Source: Gammaproteobacteria bacterium (GTDB taxonomy: Bacteria > Pseudomonadota > Gammaproteobacteria > Steroidobacterales > Steroidobacteraceae). From it: a DNA stretch of 64,000 nucleotides. Positions 1 through 64,000 of this stretch are shown here, piece after piece. Location of the stretch: contig JBQTHP010000099.1 of assembly GCA_052389755.1 (NCBI GenBank), forward strand, positions 3,562-67,561. The letters run 5' to 3'. The notes below the pieces were generated by a model. The model did not search any database. It was given only the letters and a program-made list of their open reading frames with translations, and was not told the origin of the DNA. The translations under genes and the position numbers were made by a program. The number at the start of each line of letters is the position of its first letter. Within the stretch, counting starts at the first letter, position 1.

Positions 1-1
1 G

Positions 2-106
2 CGTGCATTGATGCATCGGTTTCCGTTCGGAATCTTCTATCAACTTGATGATGCCGGCGTAGTAGCGCGCTCCCATCTGTGCGGGGGCGAGGGGACGAAC
101 AAGTAG
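2..106 (+). CDS. RelE/ParE-like toxin, C-terminal fragment (gene runs off the left edge)
   Basis: Frame +2 reads RALMHRFPFGIFYQLDDAGVVARSHLCGGEGTNK, then TAG at 104-106. RFPxxIFY followed by an acidic turn and VV is the usual C-terminal core of ParE/RelE toxins. Only 34 codons are visible and the tail is atypical. Confidence 0.3.
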   Translation, partial: RALMHRFPFGIFYQLDDAGVVARSHLCGGEGTNK

Positions 107-108
107 CG

Positions 109-1149
109 CTACGCGGACACCGCCTCGTGAACCGTCGGCACGCGCGGCTTCAGCAGCGAGCGCGACTCGAGCACTTCGCGCATCGTCGTGAACTGAAACT
201 CCCCGAGCAGTCGTTTCAGCCGGCTCTCGAAGCGATGCAGGTTGGTGTAGTGCCGGAATCGCGGCACGGGGCCGACGCGCACGCGCGGCTGAGCGGGATC
301 GATCTCCCAGGGATGCATGTAGAAGACGAAGGGCCGGTGCTGCCGTGAGTTGATGCGTTGCAGCCCGGCCCGTGAGAGCCAGTACGGGAAGATCCTGAAA
401 TAGCCCCCTCCGCTCACCGGGAGCTGCAGCCCGAAGTAGTCGGCCGCTGCCATCGGAAACTCGACGATCGCGCGACCCGAAGGCGCGGTGATCGTGCCAT
501 GTTCCTTCGCGGCGCCCGGAATGCCGTAGCGATCGTGGCGGATCGGAAATACGGATGAGTCGTACTCGAACCCGAGATCGATGAGCACGTCGAGCGCCCA
601 GAGAGACTCGCGAGTGATCGAGAAGCTCGCGGCGCGATAGCCGATGACCGGCGCGCCGACGAGATCCTCGAGCTGATGCTTCGCACGCTCGGTCTCGATG
701 CGAAACGCATCGGGCGACTGCAGATAGATGAGCTCGTGCGCGAAGCCGTGGCTTGCGATCTCGTGTCCGGCGGCGGCGATGCGTTTCACGAGTCCCGGGG
801 ACTTCTCTGCGATCCAGCCTAGAACGAAGAATGTGCCGTGCACGCCGCGCTCGGCGAGCAGGCTCAGCACGCGATCGGTGTTGCGCTCGGCGCGGTACTC
901 GCGGGTCGCCCAACTCTCGCGCGTGATCGCCGGCGCGAGCGCGGAGACCTGGAAGTAGTCTTCCACGTCCACCGTGAATGCATTGACGATCCCGCTCAAT
1001 CTTGTAAACCGCGCAGGATTCGAGTTATTCGAGGCGAGCCTGCTCGCGAGGACTATATCCATTAGCCGCAGCGCGGCAAAGACGCCGCGCGCCCTGAGGC
1101 GCCCTTGCCAGCGTCTTGGGCCTTGTAAATACCCCGGCCACCGGCGCAT
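109..1149 (-). CDS. polysaccharide deacetylase, PEP-CTERM/XrtA-locus subfamily
   Basis: 346-aa ORF with the NAFTVDVEDYFQVSA block, HGFAHE and MHPWEID motifs. These fit the NodB-fold deacetylase that accompanies exosortase A loci (TIGR03006-like, from memory). An alternative ATG at 1062 would remove an Arg-rich leader. Confidence 0.85.
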   Translation of the reverse strand: MRRWPGYLQGPRRWQGRLRARGVFAALRLMDIVLASRLASNNSNPARFTRLSGIVNAFTVDVEDYFQVSALAPAITRESWATREYRAERNTDRVLSLLAERGVHGTFFVLGWIAEKSPGLVKRIAAAGHEIASHGFAHELIYLQSPDAFRIETERAKHQLEDLVGAPVIGYRAASFSITRESLWALDVLIDLGFEYDSSVFPIRHDRYGIPGAAKEHGTITAPSGRAIVEFPMAAADYFGLQLPVSGGGYFRIFPYWLSRAGLQRINSRQHRPFVFYMHPWEIDPAQPRVRVGPVPRFRHYTNLHRFESRLKRLLGEFQFTTMREVLESRSLLKPRVPTVHEAVSA

Positions 1150-1287
1150 ATTGGTCCAGCCCGGTCCTATTTCGACAAGTAATTCGCTGGGCTACAGGTC
1201 TTGCTTGAGCCTCTTTCGAAGCGGCGCGGTCGCACCGATACGAAAATTTAACGAAAGGGGGCTAGAACGCTGAGCAGTCAGGGCGCA

Positions 1288-1329
1288 GGGAATGCGCTTT
1301 GCTAGTGAGGGAATGCGCTTTGCTAGTGG
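1288..1329 (+). repeat. tandem direct duplication (2 x 21 bp); each unit carries a sigma-54-like -24/-12 element
   Basis: GGGAATGCGCTTTGCTAGTGA (1288-1308) is followed directly by GGGAATGCGCTTTGCTAGTGG (1309-1329). In each unit GG and GC are spaced exactly as in TGGCACG-N4-TTGCW, and the -12 TTGCT is perfect. Confidence 0.6.
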
Positions 1330-1337
1330 AGGCCACG

Positions 1338-2063
1338 ATGGCGCGTGAAGCGAAACCCGGTCTTTCAGATACGGGGCTGCAGCGGCTGCTGCGGCGGATC
1401 GTTCCTGATTCGCGGGCGGACGCGAAGGACACGCACCGCCAGCTGATGGAGGAATCCGAACGGCGGCTCGCTGTTGCGGCCGCTTCGGGTGACGCTGCCG
1501 AGAAGCTGGTGGCAACACGAATCCTCGGTTGTCCACACGAATTCCAGCGCTGGGAAGAAGAGCATGGGCTCATGATGCAGCGCGTGACCGACCAGCGCGG
1601 CGCCGAGGCGCAGAAGGCCGCGCTCCTGTCGGCGGCGCTGGCGCTCATCCATCGCAAGGCGCTCTTCGAGTACGTGCGCGATGAGCACGTCTGCGGCGGC
1701 GATCGCCAGCGACTGCTCGCCCATTTTCACGGCGGCAACGATTACGCGGGGTCGTTCATCCAGGAGCACGCGAACTATCTTCGCAGCGCGGCGAGCTACC
1801 TGTGCGTGTGCTATCTCGGGCAGCAGGTCATGCACGAGCCCGCCTTCGACGAGCCCCTCGCTCGGTACGAAGAGGTGTACGCCGAGTATTTCGGCCTGTT
1901 CTGCGAGGTGACGCTGGTTGGCGAAAAAGACGAGGCAGCGAATCACTCGCGTTCGTTGCTCATCCCCCTGAAGCAGCAGGTGAACGAGCTGCGCGGCGAG
2001 ATCCTGGGAACCGCCGCCGCGCGATCCGGGACCTGGAGGAAGCTGTCGGCCGGGGCCCCGTAA
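1338..2063 (+). CDS. hypothetical cytoplasmic protein (no family recognised)
   Basis: ATG at 1338 is preceded by GGAGG (1327-1331). 241 aa, with no signal peptide or TM segment, and a helical-looking composition. The ORF-track start at 1299 lies inside the tandem repeat and lacks an SD. Confidence 0.6.
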   Translation: MAREAKPGLSDTGLQRLLRRIVPDSRADAKDTHRQLMEESERRLAVAAASGDAAEKLVATRILGCPHEFQRWEEEHGLMMQRVTDQRGAEAQKAALLSAALALIHRKALFEYVRDEHVCGGDRQRLLAHFHGGNDYAGSFIQEHANYLRSAASYLCVCYLGQQVMHEPAFDEPLARYEEVYAEYFGLFCEVTLVGEKDEAANHSRSLLIPLKQQVNELRGEILGTAAARSGTWRKLSAGAP

Positions 2064-2392
2064 GCGTTCGAGCTCGCCCCGACGAGGTCGTCATGCGCCG
2101 CTGATGGGCCGTGTCGGGTGCGTTTACAGGTGAGGGTAACGTCCGACCCGCGGCCGAACCGCTTTTCAGACGCGGCAAGCGCGGCCGCATCCAACACGAA
2201 TGACAGCAATTTTAGCTGCAATGCGGGAAGTGTCGCGCGCGCGTGCGACCGACACTCATAGATGGTCGAGGCACGAATCACGGTACGTCCGAACAATATG
2301 TGACCGACGTCACGTCGATGACTTTGACGCTCGCCTTTGACCATAATTGTGCACGTGCAGCAAGCCCATGATTCTCAAGCCGGAACTCAAGG

Positions 2393-2408
2393 TGGTACGC
2401 CCGTTGCT
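2393..2408 (+). promoter_or_regulatory. sigma-54 (RpoN) -24/-12 promoter for the first PEP-CTERM gene
   Basis: TGGTACGCCCGTTGCT versus consensus TGGCACG-N4-TTGCW: one mismatch outside N4 and correct GG/GC spacing. It lies 35 nt upstream of the GTG at 2443. A GAFTGA-type activator (prsR) is encoded in the window. Confidence 0.7.
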
Positions 2409-2442
2409 TTGCGTAACGGGACCACGCACGAAAAGGAAAAAC

Positions 2443-3246
2443 GTGAAGAAGCTGACGACACTCGCATTTCTCGCCGGTGCCTTGGCCGGTGGCACCGCCT
2501 CGGCGACGATCATCGAGGGGGACAGTCTGCAGAACCTGCTCACGGAGGCAGGCGCGAACGTCAACGTCCACACCGATCAGTACCAGCCGGATGAGTGGTG
2601 GGTGCTTGGCGCCGCGAGAGGCGGCGTTGCCGAACTGATTTTCGAGCTGGCCGGCTTTGCGAACGAGACCGGTTTCGGCGTCTACGACATCCTCAACCCG
2701 GAGAGGCGACTCACCATCTTCTCCGGTCCGAATGAAGCGGGCGACCACGGCGCGCTGCGAATCCGGAACGATGAGACGAACGAGTTTTGTGCCGGCCTGA
2801 TGTTCGGCTCGAGCTCGTGCGCAATATTCGGTTCGAGGATGTTTGGCTTCTTCCTCGACAGCCCGGACGGGCTCTTCTTTTCCGAGACGGAGCTGAATCC
2901 GTACGGATTCGATCACCTGGTCGCCTTTCAGGGCGGCGAGGGGCGCGGCTCCATCAACGGATACGAGTGGCTGGCGAACGAGTTCGTCCTCGCGTGGGAG
3001 GATCTGCGCGGCGGCGGCGATCGCGACTATGACGATTTCGGCGTGATCGTCGAGTCGGTTCGCAGCGTTCCGGAACCCGCAACGCTCGCGCTGTTGGGCA
3101 TGGGACTCATCGGCATGGCATTCTTCGCCCGCCGAAACGATTTCGCAGGCTTGCAGCGGCGCGCGCCGACGCTTTCCCGTCCCACAGGTCGGGACGCCGT
3201 CCGCGCGGCCAGCGACCCTGCAGAGCCTCGCGCGCGCAGCGCGTGA
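2443..3246 (+). CDS. PEP-CTERM sorting-domain protein with a DUF4114-like domain and an unusual C-terminal extension
   Basis: GTG start follows AAGGA (2433-2437). Signal peptide is VKKLTTLAFLAGALAGGTASA. The block WEDLRGGGDRDYDDFGVIVESV resembles DUF4114. PEP-CTERM motif VPEPATLALLGMGLIGMAFFARR (3067-3135) is followed by 36 extra codons before TGA. Confidence 0.85.
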   Translation: MKKLTTLAFLAGALAGGTASATIIEGDSLQNLLTEAGANVNVHTDQYQPDEWWVLGAARGGVAELIFELAGFANETGFGVYDILNPERRLTIFSGPNEAGDHGALRIRNDETNEFCAGLMFGSSSCAIFGSRMFGFFLDSPDGLFFSETELNPYGFDHLVAFQGGEGRGSINGYEWLANEFVLAWEDLRGGGDRDYDDFGVIVESVRSVPEPATLALLGMGLIGMAFFARRNDFAGLQRRAPTLSRPTGRDAVRAASDPAEPRARSA

Positions 3247-4219
3247 CGTCGGCCGCAGTGATCAGGCGGTTCGTGCCCTCCGTAATCGTGATCGGCCGCT
3301 CCGTATTCTCCCGCAGCGTCGCGCAAGGGATTCCGAGATATGTCGTCTCCTCCTGCACGCCGCCCGAATCCGTGATCGCGATCGCGCAGGTAGCTACGAG
3401 ATTCATGAACTCGGTATAGCCGAGCGGTTCCGTGAGATGCAGACGAGATGCCGCGCGCATCCGATCGAGCAACCCGAACTCCTCCAGACGCTTGCGCGTG
3501 CGCGGGTGAAGCGCGAAAACCACGTCGAGCTCACGAGACATCTGCACGAGGCTCTCCACCAACTCCTCCAGCTTGTCGCGCTGATCCACGTTCGACGGCC
3601 GATGCAGCGTTACCACTCCGTACGGCTTCCCCGCGAGACCGAAACGCTGCCGTATGCGGCTCGCCTGGATCCGCTCCCGGAGCATCTCGAACGAATCGAT
3701 CATGATGTTGCCGATGCGATCGATGCGCGAGCGGGGAATCCCCTCCGCGACGAGGTTCTCGTCGGCATCGGGCGATGGCGTCCAGAGCAGATCAGCAATG
3801 GCGTCCGTGACGAGCCGATTGATTTCTTCCGGCATCGTGCGATCGCGGCTACGCAATCCGGCCTCAAGGTGAACCACCGGAATCCAGAGTTTCGCTCCCA
3901 CCAGAGCGCATGCCGCGGTCGCGTTGACGTCGCCGACGACGACGATGACATCCGGCGGCCCCGCCAGGCAGACGGCTTCGTAAGCGATCATCGTCCGGCC
4001 GGTCTGTTCCGCATGCGTGCCGCTGCCGATCTCGAGGTGGTGCTTCGGCTCGGGTAGCCGCAGGTCCCTGAAGAAGGCCTCGGACATGTTCGCGTCGTAG
4101 TGCTGACCCGTGTGGATGATGCTCGGCGTACACCATTGCTCGTCGACGAGCGCGTGGAAGAGCGGCGCGACTTTCATGAAATTCGGGCGCGCCGCCGCGA
4201 TCAGGTGTATCTGCTTCAA
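3107..4219 (-). CDS. wecB: UDP-N-acetylglucosamine 2-epimerase (non-hydrolysing)
   Basis: 370 aa starting MKQIHLIAAARPNFMKVAPLF, with HTGQHYD, VVGDVNATAA and DSGGVQEETTYLGIPC blocks typical of WecB/MnaA. The 3' 140 nt overlap the convergent PEP-CTERM gene. Confidence 0.9.
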   Translation of the reverse strand: MKQIHLIAAARPNFMKVAPLFHALVDEQWCTPSIIHTGQHYDANMSEAFFRDLRLPEPKHHLEIGSGTHAEQTGRTMIAYEAVCLAGPPDVIVVVGDVNATAACALVGAKLWIPVVHLEAGLRSRDRTMPEEINRLVTDAIADLLWTPSPDADENLVAEGIPRSRIDRIGNIMIDSFEMLRERIQASRIRQRFGLAGKPYGVVTLHRPSNVDQRDKLEELVESLVQMSRELDVVFALHPRTRKRLEEFGLLDRMRAASRLHLTEPLGYTEFMNLVATCAIAITDSGGVQEETTYLGIPCATLRENTERPITITEGTNRLITAADVTRCAREALQGRWPRGRRPDLWDGKASARAAASLRNRFGGRRMPCR

Positions 4220-4332
4220 GTTCTTCAGGTTGGGTTTTGGGCGATTGCGGACGGGTGGAAACCGTCAAATTCATTTTACAGGTGCTGTTTCCCGACTTCG
4301 CAGTTCTAAATGAATTCAATCAATTATGTGCA

Positions 4333-4348
4333 CGGCACGCAACGTGCA
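4333..4348 (+). promoter_or_regulatory. sigma-54 (RpoN) -24/-12 promoter for the second PEP-CTERM gene
   Basis: CGGCACGCAACGTGCA: GGCACG is perfect and -12 is GTGCA (one mismatch to TTGCA), with correct spacing. It lies 50 nt upstream of the ATG at 4399. Confidence 0.7.
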
Positions 4349-4398
4349 TGGAAGTGTCCCGTTTGCGTGATTCGTCAAAAATTCCAAGGAGAATAATT

Positions 4399-4941
4399 AT
4401 GCGTCGGGTCTTACTTGCACTCGTTGCAGTGGGTTGGGCGGCCGGAGCGCAGGCGCTTCCGGTGAACGTCCCGGTCCCCGGCAACGCCTTTATCAACTTC
4501 AACGGCCTCGACTGGGCCTGGGCTGCACCTTGCAACCCCGTGGAACCCAGTTGCGGCGTCATTGATCTGAGCTTCCAGTCGCAGTTCGGCTGGCGCCTGC
4601 CGAGCGCTTCCGAAATTCTGCTGCATCCGGCTGCGACGGACTTCGTGTTCGCCGGCGCCAATGTGCCTCTCGGCGGCTCGGATGCAAACGGCGCGCACTT
4701 CCAGTTCGGTTCTCCGGGTGGGGCTGCGGCTTGCGCTGCGCCGTACTTCAGCGTGGCCCATTTCCATTGCGATTGGGGCAACGGCGACTCCGGGCTCTGG
4801 GCCGGCCTGCCGGGCACCCAGTCGTTCTGGGAAGCACTGGTCGTTCGCGACGGTCAGGTTCCCGAGCCGGGTTCTCTGGCACTCTTCGGTTTGGGCCTCG
4901 TAGCGCTGGGACTCATTCGGCGTCGCGCGCGCACGCAGTAG
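4399..4941 (+). CDS. PEP-CTERM sorting-domain protein (small secreted cargo)
   Basis: AAGGAG (4386-4391) precedes the ATG at 4399. Signal peptide is MRRVLLALVAVGWAAGAQA. The terminal VPEPGSLALFGLGLVALGLIRRRARTQ is a textbook PEP-CTERM domain at the extreme C-terminus. Confidence 0.9.
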   Translation: MRRVLLALVAVGWAAGAQALPVNVPVPGNAFINFNGLDWAWAAPCNPVEPSCGVIDLSFQSQFGWRLPSASEILLHPAATDFVFAGANVPLGGSDANGAHFQFGSPGGAAACAAPYFSVAHFHCDWGNGDSGLWAGLPGTQSFWEALVVRDGQVPEPGSLALFGLGLVALGLIRRRARTQ

Positions 4942-4957
4942 TTCAAACAGAACGTCC

Positions 4958-7807
4958 TTAACGCTCACTCGACGGCACGTCTCGCGACGTGCCGTCTTGT
5001 TTTGTGCGCATCGATTCGAGCAGCGCGCGCACGTCGCCCGAACTGGAGAAGGGTGGCGCGGAGTGCACGAGGGCTTCAAGGTGCGTGCGCGCTTCCTCCT
5101 TCGAGCCAGACCTCAAGAGCGCGACTGCCAGGTGATACTGCACTTCGCTGTTGCCCGAAGCCGCGGAGTGCGCGGCCTTCAGCACGGGGACAGCCTCCTG
5201 GTGCTTGCCGGACTGAACGAGAGCCCAGCCGTATGTGTCGGCGACCTCGGGAACCTTCGGACTGGCGGCGTAGGCGTTCTTCGCCAGTGCAAGTGCGGAG
5301 CCGATGTCGCCGGATTCGAGTTTCAGCCACGCGAGGTTGTTCTGCGCCACGGCGTGGCCCGGCGTCTGCCTGAGAATCGTCTCATACTCGCCGATCGCCG
5401 CGATTCGATTCCCGCTGTCCTGAAAGTCTTGCGCGAGCATCAGACGGACGCTCACGTTATTCGGGTCGCGGTCGAGCCACGTACGCAGGGGTTCCTGCCG
5501 CTCGGGCGCACGCATCGCGCGCCTTGCGGCGTATTCCTTGAGTGCGAGCACCGGCGTCGGCGTTGCGGCGTTGGCGGTCGCGTACAGGCGCGCGGCGTCC
5601 GCGTATGCACCCCTGCGCATTGCGAGATCGGCCTCGAGAATCTGCACGACTGAATTGGGAGCCTGGGCCTTGCGAAGACGTCCGAGATGCTCCGCGGCTC
5701 CGGCGAGATCGCCTGCGTCGATCGAAATGGTGGTTTCGAACACCAGTGCGGGCCAGTAATTCGGATCAGCCTTCAGAGCCCGTGTGTTGGCCTCCCTGGC
5801 GTCCGGCATGCGGTCGTCCATGAGGTAGGCGCGCGCCAACGCGGCAAGAAGAGTCGCCTGGTTGGGAAGCTCGCCCACCAGATCCTCGAACATCGCTGTC
5901 GCTTCGGTGGCCTGTCGCTGCGCGAGTAAGGCGAGACCCGTCAGCGCCCGAACTTCCGGATCCTTCGGCCTGAGTTTGCGCGCCTCGGCGAGTGCTGCAG
6001 ACGCCAGCCCTACGTCGCCGCGGGACAGATACAGGCGAGCGAGGCTGATTCGGGGTTGCACGGCGCTTGCAGATATGCGGCGTGCCTTTTCGAAATGCTG
6101 AATGGCAGAGTCAATATCACGGTCCGCCGCCGCCCCGTGAGCCTTTCCCATCAACGCAGCCAGATTATCGGCGTCGAGCCGCAGCGCGCGGTCGAAAGCA
6201 GCCGACGCGGCTGCGCGATCTCCGCTTGTCCATTCGAGCAGCCCCAGCGCGACCCAGGCGCGGGCCTCGTCGGGCGTCAGTTGCGTCACCTGGGTCACGA
6301 GCGCTCGCGCACCAGCCGCGTCTTTTGCCACCAGCAGACCGCGAGCGGCAACCAGCAGTCCCTCGTCGTCTTTGGGATGAGCTGCCGCAAACGCGCGCGC
6401 TTCCGAGATTGCTTCTTCGCGGCGATCGGTCGCGAGCAACGCCGTGAGGAATAACATCTCTCGGCGGTGCAACGACGCGTCGTCAGCGGGCAAAGCTCTC
6501 AGGAGTGTCAAGGCGTCCGCCGCACGCCCCCCGACGAGGTATGCCGCAGCCAGATCGAGCGTTCGCGACGCGTCGTCTGGCGCAGTCTGTCGGCCGCGCT
6601 TGAAGTAGTCGATCGCGGTGGCGAAATCGCCCAGCAGCACGTTCGCTCGGCCCGCCAAGGCGAGCAGATCGGGATCGACAGCCGTCGCTGGCGTGCCGAG
6701 CGACTGCAGCGCCTCATCCGGCCGGTTCTGCCTCAGTTGTACGTCGGCGAGCAGCTTGCGGGCGACGAGACTGTCCGGGCTTGCGCTCACCGCCCCCTCG
6801 AGGTGCACCTCGGCCTGAGCGAGGTTGCCCTGCGCCGCGGCAACCGCGCCCATCAGCAGATTGCCCTGTCGGCTTTCGGGAGTGCGGCTCAGTAATTGCT
6901 GCAGGGCTGTCTGAGCCTCGTCCAAACGACTGCGCTTGATCGCCAGCCGCGCCTTGAGTGTGAGCACCGGCCCAGCGTTCGGCGAGAGCTTTTCGGCCGC
7001 CTCCAGGCGGCGCTCGGCCGATTCCAGCTGATTCAGCGCGAGCTCGGTCTCACCCAACGCAACGAGCACCACGACTTCGCTGCCGGAGCGCTTGGAGCGT
7101 TGTGCGAGCGCGAGCGCCTTCGTAAAGCTGCTGCGCGCGAGCTCGAGTTGACCCGCTCGGGCGTGCCACGAGCCCATCACGACTTGTGCGTCGAGATGCT
7201 CGGGAGCCAGCTCAACCGCTTTGTCCAGCTGTGCTTTCGCGGCTCCCGAATCCCCGAGCTCATCCAGCGCGGAGACGAGACCCAGGCGCGAGGCGGTATC
7301 GGCCGGACTCCTGGCGATCGCATCCTCGAACTCGACCCGCGCATCGGAGAACCGCCGCAGCCCGAGCAGTGCCTGCCCGCGAAGTTGCAGCGCTGTAGTG
7401 TCGGGGCTCTCGGCAAGCTTCGGATCCGAAAGCTGCTCGAGAGCTGCTTGAAATTTGCCTTGCCCCACAAGGCTTTGAGCGACCGGCAGGGTCAGGAGCT
7501 CCGGGGCCGTCCCCAGCTCCCGCGCCTTGCGCAATTCGATCTCGGCCGACTCGAACTCGCCGTTGCCCAGCAGCGCCTGCGCGAACTGCAGACGGAACTG
7601 TGCATTCTGCGGCTCATCGCGCACGAGGTTTCTCAGATCGACGAGCGCCGCCCGATAGTCGCCCGCCTCGAAACTGGCCTCGACTCGTGCAACCCGGGAT
7701 TCGCGGTCGGAGCCGAGGCCGCAACCGAACAGAACAGTCGCCATGGCACACGCAGCCACAACGCTCGATTGATGACCCCATGCCTGGAGCCGTGTGAGAG
7801 CACGCAT
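4958..7807 (-). CDS. prsT: PEP-CTERM system TPR-repeat lipoprotein PrsT
   Basis: 949 aa made almost entirely of TPR repeats. N-terminal lipobox VLFGC. Size, architecture and neighbourhood match TIGR02917-type PrsT. Confidence 0.85.
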   Translation of the reverse strand: MRALTRLQAWGHQSSVVAACAMATVLFGCGLGSDRESRVARVEASFEAGDYRAALVDLRNLVRDEPQNAQFRLQFAQALLGNGEFESAEIELRKARELGTAPELLTLPVAQSLVGQGKFQAALEQLSDPKLAESPDTTALQLRGQALLGLRRFSDARVEFEDAIARSPADTASRLGLVSALDELGDSGAAKAQLDKAVELAPEHLDAQVVMGSWHARAGQLELARSSFTKALALAQRSKRSGSEVVVLVALGETELALNQLESAERRLEAAEKLSPNAGPVLTLKARLAIKRSRLDEAQTALQQLLSRTPESRQGNLLMGAVAAAQGNLAQAEVHLEGAVSASPDSLVARKLLADVQLRQNRPDEALQSLGTPATAVDPDLLALAGRANVLLGDFATAIDYFKRGRQTAPDDASRTLDLAAAYLVGGRAADALTLLRALPADDASLHRREMLFLTALLATDRREEAISEARAFAAAHPKDDEGLLVAARGLLVAKDAAGARALVTQVTQLTPDEARAWVALGLLEWTSGDRAAASAAFDRALRLDADNLAALMGKAHGAAADRDIDSAIQHFEKARRISASAVQPRISLARLYLSRGDVGLASAALAEARKLRPKDPEVRALTGLALLAQRQATEATAMFEDLVGELPNQATLLAALARAYLMDDRMPDAREANTRALKADPNYWPALVFETTISIDAGDLAGAAEHLGRLRKAQAPNSVVQILEADLAMRRGAYADAARLYATANAATPTPVLALKEYAARRAMRAPERQEPLRTWLDRDPNNVSVRLMLAQDFQDSGNRIAAIGEYETILRQTPGHAVAQNNLAWLKLESGDIGSALALAKNAYAASPKVPEVADTYGWALVQSGKHQEAVPVLKAAHSAASGNSEVQYHLAVALLRSGSKEEARTHLEALVHSAPPFSSSGDVRALLESMRTKQDGTSRDVPSSER
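4971..5005 (+). terminator. Rho-independent terminator for the PEP-CTERM gene, embedded in the 3' coding end of prsT
   Basis: Perfect 11-bp stem GACGGCACGTC / GACGTGCCGTC with loop TCGC, followed by TTGTTTTGT on the + strand. It starts 30 nt after the stop at 4941. Confidence 0.65.
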
Positions 7808-7840
7808 CGGACCCCCCGCGCAGATTTTCTAGTTGGCGAC

Positions 7841-7915
7841 TGGTGGGCGGTACTGGGATTGAACCAGTGACCCCTGCCGTGTGAAAGCAGTGCTCTACCG
7901 CTGAGCTAACCGCCC
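7841..7915 (-). tRNA. tRNA-Val (anticodon CAC)
   Basis: The reverse complement folds as GGGCGGT-TA-GCTC-AGCGGTA-GAGC-A-CTGCT-TTCACAC-GGCAG-GGGTC-ACTGG-TTCAATC-CCAGT-ACCGCCC-A-CCA. This is a canonical cloverleaf with anticodon loop TT-CAC-AC and an encoded CCA. Confidence 0.92.
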
Positions 7916-7982
7916 GGTTCGCAAAGGCGGGCAAGTCTAGCGACCGTATTCCGGGCAGGCAATTGGTAACATGCGCGCCCCC

Positions 7983-9371
7983 ATGAGCATCGTCACGCGT
8001 TTTGCCCCGAGTCCCACGGGACTGCTGCACGTCGGCGGCGTGCGCACCGCGCTTTACAGCTGGCTCGAAGCCCGACGCGGCGGCGGCAAGTTCATCCTTC
8101 GCGTGGAGGATACGGATCGTGAGCGCTCGACGGTTGAAGCGGTACGCGTGATCCTCGACGGCATGCTCTGGCTCGGGCTCGACGCCGACGAGGGTCCCTA
8201 TTTCCAGACACAGCGATTTCCACGTTACGCCGAAGTTCTGACTGAGATGCTCGCTCGGGGAGCCGCCTATCGCTGCTACTGCTCCAAGGCGGAGCTGGAG
8301 CAGATGCGCGCGGAGCAGCTCGCGCGAAAGCAGAAGCCGCGCTATACGGGCCGCTGCCGGGACCGGACTGAGCCAGTGGCCGGCGTCGAGCCGGTCATTC
8401 GCTTCCGCAACCCACTCGATGGCGTAGTGGTGGTCGATGATCTGGTGCACGGGCAGGTGAGCTTCCAGAACAGCGAGCTGGACGATCTCATCATCGCGCG
8501 CGCAGACGGCACGCCGACCTACAACTTCTGCGTCGTCGTCGACGACATGGACATGGGCGTCACGCATGTCATCCGCGGCGATGACCATCTGAACAATGCG
8601 CCGCGTCAGATGAACATGCTGCGCGCGCTCGGCGCGACGCCACCGGCGTATGCCCACGTGCCGATGATTCTGGGGCCGGACGGCACGAAGCTCTCGAAAC
8701 GGCACGGCGCCGTGAGCGTGCTCGAATACAAAGAGGAGGGTTTCCTGCCGGATGCGCTCCTCAACTATCTCGTGCGCCTCGGTTGGTCACACGGGGACCA
8801 GGAGGTGTTCTCGCGCGCGGAGATGATCGAGCACTTCGATATCAGAAACGTCAACAAGGCGGCCTCGGCGTTCAACCCGGAGAAGCTGCTCTGGCTCAAC
8901 CAGCAGCACATGATGCGTGCCACGCCGCGCGACCTGGTGGCGCATCTGCGCTACCAGCTGCAGAAGATCGGACTCGACAGCGAGGACGCGGCGCTGCTCG
9001 AGGGCGTGATCGTCGCGCAGCGAGAGCGCGCGAAGACGTTCAAGGAGATGGCGGAGAACAGTCGGTACTTTTTCGCCGACGAGATCCAGATCGATCCGAA
9101 AGCGGCGGCGAAGCACCTCACCGCCGAACAGGCGCCGGTCCTGGCCGAGCTGCGGGAGCGTCTTGCACGGCTGTCGGTGTGGAAGGCCGAAGCCATTCAC
9201 GCGATGCTGGCTTCGCTTGCGGTCGAGCGGAACGTCGCCCTCGGCAAGATCGCGCAGCCGTTGCGCGTAGCGGTGACGGGCGGCACCGTCTCGCCGCCGA
9301 TCGATGCGACCGTTGCATTGATCGGACAGGAACGAACCCTCGCGCGACTGGCGCGCGCAATGGCCCACTGA
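7983..9371 (+). CDS. gltX: glutamate--tRNA ligase
   Basis: MSIVTRFAPSPTGLLHVGGVRTALYSWL (HIGH-type motif) and KLSKRHG (KMSKS motif). The longest ORF starts at 7971; the ATG at 7983 matches the usual GltX N-terminus. Confidence 0.95.
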   Translation: MSIVTRFAPSPTGLLHVGGVRTALYSWLEARRGGGKFILRVEDTDRERSTVEAVRVILDGMLWLGLDADEGPYFQTQRFPRYAEVLTEMLARGAAYRCYCSKAELEQMRAEQLARKQKPRYTGRCRDRTEPVAGVEPVIRFRNPLDGVVVVDDLVHGQVSFQNSELDDLIIARADGTPTYNFCVVVDDMDMGVTHVIRGDDHLNNAPRQMNMLRALGATPPAYAHVPMILGPDGTKLSKRHGAVSVLEYKEEGFLPDALLNYLVRLGWSHGDQEVFSRAEMIEHFDIRNVNKAASAFNPEKLLWLNQQHMMRATPRDLVAHLRYQLQKIGLDSEDAALLEGVIVAQRERAKTFKEMAENSRYFFADEIQIDPKAAAKHLTAEQAPVLAELRERLARLSVWKAEAIHAMLASLAVERNVALGKIAQPLRVAVTGGTVSPPIDATVALIGQERTLARLARAMAH

Positions 9372-9388
9372 GACGCGGTTCTCGCTCG

Positions 9389-10903
9389 TTACGGAACGGT
9401 CTTGTTCACCAGATTCGTCATGGCGCTCTCGAGACCGCCGGCCGTGTACGCCTTCATCCCGAAGTAGTACGTCCCTGGCGCCAGGTTGTCCACGACGTAC
9501 GTGGCGAGTCCCGGGTTCGCGACCTGAATCGTCTGTGTGAGGCTGCCAGGGCTCGTCCCGTAATGGATGCGATAACCCGCCAGACCGACAATGGCTGATC
9601 CATCGTCGTTCAGCGTCGGCGCCGTCCAGTTGAGAGTGACGCTGCCCAACGAAACCTGGACTACTGCGATGGCGAACGCCGCGAGCGAGGCGTTCGCACG
9701 CCCGTCACTCACAGAGATCACGACATTCCCGTAACTACCGACTTCGGCTGCAGTGGGAGTCCCCGTCAGTCCGCCCGTCTGCGCGTTGAAGCTCGCCCAG
9801 GCAGGCTTGTTCTGGATGCTGAACGTGAGCGGGTCGCCATTCGCGTCGTTGGCGCTCGGTTGGAAGTTGTAGGCTGTTCCCACGTTCACGCTCGTCAAGG
9901 GCGTTCCGGAGATCGTGGGAGCGGTGTTCGTCACCGTGATCGTGAACGCGGGCAGCGATGCGGACGCGCTGCCGTCGCTCACGGTGATGACGATGCCGCT
10001 GTGCGCGCCGACGTGTGCGGACGCGGGTGTGCCCGACAACCGGCCGGTGGACGTGGTGAACGTAGCCCACGCCGGCTTGTTCTGGATGGAGAACGTCAGG
10101 TTATTGCCGTCAGGATCCGATGCAGTGGGCTGAAACGCGTACGCGCTGCCGCTCGCGACCGACGTACCCGGTGTGCCCGAGATCATGGGCGCGCGGTTCG
10201 CGGGCGCCTGAACCTGGATCGTGAATGCGGGCAGCGCGGTGCTCGCTCTGCCATCGCTCACGGCGATCGTGATATTCGCGTAAGTGCCGACCTGCGTCGC
10301 CCCGGGCGTTCCTGCGAGCCGACCGGTGGTCGTTGAGAAGCTCGCCCACACTGGCTTGTTAACGATCGTGAAAGACAGCGCGTCGCCGTTCGCATCGGCC
10401 GCGGTCGGCTGGAACACGTACGCCTGACCCGTACCGACCGAAAGTGGAGGCGATCCGGAGATTGTCGGCGGTGTGTTCTGCGGCGGCGGTGGCGGCGCGT
10501 TCCGCGGCCGTACGGTGATTCTGAATGTGATGCTCGGGGAAGTGCTCGCCCCATCCGACGCCGTGACCTGAATCTCGCCGGTGTCGCCGACATCCGCATC
10601 GGACGGCGTGCCGCGCAGCTCGCCGTTCACCGAGCTGAACGTGGTCCATTGCGGCTGGTTGACGATCGAGAACGTGATCGTATCGCCGTCGGGATCCGAG
10701 GCGGTTGGACGATATACGTAGAGCTGGTCGACATCCGCGGTCGTGACTGGCGCACCGGACAGAACCGGCGGCTCGTTCAGCTTGCCTGGTTCGGTGAGCG
10801 ACGCTTCCTCCTCTTCGCCGCCGCACGCCGTCAGCATCCCTGACACAGCCGCGCAGCACAGCACCGCACGCACGATCCCCAAAGCCCCGAGCGTCCTCAT
10901 CAT
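9389..10903 (-). CDS. secreted lipoprotein with four Ig-like (He_PIG/cadherin-like) repeats and a C-terminal fibronectin type III domain
   Basis: GGGGGA lies 6 nt before the ATG at 10903. Lipobox is GMLTAC. There are four repeats of about 95 aa with the pattern ISGxP...Y.FQPTA.D.DGD.L.FSI.NKP.WA.F...TG.L.GTP. The terminal VTLNWTAPT...GYRIHYGTS...YYFGMKAY is FN3-like. Confidence 0.8.
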   Translation of the reverse strand: MMRTLGALGIVRAVLCCAAVSGMLTACGGEEEEASLTEPGKLNEPPVLSGAPVTTADVDQLYVYRPTASDPDGDTITFSIVNQPQWTTFSSVNGELRGTPSDADVGDTGEIQVTASDGASTSPSITFRITVRPRNAPPPPPQNTPPTISGSPPLSVGTGQAYVFQPTAADANGDALSFTIVNKPVWASFSTTTGRLAGTPGATQVGTYANITIAVSDGRASTALPAFTIQVQAPANRAPMISGTPGTSVASGSAYAFQPTASDPDGNNLTFSIQNKPAWATFTTSTGRLSGTPASAHVGAHSGIVITVSDGSASASLPAFTITVTNTAPTISGTPLTSVNVGTAYNFQPSANDANGDPLTFSIQNKPAWASFNAQTGGLTGTPTAAEVGSYGNVVISVSDGRANASLAAFAIAVVQVSLGSVTLNWTAPTLNDDGSAIVGLAGYRIHYGTSPGSLTQTIQVANPGLATYVVDNLAPGTYYFGMKAYTAGGLESAMTNLVNKTVP

Positions 10904-11309
10904 GCGAAATCCCCCGGTAAACAAGACATGTCCACGGCGCAGGGCCGTGCAAAAAACCGGGGTTCAGCTGGAATGACGGCACGCATCCGCAAGCGAATCG
11001 GTGCGGTGCCGGCAGCCCCGCTGTCTCGGCAGATCCTCGCGAACCTGCTGGACCGGAAGCTTTGCGTCCCCGCCTCACGACGGGTTTGCCCTTACGCTCG
11101 GGCTTGAGTGAATCGCGTGCGAGGTGAAGTTGCAATCTGTCGGCATCTTCGGACGTAGGCGTTTTGCGACGCCGATGAGCCGCGATTCAACTTAAAGCAC
11201 GCGATGCGAGCCCTTCGCGTGCGACGATCGTTGCCGGCGGGGAGGGCGAACACGGCGCGCTGCGCTTCTTCCAGCGACGGCTCCGGCCGGAGTGCTCTAC
11301 CATTTGCGG

Positions 11310-13370
11310 ATGCTTAGTTACGTCATTTCTGCCGCGGTCTTCCTGATTCTCCTGATCGCCGGGCTCACGGTCTGGCGACGGCGGCTAGCGGGCTCGTCGC
11401 TGGCGCCGGCCTTCGGGGCACAGCTCGTATGGTCGGTGGTGCTCGCCAGAGCCGCGGTTAGTGCCACCGTGCCGCTGGCGCTGGTAGTAGTGATCGAGTA
11501 TTTGCGCACGCTCGCCTGGGCCATGGTGCTCGCGAGGTGCCTTGCCGGATCGTCCGATCCTCGGTCGATTCGACGCGCGCTACGACCGCTGTCGGCGCTG
11601 ATCATCGTCGTCGTCGCCGGGCTGATGGCCGGCATGTTTTCGGGTCAGCTGGCCTCGGTCGATGCGTATCTGGAGCGCTGGTGGGTGTGGGGGGCTTTGA
11701 TTCTGTCCATAGCGGGGCTCGTTCTGGTCGAGCAAGTCGCGCGCAACACGCGGTCTGCGCAGGAATGGCGCCTGAAGTACGTCTGGCTCTCCATAGGCGC
11801 GCTCTTCACGCTGGATCTGTGTCTGTATTCGATTGCGCTGCTGCGCGGCGGAATTGACCCGGCCCTGTGGGTTGCACGCGGCCTCATCAACGCAGTGCTC
11901 GGCGGCCTGCTGGCCCTTGGACTCACCCGAATCGTGGGCTGGCAGTCCGCATCGTTCCTGTCTCCCAGGCTCGTGTTTTTCAACGCCACTCTGCTCGGGG
12001 CCGCCTTCTACGTATTCGCGATGGCGGGCGCGAGCTACTTCATACGCGAGTTCGGCGGCAGCTGGGGAGCGGCGGGTCAAGCGGTGTTCCTCGCCGGCGC
12101 TGCCGTTGTGCTCGCTGTGGCCGTTCTGTCCGAACAGGCTCGCGCCTGGGCGCGGGTGACACTCGCCAAACACTTGTTTCCGTACCGCTATGACTTTCGC
12201 CGCGAGTGGCAGAACTTGACGCGCGCGCTTTCGCGTTCGGACGGCGTTCCGGTGTACGAGCGCATCGTGAAAGTCATGGCGATCTCGGTCAATTGCGGCA
12301 GCGGCGGGCTGTGGTTGCGTGACGCGGACGGTGTCTTCGTTCCGAGAGGCGGGGATCTTGCACATCCCACCGCACCTCGAGAGCCGCCCGGCAGCTCGTT
12401 TCTCGAGCATCTGGGGCGCCACGAATGGATCTGCGATCTCGACAAGATCAGGGGCAGCGGCGAAAAGGGCGGAAGTCCCGAACCTCCGGCGTGGATGCTG
12501 GACCACCCGAAGATCTGGCTCATCGTTCCACTGGTGTGCGAGGACACGCTGGTCGGATTCGTCGCGATCGGACATCCGCTGGCGAGGATGCGTTTGACCT
12601 GGGAGGAAATCGATCTCCTTCGCGCGGCCGGCCGGCAGGTGGCGAGCTATCTGGCATTCGAGCAGGCTGCAAAACGGCTCGCCGAGGCGCACCAGTTCGA
12701 AGCCGTCAATCGCATCTCGACGATCCTGATGCACGACCTGAAGCATCTGGTCGCGCAGCAGGCGCTCGTCGTCGAGAACGCAGCGCGACATCGGGGCAAT
12801 CCGGAGTTCTTCGACGACGCCATCCTCACGATCGAAAACTCCGTCAAGCGGATGAACCGGCTCATGGACGAGCTAAAGAGCGGCGTGCTGGCGGAGCACG
12901 GCCATCGCGTCGATCTGGCTGAAGTGTGCGCCGAGGTCACGCAGCGATGCGGTAGCCGCAAACCCTCCCCAACCCTGGTGGCTTACGACCGGAACGTCGA
13001 AGTCGTCCTGAATCGCGACCGCCTGCTCCACGCGCTCGAGCACATCGTGCGTAATGCGCAGGATGCGACGCCGTCCTCCGGCACCGTCTCCGTGCAACTG
13101 CGCAAGGTGGCAGAGCGCGCCGTCATCGAAGTGGTCGACACTGGAGTTGGCATGGACCCTCAGTTCATCCGCGACCGTCTGTTCCGGCCATTCGACACGA
13201 CCAAGGGAGGGGATGGCACCGGCATCGGCGCCTTCCAGGCGCGCGAGTTCGTCCGCAAGTGCGGCGGGAGCATCGAAGTCGAGAGCGCCGTCGGGGCGGG
13301 AACCCGATTTCTGGTGAGCCTGCCCCTGGCGCCTCCGCTGGGTGCCGTCGAACCTGCCGGTGCAGCATGA
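11310..13370 (+). CDS. prsK: PEP-CTERM system sensor histidine kinase PrsK
   Basis: Multi-TM N-terminal half, a central GAF-like region, H-box MHDLKHLV and G-boxes DTGVGM / GTGIGAFQAREF. It is coupled to prsR by an ATGA overlap. The ORF-track start at 11292 is GTG; the ATG at 11310 is preferred. Confidence 0.85.
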   Translation: MLSYVISAAVFLILLIAGLTVWRRRLAGSSLAPAFGAQLVWSVVLARAAVSATVPLALVVVIEYLRTLAWAMVLARCLAGSSDPRSIRRALRPLSALIIVVVAGLMAGMFSGQLASVDAYLERWWVWGALILSIAGLVLVEQVARNTRSAQEWRLKYVWLSIGALFTLDLCLYSIALLRGGIDPALWVARGLINAVLGGLLALGLTRIVGWQSASFLSPRLVFFNATLLGAAFYVFAMAGASYFIREFGGSWGAAGQAVFLAGAAVVLAVAVLSEQARAWARVTLAKHLFPYRYDFRREWQNLTRALSRSDGVPVYERIVKVMAISVNCGSGGLWLRDADGVFVPRGGDLAHPTAPREPPGSSFLEHLGRHEWICDLDKIRGSGEKGGSPEPPAWMLDHPKIWLIVPLVCEDTLVGFVAIGHPLARMRLTWEEIDLLRAAGRQVASYLAFEQAAKRLAEAHQFEAVNRISTILMHDLKHLVAQQALVVENAARHRGNPEFFDDAILTIENSVKRMNRLMDELKSGVLAEHGHRVDLAEVCAEVTQRCGSRKPSPTLVAYDRNVEVVLNRDRLLHALEHIVRNAQDATPSSGTVSVQLRKVAERAVIEVVDTGVGMDPQFIRDRLFRPFDTTKGGDGTGIGAFQAREFVRKCGGSIEVESAVGAGTRFLVSLPLAPPLGAVEPAGAA

Positions 13371-14734
13371 GCGCCGCACCCCACAAACTGCTCATCGTCG
13401 AGGACGATCCTGGCCTGCAGCGCCAGCTCAAATGGGCATTGGACGGATTCGACGTGCGATGCGCCGCCACGCGCGACGAAGCCATCGCGCTGCTCAACCG
13501 AAACGAACCCGCGGTAGTGCTCCAGGATCTGGGTCTGCCCCCCGATCCCGGGGGCGTCGAAGAAGGCTTCGCCACCATCGAGGAGATCCAGCGCATCGCA
13601 CCGCGCGCGAAGATCATCGTAGTCACCGGTCAGGAAGGCCGCGACCATGCGCTACGTGCGATCGCGGCAGGCGCTTTCGACTTCTGTCAGAAGCCCGTCG
13701 ACACCCAACTGCTGTCGATCGTCGTCGACCGGGCGATTCGCATGTACGAGCTCGAAGCAGAGATCCAGCGGCTCAGCGAGACTCGCCCCGCGTCCGCGCT
13801 CGATGGCGTCATTGCCGCCAGCGCGTCGATGCTGAAGGTCTGCCGAATGATCGAACGTCTGGCGCCGACCGGGGCCACGGTCCTGCTTCTGGGCGAGAGC
13901 GGAACCGGCAAAGAGCGTCTCGCCCGTGCGCTGCACACGCTGAGCTCGCGCGCGTCGAAGCCCATGGTCGCCATCAATTGCGCGGCCATTCCCGAGACCC
14001 TTCTCGAAAGCGAACTGTTCGGCCACGAACGGGGGGCGTTCACGGGCGCCGTCAAGCAGACCATCGGCAGGATCGAAGGCGCCGCTGGCGGAACGCTGTT
14101 TCTGGACGAGATCGGCGACATGCCGCTCGCCCTCCAGACGAAGCTCCTTCGGTTCCTGCAGGAGCGGGTCATCGAGCGCATCGGTGGGCGCGAGCTCGTT
14201 GGCGTCGACGTACGAATCGTGGCTGCGACCAACCGAGACCTCGAAGCCGCAATCCAGCAGGGAACCTTTCGCTCCGATCTCTACTACAGGTTGAGCGAAG
14301 TTACGGTCGCGATCCCGCCGCTGCGCGAGCGGGAATCGGACGCAGTGCTGATTGCCACCTATCTGTTGCAGGAAGCCGCCCGGCGGCACGGACGGGGTGC
14401 TCTGCGCTTCTCACCAGACGCAGTACGGGCGATCGAGCAGAATCCGTGGCCGGGTAATGTGCGCGAGCTCGAGAACCGCGTGAACCGGGCGGCAATCATG
14501 ATCGAGGGCAGACTGGTCAGTAGCCAGGATCTCGGGCTCGCCCCAACGGAGGAGACCGACGACTTCCTGAATCTGCGGGACGTGCGGCAGCGGGCCGAAG
14601 CGCAGGCGGTTCGTCGGGCGCTCGCTATCACCGCGGGGAACGTCTCAAAGGCGGCGGAGCTCCTCGGAGTCACGCGGCCAACGCTCTATGCACTGATGGA
14701 ACGAAGCTCGATCCGGCAGGAGGGCGCGGGATGA
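13367..14734 (+). CDS. prsR: sigma-54-dependent response regulator PrsR (PEP-CTERM-box regulator)
   Basis: The start ATG overlaps the prsK stop (ATGA at 13367-13370). Receiver domain KLLIVEDDPGL, Walker A GESGTGKE, GAFTGA motif (ERGAFTGAV) and C-terminal Fis-type HTH GNVSKAAELLGVTRPTLY. Confidence 0.9.
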   Translation: MSAAPHKLLIVEDDPGLQRQLKWALDGFDVRCAATRDEAIALLNRNEPAVVLQDLGLPPDPGGVEEGFATIEEIQRIAPRAKIIVVTGQEGRDHALRAIAAGAFDFCQKPVDTQLLSIVVDRAIRMYELEAEIQRLSETRPASALDGVIAASASMLKVCRMIERLAPTGATVLLLGESGTGKERLARALHTLSSRASKPMVAINCAAIPETLLESELFGHERGAFTGAVKQTIGRIEGAAGGTLFLDEIGDMPLALQTKLLRFLQERVIERIGGRELVGVDVRIVAATNRDLEAAIQQGTFRSDLYYRLSEVTVAIPPLRERESDAVLIATYLLQEAARRHGRGALRFSPDAVRAIEQNPWPGNVRELENRVNRAAIMIEGRLVSSQDLGLAPTEETDDFLNLRDVRQRAEAQAVRRALAITAGNVSKAAELLGVTRPTLYALMERSSIRQEGAG

Positions 14735-14925
14735 CAGATCACGTCTCATGGCGTCGGTGTTTTGAGACATGACTCAAGGACCCACTGAATCAAGGGCTTA
14801 CTACGGGCAGCGGAGGTCACGCCCCGGCTAGCGTCGCTTGGGCGCGACATTCCGGCAGAATACGGCGGGTCATGAATCTGCTGATGTACGTATAAGCCGT
14901 TGAATCTAAAGGAGACTATAACTTT

Positions 14926-14941
14926 CGGTGCGAACCTTGCA
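14926..14941 (+). promoter_or_regulatory. candidate sigma-54 -24/-12 promoter
   Basis: CGGTGCGAACCTTGCA: GG and GC are correctly spaced and -12 TTGCA is perfect, but -24 is weaker (GGTGCG). It lies 72 nt upstream of the ATG at 15013. Confidence 0.45.
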
Positions 14942-15012
14942 CAGCCCGGGATGGTTCTGTCCGGCTCTCGCTTGCGCCGGCAGCTTCCCTGCTTCATGTC
15001 ATCGAGGTTTCT

Positions 15013-15393
15013 ATGGATCTGCGTCGTCAAACCCGGGTCTTGGGCACGCTTGCCGCATTCGCACTCCTCCTTACCGCGTGCGGCGGCGGGGGCGGCGGTG
15101 ACGCAGCGACTCCGGCGCCTCAAACCGGCCCCGTCGTCGGATCGGCCACGCTCAACTGGAGCGCCCCGACCCAGAATAGTGATGGTAGCGCTCTGACCAA
15201 TCTCGCCGGCTACCGCATTGTCTACGGCACCGACGCTGGCGCGCTCACCAATACCGTCCAGATTGCGAACCCCGGTCAGCTCACTCACACCATCAACAGT
15301 CTGTCCGCAGGTACCTGGTATTTCGCCATCAAGGCGTATACCAACGTCGGGGATGAGAGCGTGCTCACTGGCGTCGTCAACAAGACGATCTGA
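15013..15393 (+). CDS. small lipoprotein consisting of a single fibronectin type III domain
   Basis: Lipobox LLLTAC followed by a Gly run. The remainder (ATLNWSAPTQNSDGSALTNLAGYRIVYGT...WYFAIKAYTNVGDES...VNKTI) is clearly paralogous to the C-terminal domain of the 9389-10903 protein. Confidence 0.8.
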   Translation: MDLRRQTRVLGTLAAFALLLTACGGGGGGDAATPAPQTGPVVGSATLNWSAPTQNSDGSALTNLAGYRIVYGTDAGALTNTVQIANPGQLTHTINSLSAGTWYFAIKAYTNVGDESVLTGVVNKTI

Positions 15394-15558
15394 CCCTTCT
15401 GCGGCCCCATCTGCCGGGCCGTCCCAGCCTGCGGAATCTTCGGCTTGCCCCGGGTGCGGAGCACGGGCCGACGAAGCCTGTTCGCGCTCAAGTGCCGAAA
15501 TTGAGACGCAGCGCCGTACAATGACCCATCGATAACGGCATTCTCAAAATAGCGATTC

Positions 15559-15574
15559 GGGCACGCATTTTGCG
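15559..15574 (+). promoter_or_regulatory. sigma-54 -24/-12 promoter ahead of the EPS export operon
   Basis: GGGCACGCATTTTGCG: GGCACG and TTGC are perfect with correct spacing. It lies 134 nt upstream of the ATG at 15708. Confidence 0.6.
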
Positions 15575-15707
15575 TGGGCAGACATCGGCCGAACGAACAA
15601 GCAACAAAAGCCGCAGAGGTAGCCCGGGCTTCCGCGTAAAAGATCTTTCGCGAGGCGTTGGCGGGCGAGGGGATTGCGTGGCGCGAGTTTATGCGACGGA
15701 GCAGGGG

Positions 15708-16322
15708 ATGCGGTTGTGCACGGCCGCTGCCGCGGCGTGCGCGCTTCTGCTGGCAGCATGCGCCGGCGGGGGCAGTCGAGCACCGAAGACTGACGCAGAA
15801 GCGAGCGCCGTTCCCGCGACCGAATATCGAATCGGGCCTGGGGACATGCTCAATATCTTCGTATTCAACCAGCCCGAGCTCACCGTCACCGTACCGGTGC
15901 GGCCGGATGGTCTCGTCTCGACACCGCTCGTCGAGAACATACAGGCCGCTGGGAAGACGCCGAGCGAGCTCGGTCGCGATATCGAAAAGGCTCTGTCCGA
16001 ATATATCCGCACGCCGCAGGTGAACGTGATCGTCACCAGCTTCGTCGGTACATACAGCGACCAGGTGCGGGTGGTCGGTCAGGCGGCGAATCCACAGGCC
16101 TTGCCTTACCGCAACGGCATGACGCTTCTCGACGTGATGATCGCCGTAGGGGGCCTCGCAGATTTCGCCGCCGGCAACCGGGCGCGCCTGATCCGTCGGG
16201 TCGACGGGAAACAGATAGAAATGCGCGTCCGGCTGGACGATCTCGTCAACGACGGCGACATCGTGGCGAACATGCCCGTGCAGCCCGGCGATGTTCTGAT
16301 CATCCCGCAGTCGCGCTTCTGA
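15708..16322 (+). CDS. polysaccharide export lipoprotein (Wza-like), PEP-CTERM system-associated
   Basis: Lipobox LLLAAC, then YRIGPGDMLNIFVFNQPELT (Poly_export motif) and an SLBB-like C-terminus ending GDVLIIPQSRF. TIGR03027-like by memory. Confidence 0.85.
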   Translation: MRLCTAAAAACALLLAACAGGGSRAPKTDAEASAVPATEYRIGPGDMLNIFVFNQPELTVTVPVRPDGLVSTPLVENIQAAGKTPSELGRDIEKALSEYIRTPQVNVIVTSFVGTYSDQVRVVGQAANPQALPYRNGMTLLDVMIAVGGLADFAAGNRARLIRRVDGKQIEMRVRLDDLVNDGDIVANMPVQPGDVLIIPQSRF

Positions 16323-16335
16323 ACGAACAGGACCC

Positions 16336-17910
16336 ATGAAGGAGCTGATTGGACAGATTCTGAACCATGCGCGCGGCGCATGGCGCTTTCGCTGGCACGC
16401 GATCGGCGCTGCGTGGTCGTTCGCGCTCATCGGCTGGATCGTCGCGCTGCTCCAGCCGGACATCTACGAAGCGCGGACGCGCGTCTACGTCGACAGCGAT
16501 TCGGTTCTCAGACCGTTGCTCACGGGGCTGGCGGTCAACACCGACGTCTCGAATCGCGTCAACATGATGTCCCGCGTACTCATGGGTCGGCCGAATCTGG
16601 AGCGCGTCGCCCGCGAAACGGACCTGTATCTGCGCGCGCCGACCCCGGCGGATTTCGAGGCGCTGGTTACGTCGCTCGCCATCGCCATCGAGCTCCAGGG
16701 TGGAGGCCGCGATAACGTCTATTCGCTGCGATATTCCGACCAGGACCCCGCCATGGCGCAGCGGGTAGTCCAGGCGCTGCTCGACGTGTTCGTCGAGGAC
16801 ACACTCGGCGGAAAGCGCGCTGATAGCGACTCCGCGCAGCAGTTTCTGCAAGTGCAGATCCGAGAGTACGACAGCCGGCTCCGCCAGGCGGAAGATCAGC
16901 TGGCGGACTTCAAGAAGCGCAATGTCGGCCTGATGCCAGGGGAGACCGGGGACTACTACACGCGGTTGCAGACGGCAAGCGGCCTGCTGCAGGACTTGCG
17001 GGCCAAGCAACGCCTCGCGTCGCAGCGACGCAGCGAGCTCGAGAAGCAGCTCAAAGGCGAGGAACCGACGTTTGGCATCTTTGCCGAGGCGGACACGGGC
17101 ACCGCGGACGGCCAGATCGCCGAGTACCGCCGCCAGCTCGAGCAGCTGCTGCTGCAGTACACCGACAAACATCCGCGCGTCCTCGCGCTGCGGGATACCA
17201 TCGCGCAGCTGGAAGCGCGAGACGCCGCAACGAATTCCCGCACGCGGCGCCCCGGCGCGGTGCCGCGCGATCCTGCCGCGGCGGCCGGCTTCGCGCTCGA
17301 CATCAATCCCGTCTACCAGAATCTCCGCATCGAATTGAGCCGCACACAGGTCGAGCTGGCGGAGCTGCGGCAGCAGATTTCGGAGCAAGAGGCCCTCGTT
17401 GGCGCGCTCCGCTCGAGAGTCGACACGATCCCACAGACGGAAGCAGAGCTGGTGCGCCTCAACCGCGACTACGAGGTGAACAAGGCACAGCACCAGGCAC
17501 TCCTGCAGCGGCTCGAGTCCGCGCGGTTGTCCGAGCGAGCCGAAACGAACGCGGAGGGAGTGAAGTTCCGCATCATCGAGCCGCCGACCGCGCCGCTGAT
17601 CCCCGTGAGTCCGGACCGCGCACTCCTGCTCACGGCGGTGCTCCTGACCGCGCTGGCGGCCGGTGTCGCAGTCGCGTTCGCGTTGGACCAGATGCGGCCG
17701 GTCTTCTCGTCACGCGGACTTCTGGCGGCAGTAACGGGCCTGCCCGTGCTCGGCGCGATCAGTCTGACGGCTCCGGCAGCGCAGCCACCGTGGCTTCGCC
17801 GGCAGCCGGTGCTGGTCGCGGCGGCGTACGCGGGCCTGGTAGCGACGTACCTGCTCGCGATGCGGCTGGCCGATCCTGCGGGAAAGCTTCTGCGGACCCT
17901 GGCGGGTTGA
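16336..17910 (+). CDS. polysaccharide chain-length determinant (Wzz/PCP), PEP-CTERM locus subfamily
   Basis: 524 aa with an N-terminal TM segment after RFRWHAIGAAW, a long coiled-coil periplasmic region and a C-terminal TM pair. Its position between export and kinase genes supports the call. Confidence 0.8.
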   Translation: MKELIGQILNHARGAWRFRWHAIGAAWSFALIGWIVALLQPDIYEARTRVYVDSDSVLRPLLTGLAVNTDVSNRVNMMSRVLMGRPNLERVARETDLYLRAPTPADFEALVTSLAIAIELQGGGRDNVYSLRYSDQDPAMAQRVVQALLDVFVEDTLGGKRADSDSAQQFLQVQIREYDSRLRQAEDQLADFKKRNVGLMPGETGDYYTRLQTASGLLQDLRAKQRLASQRRSELEKQLKGEEPTFGIFAEADTGTADGQIAEYRRQLEQLLLQYTDKHPRVLALRDTIAQLEARDAATNSRTRRPGAVPRDPAAAAGFALDINPVYQNLRIELSRTQVELAELRQQISEQEALVGALRSRVDTIPQTEAELVRLNRDYEVNKAQHQALLQRLESARLSERAETNAEGVKFRIIEPPTAPLIPVSPDRALLLTAVLLTALAAGVAVAFALDQMRPVFSSRGLLAAVTGLPVLGAISLTAPAAQPPWLRRQPVLVAAAYAGLVATYLLAMRLADPAGKLLRTLAG

Positions 17911-17916
17911 GAGCCG

Positions 17917-18822
17917 ATGAGCATCATCGAACGAGCACTCGCCAAATTCCAGGGATCGCGCCCCAGCACGTCGCGTGCACCTCGTGCCTCCGGGGAACAG
18001 CTGGTGCCGCGTTCGGCGCGACCCGGCGGCACAGCGCGTCGATCGCTGAGCGACGTCGGTCGCGGTGAGGCGTACAAGCCGCGCGAGACAGTAACTGTCG
18101 ATTTCGGCGCGCTGCGCGCGGCGGGCATACTTCCGCCGGACGAGCGTTCTTCGGACGCCCTCACGCACGAGATCCGCCGCATCAAGTGGCCGCTGCTCGA
18201 ATCCGCGGCGGCGCGGGCGACGCCGGAGGCGCCCCCTGCAAACCTGATCATGGTCACGAGCTCCGTGGCGGGCGAGGGCAAGACATTCACATCGGTCAAT
18301 CTCGCGCTGAGTCTGGCGCGCGAAGAAGACTCTTCCGTACTGCTGGTAGATGCCGACGTCGCGAGGCGCCACACGACCCGGTTGTTCGGTCTCGATCAGC
18401 GGCCCGGCCTCACGGATGCGCTCGCCGACGCCACAGTCGATCCCCACGATCTGGTCGTCGGCACCGGCATTACCGGCTTTTGCGTTTTTCCTTCTGGCCG
18501 GCGCGGCGCTGGCATGCCCGAGCTGTTTGCGAGCCAGCGGATGACGGATATCGTGCGAGCGCTCGGCGGACGCGATCCACGTCAGATCATCCTGTTCGAC
18601 AGCTCACCGCTCCTCGCCACCAGCGAGGCACAGGTCCTCGGCCGCAGCGTCGATCAGATCGTGCTGGTGGTGCGCGCGGAATCGACCACGCAGCCGATGG
18701 TCCTCGAAGCGATATCCCTTCTCGACAAGAGCAAGCAGATCCGCTGCATTCTCAATCAATCGCGTATGAGCAGATTGATGGAGTACTACTACTATCCCTA
18801 TGGACAACAAGCACAGGATTGA
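17917..18822 (+). CDS. exopolysaccharide/PEP-CTERM locus tyrosine autokinase (BY-kinase ATPase)
   Basis: Walker A-like VTSSVAGEGKTFTSVNLA, VLLVDADV, IILFDSSP and a C-terminal Tyr-rich tail MEYYYYPYG. Confidence 0.8.
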   Translation: MSIIERALAKFQGSRPSTSRAPRASGEQLVPRSARPGGTARRSLSDVGRGEAYKPRETVTVDFGALRAAGILPPDERSSDALTHEIRRIKWPLLESAAARATPEAPPANLIMVTSSVAGEGKTFTSVNLALSLAREEDSSVLLVDADVARRHTTRLFGLDQRPGLTDALADATVDPHDLVVGTGITGFCVFPSGRRGAGMPELFASQRMTDIVRALGGRDPRQIILFDSSPLLATSEAQVLGRSVDQIVLVVRAESTTQPMVLEAISLLDKSKQIRCILNQSRMSRLMEYYYYPYGQQAQD

Positions 18823-20227
18823 CATAGCAGCGGTCTGCGGGTGTCTGTTCGTCATGGCCTGCTGTGCCCCCGCCGTGGCCGAGTCGCGGTTTTCACCCCG
18901 CGTCAGCGTGAGCGCGGTGTGGACGGACAACTTCCTCCTCGTCAGTCCCCCGGAGCCGAAGGACGAGGAGCTGATTGGACAGGTGCGGCCGGGATTCGAG
19001 TTCGTACGCGACAGCCCGCGGCTCCGTGCCTTCGTAGACTACGAGCTGCAGGCGCTGTATTCCGCGCAGTACGAGAGCGACGCCGAGGTCTATCACAAAG
19101 GCAATCTGGGGGTCGTGTTGCGCGCGGTGCCCGACTGGCTGTCCGTCGATCTTGCGGGCGTCTATCAACAGAGCGTCGTCGATCCCACCCAACCGCACAA
19201 TGTCGACAATCTTTTCCGGGTCGCCAATACGGCCGATACCTTCTCCGCCAGGGTCACACCGGCACTCCACCATGCTTTCAGGGCGATTCGACTCGATGCC
19301 GAGTACTCGTACGGCGTCGTCGAATACAAGGGCATCGATGGCACGGATCCCCTCGATCCCAGTCTCGCCGAGAGTACGTATCAGGATGCGAGCCTCTCAC
19401 TCGGTTCGTCCGACGCAGAGGCGGCGCTCACGTGGAGCGCGCGCTATCGCGCACACCGAGTCGATTACGACGAATTCCAGACCTTCGAACACGAACGTGC
19501 GGATGCGGAGCTCGGCTTGAGAGTCGCCCGGGCGCTCTGGCTCATCGGGCGAGGTGGTCTCGAAAGCGATCCGCTGGAAAGCATCCGGGATGGGGGACTC
19601 GACGATACATTCTGGCAAGCCGGATTCGCGTGGCGGCGCAGCGAGCAGGACGAATTCCGGCTGCTCGCCGGCGAGCGGTTTTTCGGCACGAGTTACGAAG
19701 CAGTGTGGCGACGTGTGGGGCGGAGCGTGAATTGGGATGTGAGCTACACCGAGGAGCCGACCACGCAAGCCCAGGAGCTGGTCCTCCGCGAAACGCCTGA
19801 CGCCGAGGACGTGCTGACGCCGGACAGGCCATTCGATCGGCCAGGTTCGGACGTTTACCTGTTGAAACGGCTCGCGGGACGGCTCGGCCTCTCCGGCCGC
19901 ATTACCGAGATCGCCCTCGAGGTACATTCGGAACGGCGCGAATACATCATCGCGTCCGGCATCGAGGACCGCATTCGAGGTGCGTCGGTGATCGTGACGC
20001 GAGCACTTGGCCCGCGAGTGAGGGCCGAATTGGAGAGCGGTATCGACGAAAATGAGTTACGGGAGGGGTCGGAGTTCGACGAGCGATACTATTCATTGAA
20101 GTTATCGCGTCGTCTCGGTACGCGGACGTCTGCAGATCTCACCATCAGGCGTAGTGAGCGTAGTGGGGCAATCCAGGCAGGGTATGAGGTCAACTGGGTT
20201 GTACTCGGCGTTCAGGCAAGCTTCTGA
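18800..20227 (+). CDS. PEP-CTERM system-associated outer-membrane beta-barrel protein (TIGR03016-like)
   Basis: Signal peptide ends CCAPAVAES. Alternating beta-strand-like sequence ends in an aromatic residue (VLGVQASF). It overlaps the preceding gene by 23 nt. Confidence 0.7.
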   Translation: MDNKHRIDIAAVCGCLFVMACCAPAVAESRFSPRVSVSAVWTDNFLLVSPPEPKDEELIGQVRPGFEFVRDSPRLRAFVDYELQALYSAQYESDAEVYHKGNLGVVLRAVPDWLSVDLAGVYQQSVVDPTQPHNVDNLFRVANTADTFSARVTPALHHAFRAIRLDAEYSYGVVEYKGIDGTDPLDPSLAESTYQDASLSLGSSDAEAALTWSARYRAHRVDYDEFQTFEHERADAELGLRVARALWLIGRGGLESDPLESIRDGGLDDTFWQAGFAWRRSEQDEFRLLAGERFFGTSYEAVWRRVGRSVNWDVSYTEEPTTQAQELVLRETPDAEDVLTPDRPFDRPGSDVYLLKRLAGRLGLSGRITEIALEVHSERREYIIASGIEDRIRGASVIVTRALGPRVRAELESGIDENELREGSEFDERYYSLKLSRRLGTRTSADLTIRRSERSGAIQAGYEVNWVVLGVQASF

Positions 20228-20249
20228 CGGGGTCGCGTCGGCAGCCTCG

Positions 20250-21278
20250 ATGATCACGCTCGTCGACGAACCGGGCGCGTCAGACTGGGATCACTTCGTC
20301 GACGATACGCCGGACGCATCTGCTTACCATCGCTACGGATGGCGGCGCGTCATTCGAAGCGTCTTCGGCCACGAAACGTTCTATTTCGCGGCGCGCAGTG
20401 CCGCGGGAGGCATGGTCGGGGTGTTGCCGCTCGTCCGGCTTCGCAGCGTGATGTTCGGCGATTTTCTGGTCTCGCTGCCGTACTTCAACTACGGCGGCGC
20501 GCTGGCTCAGTCGGCCGACGTCCGGACGCGGTTGCTCGACGCCGCGACGGATTTCGCGCGCCGCCTGCGCGTAAGCCACCTGGAGCTGCGTCACCGCTGC
20601 GCCGAGCCGGAGGGGTGGCCGGTGCGCACCGACAAGGTATCGATGCTGCTCCGCCTTCCGGAAACGCCGGAGCAGCTCTGGAAGAACCTCACCTCGAAGC
20701 TGCGCGCCCAGATCAAGCGGCCGCTGCGCGAGGGCGCGGCCTGCGCATTCGGACGGGCAGAACTGCTCGACGAGTTCTATGGTGTGTTCGCCGAGAACAT
20801 GCGCGATCTCGGTACTCCCGTGTATCCGCAGTCTTTCTTCCGTGCGATGCTTGCGGAGCTTCCCGAAGCTACGGCGCTCGCAGTCGTGCGCCTCGGAGGG
20901 CGAGCGGTAGCGGCAGCGTTCATGCTCCGGCATCGCCACACGATGGAGATCCCGTGGGCCGCATCGCTGCGGCGGACCAACAGCCTCGGAGTGAACGTGC
21001 ATCTGTACTGGAAGCTGCTCGAGCATGCCACGGCCAGTCGGCTCGCCGTATTCGACTTCGGCCGCTCGAGCCGCGACAGCGGCGCGTACCGGTTCAAGCG
21101 TCAATGGGGCGCGCAACCGGAACAACTCTACTGGCACTACTGGCTGCGCGATGGGAAGACCGTTCCGGGTCTCAGCCCCGCAAATCCGAAATATCGCGCT
21201 GCCATCGCGGCATGGCGGCGTTTGCCGCTTCCGGTCGCCAACTGGCTCGGGCCTCGCATCGTCAAGAATCTGCCCTGA
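20250..21278 (+). CDS. FemAB-family (peptidyl/aminoacyl transferase-like) protein, PEP-CTERM system-associated
   Basis: MITLVDEPGASDWDHFV...AYHRYGWRRVI...LPYFNYGG...FDFGRS...AYRFKRQWGA are hallmarks of the TIGR03019-type FemAB-related protein. The ATG at 20250 is chosen over the ORF-track start at 20154. Confidence 0.85.
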   Translation: MITLVDEPGASDWDHFVDDTPDASAYHRYGWRRVIRSVFGHETFYFAARSAAGGMVGVLPLVRLRSVMFGDFLVSLPYFNYGGALAQSADVRTRLLDAATDFARRLRVSHLELRHRCAEPEGWPVRTDKVSMLLRLPETPEQLWKNLTSKLRAQIKRPLREGAACAFGRAELLDEFYGVFAENMRDLGTPVYPQSFFRAMLAELPEATALAVVRLGGRAVAAAFMLRHRHTMEIPWAASLRRTNSLGVNVHLYWKLLEHATASRLAVFDFGRSSRDSGAYRFKRQWGAQPEQLYWHYWLRDGKTVPGLSPANPKYRAAIAAWRRLPLPVANWLGPRIVKNLP

Positions 21279-23212
21279 TGTGCGGAATCGTCGGACTCAC
21301 ATTCGCTGAAGGCGAGCTCGGTGCTTCCGTCGAGGCAGTCCGCCGCATGTCGGGTTCGATCGTGCATCGCGGTCCGGACGACGAGGGCGTGTACTCCGGC
21401 GAGGGCGTGGTGCTCGGCATGCGCCGCCTTTCCATCATCGATCTTGCGGGCGGGCATCAGCCGATCGCAAACGAAGACGAGACCGTGTGGGTGGTGTGCA
21501 ACGGCGAGATCTACAACTTTCGCGAGTTGCGGGCCGAGCTCCGGCGCGCCGGTCATCGCTTTCGGACGGGCAGCGACGTCGAGGTGCTCGTGCACCTGTA
21601 CGAGGAGCACGGCGATCGTTTCCTGGACAAGGTATCCGGCATGTTCGCGTTGGCGCTGTGGGACGTCAGGCGACGGCAGCTGACGCTCGCGCGGGACCGG
21701 CTCGGCATCAAACCGCTCTACTACACCGAATCGCAGGGACGGTTCGGCTTCGCGTCCGAAGTGAAGGCGCTGCTCACCGTGCCCGGCGTGCGCGCGAGCA
21801 TCGACCGCCAGGGTCTGCGCGATCACCTCGCGCTCGGCTATGCCGTCGCGCCTGTAACGATCTTCGCTGGCATCCGCAAGCTGCCGCCGGCGACGAAGCT
21901 CGTCTGGACGCCGTCGGGATGGCGTACCACCGTCTACTGGGCGCCGCCCGATCGGACGGACGAGCAGCTCGAGGAAGCGGACTGCATCGAGCTCATTCGG
22001 GCCGAGCTCCGGCGCGTGGTCACGGAGCACATGGTGAGCGACGTGCCGATCGGCGCGTTCCTGAGCGGCGGCATCGACTCGAGCGCCGTCGTCGCTCTCA
22101 TGGCCGAGCGCAGCGACCGGCCGGTGAACACCTATTCCATCGGATACGGCGGCGACGCCTCGGCCAGCTATTACAACGAGCTGCCGTATGCGAGCCAGGT
22201 CGCGCGGCAATTCGCGACACTTCATAACGAGATCGTGGTGCATCCGGACGCTTCGGCGCTGTTGCCGAAGCTGCTGTGGCATGTGGAGGAGCCGTTGAGT
22301 GACAGCGCCACGGCAACGACGTATCTCGTCTCCGACCTCGCTGCCAGACACGTGAAAGTGATCCTCTCCGGCGTCGGCGGCGACGAGCTCTTCGCCGGCT
22401 ACACGCGATATCTCGGCGATCATTACACGCGCCGTTACCGGCAGCTGCCAGGCTGGCTGCGCCGGCACGTCATCACTCGCATCGCGCGCGCTCTTCCGAG
22501 CGGCCGGCACAGCCGCGTCATGGATCTGTCGCGCTACGCGAGAAAGTTCGTCGGTGCGAGCGAGCTCGGATGGCGCGAGCAGTACCGCCGGTTCATGGAG
22601 ATTCAGACGCGCGATCAGCTGGCTGTCCTGCTCACCGACGCACCAGACGTTCCCGATGGCCTCGATCGCGTCCTGTCGGAGGAGACCGGTGCTGACCCGC
22701 TCCTGCGGCTGCTGCGCGTCGATGCGCGCACGCAGCTCGCCGAGGATCTGCTGCTGCTCACTGACAAGATGACAATGGCGCGTTCCATCGAATGCCGCGT
22801 ACCGTTCCTCGATCACCGCCTGGTCGAGGCCGCGGCACGGATCCCGGCGCGACTGAAGCTGCGGCGCGGTGAGCTGAAATACGTGCTGAAGCGGGCGCTC
22901 ACGGGCATTCTCCCGGATACGATCCTCGAGCGAGGCAAGCGCGGTTTCGGTGCACCGATCGGCGCCTGGTTCAAGGCCGATCTCAGACCGCTGCGAGACA
23001 CGCTGCTGAGCGAGGCTGCGGTCGAGCGGCGCGGACTGCTCGCGTGGCCGGCGGTGCACGAGCTGCTCGAAGCGCACGATGCGAGTCGCGAGGACTACAC
23101 GGACCTGATCCTCACGCTCGTCAATCTCGAGATCTGGTGCCGCATGTTCCTCGACGGCCAGAGCGCGGACGATGTCGGTCACGAGCTTGCCGAGCAGACT
23201 CTCGCGGCTTGA
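21278..23212 (+). CDS. asparagine synthase (glutamine-hydrolysing) family amidotransferase, paralog 1
   Basis: Starts MCGIVGL (Ntn Cys2) at the TGATG junction with the FemAB gene, and contains SGGIDSS (PP-loop). The 957-aa ORF-track entry from 20339 is an out-of-context upstream extension. Confidence 0.9.
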   Translation: MCGIVGLTFAEGELGASVEAVRRMSGSIVHRGPDDEGVYSGEGVVLGMRRLSIIDLAGGHQPIANEDETVWVVCNGEIYNFRELRAELRRAGHRFRTGSDVEVLVHLYEEHGDRFLDKVSGMFALALWDVRRRQLTLARDRLGIKPLYYTESQGRFGFASEVKALLTVPGVRASIDRQGLRDHLALGYAVAPVTIFAGIRKLPPATKLVWTPSGWRTTVYWAPPDRTDEQLEEADCIELIRAELRRVVTEHMVSDVPIGAFLSGGIDSSAVVALMAERSDRPVNTYSIGYGGDASASYYNELPYASQVARQFATLHNEIVVHPDASALLPKLLWHVEEPLSDSATATTYLVSDLAARHVKVILSGVGGDELFAGYTRYLGDHYTRRYRQLPGWLRRHVITRIARALPSGRHSRVMDLSRYARKFVGASELGWREQYRRFMEIQTRDQLAVLLTDAPDVPDGLDRVLSEETGADPLLRLLRVDARTQLAEDLLLLTDKMTMARSIECRVPFLDHRLVEAAARIPARLKLRRGELKYVLKRALTGILPDTILERGKRGFGAPIGAWFKADLRPLRDTLLSEAAVERRGLLAWPAVHELLEAHDASREDYTDLILTLVNLEIWCRMFLDGQSADDVGHELAEQTLAA

Positions 23213-24710
23213 GGCGCTCCGGGCGGCCGTGAGCATCGGGCGCGGTGCGCGCGTGTGGCTCGCCGTGGCCGGACTCGCGGCGCTCGTCGTGGCCATATAC
23301 AGCGAGAGCTTTCTCGCCATCGTGAAGCTGTGGACGCTGAGCGCCTACGCTCACTGCTTTCTCGTGTTTCCGATCGCGTTCTATCTGCTGTGGCGCCGCC
23401 GCCAGGCGCTGGCCGCGATCGCGATCGAGCCGAGCTGGCCAGGGCTCGCTCTCGTGTGTGGCCTGGCTGTCGCCTGGTTCGTGGGGCGCGCGATCGCATT
23501 GCAGGCGCTGGAGCACGCCGCCGCGATCGCTGCGATTCCCGCGATGGTGCTCGCGGTAATGGGCACGCGCTTCCTGCGCGCAGCGCTGTTGCCGATGGTA
23601 TTCCTGTTGCTGGCCGCTCCGGTCGGCGAGTTTCTCATTCCCGTTCTGATGGAAGTGACGGCGGCCATCGCGAGCTTGCTCCTCGGTGTCGTCGGCATCC
23701 CCGTGTATCGCGAGGGCATGTTCATCAGTCTGCCGGGCGGAGACTTCGAAGTCGCCGAGGTCTGCTCGGGATTGAAGTACCTGCTCGCCAGCCTGCCGCT
23801 CGCGTTGCTGTTTGCGTCGTGGGCCTATCGCCGGACGCTCCATCGCGTGGTGTTCGTCGCCGTCACGGTAGGTGTGTTCATCGTGGGCAATGGCCTGCGG
23901 GCGTTCATCGTGATGATCGTCGCCTCCGGGTCGGACCTGCGCTATTTCGCGGGCCAGGATCACGTCGTCTTCGGAAACGTGTTGTTCGTCGCGCTGCTCG
24001 CGCTCGTCTGCTGGGTGGGCTGGAAATACGCCGATCCGCCCGAGGCAGCGAAAGCGATCGGTCCAGCGGACTCGCACGCAGGAAGCGCCGTGCGCTCGAT
24101 CGCGGTCGCGGCCGCGGCGGCCGCGAGCCTCTCGGTCGGTTCCGCCGCCCATGCCTGGCGCGTGCCGGTGGCAGGGCCGGCCCCGACCGCGCCGCGGCTG
24201 CCGGCGCTCACCGGCTGCACCGGTCCCGGCGAATGGGCCGCCGACTGGACGCCGGTGCTGCTCGGAGCAAGTCTACAGACGCGGGCCACGTATCGCTGCG
24301 GCGAGATAGAAGTCCACATGCTGGTCGCTGCCTACCGCGGCACGAACCAGGGCCACGAGCTGGCGAGCAACGCCAATGTGCTCGTGCCTCAGGCGTGGTC
24401 CAGCAGCGGCTCGCGCGCGGACGCGCAGCTTGATCTCGGCGCAGACCGCACCCTGCTCATGAATGAAATTGCCATCGCTCGGTCCAGCCGTGCACTCTTC
24501 GCGTGGTACTGGTACAGCGTGAACGACGAGCCGACCCGTACGCCCCGCGGAGTGAAAGTGCGCGAAGCGCTGGGGGCGATCTTCCTGAAGCCCACCGTCT
24601 CCAGAGCGTACCTCGTCGCGGCCACTGGCCCTGCGGATCGCATCGAGGCGCTGCGCGGTCCGGTGATCGACCTTGCTCGAGAGGTCTGGCACGCACGGGA
24701 GGCGCGATGA
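23172..24710 (+). CDS. xrtA: exosortase A (XrtA/EpsH) fused to an EpsI-family domain
   Basis: The N-terminal ~300 aa is polytopic with exosortase-like blocks (YAHCFLVFPIAFYLLW, FEVAEVCSGLKYL, GNGLRAFIV). The C-terminal ~200 aa is soluble and resembles EpsI (TIGR02914), which is often a separate gene. Confidence 0.85.
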   Translation: MSVTSLPSRLSRLEALRAAVSIGRGARVWLAVAGLAALVVAIYSESFLAIVKLWTLSAYAHCFLVFPIAFYLLWRRRQALAAIAIEPSWPGLALVCGLAVAWFVGRAIALQALEHAAAIAAIPAMVLAVMGTRFLRAALLPMVFLLLAAPVGEFLIPVLMEVTAAIASLLLGVVGIPVYREGMFISLPGGDFEVAEVCSGLKYLLASLPLALLFASWAYRRTLHRVVFVAVTVGVFIVGNGLRAFIVMIVASGSDLRYFAGQDHVVFGNVLFVALLALVCWVGWKYADPPEAAKAIGPADSHAGSAVRSIAVAAAAAASLSVGSAAHAWRVPVAGPAPTAPRLPALTGCTGPGEWAADWTPVLLGASLQTRATYRCGEIEVHMLVAAYRGTNQGHELASNANVLVPQAWSSSGSRADAQLDLGADRTLLMNEIAIARSSRALFAWYWYSVNDEPTRTPRGVKVREALGAIFLKPTVSRAYLVAATGPADRIEALRGPVIDLAREVWHAREAR

Positions 24711-25876
24711 GGGCGGTCGTCGCGCGATCCGTGGATCCCCGCCCGCTGATCGTCCACGTGGTGTTTCGGTTCGACTACGGCGGCCTCGAAAATGGAGTGG
24801 TGAATCTCGTGAACGGCCTGCCGGAGAACGCGTTTCGTCACGTGATCGTGGCGCTTTCACAGGCGTCTGGCTTCGCGAACCGCATCTGGAGCACGGGCGT
24901 GCAAGTACACGAACTGAACAAACGGCCGGGTCACGACCCTGCCGCCTACCTCCGGCTGTTTCGCCTGCTGAAATCCCTTCGCCCGGCCATCGTTCACACT
25001 CGCAATCTCGGTACGCTGGAGGGCGCGCTGGTCGCGCGGCTCGCCGGTGCGCCATGCCGTATCCATGGAGAACACGGCTGGGACGTGCACGACGTGGACG
25101 GCGCGAGCCGCCGCTATCGCGCGATGCGCAAGCTCATCAATCCGGTGATCGACCGATTCGTGGCCGTATCGCGCGAGCTCGAGAGGTGGTTGACGGGAAC
25201 CGTCGGCATATCGCCGAGCAAGGTCGTTCGAATCTGCAACGGAGTCGACACGGCGCGGTTCACGCCTGCCGGCACCGCGCGGGACGCTCTTCGTTTCGGG
25301 CGGTTTCCGCGCGAAAGCCTCGTGGTCGGCAGCGTGACGCGTTTCAGCGAGATCAAGGATCCCCTCAATCTGGTGCGAGCCTTCATCGCGGCGCGCGGAG
25401 ATCCGGAGGGTGGTGCGCTGCGGCTCGTCATGGTCGGCGACGGCCCGTTGAAGCCTCAGGCGGAGCGTCTCCTGCGCGATGCGGGCGCCGCCGATGCCGC
25501 GTGGCTGCCCGGTAGCCGCGACGACGTGCCCGAGATGATGCGTGCCATGGACGTGTTCGTGCTGAGCTCCCGTCGCGAGGGAATCTCCAATACGATTCTC
25601 GAGGCCATGGCGTCGGGATTACCGGTGGTTGCGACGGCCACCGGCGGTAATCCCGAGCTCGTACTCGATGGTGTGACGGGGCAGCTCGTGCCTCCGTCGG
25701 AGCCGGCGGCGCTCGCGCGAGCGCTGGTCGCTTATGCCTGCAGCGCCACGGCACGCGCGGCGCACGGTCGTGCTGCGCGCGCGCGCGCGGAACGCGAGTA
25801 CTCGCTCGGCCGCATGGTGGCCGACTACGAGGCGCTCTATCGGGAACACTGCGTCACGACGGGAGAGGCGGCCTGA
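24707..25876 (+). CDS. glycosyltransferase family 4, PEP-CTERM/EpsH1 system-associated
   Basis: ATGA overlap with the xrtA stop. LIVHVVFRFDYGGLENGVVNLVN is the N-terminal block of the TIGR03088-type sugar transferase. C-terminal EGISNTILEAMASGLPVVAT is a GT4 E-x7-E region. Confidence 0.85.
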   Translation: MRAVVARSVDPRPLIVHVVFRFDYGGLENGVVNLVNGLPENAFRHVIVALSQASGFANRIWSTGVQVHELNKRPGHDPAAYLRLFRLLKSLRPAIVHTRNLGTLEGALVARLAGAPCRIHGEHGWDVHDVDGASRRYRAMRKLINPVIDRFVAVSRELERWLTGTVGISPSKVVRICNGVDTARFTPAGTARDALRFGRFPRESLVVGSVTRFSEIKDPLNLVRAFIAARGDPEGGALRLVMVGDGPLKPQAERLLRDAGAADAAWLPGSRDDVPEMMRAMDVFVLSSRREGISNTILEAMASGLPVVATATGGNPELVLDGVTGQLVPPSEPAALARALVAYACSATARAAHGRAARARAEREYSLGRMVADYEALYREHCVTTGEAA

Positions 25877-27822
25877 TGTGCGGCATCACGGGTATCGTCG
25901 ACCTACTCGATCAGCGCCCGGTGGATGAGCGCGTTCTGAGGGCGATGAACGCCTCGTTGAGCCACCGCGGCCCGGACGGCGACGGCTTTCACATCGAGCC
26001 GGGGGTCGGCTTCGGACATCGCAGGCTCTCGATCATAGACCTCGAAGGTGGCAAGCAGCCGCTCTATAACGAAGACGGAAGCGTCGTCGTCACGTTCAAT
26101 GGCGAGATCTTCAACTTCATGGAGATCGAGAGAGAGTTGCGGCACCGGGGACACGTCTTTCGCACGCGGTGCGACACGGAAGTGATCGTTCACGCGTGGG
26201 AGGAATGGGGCGAGAGTTGCCTGCAGCGATTCAACGGCATGTTCGCCTTCGCGGTATGGGATCGACGCCAGAAAGCCCTGTTCATCGCGCGCGATCGTCT
26301 CGGCGTGAAGCCGCTGCACTATGCCGTGCTGCCCGACGGCCGCCTGGTTTTCGCATCGGAGCTCAAGGCAGTTGTCGCGCATCCCCAGGTCTCCCTCGGC
26401 ATAGATCCTCAGGCCATAGAGGAGTACTTCGCCTTCGGCTACGTTCCGGATCCGAAGACGATCTATCACGCGGTCAGGAAACTCGAGCCGGGTGCGTACC
26501 TGAGCGTGCGGCGGGGAGCGGCGAAGATCGCTCCCGTGCGGTACTGGGACGTGCCGCTCTCGGGCAAGAAGCTTCCGGCGAGCCCGCCGTCGCACTGGGA
26601 GGCGGAGCTTCGCGAGCGGCTGCAGGAATCGGTTCGCAAGCGTCTCATCTCGGACGTGCCGCTGGGCGCCTTCCTTTCCGGAGGCATCGATTCGAGCGCG
26701 GTCGTGGCAATGATGCGCGAGATCGGAGCAAACCGGATTCTCACGTGCTCGATCGGTTTTCGGGAGCCGCAGTTCGACGAGTCGAGCTACGCCGAGATCG
26801 TCGCGCGCGCAAAGAACACCGATCATGAGACCGAGATCGTCGAAGCCTCGGACTTTGGTCTGCTCGAACGGCTGGTGGACCTCTACGACGAGCCCTACGC
26901 CGACAGCTCCGCGATACCGACCTATCGAGTCTGCCAGCTCGCTCGGCGCCACGTGACCGTGGCGCTCTCAGGTGACGGCGGTGATGAGACCTTCATCGGA
27001 TACAGGCGGTACAAGCTCTTCGCGATGGAGCAGTCGGTGCGCGATCGACTTCCGGCATCAGTGAGGCGCGCCATCTTCACGCCGCTGGGACGCTGGTTTC
27101 CAAAGCTTGATTGGGCGCCGCGTTTCCTGCGCGCCAAGACGACATTCCAGGCGCTGGGGCGCGACACGATGGACGCCTACCTTCATGGCGTATCGGTCTG
27201 CTCCGACGAAGACCGCGCGGCTCTTTTCTCCGCCGGGTTCCGCCGAGACCTCCAGGGCTACGATGCGCGTGAGGTGTTCCGTCGTCACCTCGAGGGCAGA
27301 TCGTTCGACGACCCGCTCTCGCTCGTACAATACCTCGACTTCAAGACCTATCTGCCGGGCGACATCCTGACGAAGGTCGATCGCGCGAGCATGGCTCACA
27401 GCCTCGAAGTGCGCACGCCGTTTCTCGACTACGAATTCATCGCGTGGGCTTCGCAGCTGCCCTCCAACGTCAAGCTGCGCGGTGGCGTGGGCAAGCACAT
27501 TCTCAAGGAAGCGCTGCGGCCGCTTCTGCCCGCGGAGATCCTGTTTCGGTCGAAAATGGGTTTTGCCGTACCCATCGATGCGTGGTTCCGCGGATCACTC
27601 AAGTCCAGGGTCGCAGGCGCAATTCGGAGTCCGCACATGCGCGACTCCGGGATCTTCGATACGGATCACCTCGATCGTCTGCTCCGGGAGCACGCGAGTG
27701 GCCGGCGCAACCACAGTATGGTTCTGTGGGCGCTTCTGATGTTCGAGGGATTCATGCGCCGACAAACCGCGCCCGCCGCCCGCCTCGTCGAGACGATGCC
27801 ACCGGCGGCAGTGGCCATCTGA
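25876..27822 (+). CDS. asparagine synthase family amidotransferase, paralog 2 (exosortase A-associated amidotransferase 1-like)
   Basis: MCGITGIVD (Cys2), HRGPDG, SGGIDSSAV. It follows the GT directly (shared A of TGATG-type junction at 25876). Confidence 0.9.
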   Translation: MCGITGIVDLLDQRPVDERVLRAMNASLSHRGPDGDGFHIEPGVGFGHRRLSIIDLEGGKQPLYNEDGSVVVTFNGEIFNFMEIERELRHRGHVFRTRCDTEVIVHAWEEWGESCLQRFNGMFAFAVWDRRQKALFIARDRLGVKPLHYAVLPDGRLVFASELKAVVAHPQVSLGIDPQAIEEYFAFGYVPDPKTIYHAVRKLEPGAYLSVRRGAAKIAPVRYWDVPLSGKKLPASPPSHWEAELRERLQESVRKRLISDVPLGAFLSGGIDSSAVVAMMREIGANRILTCSIGFREPQFDESSYAEIVARAKNTDHETEIVEASDFGLLERLVDLYDEPYADSSAIPTYRVCQLARRHVTVALSGDGGDETFIGYRRYKLFAMEQSVRDRLPASVRRAIFTPLGRWFPKLDWAPRFLRAKTTFQALGRDTMDAYLHGVSVCSDEDRAALFSAGFRRDLQGYDAREVFRRHLEGRSFDDPLSLVQYLDFKTYLPGDILTKVDRASMAHSLEVRTPFLDYEFIAWASQLPSNVKLRGGVGKHILKEALRPLLPAEILFRSKMGFAVPIDAWFRGSLKSRVAGAIRSPHMRDSGIFDTDHLDRLLREHASGRRNHSMVLWALLMFEGFMRRQTAPAARLVETMPPAAVAI

Positions 27823-27834
27823 TCGCATCGACCC

Positions 27835-29049
27835 ATGGTGCGGGTGCTCACCTTTACCAATCTTTATCCCAATCCGGCGCAACCGCGGCATGGGATCTTC
27901 GTCGAGCATCGCCTTCGCAGGCTCGTTGCGACCGGCGGGGTATCGACGAGCGTCGTCTCGCCCGTTCCGTGGTTTCCGCTCAGGCGTGGTCCATTCAGCC
28001 GCTTCCGAACCACTGCGGAAGTCCCCGCGACAGATGAGCGCTACGGCATCCGCATCTGGCATCCGCGCTTTCCGGTCGTGCCCGGATTCAGCGCATGGAT
28101 CAATCCTCTGTCGATGGCTTTGAGCGCTCTACCGACGGTGCTCCGCGTGCGGCGCGAGCACGGAGACTTCGATCTGGTCGATGCTCAGTTCGTATACCCG
28201 GACGGCATCGCTGGCGCGCTCATCGGTGGCTGGCTGGGTAAGCCCGTAGTGATCACGGCACGAGGCTCGGACATCAACGCGGGCGGCCGCAATCGTGTCG
28301 TTCGCGCGTGGATCCGATGGGCGGCTGCCCGCTGTTCGGGCTTCGTCGCCGTGTCGACAGCGTTGAGCGTCGCGTTGGTCGAGATCGGCGTTCCCGGGCA
28401 GCGTGTCACGGTAGTGCGCAACGGCGTAGATCTGGAGTTGTTCCGGCGCCGAGACCGCGAGCTTGTGAGAGCAAGGCTGGGCATCTCCGGGCCGGCGTGG
28501 CTATGCGTGGGCAACCTGGTCGCAGAGAAGGGCCACGAGATCGTGATCGAGGCGCTGGCCGGGCTGAAGAATGAACGACTTATCGTGATCGGATCAGGTC
28601 CGCTGGCCGCCGATCTGCAGAAGTTGGCGCAGAGCAGGGGGGTCGCCGAACGGATTACCTGGATCGCGCACGTGCCTCAGGAATCGCTTCCCGCCTACTA
28701 CGCGGCCGCGGACGTGACGGTGCTTGCTTCGAGCCGCGAGGGGATGCCAAACGTGCTGCTCGAGAGTCTCGCCTGCGGAACACCCGTGATTGCTTCCGCC
28801 GTGGGTGGAATTCCGGAGATAGTTGGCTCGCCCGAGGCGGGCGGATTGATGGACCATAGATCGCCGGGATCGCTCCTCGACGCGTACCGCCGGCTGCGCG
28901 AGGCGCCGCCGGCGGCCGAAGCCGTCCGCGCATATGCGGAGAAATTCGGATGGGATGAGCCCGTCATGCGTCAGCTGCGCCTGTTCGAATCGGTCGTCGC
29001 GTCAGCGCCGGCCTCCCGCGACGGCGCGCATCGCGCGTCCGAGTATTGA
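27835..29049 (+). CDS. glycosyltransferase family 4
   Basis: MVRVLTFTNLYPNPAQPRHGIFVEHR N-terminus and EGMPNVLLESLACGTPVIAS C-terminal GT4 signature. Confidence 0.8.
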   Translation: MVRVLTFTNLYPNPAQPRHGIFVEHRLRRLVATGGVSTSVVSPVPWFPLRRGPFSRFRTTAEVPATDERYGIRIWHPRFPVVPGFSAWINPLSMALSALPTVLRVRREHGDFDLVDAQFVYPDGIAGALIGGWLGKPVVITARGSDINAGGRNRVVRAWIRWAAARCSGFVAVSTALSVALVEIGVPGQRVTVVRNGVDLELFRRRDRELVRARLGISGPAWLCVGNLVAEKGHEIVIEALAGLKNERLIVIGSGPLAADLQKLAQSRGVAERITWIAHVPQESLPAYYAAADVTVLASSREGMPNVLLESLACGTPVIASAVGGIPEIVGSPEAGGLMDHRSPGSLLDAYRRLREAPPAAEAVRAYAEKFGWDEPVMRQLRLFESVVASAPASRDGAHRASEY

Positions 29050-29065
29050 TCGCCTCTGCTTGCCC

Positions 29066-30292
29066 GTGCGCATCCTCCATGTATTCGATCACTCGCTCCC
29101 GGAGCAGAGCGGTTACGCGTTCCGCAGCGCCGCCATCATCCGCGAGCAGCGGCACGTTGGCTGGGAAACCATCCAGTTGACCGGGCCGAAGCAGCAGATT
29201 GCCGCGCAACCACGTGAGTGTGTGGATGGCATCGACTACTACCGGACGCTCGACCACGGATCAGTCCTCGGGCGCGTCCCGGTCCTGAACCAGCTCGACG
29301 TGGTAAGACGCATTCGCGCGCGTCTGCGCGAGATCGTGGCGCTCGCGAAGCCCGACGTCGTTCATGCGCATTCACCGTGCCTCAACGGCCTTGCCGCGCT
29401 TGGACTCGGTACGCCGCTCGTCTACGAGCTCCGTTCGTCGTGGGAAGACGCCGCCGTCAGTTCCGGTACGACGACCGAAGGCAGCTTGCGCCACCGAGCG
29501 TCGCGCGCACTCGAGACTCACGTGCTCAGGCGGGCCGACGCCGTTACGACCATCTGTGAGGGCCTGCGAGAGGAAATCCTGCGTCGCGGGATCGATTCAC
29601 GACGTGTCACGGTGATCCCGAACGGGGTCGATCCGGACGCTCTGGCGGCGCGACGCGCGAGCGGGACAGACGTGCGCGCGAGATTCGGCCTTCAGGAAAA
29701 GTACGTGCTGGGGTTCATCGGCTCGTTCTTCGCGGGGGAGGGTCTCGTGCTGCTGGGCGAGGCGCTTCCGAAGTTCCTCCGATCACGCGCGGACGTGCGC
29801 GTCCTGCTGGCTGGCGCGGGGCCGGACGCGCCGCGCGTGCGGGCCGCCGTCGCGCGGCTGGGCCTCGAGCCGTACGTCGTATTCGCCGGATCGGTGCCGC
29901 ACGATGAAGTGGGTGCGACCTATGACGCTCTCGATATGGTCATCTATCCACGGACGCCGATGCGCCTCACCGAGATCGTGACTCCCCTCAAACCTCTGGA
30001 AGCCATGGCGCTCGGGAAGGTCATCGTTGCATCCGACGTCGGCGGCCATCGCGAGCTCATTCGCGACCGTCTCACCGGCGTATTGTTCCGTGCCGGCGAT
30101 GCGAACGCACTTGCTGCGGCAGTGCTTGCCGTAGCCGGCGACTCGAGGCTGCGGAAGGCGCTTGCGGCCTCCGGGCCACGCTTCGTCCGCGAGCATCGAG
30201 CCTGGTCGAGCCTCGTCAGGAGATACGAGCCTGTCTACCGGCGCGTCATGCACCGTGACGAGCCGGCGGCCGCGGAGCCGGAGCGTCCGTGA
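29066..30292 (+). CDS. PEP-CTERM/exosortase A-associated glycosyltransferase (GT4)
   Basis: VRILHVFDHSLPEQSGYAFRSAAIIREQRHVGWETIQLTGPKQ matches the N-terminal pattern recalled for the Daro_2409-type family. The start is uncertain (GTG 29066 or TTG 29060); the ORF-track start at 28934 overlaps the previous gene. Confidence 0.75.
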   Translation: MRILHVFDHSLPEQSGYAFRSAAIIREQRHVGWETIQLTGPKQQIAAQPRECVDGIDYYRTLDHGSVLGRVPVLNQLDVVRRIRARLREIVALAKPDVVHAHSPCLNGLAALGLGTPLVYELRSSWEDAAVSSGTTTEGSLRHRASRALETHVLRRADAVTTICEGLREEILRRGIDSRRVTVIPNGVDPDALAARRASGTDVRARFGLQEKYVLGFIGSFFAGEGLVLLGEALPKFLRSRADVRVLLAGAGPDAPRVRAAVARLGLEPYVVFAGSVPHDEVGATYDALDMVIYPRTPMRLTEIVTPLKPLEAMALGKVIVASDVGGHRELIRDRLTGVLFRAGDANALAAAVLAVAGDSRLRKALAASGPRFVREHRAWSSLVRRYEPVYRRVMHRDEPAAAEPERP

Positions 30293-31275
30293 ATCCCTTG
30301 TCCGGTGTCGAGGCCGCACTGGTACGCGCCTTTGGCTCGGTCGTCGCGCCCGGCGGAGCGCGTGGTTCTCTGCTCATTCTGATTTTTCACCGAGTCCTTC
30401 CCGTCCCGGATCCGCTGCTGCCCAATGAGCCCGACGCGCGCCTGTTCGCCGCACAGATCGATCTGTTGAGGGAGAATTTCAGGATCCTGCCCCTTTCCGA
30501 GGGCGTAGAGCGATTGTTCTCGGGCAGTCTCCCGCCACGCGCAGCGTGCATTACGCTCGACGACGGCTACGCCAACAATTTCGCGGTAGCCGCTCCCATT
30601 CTTGCGGCTCGCAGGATGCCCGCGACCGTTTTCGTGGCCACCGGCTTCATCGGAAAGACCCGGATGTGGAACGACACGGTCATCGAAGCGGTGCGAAATG
30701 CGGGCGTCGAGCTCGATCTGACGAGTATCGGCCTCGGACGCTACACGCTCCACGACGACGCCGCGCGGCGCGCTGCGATCGATGTGCTTCTGGACGCGCT
30801 CAAGTATCGGGATCCTGCCGAGCGCGCCGCTCGGGCGCTCGCCATCGCCGACCGCGCCGGCGGCGATTTGCCGCAAGACGTGATGATGAACGAGGAGCAG
30901 ATCCGGGCGCTGGCGGGGCGCGGTATCGCCGTCGGCGCGCACACGGTCAGTCATCCGATACTCGCGCGTCTCGATGAGGAGACAGCACGCCGCGAAATCC
31001 TGGAGAGCAGATCGGTGCTGCAGTCCATCACCGGGGCGCCGGTGACCGCGTTCGCGTACCCGAACGGACGACCACTCCGTGACTACGATCGGTTGCACGT
31101 CGAGATCGTGAGGCGTGCGGGGTTCGCCGCGGCGGTCTCGACGGCGTGGGGGGCGGCCGGGCGCGGGGCCGACAGGTTTCAGCTTCCGCGCATGATGGCG
31201 TGGGACCGCTCGGCCCGCAGATTCGCAGCCCGGCTGCTGCGCACGTATCGCGAGCAGCGCACGGCGGCGGCTTGA
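30289..31275 (+). CDS. polysaccharide deacetylase family protein (NodB fold)
   Basis: GTGA overlap with the preceding stop. ITLDDGYANN, TVFV, GAHTVSHP and FAYPNG motifs. Confidence 0.8.
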   Translation: MNPLSGVEAALVRAFGSVVAPGGARGSLLILIFHRVLPVPDPLLPNEPDARLFAAQIDLLRENFRILPLSEGVERLFSGSLPPRAACITLDDGYANNFAVAAPILAARRMPATVFVATGFIGKTRMWNDTVIEAVRNAGVELDLTSIGLGRYTLHDDAARRAAIDVLLDALKYRDPAERAARALAIADRAGGDLPQDVMMNEEQIRALAGRGIAVGAHTVSHPILARLDEETARREILESRSVLQSITGAPVTAFAYPNGRPLRDYDRLHVEIVRRAGFAAAVSTAWGAAGRGADRFQLPRMMAWDRSARRFAARLLRTYREQRTAAA

Positions 31276-31297
31276 GAGGGCAGGCTGGCGGCCGCGA

Positions 31298-33169
31298 TCA
31301 GGGCGCCACGCGGTGCTCCTGAAACCATTGCTCGAGCATCGCGAAGGTCCACACCAGCACGCCGTAATAGCTCGCGTCTTCCTCGCCGTGGAGCTGCCGC
31401 AGTCGATCGATGAACTCCGCGCGGATCACGCGTCGGGCGCGCAGTCCCGCCAGGCTGGTCTCGATCATCTCGGCCAGGCGCGAAGAGCGCTGGAGCCACA
31501 GCCCGAACGGCAGGCCGAAACCATGCTTGGTCTTCTGAATGATCTCCCGGGGCAGGAACGTCGCCATGGACCGCTTGTAGAACGTGCGCAGGTCCGTGCC
31601 GCGCATCTTGAGGCCGGCGGGGACACGGGTCGACAACTCGATCACGTCCCGATGCAGCATCGGATAGGAGACACGAACGCCTGCGAGCTCGCACATCGTT
31701 CCGACCTTGCGCAGATCGTTGTCCGCCAGCGTGAAGCGCCAGTCGTAGTGGAGCATGTGATCGATGAGGGCGACGGCCGGCGACGACGAATACACGCGAC
31801 GCATGTGCTGCAAAGGCGCGCTCGTGTCGATCACGTCGAGCAGATCGGGATGAAGGACCATCTCGGAACCGAGCCGGTGCAGGAAGTTCCAGCTCTCGAG
31901 CCGGTCGGGCAGCGGCGTATTCGCCTGCGCGACGTAGCCGCGCGCCTTGCGTACGAGCCTGTTCGTCAACCGCACCGGCATCCGGTCCAGCATGGGTTCG
32001 AGCAACCGCGTACGGAACAGGCCGGGAACGAGCTTGTAGCGTTCGAACACCATCTGCTCCGCGTACCGCTTGTTCCCCGCGAACAACTCATCACCGCCGT
32101 CGCCCGCCAGCAGGTGTGTCATGCCGCTCTCGCGAGCCAGCCTCGCGCAGCAGTAGGTAGGCAGAGCGGAGGCGTTCCCGAATGGCTCGTCATAGGCGCG
32201 CGCGATACGGGGAAGCAGGTCGACGATGTCGTCGGGGCCCACGGTGTAGTATCGGGCGTCGAACCCGAAGTGCGCGGCGGCAATTCGCGCGTAACGCAGC
32301 TCGTCGTAGTCTTCCAGGCCGAACCCTATGGAAAACGTCCGTGCCGGGCGCGCGGTGACCTTGCTCAGGTAGCCCGCGACGGTCGAGCTGTCGAGCCCGC
32401 CGCTCAGAAACGCTCCGGTGGCATCGTCGGGCTGCGCCGCGCGCACGCCGGCCTCGAGAGCCGCGTGCAAGGAGCGTTCCGGTGCGTCAGAGCCTTTCCG
32501 GCGCGGCTCTGCGAAACGCGGTTGCCAGTACGTCTCCTGCCACAGGCGATCATCCTCGACGAACACTGCTGTGGCAGGCGGGATCTTCTGGGTCGCCTCG
32601 AAGACCGTCTGCGGCGAAGGGATCATGTGAAAGAAGACATAACTGAGAAGCGACTGATGTGCGATCCGCGGCGCCCTGCCGAAAGCGCGCGCGGCGGCTT
32701 CCGCGGACGACGAAAACGTCAGACCCTCATCCGTCCTGCGGAATGCGAGCCGCTCGATGCCCATTCTGTCGACGGCCAGTATGGCGGCACGCGCTGCACC
32801 GTCCATCACCACTACCGCAAAGCTGCCTTGCAGCAGCTCGAGAAAGCGCTTCCCGTGCAACCGGTAAGCTTCGATTACCGCGTGCGCGTGGCTTCGCGCT
32901 CGCGTGATGCGCCCGTCGCTGGTGTCCCATGCCGGCGTTCCCCGTATGACCGCGGCGACGTCGCCGACTCTTGCAACGGAGGGACCGACAAATACCCACG
33001 CATCGCCGGCAAGGACCGGAGGAACCCCCGGGGCGTCGGAAGACAGAGGCTGTCCAGCCGCTTCCGTAAGGTGTCGCTTCGCCGAGGAAGTAAGCCCGGT
33101 TGCCGACGGCGCGCCGATCCAGCCGGACAGACTCAACATTGCATGCAAACCCTCGCGCAAGAGCGGCAT
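31298..33169 (-). CDS. asparagine synthase-related protein lacking the N-terminal Cys nucleophile, paralog 3
   Basis: C-terminal synthetase domain with FLSGGLDSSTV. The N-terminus reads MLSLSGWIG (alternative ATG at 33139) where Cys-type enzymes have MCGIxG. Confidence 0.8.
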   Translation of the reverse strand: MPLLREGLHAMLSLSGWIGAPSATGLTSSAKRHLTEAAGQPLSSDAPGVPPVLAGDAWVFVGPSVARVGDVAAVIRGTPAWDTSDGRITRARSHAHAVIEAYRLHGKRFLELLQGSFAVVVMDGAARAAILAVDRMGIERLAFRRTDEGLTFSSSAEAAARAFGRAPRIAHQSLLSYVFFHMIPSPQTVFEATQKIPPATAVFVEDDRLWQETYWQPRFAEPRRKGSDAPERSLHAALEAGVRAAQPDDATGAFLSGGLDSSTVAGYLSKVTARPARTFSIGFGLEDYDELRYARIAAAHFGFDARYYTVGPDDIVDLLPRIARAYDEPFGNASALPTYCCARLARESGMTHLLAGDGGDELFAGNKRYAEQMVFERYKLVPGLFRTRLLEPMLDRMPVRLTNRLVRKARGYVAQANTPLPDRLESWNFLHRLGSEMVLHPDLLDVIDTSAPLQHMRRVYSSSPAVALIDHMLHYDWRFTLADNDLRKVGTMCELAGVRVSYPMLHRDVIELSTRVPAGLKMRGTDLRTFYKRSMATFLPREIIQKTKHGFGLPFGLWLQRSSRLAEMIETSLAGLRARRVIRAEFIDRLRQLHGEEDASYYGVLVWTFAMLEQWFQEHRVAP

Positions 33170-33268
33170 CCTACAACGCGGGAAGCGACAAAAACCTCGA
33201 CCGAGGTCCGGTCATCCTGGCCGCCCATCGGCTATTCTTACCGAGCTGTCGCAGAAGAACGGAGAACG

Positions 33269-34411
33269 ATGGCAATACTCTTCTGGGTGGCGTTGGCGGC
33301 GATCGGGTACGTCTACGTCGGTTATCCGCTGCTTCTGATGCTCGTTCGCGCGGCGGGCGGCCGCCGCGTGGTGCGGACCGGAGAACACCGTCCGCCTGTT
33401 ACGCTCGTCATTTCTGCCTACAACGAAGCCGGCGTCATCGCCCGGAAGCTTTCGAACAGCCTCGCGCTCGAATATCCGCGCGGTCAGCTCGAGATCATGG
33501 TGGTTTCCGACGCCTCCACGGACGGCACCGACGACTTCGTGGTTCAGGCGGCCTCGCGGCACGTACGGCTGTTGCGCATGCCGGAACGAGGCGGCAAGAC
33601 CGTCGGTATCAACGCAGCGCTTCGCGAGGCCCGTGGTGAAATCATCGTCTTTTCAGATGCGAACGCCATGTATCGGCCGGACGCCATCGCGCAGCTCGTA
33701 CGGAATTTCGCAGACTGCGCGGTCGGAGCCGTCGTCGGCGAATCGAGCTATGTCGACGCCGACGCAGGCGCGGACAAGGAGGAGACGCTTTACTGGCGAT
33801 ACGAGGTGGCAATCAAGAGTCTGGAATCCGCGATCGGGTCGGTCGTAGGCGGAGACGGGGCCATCTACGCTATCCGGAAGCAGCTGTATCGCGACATGGC
33901 GCCGGACGCGCTTTCCGACTTCGTCAACCCCCTGCAGATAGTGCAATCAGGATATCGCTGCGTGTACGAGCCGCTCGCCCGCTCGGTGGAGAGCGCGACT
34001 GGCGACTTCACGAAAGAGTATCGACGCAAGGTGCGCATCGTGAACCGGGGCTGGCGGGCATTGATTTCGATGAAGGCGCTCCTCAATCCCTTCAGGTTCG
34101 GATTCTTCTCCGTTCAGATCGCCTCTCACAAGTTGCTCAGGTGGCTCACGCCGATCTTTCTCGTCGCATTCTTCTGCGCGAATCTGCTCCTCGTGGGCAG
34201 GGGCGCGATCTACGACGTGGCCTTCACCTTGCAGCTCGGGCTGTACGCTCTCGCGTACGCAGGATACGTTCTGCGCAGACGGGCAAGACTGCCACGCCTC
34301 GTCGCCTTTCCCTTCTATTTCGTGATGGTCAATGCCGCCAGCGCGCGGGGCATCATCGGGGCGTTTCTGGGAGAAACTTATACGACGTGGGCGACGGTTC
34401 GCGTCAGATGA
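33269..34411 (+). CDS. glycosyltransferase family 2 (membrane-anchored, processive-type architecture)
   Basis: GGAGAA precedes the ATG at 33269. N-terminal TM, then VTLVISAYNEAGVI, VVSDASTDGTDD, FSDANA and C-terminal TM helices. The upstream 650 codons of the 1032-aa ORF are antisense to the AsnB-like gene. Confidence 0.85.
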   Translation: MAILFWVALAAIGYVYVGYPLLLMLVRAAGGRRVVRTGEHRPPVTLVISAYNEAGVIARKLSNSLALEYPRGQLEIMVVSDASTDGTDDFVVQAASRHVRLLRMPERGGKTVGINAALREARGEIIVFSDANAMYRPDAIAQLVRNFADCAVGAVVGESSYVDADAGADKEETLYWRYEVAIKSLESAIGSVVGGDGAIYAIRKQLYRDMAPDALSDFVNPLQIVQSGYRCVYEPLARSVESATGDFTKEYRRKVRIVNRGWRALISMKALLNPFRFGFFSVQIASHKLLRWLTPIFLVAFFCANLLLVGRGAIYDVAFTLQLGLYALAYAGYVLRRRARLPRLVAFPFYFVMVNAASARGIIGAFLGETYTTWATVRVR

Positions 34412-34436
34412 ACCTTGGGCAGGGGCCGACACATCC

Positions 34437-34688
34437 ATGAACGATATTGACAGAGTTCGGAACGTCTTGCGTGACGCGTTACAGCTGGGTCCACGTGCCG
34501 ACACGCTGGTCGAGCAGAGCCCGCTGCTCGGAGCCATTCCGGAACTGGACTCCATGGCGGTCGTAAACGTGATCACCATGATAGAAGACGAGTTCGGCAT
34601 CGTCGTCGAAGATGAAGACGTCTCGGCGGACATGTTCGAAACCATCGGTTCACTGACAGCTTACGTTGCCAGGAAGGCAAATCGCTGA
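34437..34688 (+). CDS. acyl carrier protein (exosortase A locus type)
   Basis: 83 aa and acidic, with phosphopantetheine-site context LGAIPELDSMAVVNVI. Confidence 0.8.
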   Translation: MNDIDRVRNVLRDALQLGPRADTLVEQSPLLGAIPELDSMAVVNVITMIEDEFGIVVEDEDVSADMFETIGSLTAYVARKANR

Positions 34689-34697
34689 GGCGCGCCG

Positions 34698-35510
34698 ATG
34701 ATCGCGTCTCGTTTCCTCGAGGGTCGACGTGGGCGGATCTTCGCGGTGATGCACCGGCCGGCAACAGGATCGGGTCGCGGGGTACTCGTCGTGCCCCCGT
34801 TCGCCGAGGAGATGAACAAGTCGCGACCGATGATTCGCGATGTGGCGCGCGAGCTCCTGAAGCACGGCGTCGCCACCGTCGTCCCGGACTTGTTCGGAAC
34901 CGGCGACAGCGAGGGAGAGTTTTGCGACGCGGATTGGCAGGTCTGGAAGGCCGACCTGCAGACGGCGGCTGTCTGGGCGAGACGAGAAGGTTGGCCGATC
35001 TCGGCTTTGCTCTGCGTGCGTCTCGGATGCGCCCTCGGCGCGGCGGCGGCGCGCGATTCGCTTCCCGGGATAGAGTGCACCGTATTCTGGCAGGCCGTTA
35101 CGAGCGGGCCGTCTTTCCTCGCCCAGTTTCTGCGCCTGCGCGTTGCTGCCTCCATCGGCGATGACCAGAGGAAAACCGTCAACGAACTCAGGGAGCAACT
35201 GTCCGCTGGTCAGGCACTCGAGGTGGCGGGATACGAACTGACTCCACGTCTCGCAGTGCAGCTCGAGCAGGTGCGGCTTGCCGACGTCCTCGGCCCGCAG
35301 TTGGGACAACTGCACTGGATGGACGTGGTGAGGCGCTCGGAGTCCGAGCTGTCGACTTCGGCACGGGAGGCGATCTCATCGGCGAAGTCCGCTTCCGTTC
35401 CGGTCACTGCCTGCCCGGTAGTGGGAGAGCCATTCTGGTCGTCGACCGAAATCGTCCGCGTTCCGGCGCTCGCAGATCGGACAGTTCGAGCGTTGGTGTC
35501 GAGTTCGTGA
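34698..35510 (+). CDS. alpha/beta hydrolase 2, exosortase A system-associated
   Basis: GRIFAVMHRP...VLVVPPFAEEMNKSR...PDLFGTGDSEGEF resembles TIGR03101-type hydrolase 2. It is adjacent to its usual paralog. Confidence 0.8.
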   Translation: MIASRFLEGRRGRIFAVMHRPATGSGRGVLVVPPFAEEMNKSRPMIRDVARELLKHGVATVVPDLFGTGDSEGEFCDADWQVWKADLQTAAVWARREGWPISALLCVRLGCALGAAAARDSLPGIECTVFWQAVTSGPSFLAQFLRLRVAASIGDDQRKTVNELREQLSAGQALEVAGYELTPRLAVQLEQVRLADVLGPQLGQLHWMDVVRRSESELSTSAREAISSAKSASVPVTACPVVGEPFWSSTEIVRVPALADRTVRALVSSS

Positions 35511-36391
35511 AGGATTGGACGGAACAACCCGTCGTCTTCGCATGCGGCGAAAGCGCGCTCCTGGGTATTGTCCACCATGCGCGGGGTCAATCTGCCGGAT
35601 TAGGCGTGCTCGTGGTCGTCGGGGGTCCCCAGTATCGCGTCGGAAGTCATCGACAGTTCACGTTGATGGCGCGGGCGCTGGCGGCCGGCGGTTTCCCGGT
35701 GATGCGGTTCGACTACCGCGGAATGGGAGACAGCGAGGGTGAGACCAGGAGCTTCGAAGCGGTAGGCGCTGACATTCGCGCCGCGATCGACGCATTCGTG
35801 CATGCCGTTCCATCCCTTCGAACGTTGGTCTTATGGGGGTTGTGTGATGCGGCGTCTGCGATCCTCATCGACGGTTGCGATGATCCGCGCGTAGGCGGAC
35901 TGATCCTCGTCAATCCATGGGTGCGAACGGGAGCCGGCGAAGCTCGAAGTTACGTGAGGAACTATTACCCAACGAGATTGCTGCACCCGACCCTGTGGAG
36001 GAAGCTGTTTTCCGGCCGGCTCAATCCATCGAAGGCGCTCGCCGAGTTTTTCCGAACGTATCGCCTGGCGCGGACGTACCGGGCAGAAGACAGCGTGGGC
36101 GGATCTCATTTCATCGAACGAATGCGGCTCGGTCTCGAAGCATTCCGCGGTCCGGTACTCGTACTGCTCAGCGAACGGGATCTGACCGCTCGGGAATTCG
36201 CCGATCTTGCGGGTAACGCGAGCTCGTGGAGCCGCATCATGACGAGAAGCAACGTACGCGTCGTCGATGTCCTGGGCGCCGATCACACGTTCTCGGAGCG
36301 CAAGGCGCTGGCGGAGGCGATCGAGCATTGCAGAGCGCAGCTGGAAGGTCTTCTCGGGTCGAATCGTGCCGAGATCGGCAATGCGAAGTAG
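35507..36391 (+). CDS. alpha/beta hydrolase 1, exosortase A system-associated
   Basis: GTGA overlap with the previous gene. VVVGGPQYRVGSHRQF...RFDYRGMGDSEGE...LWGLCDAAS resembles TIGR03100-type hydrolase 1. Confidence 0.8.
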   Translation: MKDWTEQPVVFACGESALLGIVHHARGQSAGLGVLVVVGGPQYRVGSHRQFTLMARALAAGGFPVMRFDYRGMGDSEGETRSFEAVGADIRAAIDAFVHAVPSLRTLVLWGLCDAASAILIDGCDDPRVGGLILVNPWVRTGAGEARSYVRNYYPTRLLHPTLWRKLFSGRLNPSKALAEFFRTYRLARTYRAEDSVGGSHFIERMRLGLEAFRGPVLVLLSERDLTAREFADLAGNASSWSRIMTRSNVRVVDVLGADHTFSERKALAEAIEHCRAQLEGLLGSNRAEIGNAK

Positions 36392-37643
36392 TCGCACCGT
36401 TCTGCTGGTGGCGTTTCACTTTCCACCGATGCAAGGCAGCAGCGGCGTTCAGCGCACGCTGCGTTTTTCACAGCACCTTCCCAAGTTCGGATGGCGGCCC
36501 GTGATCCTGAGCATCGACTCGCGGGCGTACGGAGCGAGTTCGGAAGCGAGCGGTAACGAGGTGCCGCCACGCGTCGACGTGCATCGCGCTTTCGGCGTCG
36601 ACGCGGCCAGGACGCTGAGCATGTTCGGCCGCTATCCGCGGGCGCTTGCATTACCTGATCGCTGGGCGAGCTGGCGGCTATGGGCCGTACCCAAGGCGCT
36701 GAGGATCATTCGCGAGGAGGGCGTCGACGTCATCTGGTCGACGTTTCCGATCGCAACCGCCCACCTCATAGGCCTCCACATCGCTCGCCGCTCCGGCCTG
36801 CCCTGGGTCGCCGAATTTCGTGATCCCATGTGGCAAGGGGACTATCCTCCCGATGCGAAGTTGAATCGTGCGTGGCGGGAGCTCGAGACACAGGTCTTCG
36901 GCAGAGCCAGTCGAGTGGTCGTGACCACGCCCGGAGCCGTTGCGATGTACGCCGACCGGTTTCCGGCGCTCGATCGCTCGGGACTGGTGCTGATCGAGAA
37001 CGGTTATGACGAGGAGGCATTTGGGCGCGCGCGGGCGGACGAGCGGCAGAACTGTGATGCCGCCCTTCCTCGCGGACAGCCGGTGAGATTGCTTCACAGC
37101 GGCATCATCTATCCCAGTGAGCGGGATCCCACGCAGCTGTTCGGGGCGGTAGCGTCGCTCAAAAGGAAAGGCGCGATTTCAGCGGGCGGGTTGCAGATCG
37201 TGCTTCGCGCCAGCGGTCACGAGCCGGAGTATCGAAAACGTCTGGATGCGCTGGGAATCGCGGACATCGTCAGCCTGCAGCCCCCGCTAGCCTATACGGC
37301 CGCGTTGCGCGAAATGCTGGACGCGGACGGTCTGCTGATTCTGCAGGCGTCGAACTGCAATGCGCAGGTACCTGCGAAACTCTACGAGTATCTTCGGGCC
37401 GAGAAACCGATTCTCGCGTTGACGGATCCCTCGGGGGACACCGCCAGGACGTTGAGTGCCGTGGGCGCCGGTCAGATCGCCAGGCTCGACTCGCAGGATG
37501 AAATCGAAGCCGGGCTGCTCGAGTTCCTGCGTCAGATCGCGGGCGGGCGCTGGCGGCGTCCATCGTTGGACAGCATCAGAAGGTATTCTCGCGAGGTCCA
37601 GACAGGCGAACTGGCAGCGGTGCTGGATCAGGTTGCAGCCTGA
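36381..37643 (+). CDS. glycosyltransferase (GT-B fold, GT4-like)
   Basis: The ATG at 36381 overlaps the hydrolase 1 gene by 11 nt. VLLVAFHFPPMQGSSGVQR N-terminus. The C-terminal half has PAKLYEYLRAEKPILAL, a GT-B nucleotide-sugar binding region. Confidence 0.65.
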   Translation: MRSSRTVLLVAFHFPPMQGSSGVQRTLRFSQHLPKFGWRPVILSIDSRAYGASSEASGNEVPPRVDVHRAFGVDAARTLSMFGRYPRALALPDRWASWRLWAVPKALRIIREEGVDVIWSTFPIATAHLIGLHIARRSGLPWVAEFRDPMWQGDYPPDAKLNRAWRELETQVFGRASRVVVTTPGAVAMYADRFPALDRSGLVLIENGYDEEAFGRARADERQNCDAALPRGQPVRLLHSGIIYPSERDPTQLFGAVASLKRKGAISAGGLQIVLRASGHEPEYRKRLDALGIADIVSLQPPLAYTAALREMLDADGLLILQASNCNAQVPAKLYEYLRAEKPILALTDPSGDTARTLSAVGAGQIARLDSQDEIEAGLLEFLRQIAGGRWRRPSLDSIRRYSREVQTGELAAVLDQVAA

Positions 37644-37659
37644 AGGCCAACGATAGCGA

Positions 37660-38430
37660 TCAGGAAAGCAGTACGTCGGGGCGCAACTGCAAGTGGACCC
37701 GCTGTGATTTCGCGATCGACAGATGTACGTAGGGCGCGATCGTCGCGAACATCAGTTCGACTCCCCAGAGCTTCAGAAAGATCGCCCGAGCTGCGACCTT
37801 TGCCCCGAGACGCCTGTGAGCACGTCGCGTGGCGAGATTGAAGCGTGTCACCCTGCTGAACGTGAAGCGGGCGCCGCGCTTGCGAAGAAATTCGTTGGCC
37901 GCGTTCCAGATCCCGGCGAAGCCGAAGCCCATACGATGCTCGGGCAGGACGAACAGATCAAAGTCGAACACGGCTTCGTTCTCCGGGCGGAGCAGGAATG
38001 TGCATCGGACTTCGTCCTCTGCGTACTCACGAAAGCAGAACCAGATGTACCCGATGAGCTGACCCTTGAAGAATGCACCGAGACATATCGCATTCTGATC
38101 AAAGCGCGATTGCCTGATATCAGGTTGTGCGGGCATCAGTTCGAGCTCGGGATCCCCTCGCGTGATCTGGCGCGATTCGAAGTTCCGGGCCATGCGCGCC
38201 GGAAGCAACGGCTTGTCCACGATCGGTTGAACCATCAGCTCATAGACGTACAAACGCATTCCCGGCGACAAGCGCATCAGTACACGATCGATGCCGTACA
38301 GGAGAGCGGCAGCGACGCCGAGTTCTCTGACGGTACCGAAGAATCGCCGGGTCACTTTTGCCTTGGCTCGGATCCGCTGGAGAGCGCCGGCCTTTCGTGA
38401 CTTCTTCCCAGATCGCCGATCTCCAGTCAA
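37660..38430 (-). CDS. GNAT-like N-acetyltransferase (putative)
   Basis: GQLIGYIWFCFREY...FDLFVLPEHRMGFGFAGIWNAANEFLRKRG is a motif A-like region of the GNAT fold. The basic N-terminal leader makes the true start uncertain. Confidence 0.5.
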   Translation of the reverse strand: MTGDRRSGKKSRKAGALQRIRAKAKVTRRFFGTVRELGVAAALLYGIDRVLMRLSPGMRLYVYELMVQPIVDKPLLPARMARNFESRQITRGDPELELMPAQPDIRQSRFDQNAICLGAFFKGQLIGYIWFCFREYAEDEVRCTFLLRPENEAVFDFDLFVLPEHRMGFGFAGIWNAANEFLRKRGARFTFSRVTRFNLATRRAHRRLGAKVAARAIFLKLWGVELMFATIAPYVHLSIAKSQRVHLQLRPDVLLS

Positions 38431-38586
38431 GGTCGAGGCGAGAGCTCGCTTACTCGATCAGCATCGGGTGCGGGTACGTACCCGCCCGTGCAAACGCATC
38501 GGAAACTGGACGCACGGACATTTTTCGCGCTACCTTGAAGCGGCAGTTACGTGAGCTCATGCTCGAGCTCGTCGGTGGCTGAAAAC

Positions 38587-39402
38587 ATGACAAGCGGCCC
38601 GCCAGCTGCAGACCCATTCACGGAGTACTACGCGCGCGAAAGCCTGAGTGAGGCCACGCGTGCACGGTTCGCCGGCACCAAGGACGCGATCTTCTGCGTA
38701 CTCCGACAACGCGGTCTCCCGTGCGAGCGGCTCACCGTGGCGGATATCGGTTGCGGTGCAGCCACGCAGGCAATCCTGTGGGCGCGCGACGGGCACCGGG
38801 TATTTGGAGCTGACATCAACGAGCAACTGATCGCGCTCGGTCGCGAACGCGTGCGAGAGGCGGGTGTGCGCGTGGAGCTCGAGGCAGCGAGCGCCGTGAG
38901 ACTGCCCTGGGCCTCACAGAGCATGGACGTCTGTCTTTTGCCGGAGCTGCTGGAACACGTCCGCGACTGGCGCAAGTGTCTCAGTGAAGCGGCACGCCTG
39001 CTCAAACCGAGCGGCCTGCTCTTTATCAGCACCACGAACCGCCTCTGTCCGGTGCAGCAGGAGTTCGAGCTGCCGTTCTACAGCTGGTATCCGGCGCGTC
39101 TCAAACGGCGCTTCGAACGGCTCGCGACGACGACGCGCCCAGATCTCGTAAACAACGCAGAGTTCCCGGCTGTCCACTGGTTCGATTTCTATTCGCTGCG
39201 GCGCGCGCCCGAGCTGAGTGAGTTCACCTGCCTGGATCGCTTCGACGTCGCCGCGCTGCGCGAGCGAGGCGCGGCGACACGAACCCTCCTCAAGCTCATC
39301 ACGCAATCGCCGCTCTTGCGCGGGCTCGCGCACGTTGCCACTCCGTACACCACTGTGTTTGCGATACGCAGCCGCCCCATGATGCCGGACGCTCGGCAGT
39401 AG
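38587..39402 (+). CDS. class I SAM-dependent methyltransferase
   Basis: VADIGCGAATQA (motif I), VFGADIN, MDVCLLPELLEHV and LKPSGLLFISTTN. The ATG at 38587 is preferred to the GTG at 38551. Confidence 0.8.
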   Translation: MTSGPPAADPFTEYYARESLSEATRARFAGTKDAIFCVLRQRGLPCERLTVADIGCGAATQAILWARDGHRVFGADINEQLIALGRERVREAGVRVELEAASAVRLPWASQSMDVCLLPELLEHVRDWRKCLSEAARLLKPSGLLFISTTNRLCPVQQEFELPFYSWYPARLKRRFERLATTTRPDLVNNAEFPAVHWFDFYSLRRAPELSEFTCLDRFDVAALRERGAATRTLLKLITQSPLLRGLAHVATPYTTVFAIRSRPMMPDARQ

Positions 39403-39529
39403 ACGGCCGTTCGAACGCGGCTGCGCGATTAGTTGGAAGTGCGAAGCACGTCACGCAACCTCGCGTCAGAGGCGGTTGTCGTTCGCTAACGACAATTGCG
39501 GAGGAGTCGAGTGTCCGGGTACAGTGATT

Positions 39530-39621
39530 CCAGCGAAAGGGCAAACCCGTCGTAAGGCGGGGACGCAAAGCCACCGGTCCGTGGGATTCGAGGATAGCGG
39601 GGTTGCCGGATGAAACGCTGG
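39530..39621 (+). promoter_or_regulatory. c-di-GMP-I (GEMM-I) riboswitch aptamer
   Basis: CCAGCG-AAAGGGCAAACC-CGUC-GUAA-GGCG-GGGACGCAAAGCCACCGG...AUAGCGGGGUUGCCGGAUG-AAA-CGCUGG. All conserved GEMM-I blocks are present in order, with a GNRA-capped hairpin and a closing P1 CCAGCG/CGCUGG. It lies 111 nt upstream of the ATG at 39733. Confidence 0.85.
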
Positions 39622-39732
39622 GGTAGTCCGAGCGGTTCACAGCCACCTGCCGATTCCCGCCGATCCTCTAGCGACCATGTCGATTCGGATGGTCAGCGTC
39701 GTAATGCGTGTGTTTCAGCTGGGGAGTGTTGA

Positions 39733-40980
39733 ATGAAACGTAGGGATTTCCTCGCTACGTCCGCGGGCCTCGCCGGTGCGATGCTTCCGGCTCTGGGACG
39801 GGGTCTACCGTGCCCTCCGCCCGCATTGAGCGCAGTTGGTGGAACGTCGTCCACGAACCCCTGCAATGCACCGGGCACTGCGCCGGCTTGGTTCACAGGC
39901 ATGGGTGACAGGACCTGGGCCGCGCCTGTGAGCAACTGGCTGGGAGCGAGTGGTGTAAAGGATCCGCTCGCGGACACGATCAACCGCGGGAACGACGGAC
40001 ACTCCGCGCTCATCAGCAACTGGACGGGCATGCTGGCGGATGACACGCGTCGCATGATCGCCATGCTCGGGAACGGAGGGCATGCGGGTTACAACGGCAA
40101 CGAGGTTTACTCGTGCGACCTCGGCCTGAGTACGCCGGCTTGGGTGCGGCGTCGCAACGCGACACCATCTGTGCCGGGAGTAGATCTGACGAAATGGCCG
40201 GACGGCAGTCCCGTGGCGGACCACACCGCGCAGTTACAGTGCGCGGGCGGAGGCCGCTGGTTCAAGTTCGGCCTCGCCTCAACGAACTACAACGGCTGGG
40301 CTCACTACGAGAGTTGGTGGGAGTACAGCCTCGAGAGTGAGGACTACATCGATCGGTCGAGTTCGGCTTACGCCTTGAGCGGCTCGGTGCTTGCGGTCGA
40401 TGGCCTCGCGCTCTTCGATCCGATCGACCGGAGTTTCCTGGTCTTTCACAAGAACTTCGTGTCGCCGGGGATTGGTGTTGTTGATTCCAATACGCTCGCA
40501 CTCAAACGAGGTGCAAACCCAGGCGGCTTCGCCACCTCCAACACACTGACCGCAGCGATCGACACGAAGCGCCGTCTGCTTCTCGTGCGCATGGATATCG
40601 GCTGTGAAGTGTGGAACCTCGAAAACTTCACCAAGCTCGCGACGATCACACCTAGCGGTGCGCAGCCAACTCTGCACAGCTCACTGTACTATCACGAACC
40701 CTCTGATGCCTTCATTACTTGGGATGGTGGCAGCAGCATCCGAAAGCTCAAGCCTACCGTGAATGCGCAGGGCACCAATTACACCGCGGTTGCGTGGTCA
40801 AGCGTGACGCCTGCTGGTGGTAGCACGGCCACTCCTCCGGGAAGTGGTCCGGAGCAGGGCATGTATAACAAAGTGCAGCTTCTGCAGAACATGGGAAACG
40901 GACAGAGCGCGCTCGTCATCGTGCCGCAGTACGCCGCACCCGACGTGTTCGTGTTCAAGCTCCCTGCGACAGGCATCTGA
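39733..40980 (+). CDS. Tat-signal secreted protein of unknown function (possibly beta-propeller-like)
   Basis: GGGGAG SD at 39721-39726. Twin-arginine motif MKRRDFLATSAG...ALGRG, then PCPPP...GGTS..PC. The remainder is rich in short W/G/N beta-like segments (GNGGHAGYNGNEVYSCDL). No family could be assigned. Confidence 0.75.
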   Translation: MKRRDFLATSAGLAGAMLPALGRGLPCPPPALSAVGGTSSTNPCNAPGTAPAWFTGMGDRTWAAPVSNWLGASGVKDPLADTINRGNDGHSALISNWTGMLADDTRRMIAMLGNGGHAGYNGNEVYSCDLGLSTPAWVRRRNATPSVPGVDLTKWPDGSPVADHTAQLQCAGGGRWFKFGLASTNYNGWAHYESWWEYSLESEDYIDRSSSAYALSGSVLAVDGLALFDPIDRSFLVFHKNFVSPGIGVVDSNTLALKRGANPGGFATSNTLTAAIDTKRRLLLVRMDIGCEVWNLENFTKLATITPSGAQPTLHSSLYYHEPSDAFITWDGGSSIRKLKPTVNAQGTNYTAVAWSSVTPAGGSTATPPGSGPEQGMYNKVQLLQNMGNGQSALVIVPQYAAPDVFVFKLPATGI

Positions 40981-41015
40981 GCGCAGCTCATCCTTACGAA
41001 GATCGGGAACGATAA

Positions 41016-42143
41016 ATGAAGCGCAGAGATTTCCTCTTGTCGTCTGCTGGAGTTGCGGGCGTCATTCTGCCGGCCTTGGGCAGGGGACAGAATCGACCGT
41101 GTCCTCCGCCTTCCGTCAACGTCAGCGGGGGAACGTCGGCGACGACGCCATGCGGTAGTGCCACCGCAGAAGCGGACTGGCTCGCGCGCTCCACCGGCCA
41201 GGGCGTTGTCTGGGCGCACGACTTCCGGAATCAGGCCGAAGTCGATCTCTTCCGCTGGACCGGAGGATACTCGGGCGGTAACGATCCACTCGGGAAGGGC
41301 AGCGGTGCCATGAAGTGTTTCCGCCAGACTGCTGACGGTGTCACCGGCGGTGCGTGTCTCGAGCAGATTCGGCCTGCGGGAGCCAATGAAGCCTCGGGTG
41401 CGTGGTGGCGTCCCTTCTCGGCCGTGAATAACAACGGGCGCGGATTTCCTGATCCGGCAGCGAATGGCACTGTGCCGGTGCAGAATTGGAATCCCACGGA
41501 CGGCGGCAATCAGACGAATAGTTGGGGGACGCGGGGTGTCTACGGTCATCCCAGTTACGCTGGACCCGGCTTTGACGGTACCGAGTTTTATCTCCAGATG
41601 CGCGTCAGGATGGACCCGCGTCGACTCAGCACTGGCATGCCACAGGTCGGTAAGCTCACCTTTTTGTCGCACACCGCAGCCTCGCTTACCGCGCAGGAAC
41701 TCGTGACGTATTCGGGCGCGATCTTCAATGGACGGAACTTCTTCCGCGTGTACGGCCCGGGATTCACGCCGCTGGAAGTGCTCGACATACTGGGACGCCC
41801 CGGGCAGCAGGTCGGGAACGATCTCGGGTTCTGCGATGTTACAGCGAGTCCCGGCAACTGCTGGGCGTGGTCGGGCGGCTGGGACACCGTGATGTACCAC
41901 ATCACGCCCGGTAGACGAGGTGTCGCGGAAACGCGCTTCGTAGTTCTTGCCGCGCATGAAGGCGAGACGGTGTACCGCAAGATCTGGGACCAAGGCTATG
42001 CGACCAACTATGACTTCGACAACGGCTGGAATGCGCTGATCACCTCGACCTTCCAGAACGGGTTCCCCTGCCCAAGTGAGTTCTGGCACCGCTACGATCA
42101 GATCATTCTGTCCAAGCAGTTCATTGCCTGTCCGTTGGTATGA
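41016..42143 (+). CDS. Tat-signal secreted protein of unknown function; N-terminal module paralogous to the upstream gene
   Basis: MKRRDFLLSSAGVAGVILPALGRGQNRPCPPPSVNVSGGTSATTPC is about 65 percent identical to the first ~48 aa of the 39733 protein. The rest is unrelated by eye. It starts 35 nt after the upstream stop, so is probably co-transcribed. Confidence 0.75.
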   Translation: MKRRDFLLSSAGVAGVILPALGRGQNRPCPPPSVNVSGGTSATTPCGSATAEADWLARSTGQGVVWAHDFRNQAEVDLFRWTGGYSGGNDPLGKGSGAMKCFRQTADGVTGGACLEQIRPAGANEASGAWWRPFSAVNNNGRGFPDPAANGTVPVQNWNPTDGGNQTNSWGTRGVYGHPSYAGPGFDGTEFYLQMRVRMDPRRLSTGMPQVGKLTFLSHTAASLTAQELVTYSGAIFNGRNFFRVYGPGFTPLEVLDILGRPGQQVGNDLGFCDVTASPGNCWAWSGGWDTVMYHITPGRRGVAETRFVVLAAHEGETVYRKIWDQGYATNYDFDNGWNALITSTFQNGFPCPSEFWHRYDQIILSKQFIACPLV

Positions 42144-42313
42144 GCCGTGGCACATGGAGTAGTATCGTCTGTCCACGGTACTGCGCGCTGAGGACGATCA
42201 ACCTCGCCATCGAGGGCAGCCGCGCGCGACGGAGACGTGGCTCCCGGCGATTACGTTCATCTGGGCGGTAGCGGGGATAATCCTGCTATCCTGACGGGCG
42301 ACAGGTTTCCGGC

Positions 42314-43063
42314 ATGCGCGCAGCCCCGCACACGATCCTCACATTCATATGCGTGTCGGTATCCGCCTACGTTCTCGGAGCCGCGTGTGTTCCTGGGGCC
42401 GCCTCCGCCGCGCAGCCGCACGTTGATGATTTTGTTGCGTGTGGCAAGAAGCGCGAGATAAAAACGGGGGGAAACTACGGGCTAACCGATTACCGCTTGC
42501 GAGAGATCTCGTCGGCGACGAAGCGCGCCCTCGCTGACCTGGATTCGCACCACACGAATCCCGCGGTGGAAGCCATGTTCCGCGGCGCCTACGGCGGAGA
42601 GGTCAAGGCCGACCTGAACTTTACGTTGGTGCATTCCCCGAATCACCATCGAGCATTGCAGGCATTGGTTCAGTACGATCGCGCGGGAGGCAAGGCTGGC
42701 GGATTTCCGGCCACGGAGTGCTATTTCCATTGGGCGCAGGTTTTCGCACCTGACGACTCCCGAGTTTGGATGATAGGGGGTTACTACTTCTGGACGAAAG
42801 GTGACCGTTCGCGGGCGGAGACGTGGTACCGCCAGGCGCTCCAGTTCGACCCCGAATACGCCGACGCACACTACAATCTCGGCCTGCTCTACTTCGAGCT
42901 GGCGGATTTCGAGCGATCTCTCGAGCATGCGCGGGCCGCGTATGAAGCTGGCTACCCCTTGGTAGGACTACGAAACAAGCTCGAGCGCTCGGGACATTGG
43001 CAGGCGTCGCCGCCGCCCGCGCCGCTGCAATCCGCCGAAAATCCCCGGGACAACGGCAGGTGA
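42314..43063 (+). CDS. secreted TPR-repeat protein
   Basis: Signal peptide ILTFICVSVSAYVLGAACVPGAASA. TPR units AETWYRQALQFDPEYADAHYNLGLLYFELADFERSLEHARAA. Confidence 0.7.
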   Translation: MRAAPHTILTFICVSVSAYVLGAACVPGAASAAQPHVDDFVACGKKREIKTGGNYGLTDYRLREISSATKRALADLDSHHTNPAVEAMFRGAYGGEVKADLNFTLVHSPNHHRALQALVQYDRAGGKAGGFPATECYFHWAQVFAPDDSRVWMIGGYYFWTKGDRSRAETWYRQALQFDPEYADAHYNLGLLYFELADFERSLEHARAAYEAGYPLVGLRNKLERSGHWQASPPPAPLQSAENPRDNGR

Positions 43064-43100
43064 ACTGCAAGCTCGACTAGCAGTACCGAGCGCGTGCCTT

Positions 43101-44234
43101 TCAGTCATAAGTGGCCTGCGTTCGCCCTTTCTCTGGCTCTACATGGCGAAAGGTCCAGTACGAGTTCAGGAAATAATTGACGAGCGTAGCCGGCACAATA
43201 CCGACGAGCTGGTGGATCTGAGGGGCGACCGTTGGAAGCAGGAGCGACAGAGCTACGAACGTGCCGTAGCTGATGCCGAGGGCGACCAGCGATACGACGT
43301 TGAATTTCACTCCTTTTATCCGGACCTTGTCCTTCGTGTTCCGCCATCGAAAGGTCCAGTAATTGTTCAGCAGGAAGTTCGAGATGATCGATACCTCGAT
43401 CGCGATCGGCGAAGCCAGATACTTGTTCATCCCTCCTGCGAGCATCAGGGTGAAAGTGCCAAGATTCACTGCGACGCCGCTCGCGCCGACGAGCCCGAAT
43501 TTGATGAACGTCCTCGATGCCTGGAAGCGGATCCACCAGGCATTGACCACGAACTCAAGGACGTCGCGCCAGCCGAGCTTGGAAGCGCCGTGGGTGCGAT
43601 CGATGAAGTCCACGGGAACCTCGACGATGCGCACGTTTTGCACGACGGCCGCATGCAGGAGCGCGACCTGGAACGCGTAACCCTGTACGCGCATATTCTT
43701 CAGGTCGATACGCCGCAAGACCGACGCCCGAATCGCGCGAAAGCCTGCAGTACAGTCGCGCACGCGGTAGATGCCGGCCACGTACCGCGCAACGATGTTG
43801 CCTATCAGCGAGTTGGCGCGACGCAGAGGCGCCCACTCGCGAGGAATCGTGCCGCCGGGGACATAGCGACTTCCGATCACGAAATCAGCGCCGTGATCGA
43901 TATTCGTCATGAGACGCAACACGTCCTCGGGGCAGTGCGACAAGTCCGCATCCATCTCGAAGACGACTTCGGCGCCCAGAGCGTTCAGGGCATGCGTCAT
44001 GCCGCGGATGTATGCGGCACCTAATCCCTTCTTGGCACCTGAGAGGAGATGCAGATTCGTGTAACGCCCCTGCAGATCGCGTACGACGTCGGCCGTTCCG
44101 TCCGGCGAGCTGTCATCTACCACCAGAATGTGCATCTCGTGCGTCGTCCGCACGAACTGCTTCTGGAGCGCGACGATCAGGCGGTCTATGTTGTCGCGCT
44201 CGTTGTACGTCGGAACGATGATGATGGTTTTCAT
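43101..44234 (-). CDS. polyprenyl-phosphate sugar synthase-like GT2 fused to a GtrA-family membrane domain
   Basis: MKTIIIVPTYNERDNI...VVDDSSPDGT...FEMDADLSH (Dpm1/ArnC-like). The C-terminal 120 aa has FGLVGASGVAVNLG and NFLLNNYWTFR (GtrA). The start ATG at 44234 overlaps the upstream stop (ATGA). Confidence 0.85.
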   Translation of the reverse strand: MKTIIIVPTYNERDNIDRLIVALQKQFVRTTHEMHILVVDDSSPDGTADVVRDLQGRYTNLHLLSGAKKGLGAAYIRGMTHALNALGAEVVFEMDADLSHCPEDVLRLMTNIDHGADFVIGSRYVPGGTIPREWAPLRRANSLIGNIVARYVAGIYRVRDCTAGFRAIRASVLRRIDLKNMRVQGYAFQVALLHAAVVQNVRIVEVPVDFIDRTHGASKLGWRDVLEFVVNAWWIRFQASRTFIKFGLVGASGVAVNLGTFTLMLAGGMNKYLASPIAIEVSIISNFLLNNYWTFRWRNTKDKVRIKGVKFNVVSLVALGISYGTFVALSLLLPTVAPQIHQLVGIVPATLVNYFLNSYWTFRHVEPEKGRTQATYD

Positions 44235-45730
44235 CGATGGTTGCGTGCGAGCACCTTCACTGCGTCGCGCGTTGTGTGTGCTGAAGGGACGCCCGAAAGC
44301 GGAGCGCCGGTGACCACGTCCCACGTCTCGCCCAGTACTCTTAGCATGAGGCCCGTAGCACCCCACAACCGGTCAGGATGTGGCGGAATCCAGATGCGGT
44401 TGGGCTGCTGAACTGCGTCGAAGGCGTCCGCGACTTCCGTTGCCATATACGCGATCGGCGTGCAGTTGAACTCGGGCACCATGTAAAGATCATAGGAAAC
44501 TCTGCCAATGTTTGGCGTGTATACGTCACGCAGCATTGCGAGCAGTGCGGTACGCTGCCGTTCGGAAAGCAGAGCCCAGCGCTCGGGACCGATACGCTTG
44601 GCGTACTCGTCCGCGTAATACCTCGCGACCAGCGCCTGAACCTTCGTTGCGAACTCGAAATCACTGCTCAGCCGATACACGGCGGCGCGGCTGAATGTCT
44701 TGAGGTGGTCACGGTACCTCGTGTAGTACTCGATGTCGCGTTCCGGATGACTGTACGGCGCGTCGTACGGCTTCATCGGCGATACACCTTCCAATGCGCT
44801 GAACGATCGCGCGAGAGGGTCAGTCGATGCAGCAGCGTCAGCGAGCTCAGGGAATTCCGCCTTGTACTCGGTGAGTACAAGCAGCAGATCAGACAGAACG
44901 CTGTTCATGTATGGAGAGATCGCGATGTCGTAAGTCGCCTTTTGCAGCGCGTAGCGAAGCTTGACGGCAATGCTTCGGCCCGCGATCCGGTCGAAGAAAG
45001 GACCTTCGATCAGTGCACGGCGCAGCGGACTCTCGACAAACCACGAGGGCAGATGCGCCTGCACGAGGTCACGGAGCATTTCTCCGTTGATTTCGGAGAA
45101 GAACGGCGTCGGGCCCGCCGGTGCTTCGCCGTAGAAACTGTCGAGGTATGCCCAGTGCAGCAGGAGTATCGGGCTGACACCGTAGCGTGTCGCGTGCTCG
45201 TCGATTACAGCACCAATGGAGACTCGGTCGAAGACGCTTGGCCGGTTGATCGCTATTCGGGCGAACATCAGCGCAAGACGCTCTTCGTCCGCTTGCGGAA
45301 ACCTTCGCTTGAATGCGGTGAGACTTCCGTCCGCACGGGATCGCCCTATCGCGGTTGCGACGGCGGCAAGCTCGTCGTCCTCGCTGATCAGCGCGTTCGC
45401 AAGGCGGACCGTAAGGGGCTCTTCCAAGAACGTCCATTCCGCCAGCCAGGCCACACCGATGCCCCAGATGACCAAGATGATCCATACCGTAGCGGAAGGT
45501 AGACGCGGTCTTTGCGCAATTGACGCTACGCGCCACATGGCGACGCTTAGCAGCGCAAGACCGGCGGTCAGGAAGGCGAGGAATGAAACCCCGCCAACTC
45601 CTGCCAGCTGCAAGAGCGGAGTCCACTCGAAGTCGCGCACGTCAAGCAGCACGGCACCGATGGAAACCAGAGCCGCTATGGCCGCAAGACCCAACGCGCC
45701 GCACAGGATCCGCTTCAGAATCGTTCGCAT
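44231..45730 (-). CDS. membrane protein of unknown function (about 4 N-terminal TM segments plus a large soluble domain)
   Basis: 499-aa ORF translationally coupled to the GT2-GtrA gene. Coding-like composition; no recognisable motif. Confidence 0.65.
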   Translation of the reverse strand: MRTILKRILCGALGLAAIAALVSIGAVLLDVRDFEWTPLLQLAGVGGVSFLAFLTAGLALLSVAMWRVASIAQRPRLPSATVWIILVIWGIGVAWLAEWTFLEEPLTVRLANALISEDDELAAVATAIGRSRADGSLTAFKRRFPQADEERLALMFARIAINRPSVFDRVSIGAVIDEHATRYGVSPILLLHWAYLDSFYGEAPAGPTPFFSEINGEMLRDLVQAHLPSWFVESPLRRALIEGPFFDRIAGRSIAVKLRYALQKATYDIAISPYMNSVLSDLLLVLTEYKAEFPELADAAASTDPLARSFSALEGVSPMKPYDAPYSHPERDIEYYTRYRDHLKTFSRAAVYRLSSDFEFATKVQALVARYYADEYAKRIGPERWALLSERQRTALLAMLRDVYTPNIGRVSYDLYMVPEFNCTPIAYMATEVADAFDAVQQPNRIWIPPHPDRLWGATGLMLRVLGETWDVVTGAPLSGVPSAHTTRDAVKVLARNHR

Positions 45731-45817
45731 CGTTCCTTATTCTTCCGGACCTGTCCGGTCCCGGATCTGCGTGTTCGGTGCCGTGTGCCAGAATGCGCCC
45801 GGGGCTAGTGAGTCGAG

Positions 45818-47182
45818 GTGTCCCGCGTGAGTTTCACCAGCGTCCTGTTTCTGCTGGGGTTCATGGCAGGCCTTGGCCTCGCGTTCGTCAAACATCCCAT
45901 CTTCGGACTCATCACTTATGTAGGCGTGTTCTATCTTCACCCGCCCGCCAGATGGTGGGGTTACGCACTTCCGGATCTGCGATGGTCTTTGTTAGCTGCC
46001 GCAATCACATTGCTCGCAGTGTTCGTCGCGCGAAAGAAGCCGGGTCCGCAGCGTTCACGGGAATCCGTGATCATCGGTCTGCTCGTGTTCGTCATGTGGC
46101 TCGGCATTCAGACGCCGTGGGCCCTCAGTCGCGACCTTCACCTGGAACTGCTCACACTGATGGCGAAATACGCGCTGCTGTTGGTGCTCATGCACAAATG
46201 CATCGACTCGGAGCAGCACCTGAAAGTCTTTGTCTGGAGCCACGTCGCTGGTACCTGCTTTCTCGGATGGATTACCTTCACGGAGTACCTGGGTGGTCGG
46301 TTCGAGGGGTTCGGTGCGCCGAACATCGATGAGGCGAACGCAGGTGCTTTGCAGATCGTTACCGGCATATTCGCCGCATCCGGGCTGTTGCTGGCAGGCA
46401 AGCTTACCGAGCGCGCATTCCTGTTGGGCTCCATTCCGCTTATCGTAAATGCATTCGTTGCGACCATGAGTCGCAGTGGGTTTTTGGCGGCCGCGTTCGG
46501 TGGATTCGTCTTCAATCTGTTCACACCGAGCCGCTTCCGTCGGCGCGTTCGCGTCCTGTCGATCCTTGCACTGGTGCTGTTCGCGCTGCTAACCAACCCG
46601 ATCTATTGGATGCGCATCGCCTCCTTGAAGCAGCTCGGCGAAGAAGTGGAGGGCGTCGATACCGGTGCTGGCCGAATCGTGCTTCTAACGGCGCAATGGC
46701 ACATGTTCGGGCAGCATCCGCTCGGGTGTGGACATCGCTGCACGGCGGTCCTGAGTCCGGCGTTTCTCGACGACAAGCATCTGACTGGGATCGGCGAAAA
46801 CCGGGCACGATCATCTCACAGTACTCCCATGAGCATGCTCGTCGAGCACGGCTTTCCAGGGGCACTATTTTATGTCCTGCTGATTGGTTGGACGTCGAAA
46901 GCCCTGCTGAAGGTCCGTCGCGAACATGCAGGCGCCTCGGGATTGGTGGCATCTTTGATCCCGGCCGTCGCCGCAGCGCTCGGCGCCATCACGATCAGCG
47001 ATCTTTTCGTAGACAATATTCGGCTCGAAGTCAGATTCTGGTTCATAGGAATTCTGTTGGCGCTGATGCGAATGCCTGTCATGCACGCCCAACCGGCAGC
47101 CGAAAGCAGTCGGGCGGTGGGCTTCAGACGAACACCTCTGCCGGCGCGGGATGACTCAGAAAGCCGAGCGGGCTCGCCGTAA
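45818..47182 (+). CDS. O-antigen ligase-like (Wzy_C) membrane protein, exosortase A system-associated putative O-glycosylation ligase
   Basis: Polytopic. FVKHPIFGLITYVGVFYLHPP N-terminus, the central loop MSRSGFLAAAFG and HSTPMSMLVEHGFPG resemble TIGR03097-type proteins. GTG start at 45818 (or 45827). Confidence 0.75.
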   Translation: MSRVSFTSVLFLLGFMAGLGLAFVKHPIFGLITYVGVFYLHPPARWWGYALPDLRWSLLAAAITLLAVFVARKKPGPQRSRESVIIGLLVFVMWLGIQTPWALSRDLHLELLTLMAKYALLLVLMHKCIDSEQHLKVFVWSHVAGTCFLGWITFTEYLGGRFEGFGAPNIDEANAGALQIVTGIFAASGLLLAGKLTERAFLLGSIPLIVNAFVATMSRSGFLAAAFGGFVFNLFTPSRFRRRVRVLSILALVLFALLTNPIYWMRIASLKQLGEEVEGVDTGAGRIVLLTAQWHMFGQHPLGCGHRCTAVLSPAFLDDKHLTGIGENRARSSHSTPMSMLVEHGFPGALFYVLLIGWTSKALLKVRREHAGASGLVASLIPAVAAALGAITISDLFVDNIRLEVRFWFIGILLALMRMPVMHAQPAAESSRAVGFRRTPLPARDDSESRAGSP

Positions 47183-48362
47183 GCCCATAGGCGCCGCTCT
47201 GCAGGATCACGATGAGATCGTCGACCTCTGCGCTCGCGAGCTCGACGCGATCCGCGAGTAGATCGAGCGGCGTGCACAACGGTCCCACCACGGACGCGAT
47301 CTCACGTCTGGTTCCCCGCACGCGATTGCCGACGATCACAGGGTAGTTCTTGCGGATGACCTGACCGAAGTTTCCCGAGGCAGCGAGGTGATGGTGCAGG
47401 CCGCCGTCAGTTATCAGAAAGACCTGACCACGAGACACCTTACGGTCGATCACGCGACATACAAAGATGCCGGCCTCACCGACAAGATAACGCCCGAGCT
47501 CCAGTACCAGGGTCGCCTCAGGAAGCTGCATCCGCAGCGCCTCGATCATGCCGGTGAGGTTCGCCGCGATGGGCGCAATGTCGAGCGGTTTTTCACCAGG
47601 GAAGTACGGGATCCCGAAGCCGCCGCCGACGTTGAGAATTCTCACGGGTGCAGGTGCTACGCGCGCGAGGCTCAGTGCGAGTGCCAGAGAGTTCTGCTGG
47701 GCTTCGATGATAGCCTCGGCGCGCAGATTCTGTGAGCCACTGAAGATGTGAAAGCCGATGAACTGCAGCGGCAAACCGGCTATATGTCTGAGCAAGTCCG
47801 GCACGCACTCGGCATCCACACCGAACTGCTTCGGGCCGCCGCCCATCTTCATACCGGATGCCTTCAGCTCGAAGTCGGGATTCACGCGAACCGCTACCCG
47901 CGGGCGGGTACCCGACTGCGCCGCCAACTCGCCAAGGCGCTGCAGTTCGAGCTCCGATTCCACGTTGAGCACGATGCCCGCCGCGACCGCTGCCGCCAGC
48001 TCCGCGGGCGTCTTGCCCGGCCCCGCGAAGCTGATGCGTTCGGCGGGAACGCCGGCATCGAGCGCCACCTGCATTTCGCGGGCGGAAGCAACGTCCACAC
48101 CATCTACGAGCCGACCCAGATACCTGACCACGTCCGGCATGGGGTTGGCTTTCATGGCGTAATGAAGATGTACCGCGGTGGGAAGCATGCGCCGCAGCTG
48201 CGCCACACGATCCGCAAGATGCTGCCGCGCGTATGCGTAGAAGGGCGTTCGTCCGGCCTCGCTCGCGACATCGAGGAGCGATCGTCCGCCGATCGTGAGG
48301 CAGTCGTCGCGTACTCCGAAGAACGGATGTGGAGCATGCTGCGGCAGCGAGTCGAGGCTCAA
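47124..48362 (-). CDS. pyridoxal-dependent decarboxylase (Orn/DAP/Arg decarboxylase fold), exosortase A system-associated
   Basis: FYAYARQHL...HYAMKANP (PLP Lys), GGGFGIPY and SGAYG motifs. It overlaps the upstream ligase gene by 4 nt. Confidence 0.85.
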   Translation of the reverse strand: MSLDSLPQHAPHPFFGVRDDCLTIGGRSLLDVASEAGRTPFYAYARQHLADRVAQLRRMLPTAVHLHYAMKANPMPDVVRYLGRLVDGVDVASAREMQVALDAGVPAERISFAGPGKTPAELAAAVAAGIVLNVESELELQRLGELAAQSGTRPRVAVRVNPDFELKASGMKMGGGPKQFGVDAECVPDLLRHIAGLPLQFIGFHIFSGSQNLRAEAIIEAQQNSLALALSLARVAPAPVRILNVGGGFGIPYFPGEKPLDIAPIAANLTGMIEALRMQLPEATLVLELGRYLVGEAGIFVCRVIDRKVSRGQVFLITDGGLHHHLAASGNFGQVIRKNYPVIVGNRVRGTRREIASVVGPLCTPLDLLADRVELASAEVDDLIVILQSGAYGLTASPLGFLSHPAPAEVFV

Positions 48363-49948
48363 GCGACACCCTCCGCGTACAGAGCTCTGAGCTCTTCCGC
48401 CAACTTCGTGCGATCGTATTTTCCGTTGGGGTTGCGCGGAAGCTCATCCCGCCACTCGACGTGATGCGGCACCATGAATGCCGGGAGCTGCCGTCGGCAC
48501 GCGGCGAGTAGCTCATCCTTGTCGACGGTGGCGCCGCGCACCGGCGTCGCGACGATTACTATCGCCTGGCCGAGCGCGGGATGAGGAACACCGACTGCCG
48601 CGACATCCGCCACCAGCCCGGTATCAAAGACGATCTCTTCGACTTCTGTGGGACTGACGCGATAGCCGGATGTCTTGATCATCTCGTCGCGTCGACCGAT
48701 GAAGTACAGGTAACCTTCCGCGTCCATCCGCACGGTGTCCCCCGACCATACCGCCATTTCCTTCAGCACGAGATTCGGGTCCTGCCCCGGCACGGGCTTG
48801 AAGCGCTCAGCGGTCTTCTCCAGATCGTTCCAGTAACCGAGCGCGACGAGCGAGCCGCGGTGGACGAGCTCGCCCGGTTCGTTCGGTCCGCAGCGGGTGC
48901 CGTCCGGCCGTACCACGATGATCTCGGCGCTCGGAATCGCCTTGCCGATCGAATCCGGTCGTCGGTCGACCTCCGAGGGGGGCAGGTACGTCGACCGGAA
49001 CGCCTCGGTGAGGCCGTACATCAGAAACACCTGCGTGTCCGGCAGTGTGCTGCGCAGTTTCTGCAGCGTGGCACGAGGCATCGCGCCCCCGGAATTCGTG
49101 ATGTAGCGCAGACGTCGCGCGACTTCCGTCGGCCATTCGACGTTGACCAGCTGTGCCCAAAGCGACGGCACACCGGCGAGGCCCGTTACGTGTTCTCGGC
49201 TTGCGATCGTGAGCACGTCCCTGGCAAAGAGGTAGTCCATGAGAACCACGCTGGCGCCGACGTGGAAGGCCGTCGAGAGCTGGCTGAAACCGTAGTCGAA
49301 ACTGAGGGGCAGGGCGGCGAGCAGCCGATCCTGCGGCACGTTGCCGAGGTAGCGCGCGACACTGTGTGCGCCAGTAACCATGTTCTTGTGAGAGAGCACC
49401 ACCCCCTTCGGTTTGCCTGTGCTCCCCGAGGTGTAGAAGATCGCGACGACATCGGCATCGATGACCCGATGCATCTGCCGCGCATCCGCGGCCCGAAGCA
49501 GGGAGTCCCAGGCATGCACCGCGAGTCGATCCGGTCGCGGACGCGGCGAGAAGTTGTCCGTCACTATGAGATGCTGCAAGTCGGGACAGTGGGGCAGCAC
49601 CTCGCCGAGGTCTTGCGCGCGCTCCGGTGAAGTCACGAGAACCCGCACGTTGCAGTCGCGCAGGACGTACCCCACCTGTACTGGCTTGAGCAGTGGATTC
49701 ACTGGTACGAACACGCAGCCGGCGCGCGCCGTGCCGAAGATGGCGACCACGGCTTCCGGCTGCTTCGGCAGGTAGATCGCCACGCGTTCCAGCCGGCCAA
49801 GCCCAAGCTGCATGAGCGCCGTGCCGAAACGCTCGATGCCCAAGCCGAGCGTGCCGTAGTCGAGCGTTTTCCCTTTGAACACCAGGCTCGGCGCGTGGGA
49901 TGCACGTTCGGCCGAACGTAACGGAAGTTCGAACAGCAGTTCACTCAT
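48359..49948 (-). CDS. acyl-CoA ligase (AMP-forming), exosortase A system-associated
   Basis: AMP-binding signature IFYTSGSTGKPKGVVLSH, YGLTE, SGDTVRMDAEGYLYFIGRRDEMIKTSGYRVSPTEVE and PRNPNGKYDR. Confidence 0.88.
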   Translation of the reverse strand: MSELLFELPLRSAERASHAPSLVFKGKTLDYGTLGLGIERFGTALMQLGLGRLERVAIYLPKQPEAVVAIFGTARAGCVFVPVNPLLKPVQVGYVLRDCNVRVLVTSPERAQDLGEVLPHCPDLQHLIVTDNFSPRPRPDRLAVHAWDSLLRAADARQMHRVIDADVVAIFYTSGSTGKPKGVVLSHKNMVTGAHSVARYLGNVPQDRLLAALPLSFDYGFSQLSTAFHVGASVVLMDYLFARDVLTIASREHVTGLAGVPSLWAQLVNVEWPTEVARRLRYITNSGGAMPRATLQKLRSTLPDTQVFLMYGLTEAFRSTYLPPSEVDRRPDSIGKAIPSAEIIVVRPDGTRCGPNEPGELVHRGSLVALGYWNDLEKTAERFKPVPGQDPNLVLKEMAVWSGDTVRMDAEGYLYFIGRRDEMIKTSGYRVSPTEVEEIVFDTGLVADVAAVGVPHPALGQAIVIVATPVRGATVDKDELLAACRRQLPAFMVPHHVEWRDELPRNPNGKYDRTKLAEELRALYAEGVA

Positions 49949-50209
49949 GCGTGGAATCCAACCCGGTGCGGTCGCGCGGATGCGCTTGTCATTGGCGGAA
50001 ATAGTATCAAGCGGATCGTGCAGTGTGCGGCCACGGCTCGTGCCTCGAAGGCGCTAAAAATGCCCGGATATGTTCAAATCGGCCGATGTGCCCGGGCAGC
50101 CGCCCTAGCGTAAAGATTCGCACGCAGGTGATTGAAATGAATATCATGTTATCTAGTCAGATACGATATTTCGGGATTCGAGATCTCGATTTCCGACCGG
50201 AGAGTAACG

Positions 50210-51580
50210 ATGAAACCGGGAACGAACAGCGGCTCCGTCCGCAACATGGCGATATACAACGTATTGCAGGTGCGCGAGGCCGAGCAACGACCCATCCGCG
50301 TCGGAGTGATCGGCGCCGGCGCGACCGCTCGCGCGATCGCCCTGCAGCTGGGAACTCCGGTCCCTGGCATACGCCTCGCCGGAATCGCGAATCGCACTCC
50401 TGAGCACGGCGAGCGCGCCTTCCGGGAGGCCGGCATCGCAAACTGGGAGGCCGCGGAAACCGCGCGGGACGCCGACGCGAAGATCACGCGCGGCGTGCCG
50501 GTGTTGTCCGACGATCCCGCGGTGCTCACGCGCTGTAATGCGATCGACATCATCGTAGAAGTGACCGGGAGCGTCGATTTCGGCGCCAGCGTGGCTCTCG
50601 ACGCGTTCGCGCACGCAAAGCCCGTGGTTCTCGTCAATGCAGAACTGGATTCGCTGATCGGGCCGATACTCAAGGCCAAGGCGGACGAGGCGGGCGTCGT
50701 CCTCACTCACACGGACGGCGACGAACCCGGCGTCGCGATGACGCTGTTCCGGTATGTCCAGTCCGTGGGATTGCGTCCGGTCGCCGCCGGCAACATCAAA
50801 GGAATGGTGGACCACTATCGAACACCCGATACACAGCGCGCGTTCGCGGCGAAGCACGACCAGGACGTGCGGAAGGTCACCTCGTTTGCGGATGCGACGA
50901 AGTTGTCGATGGAAACGACCGTGCTCGCCAACGCCACTGGCTTCGGAGTTGCGCGCCGTGGAATGTGCGGGCCCGCCTGCGGATACGTGAGAGATCTCGC
51001 GAAACTGCTGCCCGCAGAGCCCATGCTGAGCGGCGGGATCGTCGACTACTCGGTGGGCGCGGCACCTCACACCGGCGGTTTCGTCGTCGTGCACGAGGAG
51101 AATCCGTACAAGCAGACCCAACTCGCGTACTACAAGCTGGGCGATGGTCCGTTCTACGTGTTCTACACGCCCTTCCACCTGCCTCACATTCAGTTGCCAT
51201 CCACGATCGGACGGGCTGTCATTCACGGCGATCCGACCGTGACACCGCTCGCCGGACCCTCGTGCGAAGTCGTAACGGTTGCCAAGCGGCCCCTCGGCTC
51301 GGGCGAACGTCTCGACGGCGTCGGCGGATTCTGCAGCTACGGGTTGATCGACAATCGAAGTGCGGCACGCGCAGCCAACGCGCTGCCGATAGCACTTTCG
51401 GAGGATTGCGTTCTGCTCAGGGACCTCGCCAAGGACGAAATCGTCAGCTTCGACGACGTGAGACTTCCGCCCACGCGCCTGAGTGACGAGCTATGGCTCG
51501 AACAGCAACGCCGCTGGCCGCTCGCGGGCAGGCAGCAGTCGACTCCCGGGATGCGCCCCCGTCGCGTCGCCGGTGCATGA
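50210..51580 (+). CDS. NAD(P)-binding oxidoreductase with C-terminal SAF-like domain (COG4091-type)
   Basis: GGAGAG lies 5 nt before the ATG at 50210. Rossmann motif VGVIGAGATARAIA; central GDEPG block; C-terminal VVTVAKRPLGSGERLDGVGG resembles a SAF domain. Confidence 0.65.
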   Translation: MKPGTNSGSVRNMAIYNVLQVREAEQRPIRVGVIGAGATARAIALQLGTPVPGIRLAGIANRTPEHGERAFREAGIANWEAAETARDADAKITRGVPVLSDDPAVLTRCNAIDIIVEVTGSVDFGASVALDAFAHAKPVVLVNAELDSLIGPILKAKADEAGVVLTHTDGDEPGVAMTLFRYVQSVGLRPVAAGNIKGMVDHYRTPDTQRAFAAKHDQDVRKVTSFADATKLSMETTVLANATGFGVARRGMCGPACGYVRDLAKLLPAEPMLSGGIVDYSVGAAPHTGGFVVVHEENPYKQTQLAYYKLGDGPFYVFYTPFHLPHIQLPSTIGRAVIHGDPTVTPLAGPSCEVVTVAKRPLGSGERLDGVGGFCSYGLIDNRSAARAANALPIALSEDCVLLRDLAKDEIVSFDDVRLPPTRLSDELWLEQQRRWPLAGRQQSTPGMRPRRVAGA

Positions 51581-51597
51581 TCTAGAGACCTTCTTCA

Positions 51598-52908
51598 ATG
51601 ACGAAGATCGTTGTGCTCGGTACCGGCATGGCCGGCTTCGGCGCGAGTCAGTTTCTTTCCGCAGAGGGAATCCGGCCGGTCGTATACGACAAGAATTCCT
51701 ACCACGGGGGACACACGGCTTCGTTCCGCGACGGTAGTGGCTTTCTGTTCGATCAAGGGCCCCATATCTCGTTCACGAAGGACCCGCGCATCCAGAACCT
51801 TTTCGCGGGCTACATCGACGGGAAGCACGAATCCGTTCAGATCAATCTCGACAACTACTGGCGTGGCCTCAAGCTGACGCACCCTGTACAGCTGCATCTG
51901 CACGGACTGCCGACCGACCTGGTCGTGGAGATCATCGCCGACTTCGTGAAGGAGCAGCACGCTCCCGAGCGGCCCATCGCGAACTACGAGGATTGGCTGA
52001 TAGCAAGTTACGGGAAAAAGTTCGCCGAAGTGTTCCCGATGACGTACACGCGCAAGTACCACCTGACCTCAGCCAGCAACATGAGCACGGACTGGCTCGG
52101 TCCGCGCATGTACCGCCCGAATCTCGAGGAGATGCTTCGCGGGGCGCTCGCACCGTGGACGCCGGATCTGCACTACATCACGCATTTTCGTTATCCGAGC
52201 AACGGGGGTTTCGGCTCGTACCTGCGGGATTTCCCCGGTGTCGCAGACCTCAGGCTGAGCCACGAGCTCGTGCGGATCGATCCCGCTGAGAGAGAGCTCC
52301 GGTTCTCGAACGGCGTTGCGACTGATTACGACGGCCTGGTCTCGTCGATCGCGCTGCCGGATCTCGTGCCGATGATCGCGGGCGCACCGCAGGACGTCAT
52401 TGAGGCGGCGAGCCGGCTCGCATGCTCGACGTGCGTTCTGGTCAATGTTGGCGTCGACCGCTCGGATCTGTCGAATGCGCAGATGACCTACTTTTACGAC
52501 GAGAATATCTGTTTCACGCGCATCAGCTTCCCGCACATGCTGTCTGCCAGCAACGTGCCTTCAGGGTGCGGAAGCATCCAGGCGGAGGTGTATTTCTCCA
52601 GGAAGTATCGGCCTCTCAGCCAGCCGCCCGAAAGCCTGATCGACCAGGTGATCGCGGATCTGCGCAGCAGCGGGACCATTCGGGAAAGCGACGGGATCCT
52701 GTCGCGTCATGCCAGAGTGGTGCAGTACGCGAACGTGATATTCGACCTCGACCGCGCCGCGGCTCTGAAGACCGTACATGGTTATCTCGATGAGATCGGA
52801 ATCGCGTATTGCGGCAGGTACGGCGACTGGGGATACATGTGGACCGATGAAAGCTTCAAGAGCGGGGAGCGGGCCGCCCAGACGGCACTGTCACAGTGCT
52901 GCGTTTGA
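51598..52908 (+). CDS. FAD-dependent oxidoreductase (amine oxidase / protoporphyrinogen oxidase-like fold)
   Basis: N-terminal dinucleotide motif KIVVLGTGMAGFGA...VYDKNSYHGGH and C-terminal GRYGDWGYMWTDES. Confidence 0.7.
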   Translation: MTKIVVLGTGMAGFGASQFLSAEGIRPVVYDKNSYHGGHTASFRDGSGFLFDQGPHISFTKDPRIQNLFAGYIDGKHESVQINLDNYWRGLKLTHPVQLHLHGLPTDLVVEIIADFVKEQHAPERPIANYEDWLIASYGKKFAEVFPMTYTRKYHLTSASNMSTDWLGPRMYRPNLEEMLRGALAPWTPDLHYITHFRYPSNGGFGSYLRDFPGVADLRLSHELVRIDPAERELRFSNGVATDYDGLVSSIALPDLVPMIAGAPQDVIEAASRLACSTCVLVNVGVDRSDLSNAQMTYFYDENICFTRISFPHMLSASNVPSGCGSIQAEVYFSRKYRPLSQPPESLIDQVIADLRSSGTIRESDGILSRHARVVQYANVIFDLDRAAALKTVHGYLDEIGIAYCGRYGDWGYMWTDESFKSGERAAQTALSQCCV

Positions 52909-52920
52909 CGGCCGCACGAT

Positions 52921-54123
52921 GTGATGCACCACCGGAGCTACTGGAAGACCATCGCGATCTCGGCCTCGATCGGCGCACTGACCCTGTTTGCCATGTTGTC
53001 GATGACGATGGTGCGCCTACCGCGCGCTTTGCTCGTCCTCATGCTCCTGATTTCGGCCGTCGTGTTCGCAGTGTGCATCCTCGTCACCCTCGGCGGCCTG
53101 GTTTGTCTGTGGCGCGACGCTGGCGAAGCCCGCGGGCAGGCCGACCCATTCGTCCTCGCCGCTGACCGGCCGCGGTCGGGAAGCGTACTGTCTGCGCTCG
53201 GACTCGGGTTTCTTCGCGGGCGCAAGCTGTACGCCGGCGACGTAGTGCAGGTGAGATCGCTGCAAGAGATCGAGTCGACGCTCGATGACGCGCGAACGCT
53301 GGACGGCTTGCCGTTCATGGGGGAGATGGAAGCGTTCTGCGGGAAGACTTTCCGGGTGCATCGGCGCATCGACAAGATCAACGACATGCGCAACAAGACG
53401 GGCCTGCGGCGCATGGATGACACCGTGACGCTGGCAGACGTGCGATGCTCGGGGTCGCACCACGGCGGTTGCCAGGCGGAATGTCAGATCCTGTGGAAGG
53501 AGGCGTGGCTGAAGAGGACGCCCGGCCGCGCCTCCGGGTTCCTGGCACCCGCGTCCGAATCGCTGCCGCAGGTTTTCGACGATCGGACCTACGTCTGCCA
53601 GATGACGGGTCTATGGGGTGCCTCTCACCCGATGTCCGTGGCGGACATCCGCCAGGATCTCCGGCCGATTCTCGCGGGGAACGTGACCGTGGTCGCCTAT
53701 GTGTTGGCCATCCTGACGCGCATCTTCAACCGCGCACAACGTCTGCGCGGTGGGGCCGGCTACCCGTACATGCCGGATTCGCCGACCCGGGGCCACAGTC
53801 CGTCTGAAGACCTGCAGCTCGCCCCGCGCGAAGCGGTCGTGATTCGGAGCAGAGAGGAGATCGCGAAGACGCTGGTGAACGGCAGGAATCAGGGTCTCTG
53901 GTTCGACCGGGACATGTCGCGGTTCTGTGGGCAGAGCGCTATCGTTCGCCGCCGCATCGATCACATCATCCACGAAGGTACCGGCAAGATGGTCGTACTC
54001 AGGACCCCCTGCGTGACGCTCGAAGGCGTCGTCGCGACCGGCGAGTTCCTGAGATTCTGTCCCCAGCACGAATGGATCCTCTGGCGCGAGATCTGGCTTC
54101 GACGGGCGGACCAGAGCCAGTGA
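52921..54123 (+). CDS. membrane-anchored protein of unknown function with an internally duplicated ~95-aa Cys-containing module
   Basis: Two N-terminal TM helices. Module 1 (aa ~104-199) is GDVVQVRSLQEIESTLD...FCGKTFRVHRRIDKI...ILWKEAWLKR. Module 2 (aa ~300-396) is REAVVIRSREEIAKTLV...FCGQSAIVRRRIDHI...ILWREIWLRR. Confidence 0.65.
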   Translation: MMHHRSYWKTIAISASIGALTLFAMLSMTMVRLPRALLVLMLLISAVVFAVCILVTLGGLVCLWRDAGEARGQADPFVLAADRPRSGSVLSALGLGFLRGRKLYAGDVVQVRSLQEIESTLDDARTLDGLPFMGEMEAFCGKTFRVHRRIDKINDMRNKTGLRRMDDTVTLADVRCSGSHHGGCQAECQILWKEAWLKRTPGRASGFLAPASESLPQVFDDRTYVCQMTGLWGASHPMSVADIRQDLRPILAGNVTVVAYVLAILTRIFNRAQRLRGGAGYPYMPDSPTRGHSPSEDLQLAPREAVVIRSREEIAKTLVNGRNQGLWFDRDMSRFCGQSAIVRRRIDHIIHEGTGKMVVLRTPCVTLEGVVATGEFLRFCPQHEWILWREIWLRRADQSQ

Positions 54124-54128
54124 AAACG

Positions 54129-55013
54129 ATGTCCGAGCCTCCCCTGGTTACCATCGGTCTGCCTGCCTACAACAGTGAGCGATTCATCAGGCGTTCCATC
54201 GACTCGCTCCTCGCGCAGACGTTCTCAGACTTCGTACTGGTCATCAGCGACAACGCCTCGACCGACAGTACGCCGCGCATCTGCCAGGAGTATGCCGAGA
54301 GCGATCGGCGGGTCAGATGCTTCCATAACCCGACGAACATCGGCAATCCGCGCAACTTCAACCGCCTGTTCGAGCTGACGGCCACCAAGTATCTGAAGTG
54401 GTCCACCACGGACGACTACTGGGAGCCGACATTCGTGGAGCGCGCGCTGGATGTAATGGAGCGCGACCCGACCGTCGCGCTGTGTTACCCGAAAACCTAC
54501 CTCATCGATGCGGAAGGTGGAACTCGAACGCCGTACGAGGACAACCTGCACCTGATGCAGGAGGATCCCGCGGAGCGGTTTCTGACGCTGCTCGGAAGCA
54601 TCGGGCTGGCACATCAGCACCTCGGGCTGATCAGGATGTCCTGCCTGCGGCGCACGCATCTTCTCGGCGCCTATGTCGCTTCCGACATCGCGCTGCTCGC
54701 CGAGCTGACTCTGTACGGTAAATTCTATGAATTGCCCGAGCGGCTTTACACCCGGACCTTTCATGAGAGGTCCGGGAGCTGGAAACGCGGAGACGCAGCA
54801 CACGAGGCCAGGCACTACCACAGCGCGGATCGCAGGCGAACCGGCCTGAAGAAATGGCGGGGTCACATGGGATTGCTGTCGGCCGTGCGGACAGCGCCTC
54901 TGCCGCTGCGCTCAAAAACCAGAATCTATCGTCACCTCCTGAGGCGCATGTTTTGGGATCGCCGCGACCTGATCGCCGAGCTCACAGGCCGGGAGCCCGC
55001 GCGGCCTCTCTAG
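54129..55013 (+). CDS. glycosyltransferase family 2
   Basis: VTIGLPAYNSERFIRRSIDSLLAQTFSDFVLVISDNASTD. ATG at 54129, just after the previous stop. Confidence 0.85.
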   Translation: MSEPPLVTIGLPAYNSERFIRRSIDSLLAQTFSDFVLVISDNASTDSTPRICQEYAESDRRVRCFHNPTNIGNPRNFNRLFELTATKYLKWSTTDDYWEPTFVERALDVMERDPTVALCYPKTYLIDAEGGTRTPYEDNLHLMQEDPAERFLTLLGSIGLAHQHLGLIRMSCLRRTHLLGAYVASDIALLAELTLYGKFYELPERLYTRTFHERSGSWKRGDAAHEARHYHSADRRRTGLKKWRGHMGLLSAVRTAPLPLRSKTRIYRHLLRRMFWDRRDLIAELTGREPARPL

Positions 55014-55537
55014 GCGAGAGGCGGCCAACCGAGATCCTGCTCGGAGATCGACGCCACTGGCAAGGGCCAGTGAATCGCGAGCGCAGGATCGTCGAATCGT
55101 GCCCCCCGCACATCCCGCGGGGAATATACGGCGGACGTCATGTAATGGATCTCCGTTGCGTCTTCGATCGACTGACAGCCGTGGGCGCAGCCGCTCGGCA
55201 CGAGCAGCATGCATCCATTCGCCGCGCTCAGGTACGTCCCGTACCAGCGCCGATACGTCGGTGACGTCGGGCGAAGATCCGCGACGACGTCGAACACGGA
55301 TCCCCGCGTGCACCGGACCAGCTTGGCTTCAAGCGCCGGATCCGCCTGATAGTGCAGACCCCGAATCGTTCCCTTGCGCACGCTGAAGCTCATGTTCGCC
55401 TGAACGGGAGTGAAGTCGATTCCCTGGGCCGTAAACTCGTCGCGGCACCACGCACGCATGAACCGACCGCGATCGTCGTCGTGGGGCGACGGCTCTACCA
55501 GCCACGCGCCGGCGATGCCGCATTCACGGAAAAGCAT
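55010..55537 (-). CDS. NDP-4-dehydro-6-deoxyhexose 3,5-epimerase (RfbC/RmlC family)
   Basis: DDRGRF...RGLHYQ...KLVRCTRGSVFDVVADLR...VPSGCAHG cupin-type RmlC signature. The nucleotide specificity (dTDP versus CDP) is not deducible. Confidence 0.8.
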   Translation of the reverse strand: MLFRECGIAGAWLVEPSPHDDDRGRFMRAWCRDEFTAQGIDFTPVQANMSFSVRKGTIRGLHYQADPALEAKLVRCTRGSVFDVVADLRPTSPTYRRWYGTYLSAANGCMLLVPSGCAHGCQSIEDATEIHYMTSAVYSPRDVRGARFDDPALAIHWPLPVASISEQDLGWPPLA

Positions 55538-56636
55538 GTCGATCCGAGATCAGTGGCGTCCGAACCATCGTGAAACGGTCCTTTAATCTGAGGAGCGGTT
55601 TCTCCAGCCCATAGTACGAAACGCTGGCGATGACGAACGTCGCAATCGTGCCCGCGATGATCCCCTTGTGGGTGAGCCCGTGCCCATGCAGAAGACTGTA
55701 GATCGGGTAGTGCCACAGATACAGGCCATAGGAGATCGTGCCCACCCACACGAGTGGTCGCAGCGAGAGGAACCACTTCAGCGCTGAGCGTTCCGCGACG
55801 AATATCTGCAGAATTATTGCCGCCACCATGATCTCGACCACGGCGAGCAGCCAGTAGTACAAGTGCGCGGACCGCCAGTTACCGAAGAACAGAACGGACG
55901 CGAACACGATCGCAGACAAGGGGGCGACGATTCTCAGTTTCTTCGCGACTGCTTGCCGAGTGTCGCTGCCAATGAGATCGGAGGCCAGCAGGATGCCGAC
56001 CGCGCAGCCGATCAGGAGCGAATCCGCCCTCGTGTCGAGCCCGTTGTACACACGACCCACGGTTGCGCCGTCGAGCATCAACCAGACGCGAAGCAGCCAG
56101 CTGAGTGCTGCCCCCGCGCAGACCAGATAGACGATGTGGGCTCTCGAACGGATGGTGCGCAGCATTGCGAGCAGGATGATCGGCCAGAGCACGTAGAACT
56201 GCTCTTCCGCGGACAGCGACCAGGCGTGGCCGAGCAGGTGAGGCGGATGAATGTCGAAGGCGCGTGCCCAGTTCGCTGCGTAGAACAGCGTGATCAGCGC
56301 ATCGATGAGATTCGACTGCGCGCTCTCGGCGTCGAGGAATACGCAGCTTCCCAGCGAAAAAGTCAGCAGCAGCAGGATGAGCGCGGGGCCGAGTCGCAGC
56401 GCTCTTCGCGCGTAGAACTTGCGAAAGCTCAGCCGCTGACCTTTGCGGTCGTACTCCCGGACCAGAAGGTAGGTGATCAGAAATCCGCTGAGCACGAAGA
56501 AGACGTCAACGCCGATCGAACCACCCTGCAGATACGATCGGCCGTACACCGCGTGGGTGATCATCACCGCTGCAACGGCCACGCCGCGCATGCCGTCGAG
56601 CGCCGGCACATGTCCGCCATCTGCGTGACGGTTCAT
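55524..56636 (-). CDS. acyltransferase 3 family membrane O-acyltransferase
   Basis: ALDGMRGVAVAAVMITH...GVDVFFVLSGFLIT and 10 predicted TM segments. Confidence 0.85.
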   Translation of the reverse strand: MNRHADGGHVPALDGMRGVAVAAVMITHAVYGRSYLQGGSIGVDVFFVLSGFLITYLLVREYDRKGQRLSFRKFYARRALRLGPALILLLLTFSLGSCVFLDAESAQSNLIDALITLFYAANWARAFDIHPPHLLGHAWSLSAEEQFYVLWPIILLAMLRTIRSRAHIVYLVCAGAALSWLLRVWLMLDGATVGRVYNGLDTRADSLLIGCAVGILLASDLIGSDTRQAVAKKLRIVAPLSAIVFASVLFFGNWRSAHLYYWLLAVVEIMVAAIILQIFVAERSALKWFLSLRPLVWVGTISYGLYLWHYPIYSLLHGHGLTHKGIIAGTIATFVIASVSYYGLEKPLLRLKDRFTMVRTPLISDRHAFP

Positions 56637-56654
56637 GATGATGTGGTTCCACCC

Positions 56655-57731
56655 CTATGTTCGGTCGTACCCGAGCTCCATGTAGCCGTCGAGCTGTTCG
56701 TCGCACAGAGCCCGCGCGTTCGCGCCCCTTGCGAGACCGCGGTACCACTCGGCGGTCCATGCCAGCGCCTGCTCGAGCGGCAGGCGGCAGCCCCAGGCGA
56801 GCAGCTGGTTGGCCTTCTGCGAGTCGAGATGCAGAACCATGTCCTCGTGCGGATGCTCACCCGGATCGCGCACCCACGCGGGCTCCACGCCCCAGTGCTT
56901 CGCGAGCATCCCGACGACGTCGGATACGGCTCGCATGTGCGCATCCGGCGGACCGAAGTTCCAGTCCTCGGAATAACGGGCGGCGTCGCCATGCAGAGCC
57001 TGCGCGAGCGCAAGGTACCCCGACAGACAGTCGAGCACATGTTGCCACGGTCTGGTCGCTTCCGGATGGCGCAGCACCACTGGGCGTCCCTGACTGAAAG
57101 CCAGAACGGCGTCGGGAATCAGCTGCCACGGAGTCCAGTCTCCCCCGCCGATGACGTTGCCTGCACGAGCGTTCGCGAGCCCGACACGGGCTCCTTCTCT
57201 CTGCGTGAAGAATGATTCGCGGAAGGAGTGGGCCACGAGCTCGGCGCAAGCCTTGCTGCTCGCGTACGGATCTCGCCCCCCCAGCTGGTCGTTCTCGCGA
57301 TAGCCCCAGATCCAGCCTCGATTCTTGTACACCTTGTCGGTCGTGACGTTCACGACCGTGCATCCGGCTCGCGTGCGCCGGACGGCCTCCAGCAGGCCCA
57401 CGGTCCCGATCACGTTAGTCGCGTAGGTCTCGAGCGGATTCTCGTAAGCTCGTAAGACGACGGACTGGGCGGCCAGATGAAAGACGATGTCGGGCCCGAA
57501 GCGGGCCAGTTCGCCCGCGAGCAGCTCGTGGTCCCTGACGTCGCCGATCTTCGAGACGATGACCTCGTCGACCGCCGCCAGGTCAAAAAGGCTGGGAGTG
57601 GTGGGAGGCGGCAGCGCGTAACCGTACACGCGCGCGCCGAGCCGCGCGAGCCACAGGGCGAACCAGCTCCCCTTGAATCCCGTGTGCCCGGTCAGGAATA
57701 CTTTTTTTCCGCGCCAGAAATCCCAGCTCAC
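56655..57731 (-). CDS. rfbG: CDP-glucose 4,6-dehydratase
   Basis: FWRGKKVFLTGHTGFKGSW, YASSKACAE (YxxxK). The GTG at 57731 lies just after the rfbF stop; the ATG at 57836 would overlap rfbF by ~100 nt. Confidence 0.85.
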   Translation of the reverse strand: MSWDFWRGKKVFLTGHTGFKGSWFALWLARLGARVYGYALPPPTTPSLFDLAAVDEVIVSKIGDVRDHELLAGELARFGPDIVFHLAAQSVVLRAYENPLETYATNVIGTVGLLEAVRRTRAGCTVVNVTTDKVYKNRGWIWGYRENDQLGGRDPYASSKACAELVAHSFRESFFTQREGARVGLANARAGNVIGGGDWTPWQLIPDAVLAFSQGRPVVLRHPEATRPWQHVLDCLSGYLALAQALHGDAARYSEDWNFGPPDAHMRAVSDVVGMLAKHWGVEPAWVRDPGEHPHEDMVLHLDSQKANQLLAWGCRLPLEQALAWTAEWYRGLARGANARALCDEQLDGYMELGYDRT

Positions 57732-57738
57732 GCGATGC

Positions 57739-58515
57739 TCAACTCTTCCATACCATCCAGGGACACTTGCCGTTTGCTTCCATTCGATCGAACGTGATCT
57801 TGTCCTTGAATGTATCCATTGCGCGCCAGAAACCATCGTGCCGATACACGCCGAGCTTCCGGAGCGCGATCAGGCGCGTGAAAGGCTGCTCGACCAGCTC
57901 GTCGCCCGGCTCGATGTAGTCGAATATATCCTGACTCAGCACGAAGAATCCGCCGTTGATCCGGAACTCGCTTCCCTGGATTGGCCCCATGCGGACGGCG
58001 TAGCCGTCGGGCGTCGCATCCACGGTGTGGAAACTGTGCCAACCGTTGATCGCCGCGAACGAGGCGACCACGTCGTTCTGATGGAACGCAGCGACCATAT
58101 TGTCGAGAGGAATGTCCGACAGTCCGTCTGCGTAGTTCGCCAGAAAGCAGCTCTCCCCCGCGACGTAATCCCGGACACGCACCAGGCGCTCACCGATATT
58201 GGAATGCAGGCCCGTGTCGACGAAGGTGATGCGCCAGTCCCCGATGTCGCTGGTGTGCAGCTCGATCCGCCGCCCGCCCTCCGAGAGCGTGAAGTCGTTC
58301 GATATGCACTCGTTGTAGTTGAGAAAGTACTCGCGAATCATGTCGCCGCGATATCCGAGACACAGGACGAAATCCTTGTGGCCGAAATGCGCGTAGTAGC
58401 GCATCAGGTGCCACAGGATGGGCCGCATGCCCACGTTGACGAGCGGCTTCGGAACGGTATCCGAGTGCTCGCGCAGGCGAGTGCCGAGGCCACCACAGAA
58501 AAGAACCACTTTCAT
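57739..58515 (-). CDS. rfbF: glucose-1-phosphate cytidylyltransferase
   Basis: MKVVLFCGGLGTRLREHSDTVPKPLVNVGMRPILWHLMRYY is the typical RfbF N-terminus; 258 aa. The ORF-track upstream extension was rejected. Confidence 0.9.
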   Translation of the reverse strand: MKVVLFCGGLGTRLREHSDTVPKPLVNVGMRPILWHLMRYYAHFGHKDFVLCLGYRGDMIREYFLNYNECISNDFTLSEGGRRIELHTSDIGDWRITFVDTGLHSNIGERLVRVRDYVAGESCFLANYADGLSDIPLDNMVAAFHQNDVVASFAAINGWHSFHTVDATPDGYAVRMGPIQGSEFRINGGFFVLSQDIFDYIEPGDELVEQPFTRLIALRKLGVYRHDGFWRAMDTFKDKITFDRMEANGKCPWMVWKS

Positions 58516-58549
58516 GCTCGTACTCGTCCCGATGTCGTACCAGCAGCCG

Positions 58550-59260
58550 CTAGAGGCGGAGCTTCCGCCCGTGAAATGCTTCGGCGAAGCCGCCCTCCGC
58601 GCCGCATTCGATGCCTCGCAGTCGCGCGAGCGCGCGGAAAGTGTCTTCGGTGAACCATGCGCGGTCCCGCTGGGAAGGAAAGCAGTCGATGAGACAACGG
58701 GTCTTCTCGTCGATCTCACTGGCGCCGAGGGGCACGAAGACGTTGGGATGTCCGAGGTCGCCCTCGTACTTCGGTATCTCGTATTCGAGGATCAGGTGTG
58801 AGCGATAGGTGTTCCACGTGAGCTCGCCGATCAGCCTGTGGTCCTGGTGCCGGTCGTTCAGGTAGTGGGTCAGGACGACGTCGGGTGTGAGCGTTTCCTT
58901 CAACTGCTCGAACGCATCCTTGATCTGGCCGGACTGGCTCGGGAAATAGGTGTCGCGGAAATCGAAGAAGCGCAGCTCCACCGGCGCGAGCCCGCCAAGC
59001 AGCCGGTCGGCGGCGGCGCGCGACTCGCGTTCCCGAACGGGCTCGCCCGAAAAGATCACCCAGGTGAATCGCGCGGCCGGATACTCTCGCGCCCACCGGC
59101 GCAGCGTCGCACCGCAACCGATCTCGATGTCGTCGCAATGCGCCCCGACGCACAGCACCTGCGGGTGATGAGCCGAATCCCCGAACTTCAGTGGCAGCAC
59201 ATACACGCCCCTGCCGCGCCGGCAGGACGACTTCTTATGCCATGCAGTGTGCCACAGCAC
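58550..59260 (-). CDS. PIG-L/LmbE family deacetylase
   Basis: VLCVGAHCDDIEIGCG (AHPDD-like metal motif) and HQDH further downstream. Confidence 0.75.
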   Translation of the reverse strand: MLWHTAWHKKSSCRRGRGVYVLPLKFGDSAHHPQVLCVGAHCDDIEIGCGATLRRWAREYPAARFTWVIFSGEPVRERESRAAADRLLGGLAPVELRFFDFRDTYFPSQSGQIKDAFEQLKETLTPDVVLTHYLNDRHQDHRLIGELTWNTYRSHLILEYEIPKYEGDLGHPNVFVPLGASEIDEKTRCLIDCFPSQRDRAWFTEDTFRALARLRGIECGAEGGFAEAFHGRKLRL

Positions 59261-59291
59261 CTGTTGGCTGTTATGTTCGCATCCTCGATCG

Positions 59292-59307
59292 TGTGAGCGT
59301 CGTCACA
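59292..59307. promoter_or_regulatory. perfect CRP/Clp/FNR-family half-site pair TGTGA-N6-TCACA
   Basis: TGTGAGCGTCGTCACA sits in the 54-bp divergent intergenic region between the PIG-L operon (start 59260) and the flippase gene (start 59315). Confidence 0.35.
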
Positions 59308-59314
59308 GCTTCCA

Positions 59315-60787
59315 ATGCCCCGGGATCTCGCCAGAGGTGCTGCTTGGATGGTGGGCTTCAGGCTGGCCGAACGCTCCCTGGGGCTCGCCAGCACCATCGT
59401 TCTCGCGCGCCTGCTCGTGCCCGAAGACTTCGGGCTGATCGCCATGGCGATGTCCGTGATCGCGGCCATCGAGCTCATCGGGGCATTCGGATTCGACAAT
59501 GCACTGATTGCGCATCCCGCGCCGGAGCGCCGTCACTACGACAGTGCGTTTACGCTCAACGTGCTGCTCGGTATCGCGTGTGCGGCCGTGGTGGTGGCCG
59601 CCGCAACGCCCACCGCCGGGTTCTTCGGCGACGCGCGCATCGCCGGTGTGATGACCGTGCTCGCGTTCGTCTGGGTCGTGCAGGGTTTCGAGAACATCGG
59701 CACTGTGACTTTCCGCAGGAACCTCGAGTTTGACCGGGAGTTCCTGTTTCTCACCAGCAAGCGGGTGATCTCCTTCTGCGTCACGCTGGTCGCGGCGTTC
59801 TGGCTCCGCAACTACTGGGCACTCGTGATCGGGGCAGTGTCGGGGCGGGTGGCCACGGTAGTCTTCAGCTACGTGTATCACTCATATCGTCCGCGCTTCA
59901 CGCTCCGCGCCACTCGCGAGCTGATGGGCTTCTCGATGTGGATGTTCGCCACGAACGCGCTCGGCTTCGTTCTCACGCGGCTCTCCACCTTCGTCGTGGG
60001 CCGCCTGCACGGAGCCCACGCGCTTGGGCTCTACACCATGGCCCATGAGATCGGAACGCTGCCGACATCCGAGCTCCTGGCTCCGGTCAATCGAGCCATG
60101 TTTCCGAGCTTCGCGAAGTTGGCCCACGATGCCGTGCAGATTCGACGCGCCTTCCTCGACGTGCTCGGATCCACGGCGCTATTGGCCATTCCGGCCGCAT
60201 TCGGCATCGCGGCAACCGCCGAGCCACTGGTCCTGGTGTTCCTGACGACCAAGTGGCTCGAGGCGGTGCCGATTCTGAAGGTGCTCGCATTCACCGGAGC
60301 GGTTACGGCGCTCACCAGCACGAATATGCCGGCATACATGGCGCTTGGACGACCGCACATCACCACAGCGGTGGCCGGGATGCGCGTGCTGGTGCTGGCG
60401 CCCGCAATGATCTGGGCCGGCACTAGCTTCGGCACGCTGGGCGTCGCGTGGGCCGAGCTCGTAACGGGACTGGTGTTCCTTCCGGTCAGCATGGCTGTAC
60501 TGCAAAGGATTCTCGACGTGCGCGTCGCGCAGCTTCTGGCACACATGTGGCGACCGCTCGTGGCGGCAGCCGTGATGTTTTTGGTCGTGCGGTCCACGAT
60601 GCAGTGGCTGCAGTACGGACCCGCCGCGTGGCCTGCTTCAGGCGCGCTGCTGGCGGGCATTGCCACCGGTATGGCAACGTACGTCGTGTGTGTCGCGGCA
60701 TTGTGCATGGCAAGCGCAGCGCCTGACGCAGCAGAACTTCGGCTGGTGACGTACCTTCGCGAGAAGCGCGCCCGGCCCGGCGCGTGA
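59315..60787 (+). CDS. polysaccharide/O-antigen flippase (Wzx, MOP/PST family)
   Basis: 490 aa with about 12-14 TM segments. The N-terminal IVLARLLVPEDFGLIAMAM block is typical of PST-family lipopolysaccharide biosynthesis proteins. Confidence 0.85.
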   Translation: MPRDLARGAAWMVGFRLAERSLGLASTIVLARLLVPEDFGLIAMAMSVIAAIELIGAFGFDNALIAHPAPERRHYDSAFTLNVLLGIACAAVVVAAATPTAGFFGDARIAGVMTVLAFVWVVQGFENIGTVTFRRNLEFDREFLFLTSKRVISFCVTLVAAFWLRNYWALVIGAVSGRVATVVFSYVYHSYRPRFTLRATRELMGFSMWMFATNALGFVLTRLSTFVVGRLHGAHALGLYTMAHEIGTLPTSELLAPVNRAMFPSFAKLAHDAVQIRRAFLDVLGSTALLAIPAAFGIAATAEPLVLVFLTTKWLEAVPILKVLAFTGAVTALTSTNMPAYMALGRPHITTAVAGMRVLVLAPAMIWAGTSFGTLGVAWAELVTGLVFLPVSMAVLQRILDVRVAQLLAHMWRPLVAAAVMFLVVRSTMQWLQYGPAAWPASGALLAGIATGMATYVVCVAALCMASAAPDAAELRLVTYLREKRARPGA

Positions 60788-60797
60788 GCACGTGCCG

Positions 60798-61826
60798 CTA
60801 GCCGGCGCGGGGCATCGGGGTCTTTGGCGTGCGCAACCGGAAAGCCGCGACGAACGGTCGGAAGTAGAGAGCTGTGACGGTGTCGAATTTGCCTGCCGCG
60901 GACGGAAGTCCAAACTCGAACTGTTCGCCCTTGTCCGGAATATGGAGCGTGCCGGCGAGTCTGTCCCAAAACGAGAAAATGAAGCCGAAGTTCCTGTCGT
61001 GATGCCGCGGATCCTTACTGTGGTGCAGCTGATGCATGACCGGGCTCACGAACAGCCCGCTCAAGCGGCCGAAGCTCAGCTGCACGTGCGAGTGGCGCAG
61101 CAGGCTCGTAAGGGAGTAGATGAACGTGATGACGCCATGATTGAGGATCGTCAGTTCCACGATGCCGCGCGGGTAGAAGTAGGCGAATGTGCCGGTGACG
61201 ACCGACGCTCCAACCAACCGGAACAGGAACTCGATCATCTGGTCGACGGGATGCGATCGGTAACCGGTGATGGGTGTCAGCACTTCGGCCGCATGGTGCA
61301 CCTTGTGGAACTCCCACAGCACCGGAATCCGGTGGTGCATGTAATGCACGATGAACCGGGCGTAATCGAACGCGAGAGTCATCAGCAGCGAGAACAACAC
61401 GGCCGCGAATATCGTGGGGCTGCTCTCGCCCGGTCTCGGTCCGAGCATCCATTCAAGCAGCGCCCGTAGGCCGTCGGCCACGTATAGAAGGCTCACCAGT
61501 CCTGCAATCCATTGCCCCAGGCGCAGATGCGCAAGCACGAGTTGTGTGAGGACGTAGAACTTGTAGTCGAGGACCGCCGACGGGTGGCGATAGACGGCGC
61601 GCGGTACGAGGTACCGAACGAAATCCCGTACCGATCGATGCCCGGGCGCTGCTTCCTGGGATACGAAGTAGAGCCACGCGGCGAACACGGCGGCGCTGAT
61701 GAATAGCCAATGGAGCGTGGGTTGGTCGAGGATCGGCGCAATGACCGCCCAATAGACGCCCGAGAGCAGTCCGGTGACCGGCGGTCCGATTACCTGTGAA
61801 AGCAACGTCTTGGCTTCTTCGAGCAT
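60798..61826 (-). CDS. sterol desaturase / fatty acid hydroxylase family membrane di-iron enzyme
   Basis: His boxes HRIPVLWEFHKVHH, HPVD and HQLHHS...HHDRNFGFIFSFWDRLAGT. Confidence 0.8.
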   Translation of the reverse strand: MLEEAKTLLSQVIGPPVTGLLSGVYWAVIAPILDQPTLHWLFISAAVFAAWLYFVSQEAAPGHRSVRDFVRYLVPRAVYRHPSAVLDYKFYVLTQLVLAHLRLGQWIAGLVSLLYVADGLRALLEWMLGPRPGESSPTIFAAVLFSLLMTLAFDYARFIVHYMHHRIPVLWEFHKVHHAAEVLTPITGYRSHPVDQMIEFLFRLVGASVVTGTFAYFYPRGIVELTILNHGVITFIYSLTSLLRHSHVQLSFGRLSGLFVSPVMHQLHHSKDPRHHDRNFGFIFSFWDRLAGTLHIPDKGEQFEFGLPSAAGKFDTVTALYFRPFVAAFRLRTPKTPMPRAG

Positions 61827-61955
61827 TGTTAGTAGTGCCGCAGGACACCGCGGGGAGCAATATCAATATGTCAAGAGGCGCCTTGGTGTCGGGAAACGCA
61901 TCGCCACGATCCGACACAATACTGCGCATCTTACGGGCGCGTCCGGAATAATTGT

Positions 61956-63734
61956 TTGAGAACCATCACGGACTGCGAAGCTCAATTGACGATTTTTGCA
62001 GGCATTCTCGCGCGCGGCAAATCGGCCGGCGTACTTCCCGAGCACGCGATCGAGGAGTTGGGCGCAAAGCTCAGTCGCCACGGGCCTGATGCACCGCGCA
62101 TCGTGCGGACTCCACGGTTCGCGCTCGCGACGATCGACCTGAACGTCCTTGACGGCCCGAGCCTCGAGGTCGATCCGACGGGAGCCATGACAGTCCTCGC
62201 GGGCGACCCGATTCTCCGCAATACGGGAGGAGGTCGGACACGGGGAGGCGACCTGCATCGCCTGCATGAAGACTGCAGAGCGCACCGCACGTCGTGTCTT
62301 CGGGACGCGCGTGGTGCCTTTTGCGCGGCGCATATCGATCCCGCGGCTGGACGCGTCTGGCTGATCACGGACAAGCTCGGGCTGCGACCCATCTACTACT
62401 CCGTGCAGCCGCAATACGTCGTCTTCGCTACTGCGTTTCGGATCCTCTCGCAGAGCACGCTGGTGGATCGACGGGGCGATCTGCAGGCGTTGGCCGAAAC
62501 GGCTTGTCTGGGCTATCCACTGGGGCCGCGCTCCCAGCTCGCGCAGGTACGCAGCGTCGAGCCCGGTCAGGTCGTCGAGATCCTTCCGGAGACGATGAGC
62601 ACCGATGCGTATTGGCGGTGGGACGACGTGGAGCCATCGGAGGCGACCGACGAAGAGTTCTGTCGCCGACTGTTCGCGGTGTTTCGCGATGCGATTTCGA
62701 TCCGGCTCGGCGCGCGCAAGCACGCGGCAGCGCTCCTGTCGGGCGGCCTGGATTCCCGCTGCGTGGCCGCCGGGCTGCGGTCGCTCGACGCGCACGTCGA
62801 CACGATAGGCTTCGGTCCCGAAGGTACTGCGGACCAGATATTTGGCCGTCAGGCGGCCGCGGCAATGCGGACGAGGCATTTCGAGCTGACGCACGGCGTA
62901 CCGGATTTCTGGCCGCGGCTCGCGAGCGCGTTCTCGGCATGGCGGCAGCAGGCGCAAGCCGAGGCATGCGGACGATCCGGGGGCCATCTCTGGAGCGGAG
63001 AGGGTGGTGATCGCGTTCTGGCGCCGGTAAATCTGTCCGCCCGCGTGGTGTCCGCGATGCGAAACGGTGCTGTCGAGGCGGCCATCGGCACTTACATGCG
63101 TGACGAACGTGCCGGGCTGCCGCCACGGCTCTTTCAGCCTCGGCTGCGCGATCACATGCTCGCTCTGCCGAGGAGCGGCATCAGGTCGGAACTGGAACGG
63201 CGCACCAGCCACGATCCGGCGCGACGCTTTCATGTCTACGTCCTCACAAACGAATCGCGCCGTAACATCGCCCGACACTTCGAGGACCTCGATCTCAACC
63301 GGTTCGAGCTCGTCATGCCGTTCTACGATTCCGATGTCGTGCAGATCGCGCTCTCACATCGATTCGACCCCTTCATCGCACACCGCCTCTACTATCGCTG
63401 GCTCGCCGAGTTTCCCCCCGAGGTCGCATCAGTTCCGTGGCAGGCGTATCCGTCGTCCGCGCCATGCCCGCTGCCGGTCCCCGACGGAATCCGCATGCAA
63501 TGGGATCGCTGGTATTCGCACCGTGAGCTCCAAACGCGCTGGCAATACCAGGAGTCGCTCGCGGACAACGTCCTGAACGATCGAAAGTTCCCCGATTGGC
63601 TGTTGAATCGGACGCTGCTGCGCTGCGCCAGGGTGCTGCATCGGATGGGGCTTCGCAGCTACGGTTACCTGTTTGAGGTCGCGTCGCCGTTCCTCCAGTA
63701 TCCGCCGGCGTTGCCGAGGGCGTTTGGAGGCTGA
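61956..63734 (+). CDS. asparagine synthase-related protein lacking the Cys nucleophile, paralog 4
   Basis: LLSGGLDSRCVAAG PP-loop. The N-terminal region aligns by eye as (L)TIFAGIL where MCGIAGI is expected. Start uncertain: TTG at 61956 or TTG at 61986. Confidence 0.7.
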   Translation: MRTITDCEAQLTIFAGILARGKSAGVLPEHAIEELGAKLSRHGPDAPRIVRTPRFALATIDLNVLDGPSLEVDPTGAMTVLAGDPILRNTGGGRTRGGDLHRLHEDCRAHRTSCLRDARGAFCAAHIDPAAGRVWLITDKLGLRPIYYSVQPQYVVFATAFRILSQSTLVDRRGDLQALAETACLGYPLGPRSQLAQVRSVEPGQVVEILPETMSTDAYWRWDDVEPSEATDEEFCRRLFAVFRDAISIRLGARKHAAALLSGGLDSRCVAAGLRSLDAHVDTIGFGPEGTADQIFGRQAAAAMRTRHFELTHGVPDFWPRLASAFSAWRQQAQAEACGRSGGHLWSGEGGDRVLAPVNLSARVVSAMRNGAVEAAIGTYMRDERAGLPPRLFQPRLRDHMLALPRSGIRSELERRTSHDPARRFHVYVLTNESRRNIARHFEDLDLNRFELVMPFYDSDVVQIALSHRFDPFIAHRLYYRWLAEFPPEVASVPWQAYPSSAPCPLPVPDGIRMQWDRWYSHRELQTRWQYQESLADNVLNDRKFPDWLLNRTLLRCARVLHRMGLRSYGYLFEVASPFLQYPPALPRAFGG

Positions 63735-63737
63735 CGG

Positions 63738-64000
63738 ATGATCGTCCTCGATAGGCCGATCGGCGTTCTGCATGAGCCGCTGACCGGGCGACGGCTCACG
63801 TCGGCGGAGTGCGGCCGGCGCATGCGCGAGCGCGCCGCGCTCTTTCAGCGGGCGGGCATGGCGGCGCAGGATCGCGTATTCATCCACTACGGCAATCGCG
63901 CGGAGTTCTTCATCGATGTCGTCGCGGTGTGGCTGCTCGGCGGATGCGTCGTGCCGCTGGATCCACGCTTCAGCGCGTTTGAGGTCGAATCTCTGGCCAA
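63738..64000 (+). CDS. AMP-dependent synthetase/ligase, N-terminal fragment (runs off the right edge)
   Basis: GGAGG (63727-63731) precedes the ATG at 63738. MIVLDRPIGVLHEP...FIHYGNRAEFFIDVVAVWLLGGCVVPLDPRFSAFEVESLA matches the substrate-side N-terminal region of adenylating enzymes. Confidence 0.6.
   Translation, partial: MIVLDRPIGVLHEPLTGRRLTSAECGRRMRERAALFQRAGMAAQDRVFIHYGNRAEFFIDVVAVWLLGGCVVPLDPRFSAFEVESLA

Follow-up and report, generated by a model that had tools for sequence, protein, structure and literature searches.

We favour, on balance, the view that five genes in a polysaccharide locus encode a pathway in which an amino acid is decarboxylated while it is bound to a carrier protein. 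The locus lies in a stretch of 64,000 nucleotides, which was analysed as a whole and is referred to here as the window. Family membership, the residues of pockets and active sites, gene coupling and gene fusions could be observed directly, and the chemical steps proposed from them are drawn by homology. In outline, a ligase would adenylate aspartate or glutamate and attach it, through the carboxyl of the side chain, to the phosphopantetheine thiol of an 83-aa acyl carrier protein (ACP), after which a decarboxylase, translationally coupled to the ligase, would strip the free alpha-carboxyl on the ACP to leave beta-alanyl-S-ACP or gamma-aminobutyryl-S-ACP. The cysteine of one hydrolase (hydrolase 1), acting as a pair with a non-catalytic second one (hydrolase 2), would then accept the acyl group and hand it over to a cytoplasmic acceptor that offers a hydroxyl or an amine. 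In the least certain of these steps, that acceptor would most likely be the exopolysaccharide repeat unit on its lipid carrier, and the transfer would give the unit a side group ending in an amine.

The gene set and its surroundings

A preliminary description of the window had listed an adenylating ligase, a PLP decarboxylase, an ACP and two alpha/beta hydrolases, and all five genes were found in place. Four of the proteins exceeded the curated whole-protein cut-offs of their families (NCBIfam/TIGRFAMs): the stand-alone, VinN-like adenylating ligase (48359-49948, minus strand, 529 aa; TIGR03098, 764.7 bits against a cut-off of 592.35), the PLP decarboxylase of alanine-racemase fold (47124-48362, minus strand, 412 aa; TIGR03099, 606.3 bits against 478.45), hydrolase 2 (34698-35510, plus strand; TIGR03101, 228.3 bits against 202.75) and hydrolase 1 (35507-36391, plus strand; TIGR03100, 327.7 bits against 168.45). 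The ACP (34437-34688, plus strand, 83 aa) matched the Pfam PP-binding model with 27.2 bits against 20.8. The stop codon of the ligase gene and the start codon of the decarboxylase gene overlap by 4 nt (TTGA), and the genes for hydrolase 2 and hydrolase 1 also overlap by 4 nt (GTGA). No signal peptides or membrane segments were found in the module proteins, which look cytoplasmic.

The five genes are true members of a widespread, named gene set, and the module is a plain member of the exosortase A system-associated set (TIGR03098-TIGR03101), showing no difference from it. The earlier statement that this set is recognised by bioinformatics only was borne out, as a literature search on the function of TIGR03098, TIGR03099, TIGR03100 and TIGR03101 found no characterising paper and the families carry names only. 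The module sits within a full XrtA/PEP-CTERM exopolysaccharide locus, in which XrtA (exosortase A), itself outside the module, is fused to an EpsI domain (23172-24710, plus strand; TIGR03109, 246.6 bits against 208; EpsI, 52.7 bits).

The cassette is common and the window holds an ordinary member of it: in a collection with one genome per species, at least 594 among the first 600 pattern matches listed encode relatives. The ligase gene lay directly upstream of the decarboxylase gene in 71 of 80 loci, and the ACP gene was divergent from the ligase gene, at a distance of at most 1.5 kb, in 18 of 59; the order ACP, then hydrolase 2 and hydrolase 1, was seen in all 13 complete loci of relatives. 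Among 41 relatives, XrtA scored above its cut-off in 8 of the 11 genomes with the full set versus 2 of the 30 without it (Fisher p = 6.6e-5), and one genome (G008) had the set and no exosortase. Two genomes (G018 and G004) carried the ACP-hydrolase 2-hydrolase 1 block without the ligase and decarboxylase, and in a third (G039) the hydrolases were missing and the ligase and decarboxylase present; these partial sets indicate that parts of the module are separable.

Relatives of two other genes in the window lie near the set elsewhere, those of the first frequently and those of the second occasionally. The first encodes an AsnB-like paralogue with the asparagine-synthase fold (31298-33169, minus strand; Asn_synthase, 235.8 bits), which has no N-terminal Cys and is divergent over its first ~90 aa. 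Of 80 loci, 27 had an orthologue within 10 kb of the decarboxylase gene; in 17 of 70 loci the orthologue came immediately downstream of that gene, and in G018, G020 and G032 it adjoined the ACP-hydrolase block. The window protein may be an amide-forming sixth component of the module. The second encodes a GNAT-family acetyltransferase (37660-38430, minus strand; Acetyltransf_1, 28.9 bits against 20.7) with relatives in 11 of 80 loci; in L083, L128 and L138 the gene lies between those for the ACP and the ligase.

Predicted loading and decarboxylation of the amino acid

The closest single-domain PDB match of the ligase was VinN (3wvn, 201.8 bits), and with the pocket fragment alone VinN scored 83 bits against 49 for the runner-up. 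VinN-type beta-amino-acid adenylation enzymes are marked by Asp230, which contacts the amine, a bulky residue at 231, Ser299 and a shortened beta13-beta14 loop with Lys330 and Arg331 (PMC11253843). In the alignment, D218, Y219, S286, F317 and R318 of the ligase correspond to VinN D230, F231, S299, K330 and R331, so that the Asp, Ser and Arg are retained, F231 is replaced by Tyr and K330 by Phe; the beta13-beta14 loop aligns free of gaps. The pocket Asp, Phe and Arg were present in 72 of 72 relatives, 35 of which have Ala and Thr at VinN positions 231 and 299 in place of Tyr and Ser. The analogy with VinN is therefore inexact, given the Phe at K330 and the Ala/Thr pair in half of the relatives. 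The preliminary description had the ligase activating an amino-acid-like carboxylate, with which this pocket agrees, and its likeness to VinN sharpens the proposal to an amino dicarboxylate loaded through the side chain. The ligase is thus predicted to join Asp or Glu, via the side-chain carboxyl, to the ACP, the sequence fitting both alike.

Apart from its own family, the top general NCBIfam matches of the ligase were fatty-acid-CoA ligases (313.8 bits), and the amino-acid adenylation model stayed below its cut-off (258.8 against 317.4 bits). Both results, together with the descent of the decarboxylase from diaminopimelate (DAP) decarboxylases, would suit an acyl (fatty-acid) ligase that charges the ACP with a lipid, to be passed on to the polysaccharide or to PEP-CTERM proteins, while the decarboxylase separately makes a diamine from a free diamino acid. 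We consider this very unlikely, as the amine-binding Asp and the carboxylate-binding Arg are found in all 72 relatives and the pocket is best aligned to VinN, whereas MenE, an acyl-CoA-type ligase, has Ile at the site of the amine-binding Asp; the pocket alignment showed no acyl-CoA-type His/Ile signature in the ligase. Such a division of labour also sits poorly with a decarboxylase that groups with the ACP-dependent BtrK and whose gene shows translational coupling to that of the ligase in almost all genomes.

BtrK was the closest solved relative of the decarboxylase (278 bits, with the best DAP decarboxylase at 184; 40% identity), and the two were grouped with support of 96/98 in a tree that has long branches and few outgroups. 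They have in common a GG(L/M)HHH...R.NYP insertion and a GPLCTP.D motif, and where DAP decarboxylases have the segment MNDLIRPS the window protein has the BtrK-type GGLHHHLAASGNFGQVIRKNYP insertion. Placement of the window protein in the BtrK clade makes decarboxylation after loading, with the amino acid attached to the ACP, the most likely order. An identity as the housekeeping LysA (TIGR01048) was considered and rejected, the score of 236.7 bits being below the cut-off of 297.9 and LysA being encoded elsewhere in the genome; the aspartokinase/DAP decarboxylase encoded on contig C242, a bifunctional enzyme, matches A. aeolicus LysA more closely than the window decarboxylase.

That DAP decarboxylases rank next after BtrK (184 bits) raises the question of a longer diamino or amino dicarboxylate substrate, such as meso-diaminopimelate or 2-aminoadipate, which would yield lysyl- or 5-aminovaleryl-S-ACP. 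In its favour, the ligase pocket departs from that of VinN, having Phe at the position of K330 and Tyr or Ala at that of F231. However, the rest of the pocket is VinN-like, loop length included, and the MNDLIRPS segment has been supplanted by the GGLHHHLAASGNFGQVIRKNYP insertion, and we give this substrate range little credence beside aspartate or glutamate.

In the ACP, the phosphopantetheine serine lies within ELDSMAVV. Its top PDB match was 2lki (80.4 bits over 80 residues), which has the same PELDSMAVVNVIT motif; this is an NMR structure whose deposit bears the title 'putative uncharacterized protein' and gives no function, presumably a structural-genomics target from Nitrosomonas europaea.

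The hydrolase pair and a proposed acceptor

The two hydrolases had been described as paralogous. Distant kinship was recovered (hhalign probability 97.4, with 18% identity over the N-terminal 132 columns), LWgLR of hydrolase 2 being set against LWGLC of hydrolase 1, but the catalytic triad is retained by one of them only. In hydrolase 1 it consists of Cys113-Asp225-His260, the Cys being present in 22 of 22 relatives and the Asp and His in 21 of 22 each. The AF2 model (pLDDT 89.9) has these residues at the canonical alpha/beta-hydrolase positions, with Cys and not Ser as nucleophile and with C113 flanked by strand 106-112 and helix 114-123. A G-x-C-[DEG]-x-A elbow was found in 145 of the best 150 hydrolase 1 cluster representatives, and 38 of the best 150 are natural hydrolase 2-hydrolase 1 fusions. 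The AF2 model of hydrolase 2 (pLDDT 94.6) has R108 between strand 101-107 and helix 109-120, and Arg occupies this nucleophile elbow in 24 of 24 relatives; no catalytic triad was found in hydrolase 2, nor any conserved His, Ser or Cys among its relatives. With an invariant Arg where the nucleophile would be and no conserved His, hydrolase 2 probably assists hydrolase 1 without being catalytic itself, and its arginine may serve to grip an acidic acceptor or the arm of the ACP.

The triad of hydrolase 1 suits acyl transfer, and we predict the enzyme to be an acyl-S-ACP:acceptor acyltransferase; transfer is preferred over hydrolysis on the strength of the Cys nucleophile, although the closest folds are plain esterases. 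The order of events put forward earlier, ACP loading and then transfer by hydrolase-fold enzymes, agrees with homology, with only hydrolase 1 appearing catalytic. Alpha/beta hydrolases beside carrier proteins are often thioesterases, and the pair might act as one, freeing a small soluble product (beta-alanine or GABA, or a form N-modified via the AsnB-like or GNAT protein), or hydrolase 1 might proof-read misloaded ACP in the manner of type II thioesterases. This would fit the structure search, in which the closest folds were ordinary esterases (TM ~0.6) and the trans-acting thioesterase DcsB was also listed, and it would need no acceptor. Yet routing free beta-alanine or GABA through a carrier would spend ATP to no benefit, and hydrolase 1 has Cys in place of Ser as its invariant nucleophile. 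Editing thioesterases also do not feature a conserved dead partner that is frequently fused to them, as hydrolase 2 is to hydrolase 1, and the set shows linkage to polysaccharide loci and to XrtA (Fisher p = 6.6e-5, above). We therefore judge a thioesterase role unlikely.

For acyl transfer, the preliminary description had named the exopolysaccharide, a lipid and the cleaved PEP-CTERM protein as candidate acceptors. Of these, the cleaved PEP-CTERM protein is unlikely as the direct acceptor, given that the module proteins have no signal peptide or membrane segment. A more speculative suggestion, to which we attach a low probability, is that beta-alanyl or GABA groups on the exopolysaccharide repeat unit provide exosortase A with its acceptor nucleophile, so far a missing piece. 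If so, the free amine, once exported, would attack the exosortase-bound PEP-CTERM protein and create a covalent tie between protein and polysaccharide, and the product of a FemAB-family gene in the same locus (20154-21278) could lengthen the amine with tRNA-borne amino acids. The equivalent acceptor role for sortase A is filled by a glycine bridge that is built by FemXAB.

Comparison with known systems

D-alanylation of teichoic acids by DltA and DltC likewise relies on a dedicated ligase to charge a small carrier with an amino acid, in that case for the aminoacylation of a polymer on the cell surface. The Dlt system differs in having no decarboxylase and in making the transfer via the membrane proteins DltB and DltD, neither of whose families was found among the window ORFs scanned.

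Precedents for decarboxylation of a loaded amino acid on its carrier are provided by BtrJ/I/K, FlvN/L/O, CtaD/E/F and VinN/L/O (PMC11350588; PMC11284099). The module has the BtrK-type decarboxylase and the stand-alone, ligase-linked ACP expected of the VinN/L/O, FlvN/L/O and BtrI/J/K type. In the making of the butirosin side chain in Bacillus circulans, BtrK converts L-glutamyl-S-BtrI to GABA-S-BtrI (PMC7857480). The product is received there by a sugar, the aminoglycoside; BtrJ is an ATP-grasp ligase, whereas the module ligase is an AMP-binding enzyme. BtrH and BtrG, which carry out transfer and deprotection, are not known to be alpha/beta hydrolases.

Like the module, VinN/VinL/VinO (vicenistatin) and FlvN/L/O (fluvirucin) combine a lone AMP-forming enzyme, a lone ACP and a PLP decarboxylase of alanine-racemase fold. 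Both load an acidic amino acid through its side-chain carboxyl and decarboxylate it on the carrier (PMC11284099). The substrate that VinN loads in this way is 3-methylaspartate or aspartate. Unlike the VinN/L/O pathway, the module is without VinM (a second adenylation enzyme), a VinK-type acyltransferase and a polyketide synthase: none of these macrolactam starter-unit parts, including an amine-capping adenylation enzyme, was found among the window ORFs scanned (NCBIfam/Pfam), and only one further ligase-like match was found on the contig, beyond the window limits and with 22% identity. What sets the module apart from both VinN/L/O and FlvN/L/O is its Cys-type alpha/beta hydrolase with a dead partner, placed in a polysaccharide locus of a Gram-negative host.

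Gene content of the module and of its locus

An adenylating ligase and a PLP-dependent decarboxylase had been claimed at 47124-49948, and two minus-strand open reading frames were found there, both scoring above the curated family cut-offs. The upstream gene (48359-49948, minus strand) encodes an AMP-binding protein of 529 aa belonging to TIGR03098, 'acyl-CoA ligase, exosortase A system-associated' (764.7 bits against a cut-off of 592), and the downstream gene (47124-48362, minus strand) a 412-aa PLP decarboxylase of the alanine-racemase fold (TIGR03099; 606.3 bits against 478); the stop codon of the former overlaps the TTG start codon of the latter by 4 nt. The carrier protein and the two hydrolases of the preliminary description were also located where it had put them, each with a family match: the ACP at 34437-34688 (PP-binding match, with the serine within ELDSMAVV), hydrolase 2 at 34698-35510 (TIGR03101; 228.3 bits against 202.8) and hydrolase 1 at 35507-36391 (TIGR03100; 327.7 bits against 168.5). 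The two hydrolase genes again overlap by 4 nt. The best solved match of the ACP was 2lki (80.4 bits), deposited as an uncharacterised protein, and no second copy of the ACP was found elsewhere in the genome.

In gene content the window represents a classic XrtA/PEP-CTERM locus, with PrsT, PrsK, PrsR, an export protein, a chain-length determinant, a tyrosine kinase and a TIGR03016 outer-membrane protein, together with a FemAB-family protein, the XrtA-EpsI fusion, a PEP-CTERM protein, the stp2 and stp3 glycosyltransferases, a TIGR03108 amidotransferase and a TIGR03006 deacetylase. In bacteria of wastewater and soil, including Zoogloea, Thauera, Accumulibacter, Nitrosomonas and Steroidobacteraceae, exosortase A loci drive the formation of flocs and biofilms. 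A glutamate-tRNA ligase gene (7971-9371) lies between PrsT and PrsK, a curious placement given the aminoacyl-tRNA-dependent FemAB-family gene of the same locus; in 7 of 80 other loci a relative of it is found no more than 10 kb from the decarboxylase. Sigma-54 promoters were sought upstream of the ligase or the ACP; the window has 23 matches where 23.8 are expected, and the ligase leader has none.

Predicted chemistry of the ligase and the decarboxylase

The top PDB row for the ligase was linear gramicidin synthase, at 237 bits summed over two adenylation domains. Among single-domain entries VinN scored best (3wvn; 201.8 bits, residues 40-519), followed by the other beta-aminoacyl-ACP synthetases HitB, IdnL1 and CmiS6. 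When the pocket region alone (residues 208-374) was searched, VinN scored 83 bits against 49 for the next entry. The substrate of VinN is contacted by D230 (amine), F231, S299 and K330/R331, the last two on a shortened beta13-beta14 loop (PMC11253843). These five residues align with D218, Y219, S286, F317 and R318 of the window ligase, the loop aligns without a gap, and the pocket Asp, Phe and Arg are invariant across 72 ligase relatives; MenE, an enzyme of the acyl-CoA type, reads LFHISG where the ligase has LSFDYG. Because of the VinN-like contact residues, the loop and the contrast with MenE, the pocket looks suited to an amino dicarboxylate, a substrate with a second carboxylate besides its amine, bound as aspartate is in VinN.

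The ligase family also falls into two co-varying pocket types in a near-even split (37 versus 35 relatives; loci L070-L149). An Asp-Tyr ... Thr-Asn-Ser type is found in 37 relatives, including the window, Nitrosomonas and Massilia, and an Asp-Ala ... Ala-Asn-Thr type in 35, from Roseateles, Thauera, Aromatoleum and Halioglobus. The idea that these reflect two substrates was rejected as unsupported, as no decarboxylase column was found to co-vary with the Tyr/Ser versus Ala/Thr ligase types; 112 positions of the decarboxylase are near-invariant whichever ligase type is present. Since this co-variation is missing, the split probably reflects compensatory changes and not a switch of substrate. 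Ligase paralogues scoring below the cut-off, at about 300-450 bits, occur in three genomes (loci L045, L046 and L049 of G002, G001 and G039), and their pocket motifs (FDYGLYQ, TNTAAAL and TECK-RV) are nearer to VinN than are those of the exosortase-associated ligase.

The best solved relatives of the decarboxylase were the BtrK entries 7ru7 and 2j66 (278 bits, against 184 for the best DAP decarboxylase), both annotated as L-glutamyl-[BtrI acyl-carrier protein] decarboxylase. The window enzyme and BtrK have in common an insertion of six residues containing an HHH motif (GGLHHHLAASGNFGQVIRKNYP, where DAP decarboxylase reads MNDLIRPS......IYNAYH) and the motif GPLCTP.D, which is GPICETGD in DAP decarboxylase. 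BtrK shares 40% identity with the window enzyme, Aquifex LysA 34%, and the LysA domain of the genome's own housekeeping DAP decarboxylase 26%; that housekeeping enzyme is fused to aspartokinase within an 873-aa stop-to-stop open frame on another contig (C242:5759-6850). In a maximum-likelihood tree BtrK grouped with the exosortase-associated decarboxylases (96/98), away from both LysA sequences, albeit on long branches. The PLP lysine K71, H205, GGG(F)G, E288, R291, C363 and Y392 are invariant in the family, and the closest public relative among the matches listed was a Steroidobacteraceae MAG protein of 73% identity.

There is precedent for both steps on a carrier protein. The side-chain carboxyl of Glu or Asp is ligated to an ACP by BtrJ, CtaD or FlvN, and BtrK, CtaF or FlvO then removes the alpha-carboxyl while the amino acid is still carrier-bound, giving GABA or beta-alanine (PMC11350588); similarly, VinL is loaded with 3-methylaspartate by VinN and the substrate is decarboxylated there by VinO (PMC11284099). 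If the window module works in this way, the mass of its ACP would be expected to rise by 115 or 129 Da on loading and then to fall by 44 Da after the action of the decarboxylase.

A cysteine hydrolase and an arginine-bearing paralogue

The nucleophile elbow of hydrolase 1 reads LWGLCDAASA, and its Cys is present in 22/22 relatives of diverse genera and in 145 of the best 150 cluster representatives; the acid Asp (SG.D.TA.EF) and the His (ADHTF) are each kept in 21/22 relatives. In the AF2 model (pLDDT 89.9) C113 lies between strand 106-112 and helix 114-123, D225 follows strand 217-222 and H260 follows strand 250-255, so that the modelled placement of the triad is that of the canonical topology. 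A thiol nucleophile such as that of hydrolase 1 would suit an enzyme that accepts the acyl group of a thioester and hands it on; PHA synthases, which hydrolase 1 may resemble, are alpha/beta-fold acyltransferases with such a Cys. Fold searches with the hydrolases returned only generic small esterases (TM 0.55-0.77), without a functional lead.

Hydrolase 2 is modelled with the same fold (pLDDT 94.6). Its elbow residue is an invariant arginine, Arg108, with LWgLR aligning to LWGLC of hydrolase 1 (hhalign, probability 97.4), and no conserved His, Ser or Cys was found among its relatives; we therefore read it as a predicted non-catalytic partner. A HMMER alignment to PDB 9pic had put Ala112 at the nucleophile position, which was ruled out by the AF2 secondary structure and the hhalign comparison with hydrolase 1. 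Natural fusions of 550-660 aa with hydrolase 2 at the N-terminus made up 38 of the best 150 representatives (50%-identity clusters of hydrolase 1), which is strong evidence from sequence that the two proteins act as one unit. In two loci (L133 and L096) the ACP next to the fusion is truncated, and these fusions were discounted as probable long-read frameshifts. A single ACP-hydrolase 2 fusion (L010) is treated as rare or an error, as the best 120 hydrolase 2 homologues, out of 1166, include none. Distantly related proteins of 570-660 aa with two tandem alpha/beta-hydrolase domains, scoring below the TIGR03100 cut-off, occur in L015, L016 and L018 (genomes G002, G023 and G010) and may form a family sister to the pair.

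Distribution, neighbouring genes and site of action

Relatives were sought by pattern in a collection with one genome per species. The first 600 pattern matches contained at least 594 decarboxylase relatives, and the hosts among the matches listed were Gamma- and Betaproteobacteria and some Alphaproteobacteria, plus an Acidobacteriaceae and a cyanobacterial (Synechococcaceae) MAG. The ligase lies immediately 5' of the decarboxylase in 71/80 kept loci, the remainder being at contig ends, and the order ACP-hydrolase 2-hydrolase 1 is kept in 13/13 complete loci of relatives. In 18/59 loci this second block is no more than 10 kb from the ligase and often divergent from it, so that the 10.7-kb gap in the window is an ordinary arrangement.

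Ligase, decarboxylase and hydrolase 1 all exceeded their cut-offs in 11/41 relatives' genomes, and XrtA did so in 8 of these 11 compared with 2 of the 30 others (p = 6.6e-5). The parts of the module are nevertheless separable among relatives. In one genome (G008, C1:951868-957035, locus L065) the ACP, hydrolase 2, hydrolase 1, decarboxylase and ligase all adjoin, and no exosortase was found at E <= 1e-20; the tie between the cassette and exosortase A is therefore not strict. Two genomes (G018, C2, L066; G004, C77, L011) have the ACP-hydrolase 2-hydrolase 1 block though TIGR03098 and TIGR03099 orthologues are absent, G039 has ligase and decarboxylase without the hydrolases, and G003 has the ligase without the decarboxylase. 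In the ammonia oxidisers Nitrosomonas, Nitrosospira and Nitrosovibrio (L077, L080, L081, L084 and L091), PrsK, PrsR, ligase, decarboxylase and an AsnB-like gene share a single strand, an order which suggests that the module is under the control of the PEP-CTERM two-component system.

Apart from the five module genes, the window gene that most commonly accompanies the decarboxylase in other loci, at a distance of up to 10 kb, was an AsnB-like paralogue (31298-33169, minus strand), with relatives in 27/80 loci; in 17/70 it is directly downstream on the same strand. It adjoins the ACP block in G018, G020 and G032, divergently from the ACP in G018. The N-terminal ~90 residues of the window protein differ from those of asparagine synthases, and an ordinary glutaminase function is doubtful because its orthologues start MSG(L/I/V)CGW, with Cys at position 5 instead of 2, and the window protein has Ser there. 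Glutaminase-less AsnB homologues (beta-lactam synthetase, lasso-peptide cyclases) couple an amine of the substrate to a carboxylate, and by analogy the new amine might be amidated or capped by the window protein. The window has four AsnB-like genes in all, the others being at 21278-23212, 25876-27822 and, more weakly, 61956-63734. An opposing 1032-aa ORF (31313-34411, plus strand) was rejected as a single gene and regarded as an overlap artefact, since the AsnB-like gene lies opposite and only the last ~380 aa match GT2; these correspond to a GT2 glycosyltransferase at about 33260-34411 (plus strand). Relatives of a GNAT gene (37660-38430) were found near the module in 11/80 loci.

No signal peptide or real membrane segment was found in the six proteins examined, so whatever accepts the acyl group must be accessible from the cytoplasm. 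The EPS, a lipid or the cleaved PEP-CTERM protein had been suggested as acceptors; the absence of export features argues against direct modification of the exported, cleaved protein, and a nucleotide- or lipid-linked sugar unit is the favoured candidate.

The preliminary description also held that the set was recognised by bioinformatics without biochemical study, and this agrees with what we found: no literature on the function of the TIGR03098-03101 families was found, and they are absent from the founding 2006 PEP-CTERM paper. The families have long been catalogued without an assigned function, and the window is an ordinary member. The main value of the analysis is that the predicted chemistry is now directly testable, with a few weeks of bench work. 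If it is correct, on-carrier decarboxylation, known from antibiotics, would be widely used for surface-polymer tailoring, and a Cys alpha/beta hydrolase with an Arg-bearing dead paralogue would be a new two-part type of acyltransferase; the pathway could also inform what PEP-CTERM proteins attach to. The logic proposed for the module is the same as that of BtrJ/CtaD/FlvN with BtrK/CtaF/FlvO and of VinN/VinL/VinO; what is new relative to these systems is the polysaccharide-tailoring setting in Gram-negative bacteria and the predicted pairing of a Cys hydrolase with an Arg pseudohydrolase.
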